In this document: piece after piece, positions 1-64,000 of the stretch
Position numbering within the stretch: position 1 is the first letter of the stretch
How the letters are laid out: each line of letters begins with the position of its first letter
Assembly: GCA_964016885.1 (NCBI GenBank)
Contig: OZ024745.1
Location: 24,862,001-24,926,000 of the forward strand
Length of the DNA: 64,000 nucleotides
Direction: 5' to 3'
DNA from: Eledone cirrhosa
Lineage: Eukaryota
The notes under the pieces: model-generated
Databases searched by the model: none
Seen by the model: only the letters and a program-made list of their open reading frames with translations
Told to the model about the DNA's origin: nothing
Made by a program: the position numbers and the translations under genes

Positions 1-77
1 GATATTTTAAGGTTGATGTTTATTTCATGTGCTTTTTTTTTAAGTTATTGATGCGTGTTGTTGTCGTTGATGTAGTT

Positions 78-625
78 GTGGTGGTGGTGGTGGTGGTGGT
101 GGTGGTGGTGGTGGCGGTGGTGGTGGTGGTAGTGGTGGTGGTGGTAGTGGTGGTGGTGATGGTGGTGGTAGTGGTGGTGGTGGTAGTGGTGGTGGTGATG
201 GTGGTGGTGGTGGTGGTAGTGGTGGTGGTGGCGGTGGTGGTGGTGGTGGTGGTGGTGGTGGTGGTGGTGGCGGTGGTGGTGGTGGTAGTGGTGGTGGTGG
301 TAGTGGTGGTGGTGATGGTGGTGGTGGTGGCGGCGGTGGTGGTGGTAGTGGTGGTGGTAGTGGTGGTGGTGATGGTGGTGGTGGTGGCGGCGGTGGTGGT
401 GGTGGTGGAGGTGGTGGTGGTGGTGATGGTTGTGGTGGTGGTAGTTGTGGTGGTGGTAGTGGTGGTGGTGGTGGTGGTGTGGTGGTGGTGGTGGTGGTGG
501 TAGTAGTGGCGATGGTGGCGGTGGTTGTGGTGGTGGAGGTGGTGGTGTGGGTGGTGGTGGTGGTGGTGGTGGTAGTAGTGGCGATGGTGGCGGTAGTTGT
601 GGTGGTGGTGATGGTAGGTGGTTGT
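78..625. repeat. (GGT)n microsatellite, degenerate
   Basis: Direct reading; explains the poly-V and poly-P ORFs. Confidence 0.97.
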
Positions 626-659
626 CGTGGTAGTGGAGAAAGTACAGGTTTTAATAGTA

Positions 660-1270
660 TCGTAGAGTAGTGTAACATAGTGTAGTGTGGTGTAGTGTAG
701 TGTAGTGTAGTGTAGTGTAGTTTAATGTAATGTAGTGTGATGTAGTGTAGTGTAGTGTAGAGTATTGTAGTGTAGTGTAGTATAGTATAGTGTAGTATAG
801 TATAGTATAGTATAATGTAGTGTAGTGTATTTTATTGTAATGTAGTGTAGTGTAGTATAGTGTTGAGTACTGCATTGTATTGTACCGTAGTATAGTGTAG
901 TGTAATGTAGTGTAGTTTAATGTATTGTAGTGTAGTGTAGTATAGTATAGTGCAGCATAGTATAGTTTAGTGTTGTGTAGTGTATTGTAGTATGGTGTAG
1001 TGTAGTGTGGTATAATGTATTGTAGTGTAGTGTATTATAGTGTAATGTAGTGTAGTATAAGGAAGTGGTGTAGGAAGTGTAGTATAATGTAGTTTAATGT
1101 TGTGTAGTGTGGTTTGATGAAGTGTCGTGTAATGTAGTGTAGTGTAATGTAGTGTAATGTAGTGTTGGTTGTGTAGTGTTGTGTAGTGTAGTGTAATGTA
1201 GTGTAATGTAGTGTTGTGTAGTGTAGTGTAATGTAGTGTAATGTAGTGTAGTATATTGTAGTGTGGTGTA
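660..1270. repeat. (GTAGT)n pentanucleotide microsatellite
   Basis: Tandem gtagt/gtaat/atagt units. Confidence 0.95.
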
Positions 1271-1300
1271 AAGCAGTATTATGCGATGTAGCATTGCGTG

Positions 1301-1392
<92 letters not shown>

Positions 1393-1591
1393 GAGAAGAA
1401 AGAAGAATACTGCGTGGTTGCACATGGGTTACATATGATAAAATTAGTCCCTCGTCAGTGATCTTCCAACCTTCATTGGTATTTCATCGCATTAAAAATC
1501 ATATAGCTCAGATTGGTGCGAGCAATAACTAAAAAAGTTATTGGGACCAGTAAATCGCGTAAAGCGAGGGGGACAAGTAAACAACATAGAA

Positions 1592-1634
<43 letters not shown>

Positions 1635-1636
<2 letters not shown>

Positions 1637-1818
1637 GAAGGAATTGTGTTGAGGAACCAGGGGGACCATAACGCACCAGAGTACTCAATACTTAGGGGTA
1701 GTAGAGTGGGTGAGAGGAAAATGTTCAAGACCCCAACGGCAGAGCTCAAGCCGTTTCGACGGCTATTTCTGGACGTCGAAACCGCTTGAGCTCTGCCGTC
1801 GAGGTCTTGAACATTTTC

Positions 1819-1819
<1 letters not shown>
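1635..1819 (-). mobile_element. Short PLE-like 3'-terminal fragment with fold-back (family C)
   Basis: Homologous to 22890-23080, 28566-28708, 28751-28892 and 47388-47584; flanked by (TA)n; contains HHR half-core GAAA-CGGC..GCCG-UC. Confidence 0.7.
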
Positions 1820-1849
<30 letters not shown>

Positions 1850-1868
1850 GAGGTATCCACAGTAAGTT

Positions 1869-1914
<46 letters not shown>

Positions 1915-2040
1915 AAGTTTTATTTAAATTGTTGGGTTACAACGAGTAAATATTTATAACTGATATAAAAGCACTCAACAAGTATTTGGAGTATATTTAC
2001 GATATTAAATAAATGGAAACTATATTTATAAAACCATATT

Positions 2041-2106
2041 TATTTCATTATATATATTTCAGGGATATCATATTAAAAATATGGTATGCCTTCTTCAGAC
2101 AAAATA
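2041..2106 (-). ncRNA. Minimal type I hammerhead ribozyme (family A)
   Basis: Reverse complement of 2323-2388. Confidence 0.75.
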
Positions 2107-2322
2107 CAATATAAACAGTCTTATAAATAGATAGATTTGACATATTTCTCTCTCTATTTCTCTCTCTATTTAGTTGCATGCATTTCTTCTTTTTCTTCGC
2201 TTTTTTCTTTCTTTCTTTTTATAACTGTCCCTAACATTTTTCACTACCAAATCAACTTTTTAAATGGAAGTTGAAGTTGTAAGGTATGTCAAATCTATCT
2301 ATTTATAAGACTGTTTATATTG

Positions 2323-2388
2323 TATTTTGTCTGAAGAAGGCATACCATATTTTTAATATGATATCCCTGAAATATATATAATGAAATA
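2323..2388 (+). ncRNA. Minimal type I hammerhead ribozyme (family A)
   Basis: uauuuugu-CUGAAGA(2331)-stem II agg..ccu-GAAA(2369)-uauaua-UA-augaaaua; 8-bp stem I with two GU pairs. Confidence 0.78.
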
Positions 2389-2428
2389 AATATGGTTTTA
2401 TAAATATAGTTTCCATTTATTTAATATC

Positions 2429-2490
<62 letters not shown>

Positions 2491-2508
2491 AAGAAGCGCG
2501 TGAGTCAC

Positions 2509-2886
2509 AAATAATTGTTTCTACTTTTGACACAAGGCCAGCAATTATTACAGTGCATTACTGGTACTTTATTTTATCGACCCCGTAAGGATGAAATGCA
2601 AAGTTAACCTCGGCGGGATTTGAACGCAGACCATAAAGGGCCGTAACTCTTTGTTGTAAAGCATGGCGTTCGCCCCTCTACCGATACTGCCAATCCACTA
2701 TGAATATTGTTTCTACTTTTGGCACAAGGCCAGCAATTATTCCAGTGTATTACTGGTACTTTATTTTATTGACCGCGTAAGGATGAAAGGAAAAGTTAAC
2801 CTCGGCGGGATTTGAACTAAGAATGACAAAGACCGTAACTCTATGCGTCAAAGCATGGTGTCCGATACTCTACCGATACTACCAAT
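2509..2886 (-). mobile_element. Two tandem tRNA-derived SINEs
   Basis: On -: B box gttcaaatcc, central ttcatccttacggggtcgataaaataaagtaccag box, tail agtagaaacaattatt; same family as 45408. Confidence 0.9.
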
Positions 2887-3381
2887 GATATTGTAAATTT
2901 GGCAACAGATACAACAAAAGCCAGGTACAAAGACTGGGGCGGATTAATAAGAAACGAGATGTTATTTAGAGGATACAATAATGTAACATGAAAAAAGGTA
3001 ATTCCTTGATGACAGGCTGTCGAAAGAGACAGCTTCAACTCCTACTGACAATATGGCGGGGTATACAGGTACACAGAATCCAGGAGTGTTTTAGAGGATG
3101 AAGAACAAAACAAAAATACATACTATACGGAATGTAGATATGAACGATAGAGTAAACGAAGCAAACGAAATAAAAACTTACGTGTAATTACATAGCGAGG
3201 ACAAAATAAATAAATAAATAAATAGATAGATAAATAACTTAATAAATAACTGTTCGCCATTTAAATCGAACAATGTTTGACGAAGGACGGATTTGGTTAG
3301 TTAGAGTATTCTAAACAAAAAAGCAATGCATATGTGTAAGTCCAATTCGACAGCCGATGAACATATATATATACACCATAT

Positions 3382-3458
<77 letters not shown>

Positions 3459-3462
<4 letters not shown>

Positions 3463-3580
3463 GGTCCCGGGTTGAGTCGGGGATAACCACAGTAAGTAAG
3501 GTACTCAATACATGGCAGAGTAAAATATATTTATTGTATAGAAGGAGCTTCTACAGGACTAGTACTGTTTCATTCAGATG
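3459..3580 (-). mobile_element. PLE pseudo-LTR 3' remnant (family D)
   Basis: Between (TA)n runs; - strand reads gaaacagtactagtcctgtagaag; related pieces at 21975-22060 and 24634-24670. Confidence 0.55.
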
Positions 3581-3613
3581 AATATATATAAATATATATA
3601 TGGTTTATATGGC

Positions 3614-3713
<100 letters not shown>

Positions 3714-4199
3714 ATATATATATACACCATATATATTTTTTTATATATTCTAATATATTATAGTATAAATAAAGTTTCATACACTTAATAGTCTGGAAAG
3801 GAAGCGAGAGAATGGAAGAAACATACTGTAAAGCATGTGATGAGAGATGAGAGAAGTATATTTAATGCTAGGCTTAAATAGGTGATACTTCCTCAACCAC
3901 GCGAAATCATGTTAGCTAGAAGGAAGCTGACGAAGTAATTACCACTCTAGCTTCTTCAGCTTTTCTCCATATCAATGTTTACTCTATCGTTCTAATTCCC
4001 GTTTTTCTTCTGATCACTTTCTTTATACCTCTCTCATTTCTCATCACATGATTTCCACTCTGTTTCTGCCATTCTCTCCTTTCCTTTCTGGTCGTTCTTC
4101 CGTTTGTAAGAGGTTATATTTTAGCCCGACTGTTTGCTATTCATAATAGGACCTGGCTGTTTTACAGCTATTTCAGAGTTTGAGATTCCAACAATTTTA

Positions 4200-8527
<4,328 letters not shown>

Positions 8528-8599
8528 CATTAGTATTATTATTATTAATGCGATATATTGGCAGGGTCTTTACAGTATTTGTGGTAGAGGGAAGGTAAC

Positions 8600-8845
8600 T
8601 CCGGAATTCATATATAGACTGGGTTTTTCTACTATCCTCCTTTACTTTCCATACATGCTTCGCCAGAGTTGTTGATGATTTCATTTTAGAATGTCTAAAG
8701 GTCGAAGTATGCAAATAAAACCTTTGCTTGAACGTATCTTTTACTAAGCCTATATATCTTGTCTTGCCCTTTGTTTGGTTGGTTTTTCTCAGGTGTAACT
8801 TCTGCTTTTGATACAATCGAATTTAGGTTGCAAGCATGTGTCCGT
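8600..8845 (-). pseudogene. Decayed PLE GIY-YIG endonuclease fragment
   Basis: [35 protein letters not shown] aligns by eye with TYVGSTSNCFKIRYNSHIHSFKK..STSLSSYIHFLK in the 29998 ORF. Confidence 0.8.
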
Positions 8846-8868
8846 GTAAGTGTCTGTGTGTCCGTGTG

Positions 8869-8988
<120 letters not shown>

Positions 8989-9183
8989 AGTATATATACA
9001 AATACGTGACTGTTGGCCTCTACGACACTAATCTGAGTTTCAACGTTCGTACGTTTCATTCAGACGTCGAAATATGACGGAAATAACATTCATCGTAAAC
9101 CGAAGACGATACTGGAATGCGTCAGTCTCGCAAGCTGACACAGGTCCCGTGTAGCTTAAATATAAATTAAATGATTAGTCAAC

Positions 9184-9350
9184 CAGTATCGGTAGAGAGT
9201 CGGACGCCATGCTTTCCAGCATAGTTACGTCCCTTTACGATCTGAGTTCAAATCCCGCCAAGGTTGACTTTGCCTTTCATCCTTACGGGGTCAATAAAAT
9301 AAAGTACCAGTAATGCACTGGGTGGCCTTGTGCCTAAAGTAGAAACAATT
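9184..9350 (+). mobile_element. tRNA-derived SINE
   Basis: B box gagttcaaatcc, central box and tail as in 45408. Confidence 0.9.
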
Positions 9351-9936
9351 AAATTACGATGACCGTATAATTCACGATTGCAAATAAAATAGTTCGTTCA
9401 AAGAAAGTAATTGGGGTTGAAAATTGAAATTATTAAAAGGAATAATTAAAACAGTTAGTTCAAGAGAAGTAATCAAGGTTGGGAATTGAAAATAAATAGT
9501 TAAAGGAATACTCCCGGGTAAAATTGTTTTTTAATTGAAATTCAATTATATTAATAATTTAAATTATTAAAGGGACGTAATTAAAAGGGATAACTTAAAT
9601 ACTACCAGATGGAACAGTAGTGTTCATTCAAAAGGAATGAATTTTAGGGGAAATAATTCAAAAGAAATGACTAATAAAACTGGTAAATGAAACTGGTTAA
9701 TATAAAAGGGACTAATTAATGTTGATTTTCATGCAATATCTTTGCTATTAATTTTCATATAATTACCCAGTAACTTGGAATATCAATGATACGTTTATTG
9801 AAGGTCAGGTAAGCAGACTCAGAATCGGTTGGAAGCAGATGTAATTCCTGATTCTGATCAGGGATTACGGACTCAAATGTTTCAAGATTAAGTACATATA
9901 CATTTGTGAAAGTTATATATACAGACATATATATAA

Positions 9937-10077
<141 letters not shown>

Positions 10078-10102
10078 ATATTATATATATATACATATAT
10101 AC

Positions 10103-10221
<119 letters not shown>

Positions 10222-10249
10222 CATATATATATATATATATAAGCAATGA

Positions 10250-10574
10250 GTTATTTAATTTGTTGGTTATTCAACAAATTTATTTTATAACAGATTCGAA
10301 ACACGCTCCAGATTTCTTCTGGAATATAATATCAATAATATTAATAAATGGAAACTATCTTTATAAAACCATGTTCATCCTAAGATTTGAAATTCTTTTT
10401 CACTATTCAAACAGAACTTAAAACGATAAGTTCTTGTTTTGGATATGTCACTATCTGTAAAACAACTTTTGTATTTTATCTGATGAGGGCGTACCAAAAA
10501 TGTTGATACCCTTCAAATATATATAATAAAATAAATATGGTTTTATAAAGATAGTTTCCATTTATTAATATTAT

Positions 10575-10580
<6 letters not shown>
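10250..10580. mobile_element. Family A pseudo-LTR copy with a mutated HHR (10472-10533, +)
   Basis: tattttat-CTGATGA(10480)-gggcgtacc..gataccctt-CAAA-tatata-TA-ataaaata; GAAA is changed to CAAA. Confidence 0.75.
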
Positions 10581-10602
<22 letters not shown>

Positions 10603-10607
<5 letters not shown>

Positions 10608-11250
10608 AATATAAATTAGTGAGAATCGTATTTCGGCTTTGGAATTAGCGAAAAACAACTTCCGAGATGTGTGGCAAGCGCTCAATAATTCTGACGAACC
10701 AGAGCTACAACATAGGTTAAAGGCCAAACACACTGAGGTGATGGTTAAACCGTCATCTGCACAACCATAGAAACGACCAAGTAATTCGGGTCAAACAAAT
10801 AAAAAAATGTGTCATTGAAAAAATTTACCCGGACCCCTGGATGGTTGGTAAAATCCAGCATTTGGGTTTCTGCGACTCCTAAATCAAGTACTGTCCGCTT
10901 AGACAAATAATGTTAGGCTTCTGGTAAGATGATTGAACAAGGAAGTCACTTTCTCAACAGGTTTTAGTTCAAGTGCCAGGCAAAGGAATGACCGTTATCG
11001 ATACCCACGTGGGTCTCGACAAGGGAGGCAACCCTTATTTTTGGCGGATGAAATTCAGTATGTGTATATTATTGCAAAAATGCAAAATATCACAAAACGA
11101 ATTAAGCTCTCAACAGAATGGTTATAAGTTAACAAAAGCTATTCATCAGTCAATAGAATCAACTAAAAAAATCAAGAAAATTAACTGGTCAATAGCTAGA
11201 CTCTGGAGATTAATACAAATATAAATTAGCGAGAATCGTATTTCGGCTTT
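10603..11250. mobile_element. Unclassified 610-bp unit with a 38-bp terminal direct repeat, between (TA)n runs
   Basis: 10603-10640 equals 11213-11250 with one mismatch. Confidence 0.55.
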
Positions 11251-11269
11251 AAAAAAATATGTGATTGAA

Positions 11270-11347
<78 letters not shown>

Positions 11348-11456
11348 GTGGAAAAGTAAGAAATCGGAGTTAGTACCTTCTGTATACGCTATTTGGCAAA
11401 TAACTACATGTATCACCTATCCCTCCCTTTTTTTTCTCTCTCTCGATACGTAAATA

Positions 11457-11548
<92 letters not shown>

Positions 11549-11594
11549 TAGGACGGGTAAAATTCCCGAGATCCATGGACAAGTTCCTTGGTAG

Positions 11595-11890
11595 TGAGGT
11601 GGTGGTGGTGGTGGCGGTGGTGGTAATGGTGGTGGTAGCGGTGGTGGTGTCGGTGGTGGTAGCAGTGGTGGTGGTGGTAGCAGTGGTGGTGGTGGTGGTA
11701 GTAGCAGTGGTGGTGTCGGTGGTAGTGGTGGTGGTGGTGGTTGTGGTGTCGGTGGTGGTTGCGATGGTGGCGTCGGTGGTGGTAGCAGCAGTGGTGGTGG
11801 TGGTAGCAGTGGTGGTAGTGGTGGTGGCGGTAGTGGTGGTAGTGCTGGTGGTGGTGGTAGTGGTGGTGGTGGCAGTAGTAGTAATGGTGC
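11595..11890. repeat. (GGT)n microsatellite
   Basis: Direct reading. Confidence 0.95.
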
Positions 11891-12796
11891 GTGTTTGTAT
11901 GTGTTATAACAGTTTCCACCTCCTCACTAAACTTACCAATTACGTCCCACCCGAAAACTTCTATTTGAATTGTTGTTATTTTATTTTGTTCTTTTGTTTA
12001 TTTGTTTCCCTTTTTAACTTTTTTTCTTTTCAACTCCTCATGTAATTTATGTATTCTCAGGCGGCAACAAGAAGAAGAATGAGAAAACATTGAACAACAC
12101 TCTTCAGCAGCCACAATAGCAACACAAATAGCAACAGCAACAATAATAGTAACAATAACAATAAAGACAACACGTATATTTAGATAATGGTTGATATTAA
12201 GGTGACTCCATCTCTCGCCTTTTGTAGAACTTCAAAGAAAATACGTGCATAAGACACGTCTCATCATTTGGGTTCCGTTGGGACTGAAATATTGCGAATG
12301 GTAGACTTTAAATAAATGGTGTTGAAGTAAGAAAAAGAGGATTTTTGCAAACTACAACATAACTGAAAACGTTAAGGTGAGAATGATAGGTGATGTCAGA
12401 CACATTTACTCCCGTCGTGGTCGATATGTACTGCAACTAATATATTTGACTGATAACATTCCGAATTGAGAACGTCGTCTAAAGAGTGCATGGTAGACAT
12501 TTATAGACATAAGATTCGGTAAAATTCTGAAGAAAACTATTCAGAATAACTTTAACTTTGAGAGGGTTGTGTTTAGATCTCATCACCTGTCTTATCATGT
12601 CTTCAAACTCGGAATATACAAAAGGTGTGGTATGTTATGGTCTCGTAACTCATGAGAGTGTCGTAGGGGTGCCGTAGTGGCATAGGGCATTTCTTGGACA
12701 TTTTAAGACTGGCGGAGCCCATCTCCTCTGCCTATCTGAACCAATTTCTTCCAGGGAAGAATAGAGTTAGAGAATGGAAGTGAGAAGGAGATATAG

Positions 12797-12962
12797 AGGA
12801 ATAATCGATCCCAGTACTAGACTGGTACTTTTTTTATCGACCTCGAATGGATGAAGGGTAAAGTTGACCTCGGCAGGATTTGAACTGAGAGAGTAGAGAG
12901 CCGAAACGAATACCACAAATCATTCCATCCGACTTTCTAACGACTCCAACAATTCGCCGCCT
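12797..12962 (-). mobile_element. tRNA-derived SINE, second subfamily
   Basis: Reverse-strand B box (ggatttgaact) and central box; homologous to 42281-42546. Confidence 0.85.
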
Positions 12963-13399
12963 TCATATACGAATAAGCCACTTGAAAAAAAACATGTTAA
13001 TGAATTAACCGAAACATGTCCATTAAATGTCTCTTTAGCAAACACAGAGTAGAAATTTAAGCCCCGATCCCTTACAAAATAATAGTAAAAGTTGGTTTTT
13101 GAAACATAATACTATAACCGAACTCAGTATCCTAGAATGTACTTTAAGCAAATGCATACTAAGCAGTTATGACCGACAAACCGATAATAGAAATCTAAGC
13201 CCTACTCCTTAAAAATAATAGAAAATTAGTCTTTGAAACTTAATTTTTTAATCTTAATATTGCACAGTTAATCTCGTCAAATACATAGTGAAATTAGACT
13301 TTTACAATATCACTTTAAAAATACCGTTGAAAATTGCACTGACAGGCTGGTTAGAGTGCTGAATTAAATCATCACCATTTTAGTCAACACTCAGGTCTC

Positions 13400-14300
13400 C
13401 GAGTTCAGCATTTGAATGTCACATCATATCTCTCCGACATCTACTGATTATCAAGCATAGAAAACCAGCCATAGAACAAACTTATCTGCAAGAAGTAGAT
13501 AACATCGTGAGAGTTGGAGAGAAATATTCCCTGAATGATGACCAAAATCCCAGTCCCAGGGAAATTGCACTGCAATACAGCAACAATTCAACGGATGAAC
13601 AGATATATGCATGGCTATGTTGTCAGAAAGCTTCAAAGTGAGAGCAATATAGATAATCAAAATAGTCTATATTGGACCAACAACCGATATATTGGCTCTG
13701 ACTTTGAATGTGTTTTGCAATCCAGGAACAAGAAATATGTGATGTCCAAGAGTGATAGAGATGCTGGTGACACACCTAGATGCGACAACACATGCAGACT
13801 ATGGAATAAACATCAAGGGTGCCCCCTACATCATAAGCAGCTGTTAGAAGATGTCATCAAGATACTATCAACGAGGCATGATGTGACCAAAACACTATAC
13901 AATGCTATCCATAGAAAGGAATGGTCCTATGATAAAAATATAAAAGGTAACAGAACACAGACACATACATAATATGGAAAAAATACTAGTGGAATGTTGC
14001 TGTCAAAATCCTGGTAAAATGTAAGCATAGAAGACCAGATATAATGATAGGGGACTAAGAAAGCGTGTGCAGTAGTGGATCTGGTATGCCGAACTAATGA
14101 GGAACCTGCAAATACTCAACCATAACTATACCTTTTGATTTGTAACTGAGATCATTGAGGCGCTTGGGTGTATAACTAACTGCCTAAGCGTATAAGAAAT
14201 TGGGTTTCACAGAAGCAGAAAGAATACGACAAATTAGAAAATTACAAGTGTAGTCCATAAATGGAACTATAAAAATATATAAAACATTCCAGAAATTTAG
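13400..14300 (+). pseudogene. Decayed 3' part of a restriction-like-endonuclease LINE (R4/Dong-like)
   Basis: Frame-shifted motifs CRL.., TRHDV, WN..KHRRPDIMI, IIEALG, GTIKI.KTF, typical of the zinc-knuckle/RLE C-terminus. Confidence 0.65.
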
Positions 14301-14775
14301 CACGTAATAACTGCATATGCACACGTATAGATATAAACACATATGTATATGTGAAGATATAACTCAAAACATACACATGCAAACATGCAATGACATCCGC
14401 AACAGTATACACACACACACGCACGCACACACACACATACACTCACATATACACACGCATAGTTGATGTCTAAATTCTAATGACAGTCTTGTTTGTTAGA
14501 AATCGTCTCTCTCTGTCTCCCACTCACTCTGTATCTGCCCCTCACTCTCTCTTTCTCTCTCCCTCTCTCTCTCTATTTGAGAGACATTTTAAAAAATTCA
14601 GATAGAAGAACATCCATCCATACATACATACATCAATCCATCCATACATACATACATACATCAATCCATACATACCTACATACAGCCATCCATCTATCCA
14701 CACATCCATCCATCCATACATACATACATACATACATACATACATACATACATACATACATACATACATACATAC

Positions 14776-15030
14776 ATGATGGCTGCCCCCTCGTTATCGA
14801 GTATGGCTATTGCATGATATTCCATTATTAATAATTATTAATTAATTCTATCGTGCAATGCCTGTGCATGAAGATATTTTTTAAAGTGAGGAAAGACTGT
14901 GCACTGAACCAATCCCACTCTCTGAGCAACAGTAGCTATAACCCGAAAAGAAGAAAAGATCAACATCATCGGTAACTACTGAGCCGCAGGTTTTATATCG
15001 GAGTCATCCCAGTTTCCTGAGTTGCCTTCT
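14776..15030 (-). mobile_element. Internally deleted derivative of the adjacent RTE (5'UTR fused to 3' end)
   Basis: 14826-15030 matches 18960-19160; 14776-14814 matches 15079-15117; (ATGT)n tail. Confidence 0.85.
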
Positions 15031-15075
15031 CATACATACATAAATACATACATACATACATACATACATACATAC

Positions 15076-15143
15076 ATGATGATGGCTGCCCCCTCGTTAT
15101 CGAGTATGGCCATTGCACAATAAAAAAAAAAAAAAAAAAAAAA

Positions 15144-15198
<55 letters not shown>

Positions 15199-15277
15199 GC
15201 AATAATAATAATAACGACAACAACAATAATAATATACATATTCATATATATATACACACACACGCACGCACATAAGC

Positions 15278-15319
<42 letters not shown>

Positions 15320-18300
15320 GATAGCAACTAACAGTGCTGCGATCGAATGTGGCTTTTTAGCCCAGCCAATGATCCAAAATGTCTTGCACAGAGTCGGCAA
15401 CCAAAACATTTACTGGGAATAGTCGGCTGTGGTTGGAGTTCGTGTACTTTTGCATGTCGCTTGAGTCCTCCTGCTGATTTACATTCTCTACCACATGTTT
15501 GGCAAGCATGATGAGTAGCATCTCCAACAGCAGCCTGGTAGTCAACCACTGGTCTTACTTTATGACTGCGAAGATGACTTTCGAGTCCAGCTTTGCTTAG
15601 GCAGAGTCTCGCACAGACGCTGCATGTCAGAAACATAGGAGGACCCTCGCCGTCTGGAAGTGCAACAGCAATACCCTTCCTCACGTCCCGCTTTACTTTC
15701 TCGTGTGCGATTCGAGATGCCTCAAAGGCAACTTTTCCCTCATATACAGTCTTTCTCCATTTATTACGATCAGCAGCAACATTTTCCCATGTATCAGCAG
15801 AGATGTTAGCGTCTTTCAGAGAGGCCTTCAAGGAATCCTTATACCTCTTTTTTGGTTTATGTGGCGGTCGTTTTCCTTTAACCAACTCTCCATAGAAGAG
15901 TTGTTTTGGTATTCTAGAATCCTTCATCCTGGCAAGGTGACCACTCCAACGGAGTCGCTGCTTAAGCACAAGAGCTTCTATACTGTCACACATAGAGCTT
16001 TCCAAAATCTCGACATCACTGATGTGGTCCCTCCAGTGAACGCCATGTATCCGTCTGAGACACATCTGATGGAAACGCTCCAATTGCTTAAGGTGGCGTC
16101 GATATGTGACCCAGGTCTCGCAGGCATAAAGAAGACAAGAGAGTACACATGCCCTGTACACCTTTACCTTTGTCCTCCTGCATATGTCTCGCCGACCCCA
16201 GAGTCGCCTTTCTAGCTTTCCGAAAGCATCACTTGCTTTCCTAATCCTAAGTGAGATTTCACTGTCAAGGTTGCCGTATCGATTGACAGTGCTTCCCAGG
16301 TAGACAAACTGATCAACCACTCCAAGTCGTTTGCCATACACATAGATGTTTGGTTCAGTGTACTGCCTACCAGGTGCAGGTTGGTACATGACGACGGTTT
16401 TCTTGAGACTGACAGTCAAACCCAGGGCAGTGCAAGCGTCAGAAAATACATTCAAAATGTGCTGCATATCACTCTCTGTGTGCGCTACAAGATCGCAATC
16501 ATCTGCATACAAGAGGTCTCTTATGACTGATGTAAATACTTTTGTCTTCGCAGCAAAGCGCCTGATGTTAAATATGCTGCCTGAGGTTCGATATCGGATG
16601 TAAACACCATGCTCGCAATCCCTGAATGCAACACAGAAAACCATTGCAAAGTATATGGCAAACAGGGTCGGTGCTGGAATATCCCCCTGTTTCACTCCAT
16701 TTTTTACTGAGATAGGCTCCGACATGTTACCTCCGACATTAACCCAAGCCTTCATGTCGTCATGGAAAGACCTAACTAAAGCAAGGAACTTATCAGGGCA
16801 ACCAAGTTTCTGGAGAACCTTCCATAATGCATCTCTGTTGACAGTATCGAAAGCCTTTGTCAGATCGACAAAAACCTGATACAGATCCAAGCCCTGTTCA
16901 ATGCACTTCTCCTGGAGCTGTCTAGCTGAGAAGATCATATCAGTAGTGCCGCGTCCAACACGAAAACCAGATTGACTTTCAGGAAGGACACAATCTGCAA
17001 TGTGTGTCAGCAGACGGTCCAGAAGCACCCTACATAAAACTTTCCCCACGACAGAAAGCAATGATATACCTCTGTAGTTCCCACAATCATTCCTGTTACC
17101 CTTTCCCTTGTACAAGACCACCATTACTGCATCTCTCCAGTCCTCAGGCACGGATTCATTAGCCCATATCCTTCCAAACAGAGAGTGAAGATGTTGCAGG
17201 AGTCTCTCACCACCATATTGTAGGAGCTCAGCATGTATGCCATCCATACCTGGAGATCTTCCACTGTTCAGCTTCGAAATAGCCACTGCAACCTCCACAA
17301 GTGTCGGAGGCTCTGCGAGAGCTACTTTCACAGGACTTTCCGGAATGAGATTGAGGAAATCTTCACTGACGACAGACGGCTGATTCAAAAGATCATCAAA
17401 GTGCTCCCGCCACCTTCGTAGAATTCCCTGTGAGTCACGAAGAAGTTCTTTGCCATCCTTGCTGCGAATCGGTGTCACCAGAGAAGAAGACGGTCCATAA
17501 ACCTCACGCAAGAGACTGTACAACAGCTTTGTGTTATTGCAATCAGACGCAGTTTGTATCTCACCAGCCTTCTCACTCCACCACTGATCCTTCATCTGAG
17601 AAAGACTCCGCCTAACACGTGATTTTACATCCCTGAGCTCCTCATGCAACGTATTCCTCTCCTGTGGTCTTGCCGTCAAGTAGCGTGACAGAGCGCGCCT
17701 CTTATCAGCCAACAAGTCATCTATATGCACATCTTTCTCATTAAACCAGTCCTGATGTTTTCTCTGCACCAATCCCAGAACACGTCTGCCTACATCATAA
17801 ACCGACTTTTTAAGGGTCGGCCAATCCTCACCAAGATCTGCAGCCTGCATCTCTTCTTCCAATGTCCTCTTCACATTTTTATCCTTAAGACGAGCAGCAT
17901 TCAATCTTTTGGGCAGGGTAACACCAGGAGCCCGGATTTTACGTTTGGTGATTAGATTCACTTTTGCGCGTACCAGGCGGTGGTCCGTCCAGCACTCAGC
18001 TCCACGAAGAACACGAACACACCGCACATCCTGTCTGTCACGCATCCTGACTAGGACGTAGTCCAAAAGATGCCATTCCTTAGATGCAGGATGCATCCAT
18101 GTGGTCTTGAATTTGTTCTTTTGTTGGAACATGGTGTTGGTAACACACAGATCCAGCTCCTCACACATCTGCAGCAAGAGCATACCATTGCTGTTACACT
18201 TTCCCACCCCATGCCTTCCGATTACATTCCATGTGTTAAAATCCCTACCCACTCTAGCATTAAAGTCACCAAGCACGATGACTTTGTCTGCCTGAGGGAT

Positions 18301-18882
18301 ATTTCTTAAAACACCTTTCAAGGCATGGTAAAAGGACAGTTTTTCTTCATCGACAGAATTCATAGTTGGAGCATACACACTCACCAGGGTAGCATATCTT
18401 CCCTTGTCCAGCGGAACTCTCATGGACATAAGACGCTCACTAATCCCCACTGGGAATTCTTCCAATTTATTCACCAGTACAGTCTTAACAGCAAATCCTA
18501 CCCCAGCCTCTCTTCTGGTTCCTTCATCTCTTCCTTTCCAGAAGAATGTATATTCTCCACAAAATTCCGTAAGATGACCATCTCCAGCTAACCTCGTCTC
18601 AGACAAAGCCACGATGTCAAGATCGTAACGTCGAAGCTCCTTCGCAACAAGAGCGGTCCTTCGTTCAGGACGCTCCAAAGAATCCCTGTCAAGCAGCGTC
18701 CGTACGTTCCAGCAGCCAAGACTAAATGCCCTGTTTGGCTCTATTACAATGGCACGATGACGGGCGGGCCCAGGTTGTGATAACTTGGGGCCCCTGCCCT
18801 TATTGCCAATGATCTTTTTTGTTCCAGAACCCAAATTGGCAATTATCTCGTTTACATTGTTCTGGAACATCATTGAATTGGG

Positions 18883-18915
<33 letters not shown>

Positions 18916-18920
18916 TAATA

Positions 18921-18957
<37 letters not shown>

Positions 18958-19258
18958 ACTATTAATAATTATTAATGCACTCGTGCAATGCCTGTGCGTG
19001 ACGAATATTTTTAAAGTGAGGAAAGACTGTGCACTGAACCAATCCCACTCTCTGAGCGACAGTAGCTATAACCCGAAAAGAAGAAAAGATCAACATCATC
19101 GGTAACTACTGAGCCGCAGGTTTTATATCGGAGTTAACCCAGTTTCCTGAGATGCCTTCTCCTAGAAGAATACCCTGACATGGGCTAGGGGTTCTTCACT
19201 CCCAGTGGTTTAACTGCGCGATCGGGCATCCAGCCCGATTATTTCTATGTCCCCGCGC
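15076..19258 (-). mobile_element. Near full-length RTE-clade LINE
   Basis: Single APE+RT ORF; 3' hairpin ctcg-ataa-cgag followed by (CAT)/(ATGT)n tail; ~380-bp 5'UTR. Confidence 0.93.
15328..18873 (-). CDS. RTE ORF: APE endonuclease + reverse transcriptase + three C-terminal C2H2-like zinc fingers (1181 aa)
   Basis: APE motifs WNVRTL, LSETRL, YAPT, GDFNAR, LLDYV, TDH; RT motifs NYRGISLL, QSGFR, FVDLTKAFD, GVKQG, YADD, YLGS, RLRWSGH; no stops. Confidence 0.96.
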   Translation of the reverse strand: MMFQNNVNEIIANLGSGTKKIIGNKGRGPKLSQPGPARHRAIVIEPNRAFSLGCWNVRTLLDRDSLERPERRTALVAKELRRYDLDIVALSETRLAGDGHLTEFCGEYTFFWKGRDEGTRREAGVGFAVKTVLVNKLEEFPVGISERLMSMRVPLDKGRYATLVSVYAPTMNSVDEEKLSFYHALKGVLRNIPQADKVIVLGDFNARVGRDFNTWNVIGRHGVGKCNSNGMLLLQMCEELDLCVTNTMFQQKNKFKTTWMHPASKEWHLLDYVLVRMRDRQDVRCVRVLRGAECWTDHRLVRAKVNLITKRKIRAPGVTLPKRLNAARLKDKNVKRTLEEEMQAADLGEDWPTLKKSVYDVGRRVLGLVQRKHQDWFNEKDVHIDDLLADKRRALSRYLTARPQERNTLHEELRDVKSRVRRSLSQMKDQWWSEKAGEIQTASDCNNTKLLYSLLREVYGPSSSLVTPIRSKDGKELLRDSQGILRRWREHFDDLLNQPSVVSEDFLNLIPESPVKVALAEPPTLVEVAVAISKLNSGRSPGMDGIHAELLQYGGERLLQHLHSLFGRIWANESVPEDWRDAVMVVLYKGKGNRNDCGNYRGISLLSVVGKVLCRVLLDRLLTHIADCVLPESQSGFRVGRGTTDMIFSARQLQEKCIEQGLDLYQVFVDLTKAFDTVNRDALWKVLQKLGCPDKFLALVRSFHDDMKAWVNVGGNMSEPISVKNGVKQGDIPAPTLFAIYFAMVFCVAFRDCEHGVYIRYRTSGSIFNIRRFAAKTKVFTSVIRDLLYADDCDLVAHTESDMQHILNVFSDACTALGLTVSLKKTVVMYQPAPGRQYTEPNIYVYGKRLGVVDQFVYLGSTVNRYGNLDSEISLRIRKASDAFGKLERRLWGRRDICRRTKVKVYRACVLSCLLYACETWVTYRRHLKQLERFHQMCLRRIHGVHWRDHISDVEILESSMCDSIEALVLKQRLRWSGHLARMKDSRIPKQLFYGELVKGKRPPHKPKKRYKDSLKASLKDANISADTWENVAADRNKWRKTVYEGKVAFEASRIAHEKVKRDVRKGIAVALPDGEGPPMFLTCSVCARLCLSKAGLESHLRSHKVRPVVDYQAAVGDATHHACQTCGRECKSAGGLKRHAKVHELQPQPTIPSKCFGCRLCARHFGSLAGLKSHIRSQHC

Positions 19259-20524
19259 AAAAAAAAAAAAAAAAAAAAAAAAAATTACTTATTGACACTT
19301 ATACGTACGACATACACACACACGCATACATATGCGTGCACACAGCAACACTCACACACACAACAAACACACACACACGCTACTCTACTCACTTACACGC
19401 ACACACACACATATATATATATATATTACCGTCATTACTGATACAAGATTACCAGATTATGTCAACTGTTGACTTTCAAGAGTTTGTATAGTTGAAGCCG
19501 ATCGTATTACAGTCCAGTATTACTATAATTGCTTTACAGCATAGAGTTATGGCTCTCCACGGAGTCAACAAAAGAGAGTACCAGTGATGCGCTGGCCAGT
19601 CGCTGGATCCGTGCCAAAAGCAGAAAAATTATTATTAAAGTTGTTCTTAAGGCCAGGTCGCTGGTGATGGTGATGGCGACGGCGGTGGCGGTGGTGGTGG
19701 TGGTGGCAGTTGATGTTGTTGTTCTGTTGTGTGTGTGTGTGTGTGTGTGTGTGTTTTGTTATTTTGAGTTTTTTTTTTTTTTTTCCTTTCTTTTTTTTCT
19801 CCTTTTTTTTTTTTTTTTTTTTTTTTTTCCCCTTCCCTTTTCTTTTTTCTTTTCCCTTCCTTTTTTTTTATGTTTTGATGCCGCTGTTGTTGTTGTTGTA
19901 ATTGTTGTAAATGTTCATTTCAGTTCATTCTGAAGCTGTTGTTGCTGTAAACATTAGGGCCGGTGTTGTTGTTGTTGTAGATGTTGGGGTTGAAATCTGG
20001 TTGTTTGACTGAGTGATGTATATACACACATATACATACACACACATATATATATATACATTCATCAGAGAGTAGAGAGGGAGTATGAGGGAGCTTATAG
20101 ATAGGACAACACACGCTGTCTCTTCGTGGGGTAAGTTTTTAATTAATTTTTGTATTCTGAAACATCAAAATACAACAATTTGTTGGTTACTGGACTCGGG
20201 AATGTCACGACAGAAGTTTGTGGAAGTTACACAAATATTTTAGTATATTTTAGCAGAGCAATCCTTATTTATATTTTACATTGACTTACATCTCAATATA
20301 ACATGGCTAGAATTCAAATTTTGCTAAGAGAAGAAAACGGTCAAATGAACTAGATACATCTCACTGTCCACACCACCACAATAACGTCTACACTCTCTCC
20401 CCACCATCACATGTCATTACCATACCATACCCTATCGAGACTAAAGTCATCGACCTGTTGTCAAACATACATACATACATACATACATACATACATACAT
20501 ACATACATACATACATACATACAT

Positions 20525-21080
20525 AGTGGCTGCCAACTCGTTTTCGAGTACGGCCACTACTTTATATCCATGTAGGAGAACCCCTGCCGATGCGCTGAAC
20601 GAGTGTGACTTTTTAGTCCAGCCAGCGACTTGAAAACTCTGGTACAAACACTACACTTGTGACAATTATTGACACATAGTGCTGGGCCCATGGTACCATG
20701 TGATAACAAGTGCAGAGAGATCTCCAGATATAAAGCAATGCCTATGCCGTGAAGCTTTTATAGTGAGCAAAGGCACTGCACAAAGCCAGTCCCACTCTCT
20801 TAACCAAGATGATATTTACCAAAAAGAAGAACAAGTCAACATCATTGGATACCACCAGGGTTGCAGGTGTTATATCAGAGTTTTCCTTCTCCTAGAATTC
20901 TGCCTTGACAAAGGCTAAGGGGTCATCTCTCCCGGTGATTTTGGATGGCCATTGACTCTTAAGAGCTCTTTGCCCTTTGACAGGTTTTGTTTTTAGTCCT
21001 GCAAGATGTCCAAAGTCACCCTCCTCACCAAGAAACCTTGGTGGGGTTGCCAGTTTAGTCGCCAACGACCCGACCATGGG
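20525..21080 (-). mobile_element. Non-autonomous RTE-derived element (5'UTR + 3' tail)
   Basis: RTE 5'UTR-like ctaggagaaggaaaactctgat; 3' hairpin ctcg-aaaa-cgag then (ATGT)n; other copies at 23991 and 47591. Confidence 0.85.
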
Positions 21081-21414
21081 ACATACATACATACATCCAT
21101 ACATACATATATACATAGATATATACATACATACATCCATCCATCCATCCATCCATACATACATACATACATACATTTGCATCAAATAACTGCATATACA
21201 CATGCACAGATACAAAACATATACACATCCGCACATACAATAACATCCATATCTACACATGCATGCATACATACATATCTACCTAGTTGATGTTGTGTAA
21301 ATTCCAATGAGAGAGTCTTGTGTCTATGTTAGAAACCGACTCTCTCTCTCTATTGGTAAAAATTTATGAAATTATAAAACGAGAAGAACATACATACATA
21401 CATACATACATACA

Positions 21415-21448
<34 letters not shown>

Positions 21449-21749
21449 CATACATACATACATACATACATACACGTATTTGTCAGAACAGCAGGGGTGA
21501 CACATTAAGTGAAGTTGGCACCAGTCTTAATTACGACAATTTCACGCCATTTGTCTCCAGCTATGTTGATTGACGACAGTGCTTCGCTGTCAGGGTAGAT
21601 AACTCTGTTGTAGATAATGACAGCAGCGCCATTTTTAACGTAATAAGAACAGACGGGTAGAGATGAGTTATTTACATATATACGAGTGTGAATATTTCTC
21701 TGTGAGTGTATGAATGTTCATGATTGCATGTGTCTGTATATGTGTGTGT

Positions 21750-21809
<60 letters not shown>

Positions 21810-22080
21810 AGAGGGGGGCAGATGTCAATGAGTGTGAATCAGGAAAATAAGAGCATGACTGTGGAAATGTGAATGGATGTATTTACGTGTGTATATATAT
21901 ATATATTTATATATACATACATGTGAACACACACACACACACACACACGTTTATATATATAGTATGTCTATAAGTTTATATAGAAAAGGCTTCTACAAGA
22001 CTAGAACTGTTACATTTGTATAAAATCATGGTTACAACTGACTCAACTTGGGATCTACGTATATATATATATATAGATAG

Positions 22081-22187
<107 letters not shown>

Positions 22188-22285
22188 TGTCTGAATGTAG
22201 TAAAGTTAACATGGATGCATTTCTTGTGAATGCGCGCGTAAATACGTCTGAATATATCCACCTGTGTTATTATCTATGTGGAAAT

Positions 22286-22389
<104 letters not shown>

Positions 22390-22687
22390 CTTGGTATGTT
22401 TATATACATTTTTTCTTCTAACTTTAATTTTATACCTAATTGTGTATGGTTGACGATATATTTAATCGATTTCCACATACTATTAGAAATGCTGGGTAAA
22501 TATTCTATAGTTGTTGATCGCGAATAGATGGCTGTCGTTTATTTATCTATTATTTCTTCATAGGTGCCTTTTAATCTTATAGCCTGGTTTAATTGTTTTT
22601 TGTTTTTTTTTGTTTGGTTGATTATGCTGATTGGGAGAGGAGATGGTGTATATATTTTATCAAATGATTCTACGGACATACTTTATA

Positions 22688-22774
<87 letters not shown>

Positions 22775-22889
22775 ACTATGGGGGAACTAAGCTGCGTTTT
22801 TCTTTCAATGTGTATGTGTGCGTGTGTCTGTGTGTGTTTCTAAGTTAAAAATTATAAATCAATATTTCTATGAATATATATATATATAT

Positions 22890-23080
22890 AACGAAGGAAA
22901 TGTGGTAAGGAACCAGGTGGACCATAACGCTCCAAAGTACTCAATACTTAGGGTAGTAAAGTGGGTAATAGGAACGAGTAGGACCCCGACGGCTGAGCTC
23001 AAGCCGTTTCGACGGCTAATTCCGGGAATTAGCCGTCGAAACGGCTTGAGCTCAGCCGTCGGGGTCCTACTCGTTCCTAT
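22890..23080 (-). mobile_element. Family C PLE-end fragment with a perfect palindrome of 56-bp arms (22968-23080)
   Basis: Mirror centred on 23024; (TA)n flanks. Confidence 0.75.
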
Positions 23081-23190
23081 ATATATATACACACACACAG
23101 GATCCCACATATATTTATTAGAATGGTGGTGAAGTATGTATGCATTTTTTGGGGACCCCTGTATGTGTGTGTATATTTATATATACATAC

Positions 23191-23224
<34 letters not shown>

Positions 23225-23990
23225 ATATATATATAGGAGAAAGACAGAATGAGAGATTATGTAGATAAAACACGAAGCAAATTCATATCATATTCAGAAA
23301 AACCCTATATACATATCTCATATTTACCTCCGCACACATTTGAAATACACGCACACATATACACTTCCATACACACACACACACATCTACACACATCTAT
23401 ACAGAGGAATAAATATAAACCAGTGACCCACGAACCGAAGGAAGCAATGTCTTATTGGTTAACAGGAAACATCTTCGTAAGAGTATAGTGAGGTCATAGA
23501 ACATGAGTGCCATTTGACGGTTAGTTCAGTGCAGAAACTTGCTGTTAGGTCAAATACGTACAGTTTCCTGACTTTATAGCCTGCACTTAAATATATATAA
23601 TCCACGGGAAACGATTGGTAAACTATTTATTACGAAGAGTAGCGTCGTTGGTACCGTACAGTACAGTGTATAAGTACAAACATACATACGTACACAGAGA
23701 ACGGTCGTTCGTATACATACATACTTACATACGTACATACATACATAAATACATACACACATAAATACTTACGTATATAAATACATACATACATATATAC
23801 ATACATAAAAACATACATACATTCATATATACACACATACATACATGCACACACACATATACATACATACATACACACATACATACATACATACATATTT
23901 ACACAGCGAACGGTTGTTCGTATACATAGACACTTACGTACGTATATACATACATAAATACATACATACATAAATACATACATACATACA

Positions 23991-24633
23991 TGGTGGCTGC
24001 CAACTCGTTTTCGAGTACGGCCACTACTTTATATCCGTGTAGAACCCCTACCGATGCGCTAAACAAGTGTGACTTTTTAGTCCACCCAGCGACTTGAAAA
24101 CTCTGGTACAAACACTACACCTGTGACAATTATTGACACATATTGCTGGGCCCATGGTACCATGTGACGACAAGTGCAGAGAGATCTCCAGATATAAAGC
24201 AATGCCTGTGCCGTGAAGCTTTTATAGTGAGCAAAGACACTGCACAAAGCCAGTCCCACTCTCTTAACCAAGATGATATTTACCAAAAAGAAGAACAAGT
24301 CAACATCATTGGATACCATCAGAGTTGCAGGTGTTATATCAGAGTTTTCCTTCTCCTAGAATTCTGCCTTGACAAAGGCTAAGGGGTCATCTCTCCCGAT
24401 GATTTTGGATGGCCATTGACTCTTAAGAGCTCCTTTGCCCTTTGACGGGTTTTGTTTTTAGTCCAAAGTCACCCTCCTCACCAAGGTTTCTTGGTGGGGT
24501 TGCCAGTTTAGTCGCCAACGACCCGACCATGGGAGAACGGTCGTTCGTATACATACATACTTACGTAGGCACATACATACATAAATACATGGTGGCTGCC
24601 AACTCATTTTCGAGTCCGGCCATTACTTTATAT
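23991..24633 (-). mobile_element. Non-autonomous RTE-derived element plus a second 3'-end fragment (24590-24633)
   Basis: Highly similar to 20525-21080. Confidence 0.85.
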
Positions 24634-24726
24634 CAGTTCTAGTCCTGTAGAAGCCTTTCTATATTAAATATATATATATATATACGATATATTAACAAAT
24701 GGAAACTATATTTATAAAACCATATT

Positions 24727-24790
24727 TATTTCATTATACATATTTCAAGGACATCAAGTTAATTATGGTGTGCTTTCATCAGATAAAATA
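24727..24790 (-). ncRNA. Minimal type I hammerhead ribozyme (family A copy 24690-24920)
   Basis: Reverse complement reads uauuuuau-CUGAUGA-aagcacacc..gauguccuu-GAAA-uaugua-UA-augaaaua. Confidence 0.75.
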
Positions 24791-24918
24791 TAATATAGAG
24801 CAGTTTTATAAATAAATATTGACATACCCTTAAAGAATGCGACCATTACTGTTGGAAGCTCCCGGGAGCTTCCAACAGTAATGGTCACATTGTATCCCAA
24901 CAATTTAAATAGAACTTC

Positions 24919-24993
<75 letters not shown>

Positions 24994-25125
24994 ATGTGTG
25001 CGAGTGTATTTATCTATGTATGGATATGTACAAAAATGTGTGTGTATGCGTTCGTGTTTATGTCCCATATTGTACCAACGTCGCGTGCGTGGGTGTGCAC
25101 ACATTGTCGTATGTTTAAGTACACG

Positions 25126-25212
<87 letters not shown>

Positions 25213-25373
25213 GATATATATGTATGTATATATATATGTGTGTGTAGAAGTTATATTTATTTGTTGGGATTCCAACAAACTTAAATGTTTATAACTGATA
25301 TAGAGCACTCAACAGTACTGGAGTAAATATTCAATATATTAATAAATGGAAACTATATTTATAAAACCATAAT

Positions 25374-25438
25374 TATTTTATTATATATATTTCAAGGGCG
25401 ACCAAGTCAATCTTGGTGCGCTTTCATCAGATAAAATA
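25374..25438 (-). ncRNA. Minimal type I hammerhead ribozyme (family A)
   Basis: Reverse complement of 25576-25640. Confidence 0.8.
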
Positions 25439-25575
25439 CAAAATTTGTTTTATAAATAGTGACATAACCATGGAAAACAACCTTGACGGTTGAAAATTCG
25501 CTTGACTACCCAGCGAATTTTCAACCGTCAAGGTTGTTTTCCATGGTTATGTCACTATTTATAAAACAAATTTTG

Positions 25576-25640
25576 TATTTTATCTGATGAAAGCGCACCA
25601 AGATTGACTTGGTCGCCCTTGAAATATATATAATAAAATA
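25576..25640 (+). ncRNA. Minimal type I hammerhead ribozyme (family A)
   Basis: uauuuuau-CUGAUGA(25584)-aagcgc-accaag/cuuggu-cgcccuu-GAAA(25621)-uauaua-UA-auaaaaua. Confidence 0.82.
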
Positions 25641-25710
25641 ATTATGGTTTTATAAATATAGTTTCCATTTATTAATATATTGTATATTTATATATATATA
25701 TATATATATA

Positions 25711-26246
25711 AACAATTAAGTTAAAAATGTACATCCACATATGTATACTGAAATACTAGTATGCATATGAATACACACACGTGTACATATGTAGATGTAC
25801 CGAGTTTTTCACTGGACACTTTACTGTGAGTGTCCAGCTATTCTGTATGTAAACACACAGACAAACCGGTTTTTAGAGTCATACTGGTTTTCGAGGAAAC
25901 ACCTTTCCTCTATTCTCCAGAAAGCCAGACAAGGAATATTGGACTAGTTTCGATGTTGTTACATCTCATCAGCAATATTTACCTATCTTCCGGCCTTTCT
26001 AGAGAATCGTAAAAGCACATATCGTTATATGCTTTTTCTATGAAAATTAGTAGTGGGCAGACTAATTTGCATCGAGCGTGAGTACGTACCGGTTCAGCGG
26101 AGACGATAAAAACAAATAACGAAACGAAATTAAATTTCGTTTCGTTTGTAACTCACTTTTGTATGACTGACGCTTAAACAATTAAGTTAAAAATGTACAT
26201 CCACATATGTATACTGAAATACTAGTATGCATATGAATACACACAC

Positions 26247-26253
<7 letters not shown>
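25711..26253 (-). mobile_element. Retrozyme-like / non-autonomous PLE (family B), 466-bp monomer, ~1.16 units
   Basis: Sequence at 25711 recurs at 26177; one HHR per unit; (TA)n flanks; non-coding. Confidence 0.8.
25935..25979 (-). ncRNA. Minimal type I hammerhead ribozyme (family B), GUC cleavage triplet
   Basis: Reverse complement reads aauauug-CUGAUGA-gaugu aaca acauc-GAAA-cuag-UC-caauauu; perfect 7-bp stem I and 5-bp stem II. Confidence 0.88.
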
Positions 26254-26291
<38 letters not shown>

Positions 26292-26564
26292 GTGTATGTG
26301 CGTGCGTTTGTATATGTGTATGTCTGTGTATCGCTATTTCCCTCTGTGGTTGCACAGAGAAGTCAACATCTTTACTCACACACACAGACACACACGGACA
26401 CACACACAGACACACACACACACAGACACACACACATATGCACGCACAGACTCACAGAGACACACACAGACACACACACAACTCCTATCGTTTGATGCTC
26501 TCGAGATTGATAAACTCTCACCTCTTCAACTGACACTTCTATCAACATCCTAACCCTTCTCTCA

Positions 26565-26701
26565 CTCTCTCTCGCTCTCTCTCTCATTCCATCTATCTAT
26601 TCCTCTCTATCTATCTATCTATTCCTCTCTCTCTCTCACTCTCTCTCTATCTTATTCCATCTATCTATTCCTCTCTATATATATATCTATCTACCTATCT
26701 A

Positions 26702-26754
<53 letters not shown>

Positions 26755-26871
26755 CCATCTATCCATTCCTCTCTCTCTCTCTCTCTCATTCCATCTATCC
26801 ATTCCTCTCTCTCTCTCTCGTTTCTTTCTCTCTCTCATTCCATCTATCTATTCCTCTCTATCTATCTATTC

Positions 26872-26933
<62 letters not shown>

Positions 26934-26946
26934 CCATCTATCTATT

Positions 26947-26995
<49 letters not shown>
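26565..26995. repeat. (CT)n/(TCTA)n compound repeat
   Basis: Direct reading. Confidence 0.93.
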
Positions 26996-26998
<3 letters not shown>

Positions 26999-27304
26999 CA
27001 GCGGTATGCCTCCTCCTCCTCCTCCTCCCCCCTCCTCCTCCCTCTGACCCGTCTCTCTATATTTCTCTGTCTAGCCTTGATCTTGCTAGTTGGCTGATCG
27101 CTTCGTCATATGTCTGACGTCATAGTAAGATGATCGTTATCATCGGAGATCAACTCTTCATATCTCTTATTTGGTTCCTATTCAATATTTTAACCTCAAT
27201 TCAGACTTTAAGCCCTCCTCGCCAAAGCTCCACACACTTTCCTGCCATTCCTCTACAGTCCTCGGAGCATTTCTTTGAGAAGGAACTTTCCCAGTTTACT
27301 GTAA

Positions 27305-27785
27305 TGATGACGATGGTGATGATGATAATGGAGAGAGAGTGTTGGTGGTGGGCGTGAAGGTGGGGGTGATGGTGGTGATGATGATAATGGAGGGAGAGTG
27401 TTGGTGGTGGGGGTGAAGGTGGGGGTGATGGTGGTGATGATGATAATGGAGGGGAGCGTTCGTGGTGGTTGTGGTCGGGGGTGGGGGTGATGGTGATGAT
27501 GGAGGGGAGCGTTCGTGGTGGTTGTGGTCGGGGGTGGGGGTGATGGTGATGATGGAGGGGTGCGTTCGTGGTGGTTGTGGTGGGGGAGGGGGGTGACGGT
27601 GGTGGTGGTGATGGTGATGATGATAATGGAGGGGAGCGTTGGTGGTGTTTGTGCTGGGGGTGGGTGAAGGTGGTGGTGGTAATGGTGATGGTGATAATGG
27701 AGGGGAGCGTTGGTGGCGGTTGTGGTGGTGGCGGGTGATGGGGGTGATGGGGGGGGGGGGGGGGGGGGATGATGGGGGGGGGGGG
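27305..27785. repeat. G-rich degenerate minisatellite (atggaggggagcgtt + GGT/GAT runs)
   Basis: About seven irregular units. Confidence 0.8.
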
Positions 27786-27787
27786 CC

Positions 27788-27925
27788 CTTGCCATTCTGA
27801 GTTCAAATCCCGCCGAGGTTAATTTTGCCTTTCATCCTTACGGGGTCGATAAAATAAAGTACCAGTAATGCCAGTAATGCACTGGGTGATTTGCTGGCCT
27901 TGTGCCTAAAGTAGAAACAATTATT
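27788..27925 (+). mobile_element. 5'-truncated tRNA-derived SINE
   Basis: B box, central box and tail. Confidence 0.88.
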
Positions 27926-28119
27926 TTTAAAGCTCCCCCCCCCACACACACACACACTTCGCGTAAGGGAGGGGGGACTGAAAGTATGTTTAAATCAATG
28001 CCGTCATTTTTTTATTTACGAATCTGGGCAGATTGTGTATTTGTTTGTGTTACTGGATATATAGATAAATTATAAATAGAGATACGTGTACACATATACA
28101 TACACACTCACACACACAC

Positions 28120-28238
<119 letters not shown>

Positions 28239-28493
28239 TGTGAGTGTGTGTATATATGTATATATATTATTTTCAACCAAAGATCTTTCCGGACTTTCGC
28301 AGTTATCTCCCTTACACCCCCCCCCACCCCCGCACGCAGTCTACTATTGCCTGTGTGAAGTGACCGAGTTTCTGCGCATGCGCGTTCGTACGGTTGTCCT
28401 TCCTGTTCCTATAACCATATACATCCCGAACTGAAGATCCGCGAAGGTGAAACAATTGTTCTCGGTATGGTGAACTAACTGTTGTGTAACCAC

Positions 28494-28988
<495 letters not shown>

Positions 28989-29400
28989 TCTATTTATATA
29001 TATATATATATATATAAAATAGTATGTCCATAGAACCAAAAACATATGTATATATCTATGACTTTGTCTAGTTTATATGTATATACCCTTTAAATTATAT
29101 ATATATATATATACAAATATAAATATATTATACAAAGAGAAGTGTGTTACACAGTGAGATGTGTGTAAAGAACTATTACAAGTGAGTTTTACCGTTACTG
29201 TATATGTAATAATTCACTTGTAATATATTTATATTTGTATTTGAACTCAGAAGAAAATTCTCTATTCCTCTTTGAGCTAATATTATTATTATTACTGTGA
29301 ACTCCGGAATACTCTTAATTCCGATCCCCGTATATATATATATATATATATATGAAATATATGAAATATAAGAATCAAAGAACTGTTCAAAACATTATTG

Positions 29401-29447
29401 TGCTTACAGCTGTTTCCTCCAAACCGAGGTTTGGATTCTTCGGAGCA
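29401..29447 (-). ncRNA. Minimal hammerhead ribozyme variant in the inverted pseudo-LTR
   Basis: Reverse complement of 33062-33108. Confidence 0.7.
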
Positions 29448-29997
29448 ATTTATTAATGCATGGACAGTTATATGACCTCCCTTTCAGCCGAGAGACATAC
29501 CAATACAAACATTGATACATATTCAAACATTGTGGGTCAACATTCATTACAGAATTTAGAGTGGCAGTACACACTTCGAGAATTACATTTATATTAATAG
29601 GTACAATCAAAAATCAAAGATATAGGTTAAAGTACAACATGAAGATAAGTGGTTATATAGTGCAAATGTTATATGTGTGGCACGCATGTGCGTCTTGTTT
29701 ATATAGTGTGGCAGAGAGATATGTGTGGTAGAGGCACTTAGGTAGGTAAATAAGAGTGTTAGGTTGGTAGATCTGGTGGCAAAGTCTTTATATGATTGAT
29801 ATAGTCTGTGTGTGGAGAAATATTATAAGCATTAAAGATAGTGCAAGCATTAAAAGTGTTATAAGTATTGGAGATGCACAGCGCAGGGATGTCAAGTAAT
29901 TCATGTACTTCGGTATTTTCATGGTCAAGGGAGTGTATATTTCGATTATATGCCTTTCACATAATCCACGACAATCCTATTAAATAAGGCACTTATC

Positions 29998-31623
29998 ATG
30001 GCCATGACCAATAGCGACCTGACTAGAGCCCAGGTTGATGTCATCCTTGCGGCCCGTAAAACCATAATCACCTTCGAGGACCAACTATGGACACGCAAGG
30101 ATACGCACAACAACTTCGACATAACCATGGGATCTAGTGACTCGGCGCAGGTCACTGATTTGGTCGGCCTATACCTCCTCAATGAAATCCATAAAGACCT
30201 CCCTTACCTCAACGGTGGTTTGTACCGCGATGATGCACTTCTACTCATAGAATATAAAAAATTTAATATAGAAAGAACTAGAAAACAACTGCATAAGACA
30301 TTCAAAAACTTTAACCTTAGTATCACCATGGACAAAAACACTAAAAATGTTAACTTCCTAGACGCCACACTATACCTAGACTCAAAAATATATACACCCT
30401 TCCATAAGCCTAATGAGAAACTTATTTACGTAGATACCAAGTCTAATCACCCTAGATCAATATTAAACTCTATCTCTAAGGGGGTGTCCAATAGAATCTC
30501 TAGTCTGTCCTATGACGCAAACATATTTAGCAAAAACTCACAATATTACAATCAAGCATTAGCTAGCTCCGGCCATAATATAGAAATTGAGTTCCTACCT
30601 AAGAAAACACATAGCTACAACATCATCTCGCACAACATGTCCATGAGGAAATCTAATAATAGGAATAGCAACCACAAGTACACCAAAGCGGAGGGTGCCA
30701 CCGGAAGTAACCATTACCATGGAAACTACTGTGAGGCCTTAGGAGGAAGCAACACACCAAACACTAAAAGCAAAAATAGAAGAAGAAATAATACATTTTT
30801 CAACCCTCCTTTCAACCTAAATGTCTCCACCAACATACCTAGGGCTTTCTTCTCACTACTAGATAAAAACTTCCCTCTAGGACACAAGTACCACAACCTC
30901 TTAAACAAAAACACAATTAAAATCTCATACTCCACGACGCCTAACTTAGCATACCACATAGCTAGCAGCAATAATAGTAAAATTAGTTCTTACTTCCAAC
31001 AAACAAAATCGCAACGGGATGCAAACCCTCTAAATACCACTGTAGCAAGCAACAATAGCAACGGCAGTAACAATAGAAATAACACTAGTATAAGTAATAA
31101 CACCAGGGTTGTCAACCTGAACACCCAAAATCCTATATCCACCACACAGACTTCCGCATTGCATTATAACCAGCGGACTAACGCACAGAATAATTGTAAC
31201 TGTAGAACTAATAGAACCTGCCCTTTAGATAAAAAATGCCTAACCAAGGATGTCATATACTCATGCACAGTCACGACTAATAACTCTTCAGAAACCTATG
31301 TAGGCTCCACTTCTAACTGCTTCAAAATTAGATATAACTCGCACATCCACTCGTTCAAAAAGCACAGCCTAGCCAACTCCACCTCACTTTCTAGCTACAT
31401 ACACTTTCTAAAATCTAAAAATAAACCATACACACTCAAATGGGAAGTGATAGGCAGCGCGACCTCGTACAAACCACCTAATAAATTCTGTAACCTCTGT
31501 ATACTAGAGACACACAATATTATCTTCTCCAACCGTAACCTACTTAACAAAAAATCTGAGGTGTTTGCAACTTGCCAGCACCGCCTCAGACATTCCTTCC
31601 AAAACTTTAAGCCCTATATATAG
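29998..31623 (+). CDS. PLE reverse transcriptase (C-terminal part) + GIY-YIG endonuclease
   Basis: FDITMGS, LYRDD, NFLD, SNHP, CNC-x5-C-x5-C linker, VIY..YVG..R..H, CNLCILE, LLNKKSE; the frame is open a few codons upstream (LLNKAL) to the truncation point. Confidence 0.93.
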   Translation: MAMTNSDLTRAQVDVILAARKTIITFEDQLWTRKDTHNNFDITMGSSDSAQVTDLVGLYLLNEIHKDLPYLNGGLYRDDALLLIEYKKFNIERTRKQLHKTFKNFNLSITMDKNTKNVNFLDATLYLDSKIYTPFHKPNEKLIYVDTKSNHPRSILNSISKGVSNRISSLSYDANIFSKNSQYYNQALASSGHNIEIEFLPKKTHSYNIISHNMSMRKSNNRNSNHKYTKAEGATGSNHYHGNYCEALGGSNTPNTKSKNRRRNNTFFNPPFNLNVSTNIPRAFFSLLDKNFPLGHKYHNLLNKNTIKISYSTTPNLAYHIASSNNSKISSYFQQTKSQRDANPLNTTVASNNSNGSNNRNNTSISNNTRVVNLNTQNPISTTQTSALHYNQRTNAQNNCNCRTNRTCPLDKKCLTKDVIYSCTVTTNNSSETYVGSTSNCFKIRYNSHIHSFKKHSLANSTSLSSYIHFLKSKNKPYTLKWEVIGSATSYKPPNKFCNLCILETHNIIFSNRNLLNKKSEVFATCQHRLRHSFQNFKPYI

Positions 31624-33061
31624 CAATGTCGGACTGGAACCTAACACCACATCTAGCATCAAACACCAGAGACACACCCTATACTACATACCCAACACTA
31701 GCTGATCCATTATAACACAAACAACGACATCCCTCTGGAACCCTTCGCAGGGAAAATACCCATTTATACCTCTACGGCAGGTGTGACAACATCCACCCAC
31801 CTGGACGGCACTACACCGCTCTAAGGGTAATTTGAGCATGAATTGATCGGTTGGATGGTGTTGGGCAGAGGAAACACCTTCCTTAGACAGATGTAAAATG
31901 ATTTAATCGAGTAGCGCTGTTGACCAGTAGGACCAGGCTGCTGAGCGCAGTGAGTGAATGCAATGCAACTGCCGTGCGGGTTGTACGTATATGGATGATC
32001 TGACGGTCAGAGAGGGGTCGCGAGGACTGCGGATTGACCTTTGGCCTGCCTGGGGATGATTATCTTTCGACATCCAATGTAGCAAGCGATGACCCAGATC
32101 TTACCAGAGATCATTGGGTCCTGAAGCAATCCTGCAATCACCGCGCCTGGTCATATGAGCAGACTACAACCACAAAGATCATTAATTTAGAATCCTCGCT
32201 CATCATCTATAATTTCCATTTGTAGCACCTTAAGATGGGTTAATCCACCTTAATAATAATATGATCACCTTCAGCATAATTTAGTTAAACTACTCTATAG
32301 TTAGTACACTTTATGCTTTAAAAGTCTCTCTTGGAAGGTGCACCTCACCATAGAATTTAGGGTCTATATTGGGACACATTTTAATGGCTAGATATAGAAA
32401 CCCCAGAGTTACCTCCCCGCATGCATTAACTCCCCTTAGCCACACACACACTTCCGGTATTCAATGGCGTCTCTCGAAACGTAACAACCTCCTGTATCGA
32501 ACTAAAGAACACCAGACTACGATCTCTAACTGGATTGTCGTGGATTATGTGAAAGGCATATAATCGAAATATACACTCCCTTGACCATGAAAATACCGAA
32601 GTACATGAATTACTTGACATCCCTGCGCTGTGCATCTCCAATACTTATAACACTTTTAATGCTTGCACTATCTTTAATGCTTATAATATTTCTCCACACA
32701 CAGACTATATCAATCATATAAAGACTTTGCCACCAGATCTACCAACCTAACACTCTTATTTGCCTACCTAAGTGCCTCTACCACACATATCTCTCTGCCA
32801 CACTATATAAACAAGACGCACATGCGTGCCACACATATAACATTTGCACTATATAACCACTTATCTTCATGTTGTACTTTAACCTATATCTTTGATTTTT
32901 GATTGTACCTATTAATATAAATGTAATTCTCGAAGTGTGTACTGCCACTCTAAATTCTGTAATGAATGTTGACCCACAATGTTTGAATATGTATCAATGT
33001 TTGTATTGGTATGTCTCTCGGCTGAAAGGGAGGTCATATAACTGTCCATGCATTAATAAAT

Positions 33062-33108
33062 TGCTCCGAAGAATCCAAACCTCGGTTTGGAGGAAACAGC
33101 TGTAAGCA
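33062..33108 (+). ncRNA. Minimal hammerhead ribozyme variant (CCGAAGA core) in the PLE pseudo-LTR
   Basis: ugcu-CCGAAGA-a uccaaacc uc gguuugga g-GAAA-cagcug-UA-agca. Confidence 0.72.
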
Positions 33109-33309
33109 CAATAATGTTTTGAACAGTTCTTTGATTCTTATATTTCATATAACTGCTCTGTAAATCATCTGATGTTTTTACATTGAGCTACTTAACTTAC
33201 TGGTAATAAGGTAGTAATACATTACTGCCTACCACTATTTAGGGTGTGTGTAAAATACTTACAACTGCTTAAGGTTTTGTGTTTACATAACCATAAATAG
33301 TATAACTAA

Positions 33310-33364
<55 letters not shown>

Positions 33365-33444
33365 TGCATATGTATATACAAAGATGCATACATATATATA
33401 TATGTGTGTGTGTGGTGTATATTATATACACGTGTGTATATACG

Positions 33445-33480
<36 letters not shown>

Positions 33481-33518
33481 TACGTAGCTTGACAGATGTC
33501 ATACATAAATAGTTCCAT

Positions 33519-33773
33519 ATTGGCAGTATCAGTAGTGGGTCGGACGCCATGCTTTCTAGCAAAGAGTTACGTCCCTTTACGGACTGAGTTCAAATCCCTC
33601 CAAGGTTAACTTTGCCTTTCATCCTTACGGGGTCGATAAAATAAAGTACCAGTAATGTACTGGGTAATTGCTGGCCTAGTGCCAAAAGTAGAAACAATTA
33701 TTTTTTCATCAAAGTACCAGTAATGCACTGGGTATTTGCTGGCCTTGTGCCTAAAGTAGAAACAATTATTTTT
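33519..33773 (+). mobile_element. tRNA-derived SINE with a duplicated 3' tail
   Basis: A and B boxes, central box; tail repeated at 33711-33773. Confidence 0.9.
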
Positions 33774-34219
33774 TCAAGTCTGGTTTTTATAGCCATTAGT
33801 GTTGATTGTCACCTCATTTTCATAGGCTGTGTATACCTCTAACTCGTCACTTTGTCCCTACCTAACATACCTCCCAAATTGAAGATCAACATTCCTATCT
33901 TTATGTCTTTTCCATACACACACCTATATACAAACTAACTCTCTCTATCTCTCTCCCACTCTCTCTTTCCCACTATCTCCTCTCTCTCTATCTATGTCCC
34001 CCTCTCTCTATCTCCCACTATCTCCTCTCTCTCTATCTATCTCCCCCTCTCTCTATCTCCCACTATCTCCTCCCCCCTCTCTTTCTTTCTCTCAAGAACC
34101 GATGTAAAATTATTTTCGTTTGTCAAGCAATTTATGTAACGTTCAGTTCACTTCCGAAAAAATGTGTCGATTTTTTGCCTCTTTTCTCATATACTTCTGT
34201 GTTGAGTAGAGTGACTCTG

Positions 34220-34256
<37 letters not shown>

Positions 34257-34272
34257 ACACACACACATACAC

Positions 34273-34306
<34 letters not shown>

Positions 34307-34329
34307 ACACACACACACACACACACTCA

Positions 34330-34369
<40 letters not shown>

Positions 34370-34521
34370 AACACACACACAATACACACACACTCACACA
34401 CACACACTCGCACACACTCACACTCACACACTCACACACATACACACACTCACACACACATTATATATATATATTTATATGTATATATATATATATATAT
34501 ATTTATTTATTTATTTATTTC

Positions 34522-34572
<51 letters not shown>

Positions 34573-34618
34573 AAAATAACAGGAGGCTGGACTTGTGTAA
34601 ATCCTTGAAAGGTTTATT

Positions 34619-34676
34619 ATACTATGATCACTTCAATGGCCGGGTTCCGTATGAATCCGGTGATATCATCAGGTAT
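34619..34676 (-). ncRNA. Hammerhead-like motif (GAAG variant)
   Basis: Reverse complement of 36367-36424 with one substitution. Confidence 0.55.
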
Positions 34677-36366
34677 TCGAAATATAACAAAGGAATATAA
34701 CAGATAAAATCCATGAGGCTGAAAAACATAGACAAGAGGATGACCGACCAACTAGCATCTTCTACTTTAGTCGGTCGTCCTCAAGTGTTGGCTATTCTGT
34801 CTACTTATGACCATCTGGTGAGGGGACGAAAGCTTATAATGTACTACTACCTCCCCGTCAAAGAGAAAAAAGAAGAAAGAAAGAAAGAAGAAAAGTCAGC
34901 GTTAAGGTCAGGCTAGAATCAGGCTAGAAACTACCGCGAAAAATGTTTTTCTAAAGAACCTATATCTTAACAGAGGCATATAGTGGGCGTCTGTATGGTA
35001 TAATGTGTGAACAGAAATTGGAACGATAACTTATGTTTAGAGTTATAGGATGAAATCAAAAAAAATTTTTAAATTAAAATAAATGTTTAAGGTTTAGGTT
35101 GTGAGATTTAGTTAAAGAATTTATAGAGAGAGTCTTATATGAAAAAGTTTAAGTGTATTATAGAGATTCTCGATAAGTTTTCAGGGTGGGATATAGAGTA
35201 AAGATTAAGCCCTTGTTTAGCAGTCAATAACACGCAGACTCCGGCCAGCCCTTCCTAACCACGTGTCAGCCGTTCCGAGTGATATCGTCTAGCGAAAGAG
35301 ATGGAAATTAATTTTTCCGAGTACTCTAGGAATGGGTGTGTTAGCGGGAAGTCTGCCATTGCCGTTAGGCCATCGCTATACCAAACGAATACTATTAATT
35401 CACAGGGGGATTTGTTTACGTGCCAGAAGATAGTTATGATTAAGCCTAGAATTTAAAGGTACTATATGGCGGTCAAAATCGGCGGCGCGGCAGGCCCCGG
35501 GGCGAAGCAAACCGCTCCGATTAATTTCATTTACCGAAAGAAGGGGAAATTTATTTTTCCAAGCACTCAAGGGAGGCTTATGCACCAGAGCGCCAGGCGA
35601 GCAGCCGGGAAAGCCACCACATCAGTCGGATCATCGCGTGTAACCAAACGATTATTATATATTCACACCCGTAATGTGAGGTTGAAAGTGGTAAAACCCG
35701 ATGAAATGCGCAAATAGACTATATTTAAGTCCCCAGTTAGTCCGGGTTATAAGAAGTGTGGTTCTTTGGTGGGTAGGGTACAGAGAGTAATATTCTCGTG
35801 TCGTGTGCTAATGAGCACAATGATAAGTACATAATGAGAGTAAAGCGAGTGAAGCGAGTGAAAATCTAAATAAAAGGAACAATAAGCAAAAATACATAAA
35901 TAAATAAAAGCAGAATACAAAGATAAAAATACATTAATAAAGTAAAAATACATAAATAAAACGCCGTCATAGCTAGGGTGGTGATGAAGTAAAACGGAAG
36001 TATATCAGAACATATCGGAGAAATCAAAACACAGGGGAAATACAATATAGATCAAGTTGTAGTTAGATAATACATATAGATATAGAGGATGGAAGAGATG
36101 GAATGGTATCAGGTGATACCTAGTGTATGTTCGAGTCTCAGAATTCAGTGTGAGTCACGAAGGCCCTAGAGTATAGGGTAGAGAATTCAATTAATACAAT
36201 ACAGGTTACAGTATAATCCGTAGAATTTTGTCGAAGTCTGAATATTCCCGACAGGGAAGCAGCATTGCTAGATGATGCTAGAAGATGCTAGTTGGTCGGT
36301 CGTCCTCTTGTCTATGATTTTCAGCCCCATGGATTTTATCTGTTATATTCCTTTGTTATATTTCGA

Positions 36367-36424
36367 ATACCTGATGATATCACCGGATTCATACGGAACC
36401 CGGTCATTGAAGTGATCATAGTAT
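36367..36424 (+). ncRNA. Hammerhead-like motif (GAAG variant)
   Basis: auac-CUGAUGA-..accgg..ccggu..-GAAG-ugauca-UA-guau. Confidence 0.58.
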
Positions 36425-36615
36425 AATAAACCTTTCAAGGATTTACACAAGTCCAGCCTCCTGTTATTTTATTATAATAATTAACTCCGTACTCGCACCA
36501 CCAACTACACAAATGAAGGCGGGTGAGCTGCATTACGTTGAGTACTCTCCATAATATTACATCGAGGTTGACCATACGGAATGACCAATTCTATCCAGTG
36601 GTGAACCAACAAACC

Positions 36616-36657
<42 letters not shown>

Positions 36658-36713
36658 TGCATATATATACATATATAGGCACACACACACACACACACGC
36701 GCACATATATATA

Positions 36714-36782
<69 letters not shown>

Positions 36783-36900
36783 AAAATTAAGATAGATTAA
36801 AAGAATTCAATCAGGATCGAAATTGTGGGTGTCATTCTTTAACGGAATGCGCCATATCGCCCGGAAAATAAGCTCTAGGACCTTGTAGGTACGAGCATTT

Positions 36901-37265
36901 TATAATAACTAGGAATTGATCAACATATATATAAATAAATATAAACATGAAAAATCACAGGAGATAATTTTTACAAGCGTGTAACCACGCATGGCTAGTA
37001 GGTAACAAATAAATAAAGTTAACTAGAACTTCAAAAATATATACCTTTTAATGATTAATCTTCCCTGTATGAAATATATTTCTTTAATGAAATATATACA
37101 GGGAAGATTAATCATTAAAAGGTATATATTTTTGAAGTTCTAGTTAACTTTATTTATTTGTTACCTACTAGCCATGCGTGGTTACACGCTTGTAAAAATT
37201 ATCTCCTGTGATTTTTCATGTTTATATTTATTTATATATATGTTGATCAATTCCTAGTTATTATA
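36901..37265. repeat. Near-perfect palindrome with ~170-bp arms, in a (TA)n-bounded insert
   Basis: 36901-37070 is the reverse complement of ~37096-37265. Confidence 0.9.
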
Positions 37266-37653
37266 TATATATATAAGTATGAAGTCTAATTTCTTCCTTT
37301 GATAGGTGTACAAAAGGTCCACGTGGCTAAGAATATCGAATATGAATCAAAAGGAGGTCGGAAGGGACACAAATAACGAAGTCCCTTCTCTTCAGTCAAC
37401 CTCTGGAAATCATTATAGTTTCGGTTTGTTTTGGTCATATAATTTAATTCCAGTGGTGGTGGTGGTGAATGAGAGGGATGTGCCGGAAGTGGCGGGAGAC
37501 AATGATGATGAGTATGATGATGATGTGTTGGTGGCGGGTGGAGGAGGGGGAGAAGAGCGACGATTCTGACTACCATGGCGTTGTTTATGACAATGAAAGT
37601 AACGATAAAGTTGATGATGATGGTAGTGATGATGGTGTTGACAATGATGATGA

Positions 37654-37689
<36 letters not shown>

Positions 37690-38024
37690 AAGTAGCCATA
37701 GTGGTGTCAATAACGATGATGATGATGAGGAGGATGAAAGGAGATTTGTGTGCGTGTGTAAGTGCGTGTATGTCCGTGTAGATGCGTGCGAACGCACGTA
37801 TGTGTTCGTATATTTATGTATGTGTGTGTGTGCGCGCATGTATGTGCGTGAGCATGTGAGTAAGTTTTGTATGTATGTGACAGTGTGTGTGTTTGTGTGT
37901 GTGCGTATGTGCGTGCGTGTGTGTATGCGTGTATGTGTCTATGTATATATATGTGTGTGCATAAGTATATGTGAGTACACATGTCATTGAAGTGCCTCAC
38001 CTGACGCCGGGGGCTCTACATATG

Positions 38025-38753
38025 CTTGGAGGTGCTCCCGCCCTCTCCAAGCTTGGAGGTGCTCCCGTCCTCTCCAAGCTTGGAGGTGCTCCCCTCCTCT
38101 CCAAGCTTGGAGGTGCTCCCCTCCTCTCCAAGCTTGGAGGTGCTCCCCTCCTCTCCAAGCTTGGATGTGCTACCCTCCTCTCCAAGCTTGGAGGTGCTCC
38201 CGTCCTCTCCAAGCTTGGAGGTGCTCCCGTCCTCTCCAAGCTTGGAGGTGCTCCCGTCCTCTCCAAGCTTGGAGGTGCTCCCGTCCTCTCCAAGCTTGGA
38301 TGTGCTCCCCTCCTCTCCAAGCTTGGAGGTGCTCCCGTCCTCTCCAAGCTTGGAGGTGCTCCCCTCCTCTCCAAGCTTGGATGTGCTCCCGCCCTCTCCA
38401 AGCTTGGATGTGCTCCCCTCCTCTCCAAGCTTGGAGGTGCTCCCGCCCTCTCCAAGCTTGGGTGTGCTCCCGCCCTCTCCAAGCTTGGATGTGCTCCCCT
38501 CCTCTCCAAGCTTGGGTGTGCTCCCGCCCTCTCCAAGCTTGGAGGTGCTCCCCTCTTCTCCAAGCTTGGAGGTGCTCCCCTCCTCTCCAAGCTTGGATGT
38601 GCTCCCGTCCTCTCCAAGCTTGGAGGTGCTACCCTCCTCTCCAAGCTTGGATGTTCTACCCTCCTCTCCAGGCTTGGAGGTGCTCACCTCCTCTCCAAGC
38701 TTGGATGTGCTCCCGTCCTCTCCAAGCTTGGAGGTGCTCCTCTCCTCTCCAAG
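38025..38753. repeat. 27-bp GC-rich minisatellite, ~27 copies
   Basis: Unit ctccaagcttggaggtgctcccctcct. Confidence 0.97.
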
Positions 38754-38999
38754 TATCCAGTTCTTCACTATATTTAGTCTGCCAGCAGAAGCAGTCATCG
38801 GAATGTTACTAAAAAAATATCCCTGGGCAAAATGTGAGAATCATGAGAGAACCATTGTCGCCGTCCATCTTTGAGATTGTCGCTAGACATCAACATATTT
38901 TCCCAACCGTTTCCAACACCTCAGATTTGGTTTCTTCATTATACAATTAGTTTCAAACGACGAACTACAAACTCGACTTCTTTATACTCAGCAGGTTTT

Positions 39000-39550
39000 A
39001 CCTTCCTACCTACCTGCCTACCTAGCTACCTACCTACCTACCTGCCTACCTACCTACTTACCTACTTACCTACCTACCTGCCTACCTACCTTCCTACCTA
39101 CCCACCTACCTACCTACCTGTCTGCCTACCAACCTACTTACCTACCTACCTACTTACCTACCTACCTGCCCACCTACCTACATACCTACCTTCCTCCCTA
39201 TCTACCTACCAACCTACCAACCTACCTACCTACCTACCTACCAACCTACCGACTTACCTACCTACCTACCTAACTACCTGCCTACCTACCTACCTACCTG
39301 CTTACACACCTACCTACCTACCTACCTACCTACCTACCTACCCACCTTGCTATCTGCTCTTCCGATTCTCTACCAACCTATATACATAGCTATCTACCTC
39401 TCTACCTATATATCTATATACCTACCTCTCCATCTCTTTATCTATCTACCTCTCTACCTATATACCTAGCTATCTACCTCTCTACCTATATACCTAGCTA
39501 TCTACCTCTCTACATATAAACCTATATACCTACCTATCTACTTCTCTACC
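39000..39550. repeat. (CCTA)n microsatellite grading into a short tatctacctctctacc repeat
   Basis: Direct reading. Confidence 0.9.
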
Positions 39551-41119
39551 TTCTTAACTTATGTCTATCCAAAATGGCTTTATATGTAGTCATAATAAAT
39601 AATATTCTGCAGTCATAGGTCAGGTTGAAAACGAACAACATAACGACCTTCACAATTCATTGAATACAGGTCGTTATCCTAGAAGAAAATGGCCAAGAAA
39701 ATAATATAACCCGCAAATATTGCCAGTATCTGAATACAACGCTGTTATGAAAGCCTTGTATACTAAACAATGGGAGTCATAGACAGAATACAGCACAAAC
39801 AGACTTATAGAATTTTGTATCAGAAATTTGTTTAACAGATTAAGTATGGATGTAAATAGGTTAGAAAGCATTATAGTATATATACTTTGGAACAAACTGT
39901 CTGAAGTGAAATTGCTTTGCTTATTATTAAAGAATACACACATAAAAATAAAAATCACACATCGTGGCAAACAACTTAACACTTGATATGTTACAGCAAC
40001 ATAGCAAAGAATATAGACATCAAAAACATGAAGAAATAAAACTGAACATAATACGAAAAGATATATACGAACCGTCAACACAAAACTAGCACACGTAATA
40101 AATTAATAAACAAACAAATCGAAATATCTGCTACAAATGACAGAACAACAGAATCATATTTCAAATGATCGAGAGACGACCTATCAAATGACACAAAAAT
40201 CAGAATAGGAGAACTAAAACTAATCCACTTTGAGGAAAGAACAACGATACCAATATTACCATAAATAGCTAAAAACAAAAGAAATAAGACCAACAAGTAT
40301 TACAGTCGTAAAAATGATACAAGATGGAAGCAACGGTCCAGATATATTACACATAAATCACAGGAATTCTACGACTGCTACTCTGATATATGAAGGTATA
40401 TAAATACAAAATAGGAAATATTTTTCACCTATGACCCCCTCCGAGATAACTAAGCGGGTGATTGACACCATTGTTTTTTTCTAGTATACAACTAATGCCC
40501 ACAATCCCTAAAACACACAAATGTTTCACTCGTTGTTGTACTACATATGTACAATCAAAATGACCTACAGTCCTAACTATATATCTATATAGAGGAAGCA
40601 CACTATAGGTGAAGGTCAGTCACAATCAACAATTGTGAAGCGAGTGTTTGTTTACCCATCATCACAACAACCACAAGATAACCATCAGGAAAGCAAGGAA
40701 TGCCTTATGAGTCACCTCACTTCCTAAATTGCATCCGCCTTTTCCGGTTCCTTACCAAGAAGATCTTTATCACTAACCGCCATACATGTAATTAGGAGGG
40801 CTCTGTTGTTGGCACTCCTGCATATAAATACACTACCCTCATCTCATTATCTCTTCTTCTATGCACACACGCATACATACATAGACATGCACGCACGTAC
40901 GCATACACACACATGCAGATACGCGCGCCCACACACACACAATAGAACTACTCCCTTCAAACTCTCCTTTACAACACCCCCCCTGCCTCGCTAAATACCT
41001 ATTTTCTTTAGTCGCTCAAACTCAACAAAGCCACGGATTCCAACATTATTCTCTCGATTATCCTTAAACAATGCGCAGTAAGCTATCTTCTAAATTCCCC
41101 AAACTATTCGATCTTTCTC

Positions 41120-41208
41120 CAGGGTGAGATTTATCTACATGTGTGCCCTAGCCAAACTCGTCAGTGGGCCCCCAAATTTATAGAATGGTTGGCATGTTTC
41201 AGTATCCA

Positions 41209-41301
<93 letters not shown>

Positions 41302-41875
41302 AACCACTTGAAAAAAAACATTTTAATTAATTAACACGAAACTGGTTCATTAAGCTTCTCTTTTGAAAACACAGTTAAAATTTAAGCTCCCACTCCTTAC
41401 AAAATAATAGTAAAATTGGTTTTTGAAACTTAATACTATAATTGTAGAAAGCAGGAACCAATACCACGAACCATTCTTTCGGACGTTTTAACAACTCTCA
41501 ACATTCGCTGCCTAAAACAATGATACGAAACTGTTGAAGCAGACAGGGTCAGCTACAGCCTGAATTGATTATAAAAGAGTATTGGATATGATCCTGTAGA
41601 GGCTCGTGGTTTTGTGGTAAGAGTGTTGGCCTTACGATCATAATGCCGTGGGTTCGATTTCTGGATAATGAAACATGCCAACATTATGTATGTATATTAC
41701 TGTAATTTTTTTGCAATGGCCAAATGTCAATAAATACTACACATTATATTATAATGTAAAAAATACGAATGTAACATATTACTTTTAATCAAATTAGTTT
41801 TATTTCAGTGGGCCTCCAAATACCTGTGCGTCCTAGGCCACTGGCTTAATATACCTATTGATAAATCCAGCCCTG
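41120..41875. mobile_element. Old MITE-like DNA element (hAT-like) with nested insertions
   Basis: Terminal inverted repeat cagggtgagatttatc / gataaatccagccctg (13/16 match); 8-bp flanks tctttctc and ttttcctc (6/8). Confidence 0.5.
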
Positions 41876-42280
41876 TTTTCCTCTGTCTATTGAGTTCTAC
41901 AACAAGCTATGGAAACATAGAGTTATATATTCTGCCTCTCAAAAGGGTATAACATTTATAAGAAAAATCAACAAAGAAAAACAACACAGCAGAACAATAC
42001 AATTCAAAGATAATATGTATGAGTTTAACGCTTGGTGTAGTGTAAGTGTCTTAGCATTTCAGACGTTAGTCCTTCATCGGAGGATAGAATGATAGAGTGA
42101 AGAAGAAATAGAAAATTAAACGAGAGTAAAAAAAAAAAAGAAAGATAACGGGGTAAATTATTTTTTCGTGGGGAAAATACGTATGGTGTTAGTCAGCCCA
42201 ACATAAACCATACCCCAATATCCTAAGATTTCTTCCAGAGACGGTTAGATTGTGCGAGAAAGGAAATGTGAAAGAGATAT

Positions 42281-42546
42281 AGAGGAAGAATCAACCCCAG
42301 TACATATATTTACATATTACTGTATGCAGGACTGCATTATCTACACAATGAACCCTATATTATGGGGGTAAATCTGACTGCTATTTCTGGTAGGTGAAGA
42401 GATAACTGGGACGTTTTTATCGACCTCGAATTGATGAAAGGCAAAGCCGACCTCGGCGGGATTTGAACTCAGAGAGCAGAGAGCCGAAACGAATACCACA
42501 AAGTATTCTACCCGACGTTCTAATGACTCTGCCAATTCGCTGCCCT
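42281..42546 (-). mobile_element. tRNA-derived SINE (second subfamily) interrupted by a ~100-bp insert
   Basis: Colinear with 12797-12962 except for 42304-42406. Confidence 0.82.
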
Positions 42547-43214
42547 GCATCATGTGCTCCCATCAGTTTATTTACCTGTTAGTGGTTAACATTGCAATTG
42601 TCTTAAAACACTAATCACAATATATCTGATAACCTCTTGATATGTTTGTAGTTGGTTAATCTCAAGTCAGCCGCGAAGGAATAGACCTGTGTGTGATCCA
42701 AGACATTCCAGCCGTGGCATTACGGTATGCAGGACTGCATTATCTACACAATTAACCCTATATTATGGGGGTAAATCTGACTGCTATTTCTGGTAGGTGA
42801 AGAGATAACGGTGATGTTTTCCCATTGGGATATGACTACTGACATGAAGATTTGTCGGTGCCATTGAATTCAGCAAGACTTCACCATTGAACTTATGCTA
42901 TCCAACGTTCTTTTATTCTTCGATAGGATGTTTCGAGTCATAAACTTACATTACAGTGAGTTGACAGCATCTCGCCCTGACTTACATTCTATAAATGTTG
43001 TTGTGTTATATCTACATAATGGATATATTCTGATGTTGAATTAATTCATATGCTCTATGGTGTGTTGTGTAACAAACATAGACATATATTTACATATATG
43101 TATATATCAATATGCAAAAAGGAAGAGTGGAAAAGCACAGAAGTATATTTAAAGATTCTTTTTTTTTTCTTTAATCCGACAGAATAAATATTTTTATATT
43201 TGTTATATTAAACA

Positions 43215-43390
43215 GGGCGGTGGCATATAGTTACGTCCCTTTACGTTCTGGGTTCAAATCCCGCTGAGGTTAGCTTTGCCTTTCATCCTTACAGGGTCGA
43301 TAAAATAAAGTACCTGTAACTCATTGATGTTGATATAATCGACGTTCCCCTCCCCCAAAATTGTTGCCCTTGTGCCTATATTTGAATCCA
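43215..43390 (+). mobile_element. tRNA-derived SINE with a head deletion
   Basis: B box gggttcaaatcc and central box. Confidence 0.82.
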
Positions 43391-43439
43391 TCAATGAATC
43401 AACTCGATCGTTACTCGGAGTTTTATCCGGCCAGAGATG

Positions 43440-43802
43440 AGAGATTTATAGCATCAATCCTTTGGGCGATATCCGCAAGGTAAATGTCCGCTCTCCGACA
43501 GGTTCGCGGTCATGCCCTTGGCAGTGGAGACTTCTAGTGTCTTTTTGCCCTAGGGCTACCTCCCTATTCACCACCATAGGCGCTGAGCTGGCCAGCTTCA
43601 GGTGTGAGCCTCACGAGCTGAAATGGCTCTTCCAGCGCATCTCCCTTACCATCCTCCGGAGAAACACCTTCTCCATCCTGTCCGCCGGGGCTGTGGGGAG
43701 GCCAGCACGTGGGACCCCATTTTCTCACCATACGGATTGATAGACAAAGTTATAAACTATTGTAAATAAATCTCTAGTTATATATATATAAAAAAAAAAA
43801 AA
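43440..43802 (+). pseudogene. 3' fragment of a CRE-like RLE LINE with poly(A)
   Basis: AVETS.. and ELKWLFQRISLTILRRNTFSIL resemble the CRE C-terminal motif LFQRLS...RGNA; aataaa then an A-run at ~43790. Confidence 0.65.
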
Positions 43803-44242
43803 TGTTTCAAACTTTGTAATAAGAAACGATTTTGCCACGTTTTAACTTAATATCCTGTACCACACGAAACCGCATTAGCAAGACATTCTTGAAAAGTACA
43901 AAACAGAACTATGACTGCATTGCATTACAAATTGACAACTTTAGTGTCACATAATTGAAATTGTTCTTGAACTCGCATGCATTATAAAAGAAAGCAATTC
44001 AGGGTTGCTACCCTCTTGAACAATAAGCAAAACATCTGCTGGACAAAACCGTCGGATTCCAAACTTGTAAAAATTACATTCGTAAAAACCGAACAATTCA
44101 TGAACTAAATGATTATATTAGAGCTAAGACATCCGCTATAATCCCAACCTCAGACATCATCCATATCTTCCAACCCTTAATGAGTATGAGGGAGACAAAT
44201 ATTCATTGTGTGCGTGAATGTATGCATATGTACAGAAATGCA

Positions 44243-44300
<58 letters not shown>

Positions 44301-44308
<8 letters not shown>

Positions 44309-44544
44309 ATGTAAGCTATCGCCGTATTTGACTAAAGAAATTAAAGAAATTATTTAGCCTGATAGTGGGGTTAAGAACCCTCGGAGAAATGGAAAAAGAT
44401 GACTATTGACGTACCCTAACCCTAACCCATGTATGTCAATACTCATCTTTTTCCATTTCTCCGGGGGTTCTTAACCCCACTATCAGGCTAAATAATTTCT
44501 TTAATTTCTTTAGTCAAATACGGCGATAGCTTACATTTCTAATA
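44301..44544. repeat. Imperfect palindrome (~113-bp arms) with (CCCTAA)2CCC in the loop
   Basis: Arms 44301-44413 and 44431-44544; (TA)n flanks. Confidence 0.9.
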
Positions 44545-44568
44545 ATTTCAAACCGGCTCGCCGATTCG

Positions 44569-44653
<85 letters not shown>

Positions 44654-44778
44654 TGCATATATATAATATATATATTTATATATTCGTACATACATACACA
44701 CACACACATATATTTGCATACATATATCATATCATATTATATTATATTAAATTACACACACACACACGCATATATATG

Positions 44779-44838
<60 letters not shown>

Positions 44839-45166
44839 TATATATAAATATATATATGTGTGTGTGTATGTACGTATATATAAATATATATATTATATAT
44901 ATATTATATATGTATTATATATATATTATATATATATATGCATATATATTACATACATAAATATTATATATATAGCATATCATATATATACATATATACA
45001 TATGTATGTATATATTGATGTAGTAAAAGTTTGTAAACATGCAAATATAATTAAAGCAAGGAGTCGATAAGATATTATTGATACCAAGCTGGAAAAACGA
45101 TATGTGGCAAATATCGTGATAACTTAATGTAGTTTAGTTTTTCTACTGATCAATAAATATTATATG

Positions 45167-45199
<33 letters not shown>

Positions 45200-45202
45200 A
45201 TA

Positions 45203-45317
<115 letters not shown>

Positions 45318-45407
45318 GTATATAATATATATGCATATATATAATATATATATTTATATATACGTACATACATACACACACACATATATATATGCATACA
45401 TATATTA

Positions 45408-45609
45408 GGGCGGTGGATTGGCAGTATCGGTAGAGGGTCGGACGCCATGCTTTGACGCATAGAGTTACGGCCCTTGCCATTCTGAGTTCAAATCCCGCCG
45501 AGGTCAACTTTGCCTTTCATCCTTACGGGGTCGATAAAATAAAGTACCAGTAATGTACTGGGTATTTGTTGGCCTTGTGCCTAAAAGTAGAAACAATTAT
45601 ATTATTATT
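45408..45609 (+). mobile_element. Full-length tRNA-derived SINE
   Basis: A-box-like tggcagtatcgg (45419), B box gagttcaaatcc (45484), central box resembling the Deu/Nin-type SINE domain (from memory, unverified), (ATT)-like tail. Confidence 0.92.
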
Positions 45610-46640
45610 TCTTAATCATCATCATCGATTCTTTATCTATATCTCTTTATTACTTCCCTCTCTCTGTCTTTCTCTCTCTCTCTCACACATACACACACAC
45701 ACTCGCTCTCTCTCTCTCTCACACACACATACACACGCAGATACACACACACTCTGTCACACTCTCTCTCACACACACACACATACACACACACATACAC
45801 ACACACATACACACACACGCTCTCTCTCTCTCTCTCACACACACACGCATATACACACACACACTCTGTCACACTCTCACACACACACACACACACACAT
45901 ACACACACACACACGCTCTCTCTCTCTCACACACACACACTCGCTCTCTCTCTCTCTCACACACACACACACTCTCTCTCACTCTCTCTCTCTCTCTTCC
46001 TCCCTCTCTCTCTCCTTTTCTCTTTCCATGGGAGAAATCGGCAGTGTGAGTGAAATTTGGTAGACCTAGACTACCCGGAAACCCGTCCAATGGACTCTAT
46101 CTGGAATTCAAGGAGCCACCTTTGTTACACACTATCACACTGAAACTCCCTGAAAATTACATTAAGGATACACGTGTCTGTGGAATTCTGAGACACTTTC
46201 AGAAGAATGTTGTTCTGGTGATTGACGAACTGAAACACATATCGACGAAACTGACGGAGGTCCATGAATGTATGTATTCATGCATACATATGTCCGTATG
46301 TATATATGTATTTATATGTGTATGCATATATATATAAAAACAAATAACGAAACGAAATTAAATTTCGTTTCGTTTGTAACTCACTTTTGTATGACTGACG
46401 CTTAAACAATTAAGTTAAAAATTAAGTTAAAAATGTACATCCACATATGTATACTGAAATACTAGTATGCATATGAATACACACACGTATACATATGTAG
46501 ATGTACCGAGTTTTTCACTGATCACTTTACTGTGAGTGTCCAGCTATTCTGTATGTAAACACACAGACAAACCGGTTTTTAGAGTCATACTGGTTTTTGA
46601 GGAAACACCTTTCCTCTATTCTCCAGAAAGCCAGACAAGG

Positions 46641-46685
46641 AATATTGAACTAGTTTCGATGTTGTTACATCTCATCAGCAATATT
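46641..46685 (-). ncRNA. Minimal type I hammerhead ribozyme (family B), GUU triplet
   Basis: Same as 25935-25979 with UC changed to UU. Confidence 0.83.
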
Positions 46686-47089
46686 TACCTATCTTCCGGT
46701 CTCTCTAGAGAATCGTAAAAGCACATATCGTTATATGCTTTTTCTATGAAAATTAGTAGTGGGCAGACTAATTTGCATAGAGCGTGAGTACGTACCGGTT
46801 CAACGGAGACGATAAAAACAAATAACGAAACGAAATTAAATTTCGTTTCGTTTGTAACTCACTTTTGTATGACTGACGCTTAAACAATTAAGTTAAAAAT
46901 GTACATCCACATATGTATACTGAAATACTAGTATGCATATGAATACACACACGTATACATATGTAGATGTACCGAGTTTTTCACTGGTCACGCTCTATGC
47001 AAATTAGTCTGCCCACTACTAATTTTCATAGAAAAAGCATATAACGATATGTGCTTTTACGATTCTCTAGAGAGACCGGAAGATAGGTA

Positions 47090-47134
47090 AATATTGCTGA
47101 TGAGATGTAACAACATCGAAACTAGTTCAATATT
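47090..47134 (+). ncRNA. Minimal type I hammerhead ribozyme (family B), GUU triplet
   Basis: aatattg-CTGATGA(47097)-gatgtaacaacatc-GAAA-ctag-TT-caatatt. Confidence 0.83.
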
Positions 47135-47352
47135 CCTTGTCTGGCTTTCTGGAGAATAGAGGAAAGGTGTTTCCTCAAAAACCAGTATGACTCTAAAAAC
47201 CGGTTTGTCTGTGTGTTTACATACAGAATAGCTGGACACTCACAGTAAAGTGACCAGTGAAAAACTCGGTACATCTACATATGTATACGTGTGTGTATTC
47301 ATATGCATACTAGTATTTCAGTATACATATGTGGATGTACATTTTTAACTTA

Positions 47353-47387
<35 letters not shown>

Positions 47388-47390
<3 letters not shown>

Positions 47391-47584
47391 AAAAAGTATG
47401 ACCCCGACGGCAGAGCTCAAGCTGTTTCGACGGCTATTTCTGGACTATTTCTAGTCCAGAAATAGCCGTCGAAACGGCTTGAGCTCTGCCGTCGGGGTCA
47501 TACTTTTTCCTATTTCCCACTCTACTACCCTAAGTATTGAGTACTCGGGTGCGTTATGGTCCATCTGGTTCCTTACCACAATTC
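47388..47584 (+). mobile_element. Family C PLE-end fragment with fold-back, cut by an RTE derivative
   Basis: Palindrome ~47387-47512 followed by the family C 3' sequence. Confidence 0.72.
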
Positions 47585-47590
47585 TCTCCC

Positions 47591-48018
47591 GGCCATCCAA
47601 AATCACCGGGAGAGATGACCCCTTAGCCTTTGTCAAGGCAGAACTCTAGGAGAAGGAAAACTCTGATATAACACCTGCAACCCTGATGGTATACAATGAT
47701 GTTGACTAGTTCTTCTTTTTGGTAAATATCATCTTGGTTAAGAGAATGGGACTGGCTTTGTGCAGTGCCTTTACTCACTATAAAAGCTTCACGGCACAGG
47801 CATTGCTTTATATCTGGAGATCTCTCTGCACTTGTCGTCACATGGTACCATGGGCCCAGCACTATGTGTCAATAATTGTCACAAGTGTAGTGTTTGTACC
47901 AGAGTTTTCAAGTCGCTGGCTGGACTAAAAAGTCACACTCGTTCAGCGCATCGGTAGGGGTTCTCCTATATGGATATAAAGTAGTGGCCATACTCGAAAA
48001 CGAGTTGGCAGCCACCAT
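47591..48018 (+). mobile_element. Non-autonomous RTE-derived element, 5'-truncated
   Basis: Reverse complement of part of 20525-21080; (ATGT)n tail follows. Confidence 0.85.
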
Positions 48019-48268
48019 GTATGTATGTATGTATGTACGTATGTATGTACGTACGTATGTATGTGTGTGTTCATTATATTATTACCTGGGATGGTCTTAT
48101 CAAAGCTTTTAGTTATAAACGATATTTAATTACTGGTTAATAGCATGCATACAGCTGCGTGCGTGTGTGTGTCATCATATGTGTGACACTGTTTCTGGAT
48201 TTGTGTATGTCTATATGTCTCCCTCCCTATATATATATATATATGTGTGTGTGCGTGTGTATGCGTGT

Positions 48269-48305
<37 letters not shown>

Positions 48306-48465
48306 TGTATAATTAGAGTGTAATAATCCACTATTATTTTTGGTAAGCATTTCATTTTGTATTAAATACATATATATGTGTGTGTGTGTATGTGTGTGTG
48401 CGTGCGTGTGTATTTGTGTGAGTGTATGTATGTTAGTCATTGTGTGTGTGTGTGTGTATGTTTTA

Positions 48466-49177
48466 TGTACATATACACAAGGTTGTATAGTTGATATATG
48501 TACATATACACAAGGTTGTATAGCTAAAGTACGTACATATACACAAGGTTGTATAGCTAAAGTACGTACATATACACAAGGTTGTATAGCTAAAGTACGT
48601 ACATATACACAAGGTTGTATAGCTAAAGTACGTACATATACACAAGGTTGTATAGCTAAAGTACGTACATATACACATTTTAGGTGCACTTATTCATCTC
48701 TCATTCTTCTTTCTGTGTATTTACCATAGATGAAACATACACACACAACCTTGTGTATATGTACATATGTCAACTATACAACCTTGTGTATATGTACGTA
48801 CGTTAGCTATACAACCTTGTGTATATGTACGTACGTTAGCTATTCAACCTTGTGTATATGTACGTAAGTTAGCTCTACAACCTTGTGTATATCTACATAC
48901 TTTAGCTATACAACCTTGTGTATATGTACGTATGTCAACTATACAACCTTGTGTATATGTACGCATGTCAACTATACAACCTTGTGTATATGTACGTACC
49001 TTAACTATACAACCTTGTGTATATGTACGTACGTTAACTATACAACCTTGTGTATATGTACGTATGTCAACTATACGACCTTGTGTATATGTACGAACGT
49101 TAGCTATACAACCTTGTGTATATGTACGTATGTTAGCTATACAACCTTGTGTATATGTACGTATGTAAACTATACAA
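48466..49177. repeat. 33-bp minisatellite in two oppositely oriented blocks
   Basis: ~6 units acacaaggttgtatagctaaagtacgtacatat (48466-48676), a spacer, then ~13 reverse units (48745-49177). Confidence 0.95.
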
Positions 49178-49379
49178 TCTTTCAGTTATCCACTATAACA
49201 CTAACAATAATAAGGATTTGTTTCAATCTATTACATAACAATAATTAATGTGGATAATCAAATGGACAACCTATAAACGTGTAAGTGGCTGAATATTCTA
49301 CTAATACGTAAAGTCTCAGCGAGATTCAAATCGACACAGTATATGATCAAAACTGACCCTTTGAATTACTGTCCATCAG

Positions 49380-49530
49380 ACGGGCTTCCAAATAGTATCA
49401 GTCTACCTAATTTCAATCATAACGTGTATGTCGACCCGAGACTAGGGTAAATGACACTTGCCCAAGATATCATGTGGTGGGATTGAACCCGGGACCTAAT
49501 TATTGCAAAACAAACTTCCTAACTATTCGG
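49380..49530 (-). mobile_element. Decayed CORE-type tRNA-derived SINE
   Basis: acttgcccaag..gggattgaacccggg is a reversed B box plus the start of a CORE-like domain. Confidence 0.65.
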
Positions 49531-49998
49531 CCAATCTATATTATAAAGGAAGAGCTGTTTCTGCGTCTGTTTGTCCGTCATACTTATATGTATATATGTA
49601 ATACATATAATTCTCTTTGGGGGGAGAGGGGTGTATTTCTCTGTGTGTGTGCGTGTGTGCGTGCGTGCGCGTGTGTGTGCGGGAGGTAAAAGGGAGATAA
49701 TTTATGTCATGCTTATAGTTTATTACAAGCTTAAGAAGCTACATACTTTAGAGATAATAAGGTAGACATCAGTAGGAGGGGAGGGAGGGGGCTGGAGTGG
49801 GAGTGGGGAGGAGGGGGCTAGTATGGATAAAGGCAACACACTCCATGTGTGGATTAATATATGAAAATATATGAACATGTGTATTCGTGTATATGAACAT
49901 ATAATAAATACACACACATACACACAAACAAATAAACAATTACACACAAAGATACTGAGACCATATATATGAACATACACACACACACACACACACAC

Positions 49999-50072
<74 letters not shown>

Positions 50073-50122
50073 AGGAGTTGTATTTATATGTATACATGTA
50101 TATATATATATATATATACATG

Positions 50123-50211
<89 letters not shown>

Positions 50212-50212
<1 letters not shown>

Positions 50213-50829
50213 TATGTATACGTACATACATATATGCGTACAGACGTACAGTAGTATGTATATATATATACATACATGCACACATATATATATGTACGTA
50301 TGGGTTTACCGAACATTTATTATAATGTTCGGTTTGTTTGTAAACAAACAGCCCGAATTACGCCGTACAGTGCTCGGCAATCCTCGTCGCCTTTTTGTTC
50401 AATACTGACACAGGAACGATGTACTAGTTTCAAGCTTATTAGCTATCGTCAGCATCGTATACCTTTCTGTCAGATGATTGAACGTTTGGAAGTATATACT
50501 TTCCTTATGCATATTAACGGCTGAGGAGCCTAATTTGCATATCGAGTGAGTTAGTTCCTGTGTCAGTATTGAACAAAAGGGCGACGATGGTTGCCGAGCA
50601 CTGTACGGCTTAATTCGGGCTGTTTGTTTACAAACAAACCGAACATGATAATAAATGTTCGGTAAACCCATACGTACATATATATATGTGTGTGCATGTA
50701 TGTATATATATACATACTACCGTACGTCTGTACACATACATGTATGTACGTATACATACATACATACTTACATTTAAGTAACTGCCGTACTAAGAGTGAG
50801 AAATGAAATTTCGTTTCATTCTTTTCCAT

Positions 50830-50830
<1 letters not shown>
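50212..50830. mobile_element. Diverged sister of family B (B2) with a fold-back
   Basis: ~50215-50417 is inverted at ~50554-50757; same motif order as family B; HHR in the central part. Confidence 0.75.
50416..50458 (-). ncRNA. Minimal type I hammerhead ribozyme (family B2), GUA triplet
   Basis: Reverse complement reads acgaug-CUGACGA-uagcu aaua agcuu-GAAA-cuag-UA-caucgu. Confidence 0.85.
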
Positions 50831-52380
<1,550 letters not shown>

Positions 52381-52510
52381 TTTCACGTGGTATACACACT
52401 CACAACATAACCTTGTTCTCTCCAGCTCATAATAGTCATTTGCTCGAGACTAGAAGACTAGCATACAATAGAATTTGGGAGAATAGTTTCGTATGTTATG
52501 ACTTGGCGTT

Positions 52511-55500
52511 GTATCGAGAGACACCCACAGCCATTACAGTATTGAGAGACAACTACAGCCATTACAATATTGAGAGACAACTACAGCCATTACAGTATTG
52601 AGAGACAACTACAGCCATTACAATACTGAGAGACAACTACAGCCATTACAGTATTGAGAGACAACTACAGCCATTACAATATTGAGAGACAACTACAGCC
52701 ATTACAGTATTGAGAGACAACTACAGCCATTACAATACTGAGAGACAACTACAGCCATTACAGTATTGAGAGACAACTACAGCCATTACAGTATTGAGAG
52801 ACACCCACAGCCATTACAATATAGAGAGACAACTACAGCCATTACAGTATTGAGAGACAACTACAGCCATTACAGTATTGAGAGACACCCACAGCCATTA
52901 CAATATAGAGAGACAACTACAGCCATTACAATATTGAGAGACAACTACAGCCATTACAGTATTGAGAGACAACTACAGCCATTACAGTATTGAGAGACAA
53001 CTACAGCCATTACAGTATTGAGAGACAACTACAGCCATTACAGTATTGAGAGACAACTACAGCCATTACAGTATTGAGAGACAACTACAGCCATTACAGT
53101 ATTGAGAGACAACTACAGCCATTACAGTATTGAGAGACAACTACAGCCATTACAGTATTGAGAGACACCCACAGCCATTACAATATTGAGAGACAACTAC
53201 AGCCATTACAATATTGAGAGACAACTACAGCCATTACAGTATTGAGAGACAACTACAGCCATTACAGTATTGAGAGACAACTACAGCCATTACAATACTG
53301 AGAGACAACTACAGCCATTACAGTATTGAGAGACAACTACAGCCATTACAATATAGAGAGACAACTACAGCTATTACAATACTGAGAGACAACTACAGCC
53401 ATTACAGTATTGAGAGACAACTACAGCCATTACAATATAGAGAGACAACTACAGCCATTACAATACTGAGAGACAACTACAGCCATTACAATATTGAGAG
53501 ACAACTACAGCCATTACAATATAGAGAGACAACTACAGCCATTACAGTATTGAGAGACAACTACAGCCATTACAGTATTGAGAGACACCCACAGCCATTA
53601 CAATATAGAGAGACAACTACAGCCATTACAATATTGAGAGACAACTACAGCCATTACAGTATTGAGAGACAACTACAGCCATTACAGTATTGAGAGACAA
53701 CTACAGCCATTACAGTATTGAGAGACAACTACAGCCATTACAATACTGAGAGACAACTACAGCCATTACAGTATTGAGAGACAACTACAGCCATTACAGT
53801 ATTGAGAGACAACTACAGCCATTACAATACTGAGAGACAACTACAGCCATTACAGTATTGAGAGACAACTACAGCCATTACAGTATTGAGAGACAACTAC
53901 AGCCATTACAGTATTGAGAGACAACTACAGCCATTACAATACTGAGAGACAACTACAGCCATTACAGTATTGAGAGACAACTACAGCCAGTACAGTATTG
54001 AGAGACAACTACAGCTATTACAGTATTGAGAGACAACTACAGCCATTACAATATTGAGAGACAACTACAGCCATTACAGTATTGAGAGACAACTACAGCC
54101 ATTACAGTATTGAGAGACAACTACAGCCATTACAGTATTGAGAGACAACTACAGCCATTACAATACTGAGAGACAACTACAGCCATTACAGTATTGAGAG
54201 ACAACTACAGCCATTACAGTATTGAGAGACAACTACAGCCATTACAGTATTGAGAGACAACTACAGCTATTACAGTATTGAGAGACAACTACAGCCATTA
54301 CAGTATTGAGAGACACCCACAGCCATTACAATATAGAGAGACAACTACAGCCATTACAATATTGAGAGACAACTACAGCCATTACAGTATTGAGAGACAA
54401 CTACAGCCATTACAGTATTGAGAGACAACTACAGCCATTACAGTATTGAGAGACAACTACAGCCATTACCGTATTGAGAGACACCCACAGCCATTACAGT
54501 ATTGAGAGACAACTACAGCCATTACAGTATTGAGAGACAACTACAGCCATTACCGTATTGAGAGACACCCACAGCCACTACAGTATTGAGAGACAACTAC
54601 AGCCATTACAGTATTGAGAGACAACTACAGCCATTACAGTATTGAGAGACAACTACAGCCATTACAGTATTGAGAGACAACTACAGCCATTACAGTATTG
54701 AGAGACAACTACAGCCATTACAGTATTGAGAGACAACTACAGCCATTACAGTATTGAGAGACAACTACAGCTATTACAGTATTGAGAGACAACTACAGCC
54801 ATTACAGTATTGAGAGACAACTACAGCCATTACAGTATTGAGAGACAACTACAGCCATTACAGTATTGAGAGACAACTACAGCCATTACAATATTGAGAG
54901 ACAACTACAGCCATTACAGTATTGAGAGACAACTACAGCCATTACAGTATTGAGAGACAACTACAGCCATTACAATATTGAGAGACAACTACAGCCATTA
55001 CAATATTGAGAGACAACTACAGCCATTACAATATTGAGAGACAACTACAGCCATTACAATATTGAGAGACAACTACAGCCATTACAATATTGAGAGACAA
55101 CTACAGCCATTACAATACTGAGAGACAACTACAGCCATTACAGTATTGAGAGACAACTACAGCCATTACAATACTGAGAGACAACTACAGCCATTACAGT
55201 ATTGAGAGACAACTACAGCCATTACCGTATTGAGAGACACACACAGCCATTACAGTATTGAGAGACAACTACAGCCATTACAGTATTGAGAGACAACTAC
55301 AGCCATTACCGTATTGAGAGACAACTACAGCCATTACAGTATTGAGAGACAACTACAGCCATTACAGTATTGAGAGACAACTACAGCCATTACAGTATTG
55401 AGAGACAACTACAGCCATTACAGTATTGAGAGACAACTACAGCTATTACAGTATTGAGAGACAACTACAGCCATTACAGTATAGAGGGACAACTACAGCC

Positions 55501-58500
55501 ATTACAATATTGAGAGACAACTACAGCCATTACAGTATTGAGAGACAACTACAGCCATTACAATATTGAGAGACAACTACAGCCAGTACAGTATTGAGAG
55601 ACAACTACAGCCATTACAGTATTGAGAGACAACTACAGCCATTACAGTATTGAGAGACACCCACAGCCATTACAGTATTGAGACACAACTACAGCCATTA
55701 CAGTATTGAGAGACAACTACAGCCATTACAGTATTGAGAGACAACTACAGCCATTACAATATAGAGAGACAACTACAGCCATTACAGTATTGAGAGACAA
55801 CTACAGCCATTACAGTATTGAGAGACAACTACAGCCATTACAATATTGAGAGACAACTACAGCCATTACAGTATTGAGAGACAACTACAGCCATTACAAT
55901 ATAGAGAGACAACTACAGCCATTACAGTATTGAGAGACAACTACAGCCATTACAGTATTGAGAGACAACTACAGCCATTACAATATTGAGAGACAACTAC
56001 AGCCATTACAGTATTGAGAGACAACTACAGCCATTACAGTATTGAGAGACACCCACAGCCATTACAGTATTGAGAGACAACTACAGCCATTACAGTATTG
56101 AGAGACAACTACAGCCATTACAGTATTGAGAGACACCCACAGCCATTACAGTATTGAGAGACAACTACAGCCATTACAGTATTGAGAGACAACTACAGCC
56201 ATTACAGTATTGAGAGACAACTACAGCCATTACAATATAGAGAGACAACTACAGCCATTACAGTATTGAGAGACAACTACAGCCATTACAATATAGAGAG
56301 ACAACTACAGCCATTACCGTATTGAGAGACACCCGCAGCCATTACAGTATTGAGAGACAACTACAGCCATTACAGTATGGAGAGACAACTACAGCCATTA
56401 CAGTATTGAGAGACAACTACAGCCATTACAGTATTGAGAGACAACTACAGCCATTACAGTTTTGAGAGACAACTACAGCCATTACCGTATTGAGAGACAC
56501 CCACAGCCATTACAGTATTGAGAGACAACTACAGCCATTACAGTATTGAGAGACAACTACAGCCATTACAGTATTGAGAGACAACTACAGCCATTACAGT
56601 ATTGAGAGACACCCACAGCCATTACAGTATTGAGAGACAACTACAGCCATTACAGTATTGAGAGACAACTACAGCCATTACAGTATTGAGAGACAACTAC
56701 AGCCATTACAGTATTGAGAGACAACTACAGCCATTACAATATTGAGAGACAACTACAGCCATTACAATATTGAGAGACAACTACAGCCATTACAATATTG
56801 AGAGACAACTACAGCCATTACAGTATTGAGAGACAACTACAGCCATTACAATACTGAGAGACAACTACAGCCATTACAATATTGAGAGACAACTACAGCC
56901 ATTACAATATTCAGAGACAACTACAGCCATTACAGTATTGAGAGACAACTACAGCCATTACAGTATTGAGAGACAACTACAGCCATTACAGTATTGAGAG
57001 ACAACTACAGCTATTACAGTATTGAGAGACAACTACAGCTATTACAGTATTGAGAGACAACTACAGCTATTACAGTATTGAGAGACAACTACAGCCATTA
57101 CAGTATTGAGAGACAACTACAGCCATTACAATACTGAGAGACAACTACAGCCATTACAGTATTGAGAGACAACTACAGCCATTACAGTATTGAGAGACAA
57201 CTACAGCCACTACAGTATTGAGAGACAACTACAGCCATTACAGTATTGAGAGACAACTACAGCCATTACAGTATTGAGAGACAACTACAGCCATTACAAT
57301 ACTGAGAGACAACTACAGCCATTACAATATAGAGAGACAACTACAGCCATTACAGAATTGAGAGACAACTACAGCCATTACAGTATTGAGAGACAACTAC
57401 AGCCATTACAGTATTGAGAGACAACTACAGCCATTACAATACTGAGAGACAACTACAGCCATTACAGTATTGAGAGACAACTACAGCCATTACAGTATTG
57501 AGAGACACCCACAGCCATTACAGTATTGAGAGACAACTACATCCATTACAGTATTGAGAGACACCCACAGCCATTACAGTATTGAGAGACAACTACAGCC
57601 ATTACAGTATTGAGAGACAACTACAGCCATTTCAGTATTGAGAGACAACTACAGCCATTACAATATTGAGAGACACCCACAGCCATTACAATACTGAGAG
57701 ACAACTACAGCCATTACAATATAGAGAGACAACTACATCCATTACAGTATTGAGAGACAACTACAGCCATTACAATATAGAGAGACAACTACAGCCATTA
57801 CAGTATTGAGAGACAACTACAGCCATTACAGTATTGAGAGACAACTACAGCTATTACAGTATTGAGAGACAACTACAGCCATTACAGTATTGAGAGACAA
57901 CTACAGCCATTACAGTATTGAGAGACAACTACAGCCATTACAGTATTGAGAGACAACTACAGCCATTACAGTATTGAGAGACAACTACAGCCATTACAGT
58001 ATTGAGAGACAACTACAGCCATTACAGTATTGAGAGACAACTACAGCCATTCCAGTATTGAGAGACACCCACAGCCATTACAGTATTGAGAGACAACTAC
58101 AGCCATTACAGTATTGAGAGACAACTACAGCCATTCCAGTATTGAGAGACACCCACAGCCATTACAGTATTGAGAGACAACTACAGCCATTACAGTATTG
58201 AGAGACAACTACAGCCATTACAGTATTGAGAGACAACTACAGCCATTACAGTATTGAGAGACAACTACAGCCATTCCAGTATTGAGAGACACCCACAGCC
58301 ATTACAGTATTGAGAGACAACTACAGCCATTCCAGTATTGAGAGACACCCACAGCCATTACAGTATTGAGAGACAACTACAGCCATTACAGTATTGAGAG
58401 ACAACTACAGCCATTACAGTATTGAGAGACAACTACAGCCATTACAGTATTGAGAGACAACTACAGCCATTCCAGTATTGAGAGACACCCACAGCCATTA

Positions 58501-61500
58501 CAGTATTGAGAGACAACTACAGCCATTACAGTATTGAGAGACAACTACAGCCATTACAGTATTGAGAGACAACTACAGCCATTACAGTATTGAGAGACAA
58601 CTACAGCCATTCCAGTATTGAGAGACACCCACAGCCATTACAGTATTGAGAGACAACTACAGCCATTACAGTATTGAGAGACAACTACAGCCATTCCAGT
58701 ATTGAGAGACACCCACAGCCATTACAGTATTGAGAGACAACTACAGCCATTACAGTATTGAGAGACAACTACAGCCATTACAGTATTGAGAGACAACTAC
58801 AGCCATTACAGTATTGAGAGACAACTACAGCCATTACAGTATTGAGAGACAACTACAGCCATTACAGTATTGAGAGACAACTACAGCCATTACAATATTG
58901 AGAGACAACTACAGCCATTACAATATTGAGAGACAACTACAGCCATTACAGTATTGAGAGACAACTACAGCCATTACAATACTGAGAGACAACTACAGCC
59001 ATTACAGTATTGAGAGACAACTACAGCCATTACAATATAGAGAGACAACTACAGCCATTACAATACTGAGAGACAACTACAGCCATTACAATATAGAGAG
59101 ACAACTACAGCCATTACAATACTGAGAGTCAACTACAGACATTACAATATAGAGAGACAACTACAGCCATTACAATACTGAGAGACAACTACAGCCATTA
59201 CAATATAGAGAGACAACTACAGCCATTACAATACTGAGAGACAACTACAGCCATTACAATATTGAGAGACAACTACAGCCATTACAGTATTGAGAGACAA
59301 CTACAGCCATTACAATATAGAGAGACAACTACAGCCATTACAATATAGAGAGACAACTACAGCCATTACAGTATTGAGAGACAACTACAGCCATTACAGT
59401 ATTGAGAGACAACTACAGCCATTACAGTATTGAGAGACAACTACAGCCATTACAGTATTGAGAGACAACTACAGCCATTACAGTATTGAGAGACAACTAC
59501 AGCCATTACAGTATTGAGAGACAACTACAGCCATTACAGTATTGAGAGACACCCACAGCCATTACAGTATTGAGAGACATCTACAGCCATTACAATACTG
59601 AGAGACAACTACAGCCATTACAATATTGAGAGACAACTACAGCCATTACAATATAGAGAGACAACTACAGCCATTACAGTATTGAGAGACAACTACAGCC
59701 ATTACAGTATTGAGAGACAACTACAGCCATTACAGTATTGAGAGACAACTACAGCCATTACAGTATTGAGAGACAACTACAGCCATTACAGTATTGAGAG
59801 ACAACTACAGCCATTACAGTATTGAGAGACAACTACAGCCATTCCAGTATTGAGAGACACCCACAGCCATTACAGTATTGAGAGACAACTACAGCCATTA
59901 CAGTATTGAGAGACAACTACAGCCATTCCAGTATTGAGAGACACCCACAGCCATTACAGTATTGAGAGACAACTACAGCCATTACAGTATTGAGAGACAA
60001 CTACAGCCATTACAGTATTGAGAGACAACTACAGCCATTACAGTATTGAGAGACAACTACAGCCATTACAGTATTGAGAGACAACTACAGCCATTACAGT
60101 ATTGAGAGACAACTACAGCCATTCCAGTATTGAGAGACACCCACAGCCATTACAGTATTGAGAGACAACTACAGCCATTACAGTATTGAGAGACAACTAC
60201 AGCCATTACAGTATTGAGAGACAACTACAGCCATTACAGTATTGAGAGACAACTACAGCCATTCCAGTATTGAGAGACACCCACAGCCATTACAGTATTG
60301 AGAGACAACTACAGCCATTACAGTATTGAGAGACAACTACAGCCATTACAGTATTGAGAGACAACTACAGCCATTACAGTATTGAGAGACAACTACAGCC
60401 ATTCCAGTATTGAGAGACACCCACAGCCATTACAGTATTGAGAGACAACTACAGCCATTACAGTATTGAGAGACAACTACAGCCATTCCAGTATTGAGAG
60501 ACACCCACAGCCATTACAGTATTGAGAGACAACTACAGCCATTACAGTATTGAGAGACAACTACAGCCATTACAGTATTGAGAGACAACTACAGCCATTA
60601 CAGTATTGAGAGACAACTACAGCCATTACAGTATTGAGAGACAACTACAGCCATTACAGTATTGAGAGACAACTACAGCCATTACAATATTGAGAGACAA
60701 CTACAGCCATTACAATATTGAGAGACAACTACAGCCATTACAGTATTGAGAGACAACTACAGCCATTACAATACTGAGAGACAACTACAGCCATTACAGT
60801 ATTGAGAGACAACTACAGCCATTACAATATAGAGAGACAACTACAGCTATTACAGTATTGAGAGACAACTACAGCCATTACAGTATTGAGAGACAACTAC
60901 AGCCATTACAATATAGAGAGACAACTACAGCCATTACAATATTGAGAGACAACTACAGCCATTACAATATTGAGAGACAACTACAGCCATTACAATACTG
61001 AGAGACAACTACAGCCATTACAATATAGAGAGACAACTACAGCCATTACAATACTGAGAGTCAACTACAGACATTACAATATAGAGAGACAACTACAGCC
61101 ATTACAATACTGAGAGACAACTACAGCCATTACAATATAGAGAGACAACTACAGCCATTACAATACTGAGAGACAACTACAGCCATTACAATATTGAGAG
61201 ACAACTACAGCCATTACAGTATTGAGAGACAACTACAGCCATTACAATATAGAGAGACAACTACAGCCATTACAATATAGAGAGACAACTACAGCCATTA
61301 CAGTATTGAGAGACAACTACAGCCATTACAGTATTGAGAGACAACTACAGCCATTACAGTATTGAGAGACAACTACAGCCATTACAGTATTGAGAGACAA
61401 CTACAGCCATTACAGTATTGAGAGACAACTACAGCCATTACAGTATTGAGAGACAACTACAGCCATTACAGTATTGAGAGACACCCACAGCCATTACAGT

Positions 61501-64000
61501 ATTGAGAGACATCTACAGCCATTACAATACTGAGAGACAACTACAGCCATTACAATATTGAGAGACAACTACAGCCATTACAGTATTGAGAGACAACTAC
61601 AGCCATTACAATATTGAGAGACAACTACAGCCATTACAATATAGAGAGACAACTACAGCCATTACAATATTGAGAGACAACTACAGCCATTACAATATAG
61701 AGAGACAACTACAGCCATTACAGTATTGAGAGACAACTACAGCCATTACAGTATTGAGAGACAACTACAGCCATTACAGTATTGAGAGACAACTACAGCC
61801 ATTACAATATAGAGAGACAACTACAGCCATTACAGTATTGAGAGACAACTACAGCCATTACAATACTGAGAGACAACTACAGCCATTACAGTATTGAGAG
61901 ACAACTACAGCCATTACAGTATTGAGAGACAACTACAGCCATTACAGTATTGAGAGACAACTACAGCCATTACAGTATTGAGAGACAACTACAGCCATTA
62001 CAGTATTGAGAGACAACTACAGCCATTACAGTATTGAGAGACACCCACAGCCATTACAGTATTGAGAGACAACTACAGCCATTACAGTATTGAGAGACAA
62101 CTATAGCCATTACAGTATTGAGAGACAACTACAGCCATTACAATATTGAGAGACAACTACAGCCATTACAATACTGAGAGACAACTACAGCCATTACAGT
62201 ATTGAGAGACAACTACAGCCATTACAGTATTGAGAGACAACTACAGCCATTACAGTATTGAGAGACAACTACAGCCATTACAATATTGAGAGACAACTAC
62301 AGCCATTACAGTATTGAGAGACAACTACAGCCATTACAATATTGAGAGACAACTACAGCCATTACAGTATTGAGAGACACCCACAGCCATTACAGTATTG
62401 AGAGACAACTACAGCCATTACAATACTGAGAGACAACTACAGCCATTACAGTATTGAGAGACAACTACAGCCATTACAGTATTGAGAGACAACTACAGCC
62501 ATTACAATATTGAGAGACAACTACAGCCATTACAGTATTGAGAGACAACTACAGCCATTACAATACTGAGTGACAACTACAGCCATTACAGTATTGAGAG
62601 ACAACTACAGCCATTACAGTATTGAGAGACAACTACAGCCATTACAGTATTGAGAGACACCCACAGCCATTACAGTATTGAGAGACAACTACAGCCATTA
62701 CAGTATTGAGAGACAACTACAGCCAGTACAGTATTGAGAGACAACTACAGCCATTACAGTATTGAGAGACAACTACAGCCATTACAATATTGAGAGACAA
62801 CTACAGCTATTACAGTATTGAGAGACAACTACAGCCATTACAGTATTGAGAGACAACTACAGCCATTACAATATTGAGAGACAACTACAGCCATTACAGT
62901 TTTGAGAGACAACTACAGCCATTACAGTATTGAGAGACACCCACAGCCATTACAGTATTGAGAGACAACTACAGCCATTACAGTATTGAGAGACACCCAC
63001 AGCCATTACAGTATTGAGAGACAACTACAGCCATTACAATATTGAGAGACAACTACAGCCATTACAGTATTGAGAGACAACCACAGCCATTACAGTATTG
63101 AGAGACAACTACAGCCATTACAATATTGAGAGACAACTACAGCCATTACAGTATTGAGAGACACCCACAGCCATTACAGTATTGAGAGACAACTACAGCC
63201 ATTACAATACTGAGAGACAACTACAGCCATTACAGTATTGAGAGACAACTACAGCCATTACAGTATTGAGAGACAACTACAGCCATTACAGTATTGAGAG
63301 ACAACTACAGCCATTACAATATTGAGAGACAACTACAGCCATTACAGTATTGAGAGACAACTACAGCCATTACAGTATTGAGAGACAACTACAGCCATTA
63401 CAATACTGAGAGACAACTACAGCCATTACAGTATTGAGAGACAACTACAGCCATTATAATATTGAGAGACAACTACAGCCATTACAGTATTGAGAGACAC
63501 CCACAGCCATTACAGTATTGAGAGACAACTACAGCCATTACAGTATTGAGAGACAACTACAGCTATTACAGTATTGAGAGACAACTACAGCCATTACAGT
63601 ATTGAGAGACAACTACAGCCATTACAATATAGAGAGACAACTACAGCCATTACAGTATTGAGAGACAACTACAGCCATTACAATACTGAGAGACAACTAC
63701 AGCCATTACAGTATTGAGAGACACCCACAGCCATTACAGTATTGAGAGACAACTACAGCCATTACAGTATTGAGAGACAACTACAGCCATTACAGTATTG
63801 AGAGACAACTACAGCCATTACAGTATTGAGAGACAACTACAGCCATTACAGTATTGAGAGACAACTACAGCCATTACAGTATTGAGAGACACCCACAGCC
63901 ATTACAGTATTGAGAGACAACTACAGCCATTACAGTATTGAGAGACAACTACAGCCATTACAGTATTGAGAGACAACTACAGCCATTACAGTATTGAGAG
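52511..64000. repeat. 28-bp satellite array, ~410 copies, continuing past the window end
   Basis: Unit gagagacaactacagccattacagtatt. Confidence 0.99.

What the first reader, a model, noticed from the sequence alone, without database searches (positions are those of the whole stretch)
25711..26253. Family B: 466-nt hairpin-rich monomer with one perfect hammerhead, a candidate retrozyme / circular RNA element
Seen: a non-coding unit repeated head-to-tail with a 466-bp period here and at 46336. The two insertions begin and end at different phases. Each unit has one textbook core (aauauug CUGAUGA gaugu-aaca-acauc GAAA cuag UC caauauu) and many local hairpins (aacgaaacgaaatt/aatttcgtttcgtt, ctggacact/agtgtccag, gcacatat/atatgc). 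Known: metazoan non-LTR retrozymes are tandem monomers of a few hundred nt with type I HHRs that yield circRNAs and are proposed to use PLE enzymes. Inference: cleavage at successive HHRs releases a 466-nt RNA that circularises and is reverse-transcribed by rolling around the circle. Caveat: the very short stem III is PLE-like, so a non-autonomous PLE pseudo-LTR is the alternative.
Basis: partly seen in the sequence, partly recalled or inferred. Interest (0 to 1): 0.85.

Follow-up and report, generated by a model that had tools for sequence, protein, structure and literature searches.

The report
Young retrozyme with Penelope-type paired ends
This is a non-coding 466-base repeat with a hammerhead ribozyme motif, found in thousands of copies in this animal genome, whose copies end at two fixed sites in the manner of Penelope-like retrotransposons, so it is likely a known kind of element (a retrozyme) that borrows Penelope enzymes and could serve to test how they work.

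Summary
In detail: 466-bp period, no frame over 60 aa, strongly folded (z -8.2), type I hammerhead with compensatory base changes. The family is young and large: 4,040 exact hammerheads, 1,753 exact copies of one end junction, arrays up to about 30 units.

5' ends are scattered, but 3' ends sit at two sites, A (about 230 nt after the cut) and B (about 302), and run into (TA)n. In the set not chosen by ends, 57 of 58 ends are A or B. Genome-wide, one copy ends at the ribozyme cut. The locus at 46334 also has an inverted second arm. Of 76 two-arm insertions, 68 pair A with B, none A-A or B-B.

This is the Penelope-like (PLE) signature of a 'tail at one end only', here about 70 nt. In 118 loci the unit was never the terminal repeat of an RT gene. 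Verdict: a non-LTR retrozyme likely mobilised in trans by a PLE, a new member of a known kind. Circular RNA, self-cleavage and the partner PLE are untested or unresolved.

The parts
25709..26256 (-). Locus A: single-arm insertion, 1.18 units; 5' end at unit position 152, 3' end at site A (233); (TA)n on both sides. Position 1 = first base after the ribozyme cut.
25935..25979 (-). Type I hammerhead: stem I 7 bp, CUGAUGA, stem II 5 bp with AACA loop, GAAA, stem III 2 bp inside palindromic ACUAGU; predicted cut after GUC between 25942 and 25941
26065..26072 (-). ATGCAAAT octamer inside a 12-nt block shared with families C/D; candidate internal promoter element (inferred)
26106..26174 (-). About 70-nt 'tail' between sites A and B (unit 234-302), holding the 13-bp hairpin 26118-26146; internal in this copy
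46334..46991 (-). Locus B left arm, 1.4 units; 3' end at site B (302) running into TA; short duplication at site A (about 46402-46434)
46641..46685 (-). Hammerhead of the left arm (GUU triplet)
46988..47354 (+). Locus B inverted right arm, 0.8 unit; 3' end at site A (227) running into (TA)n; shares six variants with the left arm
47090..47134 (+). Hammerhead of the right arm (GUU triplet)
50205..50835 (.). Family C, a colinear distant relative; also an inverted two-arm insertion with a tail of about 60 nt on one arm only
29358..33312 (+). Neighbouring 5'-truncated PLE (ORF 29965-31623) with the same layout and a 161-nt tail on one arm; not homologous to the unit; one of several candidate enzyme donors

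Best explanation
This is a non-coding, hammerhead-bearing tandem element (non-LTR retrozyme) that is likely copied into (TA)n tracts by the enzymes of a Penelope-like element acting in trans. SHOWN: dispersed young copies; 3' ends at two sites about 70 nt apart that bracket a hairpin; 5' truncation anywhere; head-to-head two-arm insertions with one A end and one B end; copying runs through the ribozyme site. INFERRED: (1) multi-unit arrays elsewhere are transcribed, perhaps from an internal octamer-containing promoter; (2) hammerheads cut as dimers through the ACUAGU palindrome, and monomers or small multimers are ligated into circles (about 50% that circles are the main template); (3) a PLE RT-endonuclease nicks both strands of an AT-rich target and primes cDNA internally, one strand at site A and the other at site B, probably on the same RNA; (4) the two cDNAs stop at random and are joined by microhomology or filler; (5) the longest arrays also grow by local block duplication.
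For: ENDS. 57 of 58 3' ends at A (29) or B (28) in 35 loci chosen by unit identity, not by ends; 187 of 190 A/B ends run into TA. Genome-wide, 1,753 exact B+TATA junctions against 1 junction at the ribozyme cut; reversed controls 0.

PAIRING. 68 of 76 two-arm insertions are A+B, 0 A+A, 0 B+B, 5 B+other, 3 ran off the fetched stretch; 21 of 21 in the unselected set (0.5^21 = 4.8e-7). 17 of 47 single-arm copies carry a micro-arm, each of the opposite type. Position lists alone on C1 gave 19 A+B pairs and 1 apparent B+B pair, which proved to be two separate insertions.

LITERATURE. Head-to-head 5'-truncated arms, a tail at one end only and (TA)n bias are described PLE traits (PMC8557442, PMC3846280). 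A purified PLE cuts and extends both strands and starts at two internal RNA sites that define the tail (PMC11167929). Real PLEs in this genome show two ends 63 and 161 nt apart.

RIBOZYME. 6 of 14 pairs change on both sides, 91.4% of cells paired against 26-47% for slid controls; a stem II swap GAUGU/ACAUC to GUUGU/ACAAC occurs within family B.

ONE TEMPLATE FOR BOTH ARMS. Locus-private variants are shared by both arms (L049, L047, L039); end-counted register fits L161 and one site of L226. Target-site duplications of 48, 10, 8 and 4 bp at four loci.
Against: No RNA-level evidence for transcription, cleavage or circles. The partner PLE is not identified, and the unit has no homology to PLE termini in 74 PLE loci beyond nested copies and low-complexity matches. 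The tail (about 70 nt) is longer than the 30-40 nt in print, though within the range of this genome's PLEs. The one-RNA step rests on few sites: L039, L052 and L054 also fit gene conversion between arms, one site in L226 and unit 4 of L054 do not fit, and the repeated variants of L044 are in one arm only. The excess of 5' ends at site A (11 of 133 against 3.7; nominal p 0.001) is not significant after a scan correction (p 0.06). The covariation set of 15 hand-picked sequences comes from two related groups, so the changes are a few events, not 36.
Confidence: 0.75

Rival explanations
1. Same PLE-driven, two-site priming, but the template is an uncleaved linear read-through transcript of an array; circles, if made, are a by-product. 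This differs from the best explanation only in step 2.
For: For the anole PLE, ribozyme mutants did not affect insertion and unprocessed RNA appeared to be the main substrate (PMC11167929). Unit-specific variants in the same register in both arms (L039, L161, L226) need a multimer, not a monomer circle. Long arrays show block duplications in one arm (L141-142, L045-046, L044), so long templates can be renewed without rolling.
Against: The hammerhead fold is kept by compensatory changes. Some arrays are perfectly uniform with their own haplotype (L155: 7 units, L163: 6 units, no differences). Alternating variants in L054 and L183 fit a dimer circle. No pile-up of 5' ends marks a transcript start (chi-square p 0.22).
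Confidence: 0.4
2. The unit is simply the pseudo-LTR of an ORF-bearing PLE, and the copies are its truncated ends.
For: PLE-type ends; palindromic stem III as in PLE ribozymes (PMC4209133); in Xenopus 24 of 57 retrozyme families matched known TEs, nearly all PLE termini (10.64898/2026.07.22.740005).
Against: Units follow each other directly up to about 30 times. In 118 family-B loci and 20 family-D loci no arm continues upstream into an RT-EN ORF as its terminal repeat; three loci have older PLE pieces at or near the 5' junction (L043, L146, L156). Families B, C and D are colinear and non-coding along the unit. No family-B sequence in 30 loci of the youngest PLE or 29 loci of one Neptune-like family.
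Confidence: 0.07
3. One reading: a monomer circle is primed at arbitrary phases and copied round by rolling.
For: 5' ends are uniform and arms cross the cut site; it is the model proposed for retrozymes in PMC7229834.
Against: 3' ends are at two fixed sites and pair A with B; multimer templates are needed at a few loci.
Confidence: 0.05
4. A DNA-level satellite or fold-back repeat spread by recombination or rolling-circle DNA replication, with the second arm made as a snap-back copy of the first.
For: Block duplications in long arrays; filler sequence at 24 of 68 centres; self-priming was proposed for PLE inversions (PMC3846280).
Against: Strand-polar structure with fixed 3' and random 5' ends, and target-site duplications. 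A snap-back copy of the tail-bearing arm could not be longer than that arm, yet the A arm is longer in 29 of 68.
Confidence: 0.04

Closest known systems
Metazoan non-LTR retrozymes (coral, mussel, axolotl/newt satellite 2; PMC7229834; bioRxiv 10.64898/2026.07.22.740005)
   Same: Non-coding tandem monomer with one type I hammerhead, GC under 50%, highly self-paired, dispersed monomers to long arrays, coexists with PLEs.
   Different: 466 nt, just above the 150-450 bp range in PMC7229834 but inside the 51-972 bp range of the 2026 preprint. Fixed A/B ends, inverted arms and a tail are not mentioned in what I read of either paper ('inverted' and 'tail' occur 0 times in the main text of PMC7229834). 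Circles are shown there, not here.
Endonuclease-bearing Penelope-like elements (PMC8557442, PMC3846280; anole Poseidon in vitro, PMC11167929)
   Same: Head-to-head inverted 5'-truncated arm, tail on one end only, two internal start sites at a stem-loop, AT-rich or (TA)n targets, ribozyme with palindromic stem III.
   Different: No ORF; tail about 70 nt rather than 30-40; start sites 230 and 302 nt after the cut; 1-3 nt of T/TA/TAT match to the target at the ends, whereas the anole element started without homology.
Non-autonomous Chlamys PLEs such as MRC1 (PMC8557442)
   Same: Non-autonomous, multicopy head-to-tail insertions, microsatellite bias.
   Different: Those generally share 3' sequence with an autonomous family, and most Chlamys lack canonical hammerheads; no shared sequence with a partner was found here.

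Membership tests
Metazoan non-LTR retrozyme | Short non-coding monomer in head-to-tail repeats | tested here: met
   466-bp period, arrays to about 30 units, longest frame 60 aa
Metazoan non-LTR retrozyme | Type I hammerhead in each unit | tested here: met
   Core intact, covariation; 4,040 exact copies; Rfam score below gathering
Metazoan non-LTR retrozyme | Dispersed multicopy, GC under 50%, highly self-paired | tested here: met
Metazoan non-LTR retrozyme | At least two consecutive hammerhead units (criterion for an active copy in the 2026 preprint) | tested here: met
   Met by the family (80 of 199 arms cross two or more cut sites); not met by any of the three arms in this window
Metazoan non-LTR retrozyme | Target-site duplications longer than 4 bp when present | tested here: inconclusive
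   48 bp (L173, the one adjacent hit of 12 nt or more in 119 insertions) and 10, 8, 4 bp read by eye at the three other loci printed; the rest mostly hidden in (TA)n
Metazoan non-LTR retrozyme | Expressed as linear and circular monomer RNA | not testable with these tools
   No run on record as RNA was listed; only contigs could be laid
Metazoan non-LTR retrozyme | Self-cleavage activity | not testable with these tools
   Needs in vitro transcription; 8 of 9 Xenopus dimers did not cleave in the 2026 preprint
Metazoan non-LTR retrozyme | No LTR, primer-binding site or polypurine tract | not tested
   No LTR layout seen in mapped copies, but PBS and PPT were not searched
PLE-mobilised element | Head-to-head inverted 5'-truncated arm with a tail at one end only | tested here: met
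   68 A+B, 0 same-type, of 76 two-arm insertions
PLE-mobilised element | Microsatellite or AT-rich target bias | tested here: met
   TA run on both sides 85, one side 32, none 2 of 119 insertions; 83 of the 118 loci were chosen by an end+TA pattern
PLE-mobilised element | Shared 3' sequence with an identified autonomous partner | tested here: inconclusive
   None in 74 + 29 PLE loci sampled; the genome has over 10,000 GIY-YIG candidates, 150 scored
Autonomous PLE (unit as its pseudo-LTR) | Unit flanks an RT + GIY-YIG ORF | tested here: not met
   0 of 118 family-B and 0 of 20 family-D loci

The most novel reading that the evidence does not exclude
One dimeric Penelope-type enzyme grips a single circular retrozyme RNA at the tail hairpin and primes both nicked target strands on it, one subunit at site A and one at site B, each rolling round by strand displacement. 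This would explain why the PLE tail sits at one end only and would make this family a direct genomic record of circular RNAs being retrotransposed.
Probability: 0.3. Interest if true: 0.7.

Novelty: new member of a known kind. Interest (0 to 1): 0.45.

Why it matters
Retrozyme mobilisation by PLEs has been argued from co-occurrence and pseudo-LTR similarity. Here the insertion junctions themselves carry the PLE tail signature. The family has many near-identical copies, a 466-nt template and two mapped start sites. That makes two open questions testable: why the PLE tail is at one end only (68 A+B against 0 same-type says the two primings are coupled), and whether circular RNA or uncleaved multimer is the template. 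The element class itself is not new.

Tried and rejected
RNA evidence: no RNA holder listed, so expression stays open. Four coded runs of unknown kind were laid, all as contigs. X4 (organism B) and X6 (organism C) each hold one 495-496-nt contig, one unit plus about 30 nt, 95-99% alike; X4 shows the 'goes back 466' joint. A tandem array and a circle give the same contig, so this is no evidence for a circle.

Partner by sequence: no shared terminus found. Partner by chimera: L156 and L206 join a family-B arm to the 3' part of one Neptune-like family. That PLE piece is 97-98% identical to its nearest relatives while the B units beside it are 99.1-99.6% alike, so nested insertion is at least as likely; rejected as proof. 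Partner by age: the 832-aa PLE family is youngest (98.6-100% nt) but has a 161-nt tail and no canonical hammerhead by my scan; a Neptune-like family has a 63-nt tail and 97.5-98.9% identity. Unresolved. Clade names rest on recalled motifs plus Pfam RT/GIY-YIG hits.

Classical twin priming on one linear RNA was rejected because B arms are mostly long and do not stop at A. Long arrays as proof of rolling were rejected because of block duplications. Earlier scan notes: three look-ups showed nothing. The paper on the newt satellite-2 promoter was not held.

Full report
OBSERVATION. Self-comparison gives a 466-bp period at both loci. I number the unit on the hammerhead strand with position 1 just after the predicted cut (window 25941). 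Locus A is 25709-26256, 1.18 units, between (TA)n runs. Locus B is a minus-strand arm 46334-46991 joined 5'-to-5' to a plus-strand arm 46988-47354; the finding omits this inversion. Three hammerheads are present (Rfam HH9, E 2.5e-6 to 1.4e-5, below gathering), GUC at locus A and GUU at locus B. The unit folds at z -8.21, has no frame over 60 aa and is 36.7% GC. Stem III is two pairs inside the palindrome ACUAGU (self-duplex -4.8 kcal/mol), the arrangement said to work as a dimer (PMC4209133, passages). In 15 hand-picked hammerheads from families B, C and D, 6 of 14 pairs change on both sides and 91.4% of cells pair, against 26-47% for slid controls. These come from two related groups, so they are few independent events.

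THE FAMILY. The genome is 3.0 Gb; the host was not determined (the named relatives of the neighbouring PLE protein are from molluscs, at 33-39% identity). The unit search scored 40 of 383 candidates and listed copies at 99-100% on many contigs. Exact patterns give 4,040 hammerheads and 1,753 junctions of site B with TATA, reversed controls 0. Subfamilies range from 87 to 100% identity. Colinear relatives exist: family C in this window (50205-50835) and family D (most of 1,404 pattern hits; about 60-65% identity).

MAPPING THE ENDS. I mapped 118 loci: 35 chosen by unit identity (two in the window, 33), 73 taken from the B-end list and 10 from the A-end list on C1; L164 and L165 are near-duplicates, counted twice and once. 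In the unselected set 57 of 58 3' ends fall at A (226-234; 29) or B (295-303; 28). Only 1 copy genome-wide ends at the cut followed by TA. 5' ends are uniform: 4 of 196 lie within 5 nt of the cut, 4.2 expected; 163 of 199 arms cross at least one cut site and 80 cross two or more. So reverse transcription starts internally and the template is continuous across the ribozyme site (inference). Of 76 two-arm insertions, 68 are A+B, none A+A or B+B, 5 are B+other and 3 ran off the stretch; in the unselected set all 21 are A+B. Of 47 single-arm copies, 12 B arms have a micro A arm and 5 A arms a micro B arm. Pairing from position lists alone gave 19 A+B within 15 kb; the single B+B and inward pairs were separate insertions. 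The A arm is the longer in 29 of 68. Centres show overlap in 36, blunt joins in 8 and filler in 24 of 68.

WHAT THIS MATCHES. PLE insertions often have an inverted 5'-truncated copy and a 30-40-bp tail at one end only (PMC8557442, 12 passages; PMC3846280, 11 passages). The purified anole PLE cuts and extends both strands, is predicted to be a dimer, starts at two internal sites that bound the tail, and does not need ribozyme cleavage (PMC11167929, parts 1-2 of 4: abstract, main text, start of methods). PLEs in this genome show two ends 161 nt apart (the 832-aa family) and 63 nt apart (a Neptune-like family). Family B has the same pattern with about 70 nt holding a 13-bp hairpin, and no ORF. 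PLEs were proposed as the enzyme source for retrozymes in PMC7229834 (parts 2-3 of 6, Discussion, passages) and supported by co-occurrence and pseudo-LTR similarity in bioRxiv 10.64898/2026.07.22.740005 (parts 1-3 of 5; supplements not seen, and they may hold end data). Eight searches showed no listing that reports fixed paired ends for a retrozyme; most subscription journals are not in the library.

IS IT A PSEUDO-LTR? Seven RT proteins were searched against 118 family-B and 20 family-D loci. PLE fragments are common nearby, as all target (TA)n, but no arm continues upstream into an ORF as its terminal repeat. The unit has no homology to 74 PLE loci beyond nested copies and low-complexity matches, nor to 29 further loci. 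Two possible chimeras with one Neptune-like family (L156, L206) look older on the PLE side. The partner is unresolved.

CIRCLE OR MULTIMER? For circles: conserved ribozyme, perfectly uniform arrays with their own haplotype (L155, L163), alternating variants (L054, L183), and a weak excess of 5' ends at site A after whole laps (11 of 133, scan p 0.06). For multimers: unit-specific variants in the same end-counted register in both arms (L039, L161, L226) and block duplications in one arm of long arrays. I put circles as main template at about 50% and linear multimers at about 40%. Both arms share locus-private variants (L049, L047, L039), which fits one RNA but also two transcripts of one source or gene conversion.

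PROMOTER. The block TATGCAAATTAG, containing the octamer ATGCAAAT, is shared by B and C/D. The octamer was present upstream of 106 of 144 distinct B and 13 of 25 C/D hammerheads, most misses being truncated copies or variants. Newt satellite 2 is cited as having an snRNA-type promoter (PMC2220036, passage); that such promoters use an octamer is my recall. This is a lead only.

VERDICT. A real, young non-LTR retrozyme with PLE-type ends: a new member of a known kind. Its value is the clean A+B rule, which makes the PLE mechanism and the circle question testable. Interest 0.45.

Noticed in passing
window 29358-33312: 5'-truncated copy of a very young PLE family: 832-aa open ORF in many copies, 150 scored hits 99-100% identical at protein level, 37,776 candidates; 161-nt tail; no canonical hammerhead by my scan.
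   Followed up: partly
window 1992-2437, 24743-24782, 25324-25690: A second hammerhead family (stem III ATATATAT) as inverted pairs; the copy directly beside locus A has a tail on one arm only.
   Followed up: partly
window 28567-28936 and 47389-47600: A short hairpin-rich element that sits in (TA)n and is found within 250 nt of 13 of 118 family-B loci; not characterised.
   Followed up: no
window 15328-19065 (-): Open 1,245-aa LINE ORF with endonuclease, RT and C2H2 zinc fingers.
   Followed up: no
window 52511-64000: 28-bp satellite, 410 copies, 95% matches, running off the window.
   Followed up: no
L134:4795-4835, L156:3945-3980: Two Neptune-like PLE families carry hammerhead-shaped motifs with an altered core (UUGAAAA instead of CUGANGA) and palindromic ACCGGU.
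   Followed up: no
L138 and L179 flanks: Left and right flanks of the insertion are inverted copies of each other (129 bp in L179); inverted target duplication or an assembly effect.
   Followed up: no
window 46402-46434 and L049:5516: Short duplication exactly at site A inside a B-ended arm, seen at 2 loci among those scanned; could be a jump between the two start sites.
   Followed up: partly
runs X4 and X6: Runs labelled as two other organisms each hold a single one-unit contig 95-99% alike; kind of run unknown, so relative, contamination or circle cannot be told apart.
   Followed up: partly

Follow-up and report, generated by a model that had tools for sequence, protein, structure and literature searches.

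The window, the whole stretch of 64,000 nucleotides analysed here, is animal DNA rich in microsatellites and contains, at 50210–50833, a locus of the repeat family B2, sister of a family B found elsewhere in the same window (Table 1). The B2 locus is made up of two inverted partial copies with a (TA)n run on either side. Its inverted repeat has arms of 223 nt (50195–50417 and 50554–50776) that are 91% complementary and differ from each other at eight substitutions and two 2-nt indels; it is therefore no fold-back artefact. Three minority alleles of family B2 (50403/50568, 50583, and 50598) are common to both arms, which suggests one insertion event from one source. A sequence-only reading of this DNA had taken the motifs to follow the order of family B along the + strand, which is not confirmed, the locus being an inverted repeat; the gaaa..aatttcgtttc hairpin that it listed is present, but it belongs to the inverted (right) arm and seems collinear with the other motifs because it is nearly palindromic. 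Coding potential at the B2 locus is limited to low-complexity stop-to-stop frames and GC content is 0.38–0.43, within the description of retrozymes as units without coding capacity and with GC below ~45–50%. No tRNA was found at the locus, no Rfam family matched the window at gathering level, and the window holds no snRNA gene; miRNA matches at Rfam E-value level were discarded as hairpin and TA-repeat noise.

The family B unit has a period of 466 nt, which a 12-nt duplication at 46404–46421 raises to 478 nt in that copy. Further features of the window include a minus-strand open frame of 1245 codons (15328–19065) that is LINE-like by eye (endonuclease plus reverse transcriptase) and has three C2H2-like zinc fingers at its end, a 28-nt satellite array (52511–64000; more than 410 copies, 95% identity) that runs off the window end, a 27-nt array (38024–38753), and a 33-nt array in two facing blocks (48467–49181).

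Table 1. Positions in the window of B2, family B, and Penelope-like features, with their predicted elements.
Feature	Position	Strand	Details
Family B copy, ~1.2 units between (TA)n runs	25710..26270	-	Hammerhead core 25972, triplet GUC
5′-truncated Penelope-like element	29358-33151		552-codon frame, RT-like plus weak GIY-YIG match; 625-nt inverted repeats
Family B partial tandem, ~1.4 units, tailed 3′ end	46334..46987	-	Hammerhead core 46678, triplet GUU
Inverted 5′-truncated family B copy, tail-less 3′ end	46988..47354	+	Start 9 nt 5′ of octamer; hammerhead core 47097, triplet GUU
Left arm: partial B2 unit	50210..50554	- (RNA sense)	From 14 nt 5′ of octamer through hammerhead, hairpins, and TA-rich part to tail-less 3′ end, joined to (TA)n
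Type I hammerhead of B2	50405..50473	-	Core CUGACGA 50452-50446; triplet GUA; predicted cut after 50422
TATA-like TATATA	50493..50498	-	Aligned with CATATA in B; ~42 nt 3′ of octamer's first base; inside predicted hairpin in both families
Second, inverted near-octamer	50507..50517	+	ATGCATAT in B2, ATGAAAAT in B; family variants at 50510, 50512
Octamer ATGCAAAT	50533..50540	-	First 8 nt of 11-mer 50540-50530, identical in B and B2
Right arm: inverted partial B2 unit	50555..50833	+ (RNA sense)	From 4 nt 3′ of predicted cleavage site to terminal hairpin and tailed 3′ end, joined to (TA)n
Hairpin H1	50580..50595	+	GGCGAC/GUUGCC; B equivalent GAGGAAA/UUUCCUC
Predicted three-way junction with hairpins H3 (50621-50636) and H4 (50638-50663)	50617..50669	+	Topology alike in B; mirrored in left arm ~50303-50355
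Long TA-rich hairpin	50670..50753	+	B has one at matching place; low complexity in B2, z -0.5
"Tail" of ~61 nt between the two 3′ ends	50771..50833	+	Terminal hairpin GAAAUGA/UCGUUUC (50800-50817); inferred start of reverse transcription

By their predicted folds, the ribozyme motifs of both B and B2 are canonical type I hammerheads, each with an intact core, a 6-bp stem I, an internal loop, a 4-bp stem II, and a 6-nt loop II. In B2, a GUAU/UCC internal loop separates the distal and proximal parts of stem I; stem II has a U.U at its base, four base pairs, and the loop UAAUAA, and is followed by GAAA and by helix III, which is the palindrome ACUAGU. The replacements of stem I (acgaug/caucgu in B2, a(a)uauug/caauau(u) in B) and stem II (agcu/agcu in B2, gaugu/acauc in B) and the identical GAAA-CUAG-U that had been described earlier are all there in the sequence; the U.U mismatch had gone unnoted. 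Family B aligns to all 77 positions of the Rfam model Hammerhead_HH9 (RF02275, clan CL00010; 38.9 bits, E = 9.7e-9) and, since the alignment is full-length, fits the canonical type I hammerhead of that model, including its internal loop in stem I and its 6-nt loop II; the score lies below the gathering score of 52, helix III of B has shrunk to the palindrome ACUAGU, and B2 has no Rfam hammerhead match. A U.U at the base of helix II also occurs in the axolotl ribozyme HHR_Amex2, which cleaves better as a dimer (accessible text of PMC7229834). Three variants fall in the stem I, core, and loop II of B2 among the 40 listed of 85 variant rows, and all are tolerated (an A-U to G-U change, a change at N7, and a change of loop II to the loop of B). 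The cleavage triplets differ between copies (GUA in B2, GUC or GUU in B; Table 1), and the GUU triplet cleaves poorly. Two head-to-tail hammerheads were found at none of the three B/B2 loci of the window, and the pieces of public DNA are too short to hold dimers.

Other hammerhead-like motifs occur in the window. A third family, A, is present at 2098/2331, 10480, 24782, and 25430/25584, two of these loci being inverted pairs; it has a long stem II, an AT palindrome as helix III, and no octamer, and its 3′ end is weakly like that of B2 (4 of 300 shuffles, one copy). Additional motifs lie at 34564–36479, 28431, and 9063, of which one is in 201-nt inverted repeats (GAAG variant), one has a TGCGCATGCGC word and a TATA-like word before it, and one adjoins a GIY-YIG-like fragment at ~8600–8820.

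The likeness of B and B2 was assessed block by block by comparing local alignment scores with those of 2000 dinucleotide shuffles. No shuffle reached the score of the upstream block or of the hammerhead, two reached that of the post-hammerhead hairpins, two that of the 3′ end, and 11 that of the TA-rich part; with the octamer removed, the likeness of the upstream block is weaker (29 of 2000). The alignment outside the hammerhead, a check named beforehand, is thus significant in three blocks (0, 2, and 2 of 2000). The motifs cited earlier as kept or replaced in this alignment can all be read in the sequence, namely the hairpin ccgaacatt/aatgttcgg of B2 in place of ctggacact/agtgtccag of B and the shared words tgtaaaca.acag and ctaatttgcat..gtgag; the terminal hairpin adds an 11-nt exact word shared by the two families.

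Folded separately, B and B2 give the same series of predicted elements: stem I in extended form, stem II, and H1 come first, then the three-way junction that holds H3 and H4, then the long TA-rich hairpin, and lastly the terminal hairpin. When seven helices chosen from the folds by the analyst were compared in this one pair of families, which is not a formal covariation test, 25 of the 41 pairs were the same, 3 had changed on one side, 12 on both sides, and 1 was broken, while slid partners pair at 12–23 of 41 positions. The compensatory stems proposed by the sequence-only reading are borne out by these 12 two-sided changes against a single broken pair, and the comparison supports a ribozyme RNA structure conserved between B and B2. 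The 40 listed rows, out of 85, of B2 variants cover 38 positions, of which the 6 in the TA-rich part were left out; 8 of the remaining 32 lie in helices, which take up 136 of 338 positions (depletion not significant, Fisher p = 0.087), and 7 of these 8 keep the pair (3.8 expected).

A profile search with B and B2 found no third subfamily in the 64-kb window. The combined pattern of octamer plus hammerhead matched no locus in metagenomes (where the gap limit of the pattern left out family B), viral contigs, or prokaryote genomes; the hammerhead pattern taken by itself matched 17 metagenome and 37 viral loci. The viral loci, with a stem I of 0–2 bp, look like chance and were rejected, and some 10 of the 17 metagenome loci resemble genuine hammerheads from other families, to which the B/B2 profile fits essentially at the core only. 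One metagenome contig, L011, carries two identical type I hammerheads with cores 592 nt apart, the ACUAGU palindrome seen in B and B2, CCAAT-like words upstream, and no octamer, and is probably another retrozyme. Related contigs share a family of hammerhead-like motifs (L009 at 601–699, L001–L003, L008, and L016), which in L009 form an inverted pair with cores ~25 nt apart, in a layout like that of family A of the window. Similar repeats are known from octopus. No description of family B or B2, or of an octamer in retrozymes, was found in the literature searched, with Repbase and Dfam lying outside the search and the supplement of PMC7229834 a place where cephalopod retrozymes may be listed.

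Both inverted loci of the window (46334–47354 and 50210–50833) combine a partial copy with an inverted copy; at either locus one end is tailed and the other lacks a tail, and both are joined to (TA)n. Of the two 3′ ends, which fall at homologous places in B and B2, one lies on the 3′ side of the terminal hairpin and the second precedes it by 61 nt in B2 and by at most 70 nt in B. Penelope-like elements are marked by partial tandems, an inverted truncated copy, a one-end tail, and a bias toward microsatellites (accessible text of PMC8557442), and their tail is accounted for by reverse transcription that can start at two sites of a stem-loop (accessible text of PMC11167929). Because they join canonical type I hammerheads to a Penelope-like mode of insertion, B and B2 are probably non-LTR retrozymes, a known class whose mobilisation by Penelope elements was proposed in PMC7229834 and argued for in a preprint (10.64898/2026.07.22.740005), going by the accessible text of both. 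The earlier suggestion of a structurally conserved class of ribozyme RNAs thus holds as regards a family with shared helices, more of them than were listed, but not as regards a new class, since the family fits non-LTR retrozymes or non-autonomous Penelope-type elements. As side observations, both inversion junctions (46988 and 50554) cut the copy just 5′ of the octamer, by 9 and 14 nt or within ~5 nt of each other when aligned, which could mark the 5′ end of the RNA or a pause of the reverse transcriptase, chance also being possible at n = 2; and the right arm at 50555 starts where it would if its template were ribozyme-cut RNA, a single case absent at the B loci.

A 5′-truncated Penelope-like element is present in the window (Table 1), and its 625-nt repeats contain a hammerhead-like motif with CCGAAGA for CUGAAGA (29443 and 33066). 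The sole named relatives of its protein come from Argonauta hians (37% identity), which together with the octopus repeats suggests an octopod host; a PDB search with the open reading frame gave no match. The B/B2 core showed no likeness to the other hammerhead repeats or to the Penelope frame of the window in 21 comparisons, the lowest shuffle counts being 4 and 15 of 300 for the 3′ end of B2 against two family A copies, and no frame with reverse transcriptase plus GIY-YIG lies in or next to B or B2 in the window.

In public DNA, the segment 50395–50835 was compared at 80% likeness with 4 of 20 listed sequencing runs. Matches numbered 11,918 contigs in X1 (organism A), 4,810 in X4 (organism B), and 404 in X6 (organism C), as well as 80,027 reads in X18, none of these figures being a copy number; three organisms share B2, which is clearly abundant. 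Joints between 50552–50555 and 50833 on opposite strands recur in six contigs of X1, one of X4, and 925 reads of X18, and similar loose ends follow position 50553 in X1, X4, and X6. Other B2 copies pass the octamer and run through a link of 22–23 nt into the unit's own end, and because joints and loose ends lead back in this way the unit is closed head-to-tail, at ~440 nt (~415 nt plus the link). A further 4,184 reads of X18 pass from 50767 into (AT)n. X18 is, in our own reading, a restriction library, its read ends piling up at 50535 and 50615 and its loose ends at 50810–50812, all on AATT words; since one such word overlaps the octamer, X18 was used neither for octamer conservation nor for a third 3′ end.

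The octamer reads ATGCAAAT on the RNA strand and is found in all four hammerhead-bearing B/B2 copies. Its placement ~75–90 nt 5′ of the hammerhead, as first described, agrees with the 74 nt (B2) and 86 nt (B) that separate its last base from stem I; from its first base to C3 of the core the distances are 88 and 100 nt. An 11-bp inverted repeat, its arms separated by 11–12 nt, has the octamer as one arm and a near-octamer unnoted earlier as the other; the pairing of the two is new here. The repeat folds as a predicted hairpin (z −3.1 in B2 and −1.65 in B) with 10 of 11 pairs in both families. The octamer arm is identical at 11 of 11 positions between B and B2, against 25 of 41 in the 5′ arms of the other helices (P ~0.004, post hoc), and changes in the partner arm break pairs; this pattern leans toward recognition of the sequence. 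About 14% of the depth in X1 carries each of two changes that give B's form of the second arm, and in X4 the change that would make the second octamer perfect outnumbers the other change about twelvefold (3,058 of 38,845 vs. 254 of 37,126). An exact octamer occurs within 150 nt upstream of none of the 10 other hammerhead-like motifs of the window, one of which has a site with one mismatch, and ATGCAAAT lies upstream in none of the 17 metagenome loci, one of which has a chance-looking match in reverse form. Judged from these comparisons of sequence, the octamer is lineage-specific and confined to B and B2 among the hammerhead repeats compared. POU proteins bind ATGCAAAT and near-variants of it.

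We consider B2 to be, with good probability, an abundant non-coding repeat of ~440 nt that contains a type I hammerhead motif and is likely to be a non-LTR retrozyme which Penelope-like enzymes copy, with the paired octamer as its candidate internal promoter. A tandem copy would be transcribed, and the hammerheads would cut the transcript and release a monomer that may be circularised; since helix III is a short palindrome, cutting would probably take place as dimers. A Penelope-type protein would then nick (TA)n DNA and start reverse transcription at either side of the terminal hairpin, writing more than one unit or, as at the B2 locus, two facing partial copies. The paired octamer together with the TATA-like box ~42 nt downstream would form an RNA polymerase II promoter carried in each monomer; if the TATA-like word is in use, the start of transcription would fall close to where the extended stem I has its 5′ edge, immediately 5′ of the ribozyme. 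With the promoter inside the monomer, new copies could, as proposed, be transcribed without a host promoter. Transcription by RNA polymerase III was set aside because the copies include the upstream block, so that multimeric or circular templates would be needed; the lack of runs of at least four T between the ribozyme and the 3′ ends is at about chance level. That the octamer block acts as an internal promoter is a serious candidate explanation, held at slightly under an even chance.

That the block matters instead through its RNA hairpin, which would serve a Penelope or host protein in binding or folding, with transcription by the read-through proposed for retrozymes (accessible text of PMC7761336), is possible though doubtful. 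The fold common to both families, the placing of the variable site 50526 in the loop, the G-U pair given by the 50531 variant, and a unit made almost wholly of hairpins (z −8.2 for the B unit) all agree with such a role, yet two-sided changes, present in four of the seven other helices (12 in all), are absent from the octamer helix, and its 3′ arm switches between two mismatches, both of which read as near-octamers, against an unchanging 5′ arm. That the octamer has no present function and is ancestral sequence which two subfamilies happen to have retained we think rather unlikely. Two lineages are compared, and by estimate it is not rare for sequences of ~60% identity to share one exact word of 11 nt over a few hundred bases; ATGCAAAT also occurs four more times in 52.5 kb outside the B/B2 repeats. 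Against this, the inverted partners of those four chance octamers have 4–5 mismatches compared with 1–2 in B and B2, the word that bears the octamer is the joint-longest exact word common to the two families, the octamer itself is a perfect consensus, and no variant falls in 50533–50540, an invariance that rests on the 40 listed of 85 variant rows.

Two further explanations concern the nature of the repeat itself. If B and B2 were the terminal repeats (pLTRs) of autonomous Penelope-like elements, truncated here, the octamer would be a pLTR promoter; the repeats insert as Penelope elements do, hammerheads and promoters occur in pLTRs, and 24 of 57 Xenopus retrozyme families have homology to known repeats, which are nearly always Penelope termini (10.64898/2026.07.22.740005, accessible text). 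We judge this improbable, as B closes on itself with its 466-nt period, B2 reads that pass 50553 re-enter the unit's own end with no open reading frame, and the helices have canonical sizes rather than the long helix II of minimal Penelope motifs. That the locus is an artefact of fold-back during assembly, or else a miniature DNA transposon bounded by terminal inverted repeats, is scarcely credible and largely refuted: a 223-nt inverted repeat between TA runs does resemble such a transposon, and none of the listed public DNA pieces spans the whole stretch, but the arms differ from each other as described above, they overlap as parts of a single head-to-tail unit, and the sequence that follows is different in other copies.

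Within the preferred reading of B2 as a Penelope-mobilised retrozyme, we put forward, tentatively and as an unlikely rather than a likely outcome, a paired-octamer polymerase II promoter driven by a POU factor inside the RNA monomer of a lineage of Penelope-mobilised retrozymes of an octopod-like genome, which would make each new copy an independent transcription unit. Were this true, thousands of POU sites would be scattered through the genome, and the repeats would be convergent with newt satellite 2 and an exception to retrozymes lacking promoters. B and B2 offer a short, testable pair for asking by what means animal retrozymes are transcribed and what enzyme mobilises them. The link of retrozymes to Penelope has so far rested on co-occurrence and similarity to pLTRs, and B and B2 are units that appear to unite a canonical hammerhead with a Penelope insertion footprint; the conserved terminal hairpin between their homologous 3′ ends is a candidate binding site for the reverse transcriptase. 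The candidate promoter is compact, and its roles as DNA and as RNA are separable by simple mutations; otherwise B2 would be one more retrozyme family.

The newt satellite 2 promoter reportedly has an octamer and a PSE. This satellite, a tandem repeat that bears a hammerhead, has an snRNA-type polymerase II promoter inside its unit (Coats, Zhang and Epstein 1994, as cited in PMC2220036, accessible text) and is a precedent for the promoter proposed here. It differs from B and B2 in being an amphibian repeat of ~330 nt, whereas in B and B2 the octamer is doubled as an inverted pair, accompanied by a TATA-like box, and a candidate promoter by its sequence. Retrozymes at large seem to lack promoters and conserved motifs (accessible text of PMC7761336), and in the accessible part of the preprint 10.64898/2026.07.22.740005 no mollusc is sampled and the word "promoter" is absent. 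As far as the accessible text of PMC7229834 goes, B and B2 share with metazoan non-LTR retrozymes a non-coding, low-GC unit, a canonical type I hammerhead, a head-to-tail arrangement, and a highly paired fold, but at 440–466 nt they lie at or above the 150–450 bp described, in the window they occur as 1.2–1.4-mers and inverted pairs without dimers or arrays, and they have Penelope-type inversions, tails, and a promoter motif that are not described there. With Penelope-like elements and their non-autonomous derivatives (accessible text of PMC8557442, PMC11167929, PMC4209133, and 10.64898/2026.07.22.740005) they have in common partial tandems, an inverted 5′-truncated copy, a one-end tail, two 3′ ends that flank a stem-loop, insertion at (TA)n, and a hammerhead whose helix III is palindromic, whereas B and B2 have no open reading frame, a canonical rather than minimal hammerhead, no sequence link to a partner within the window, and a tail of 61–70 nt compared with the 30–40 nt described.
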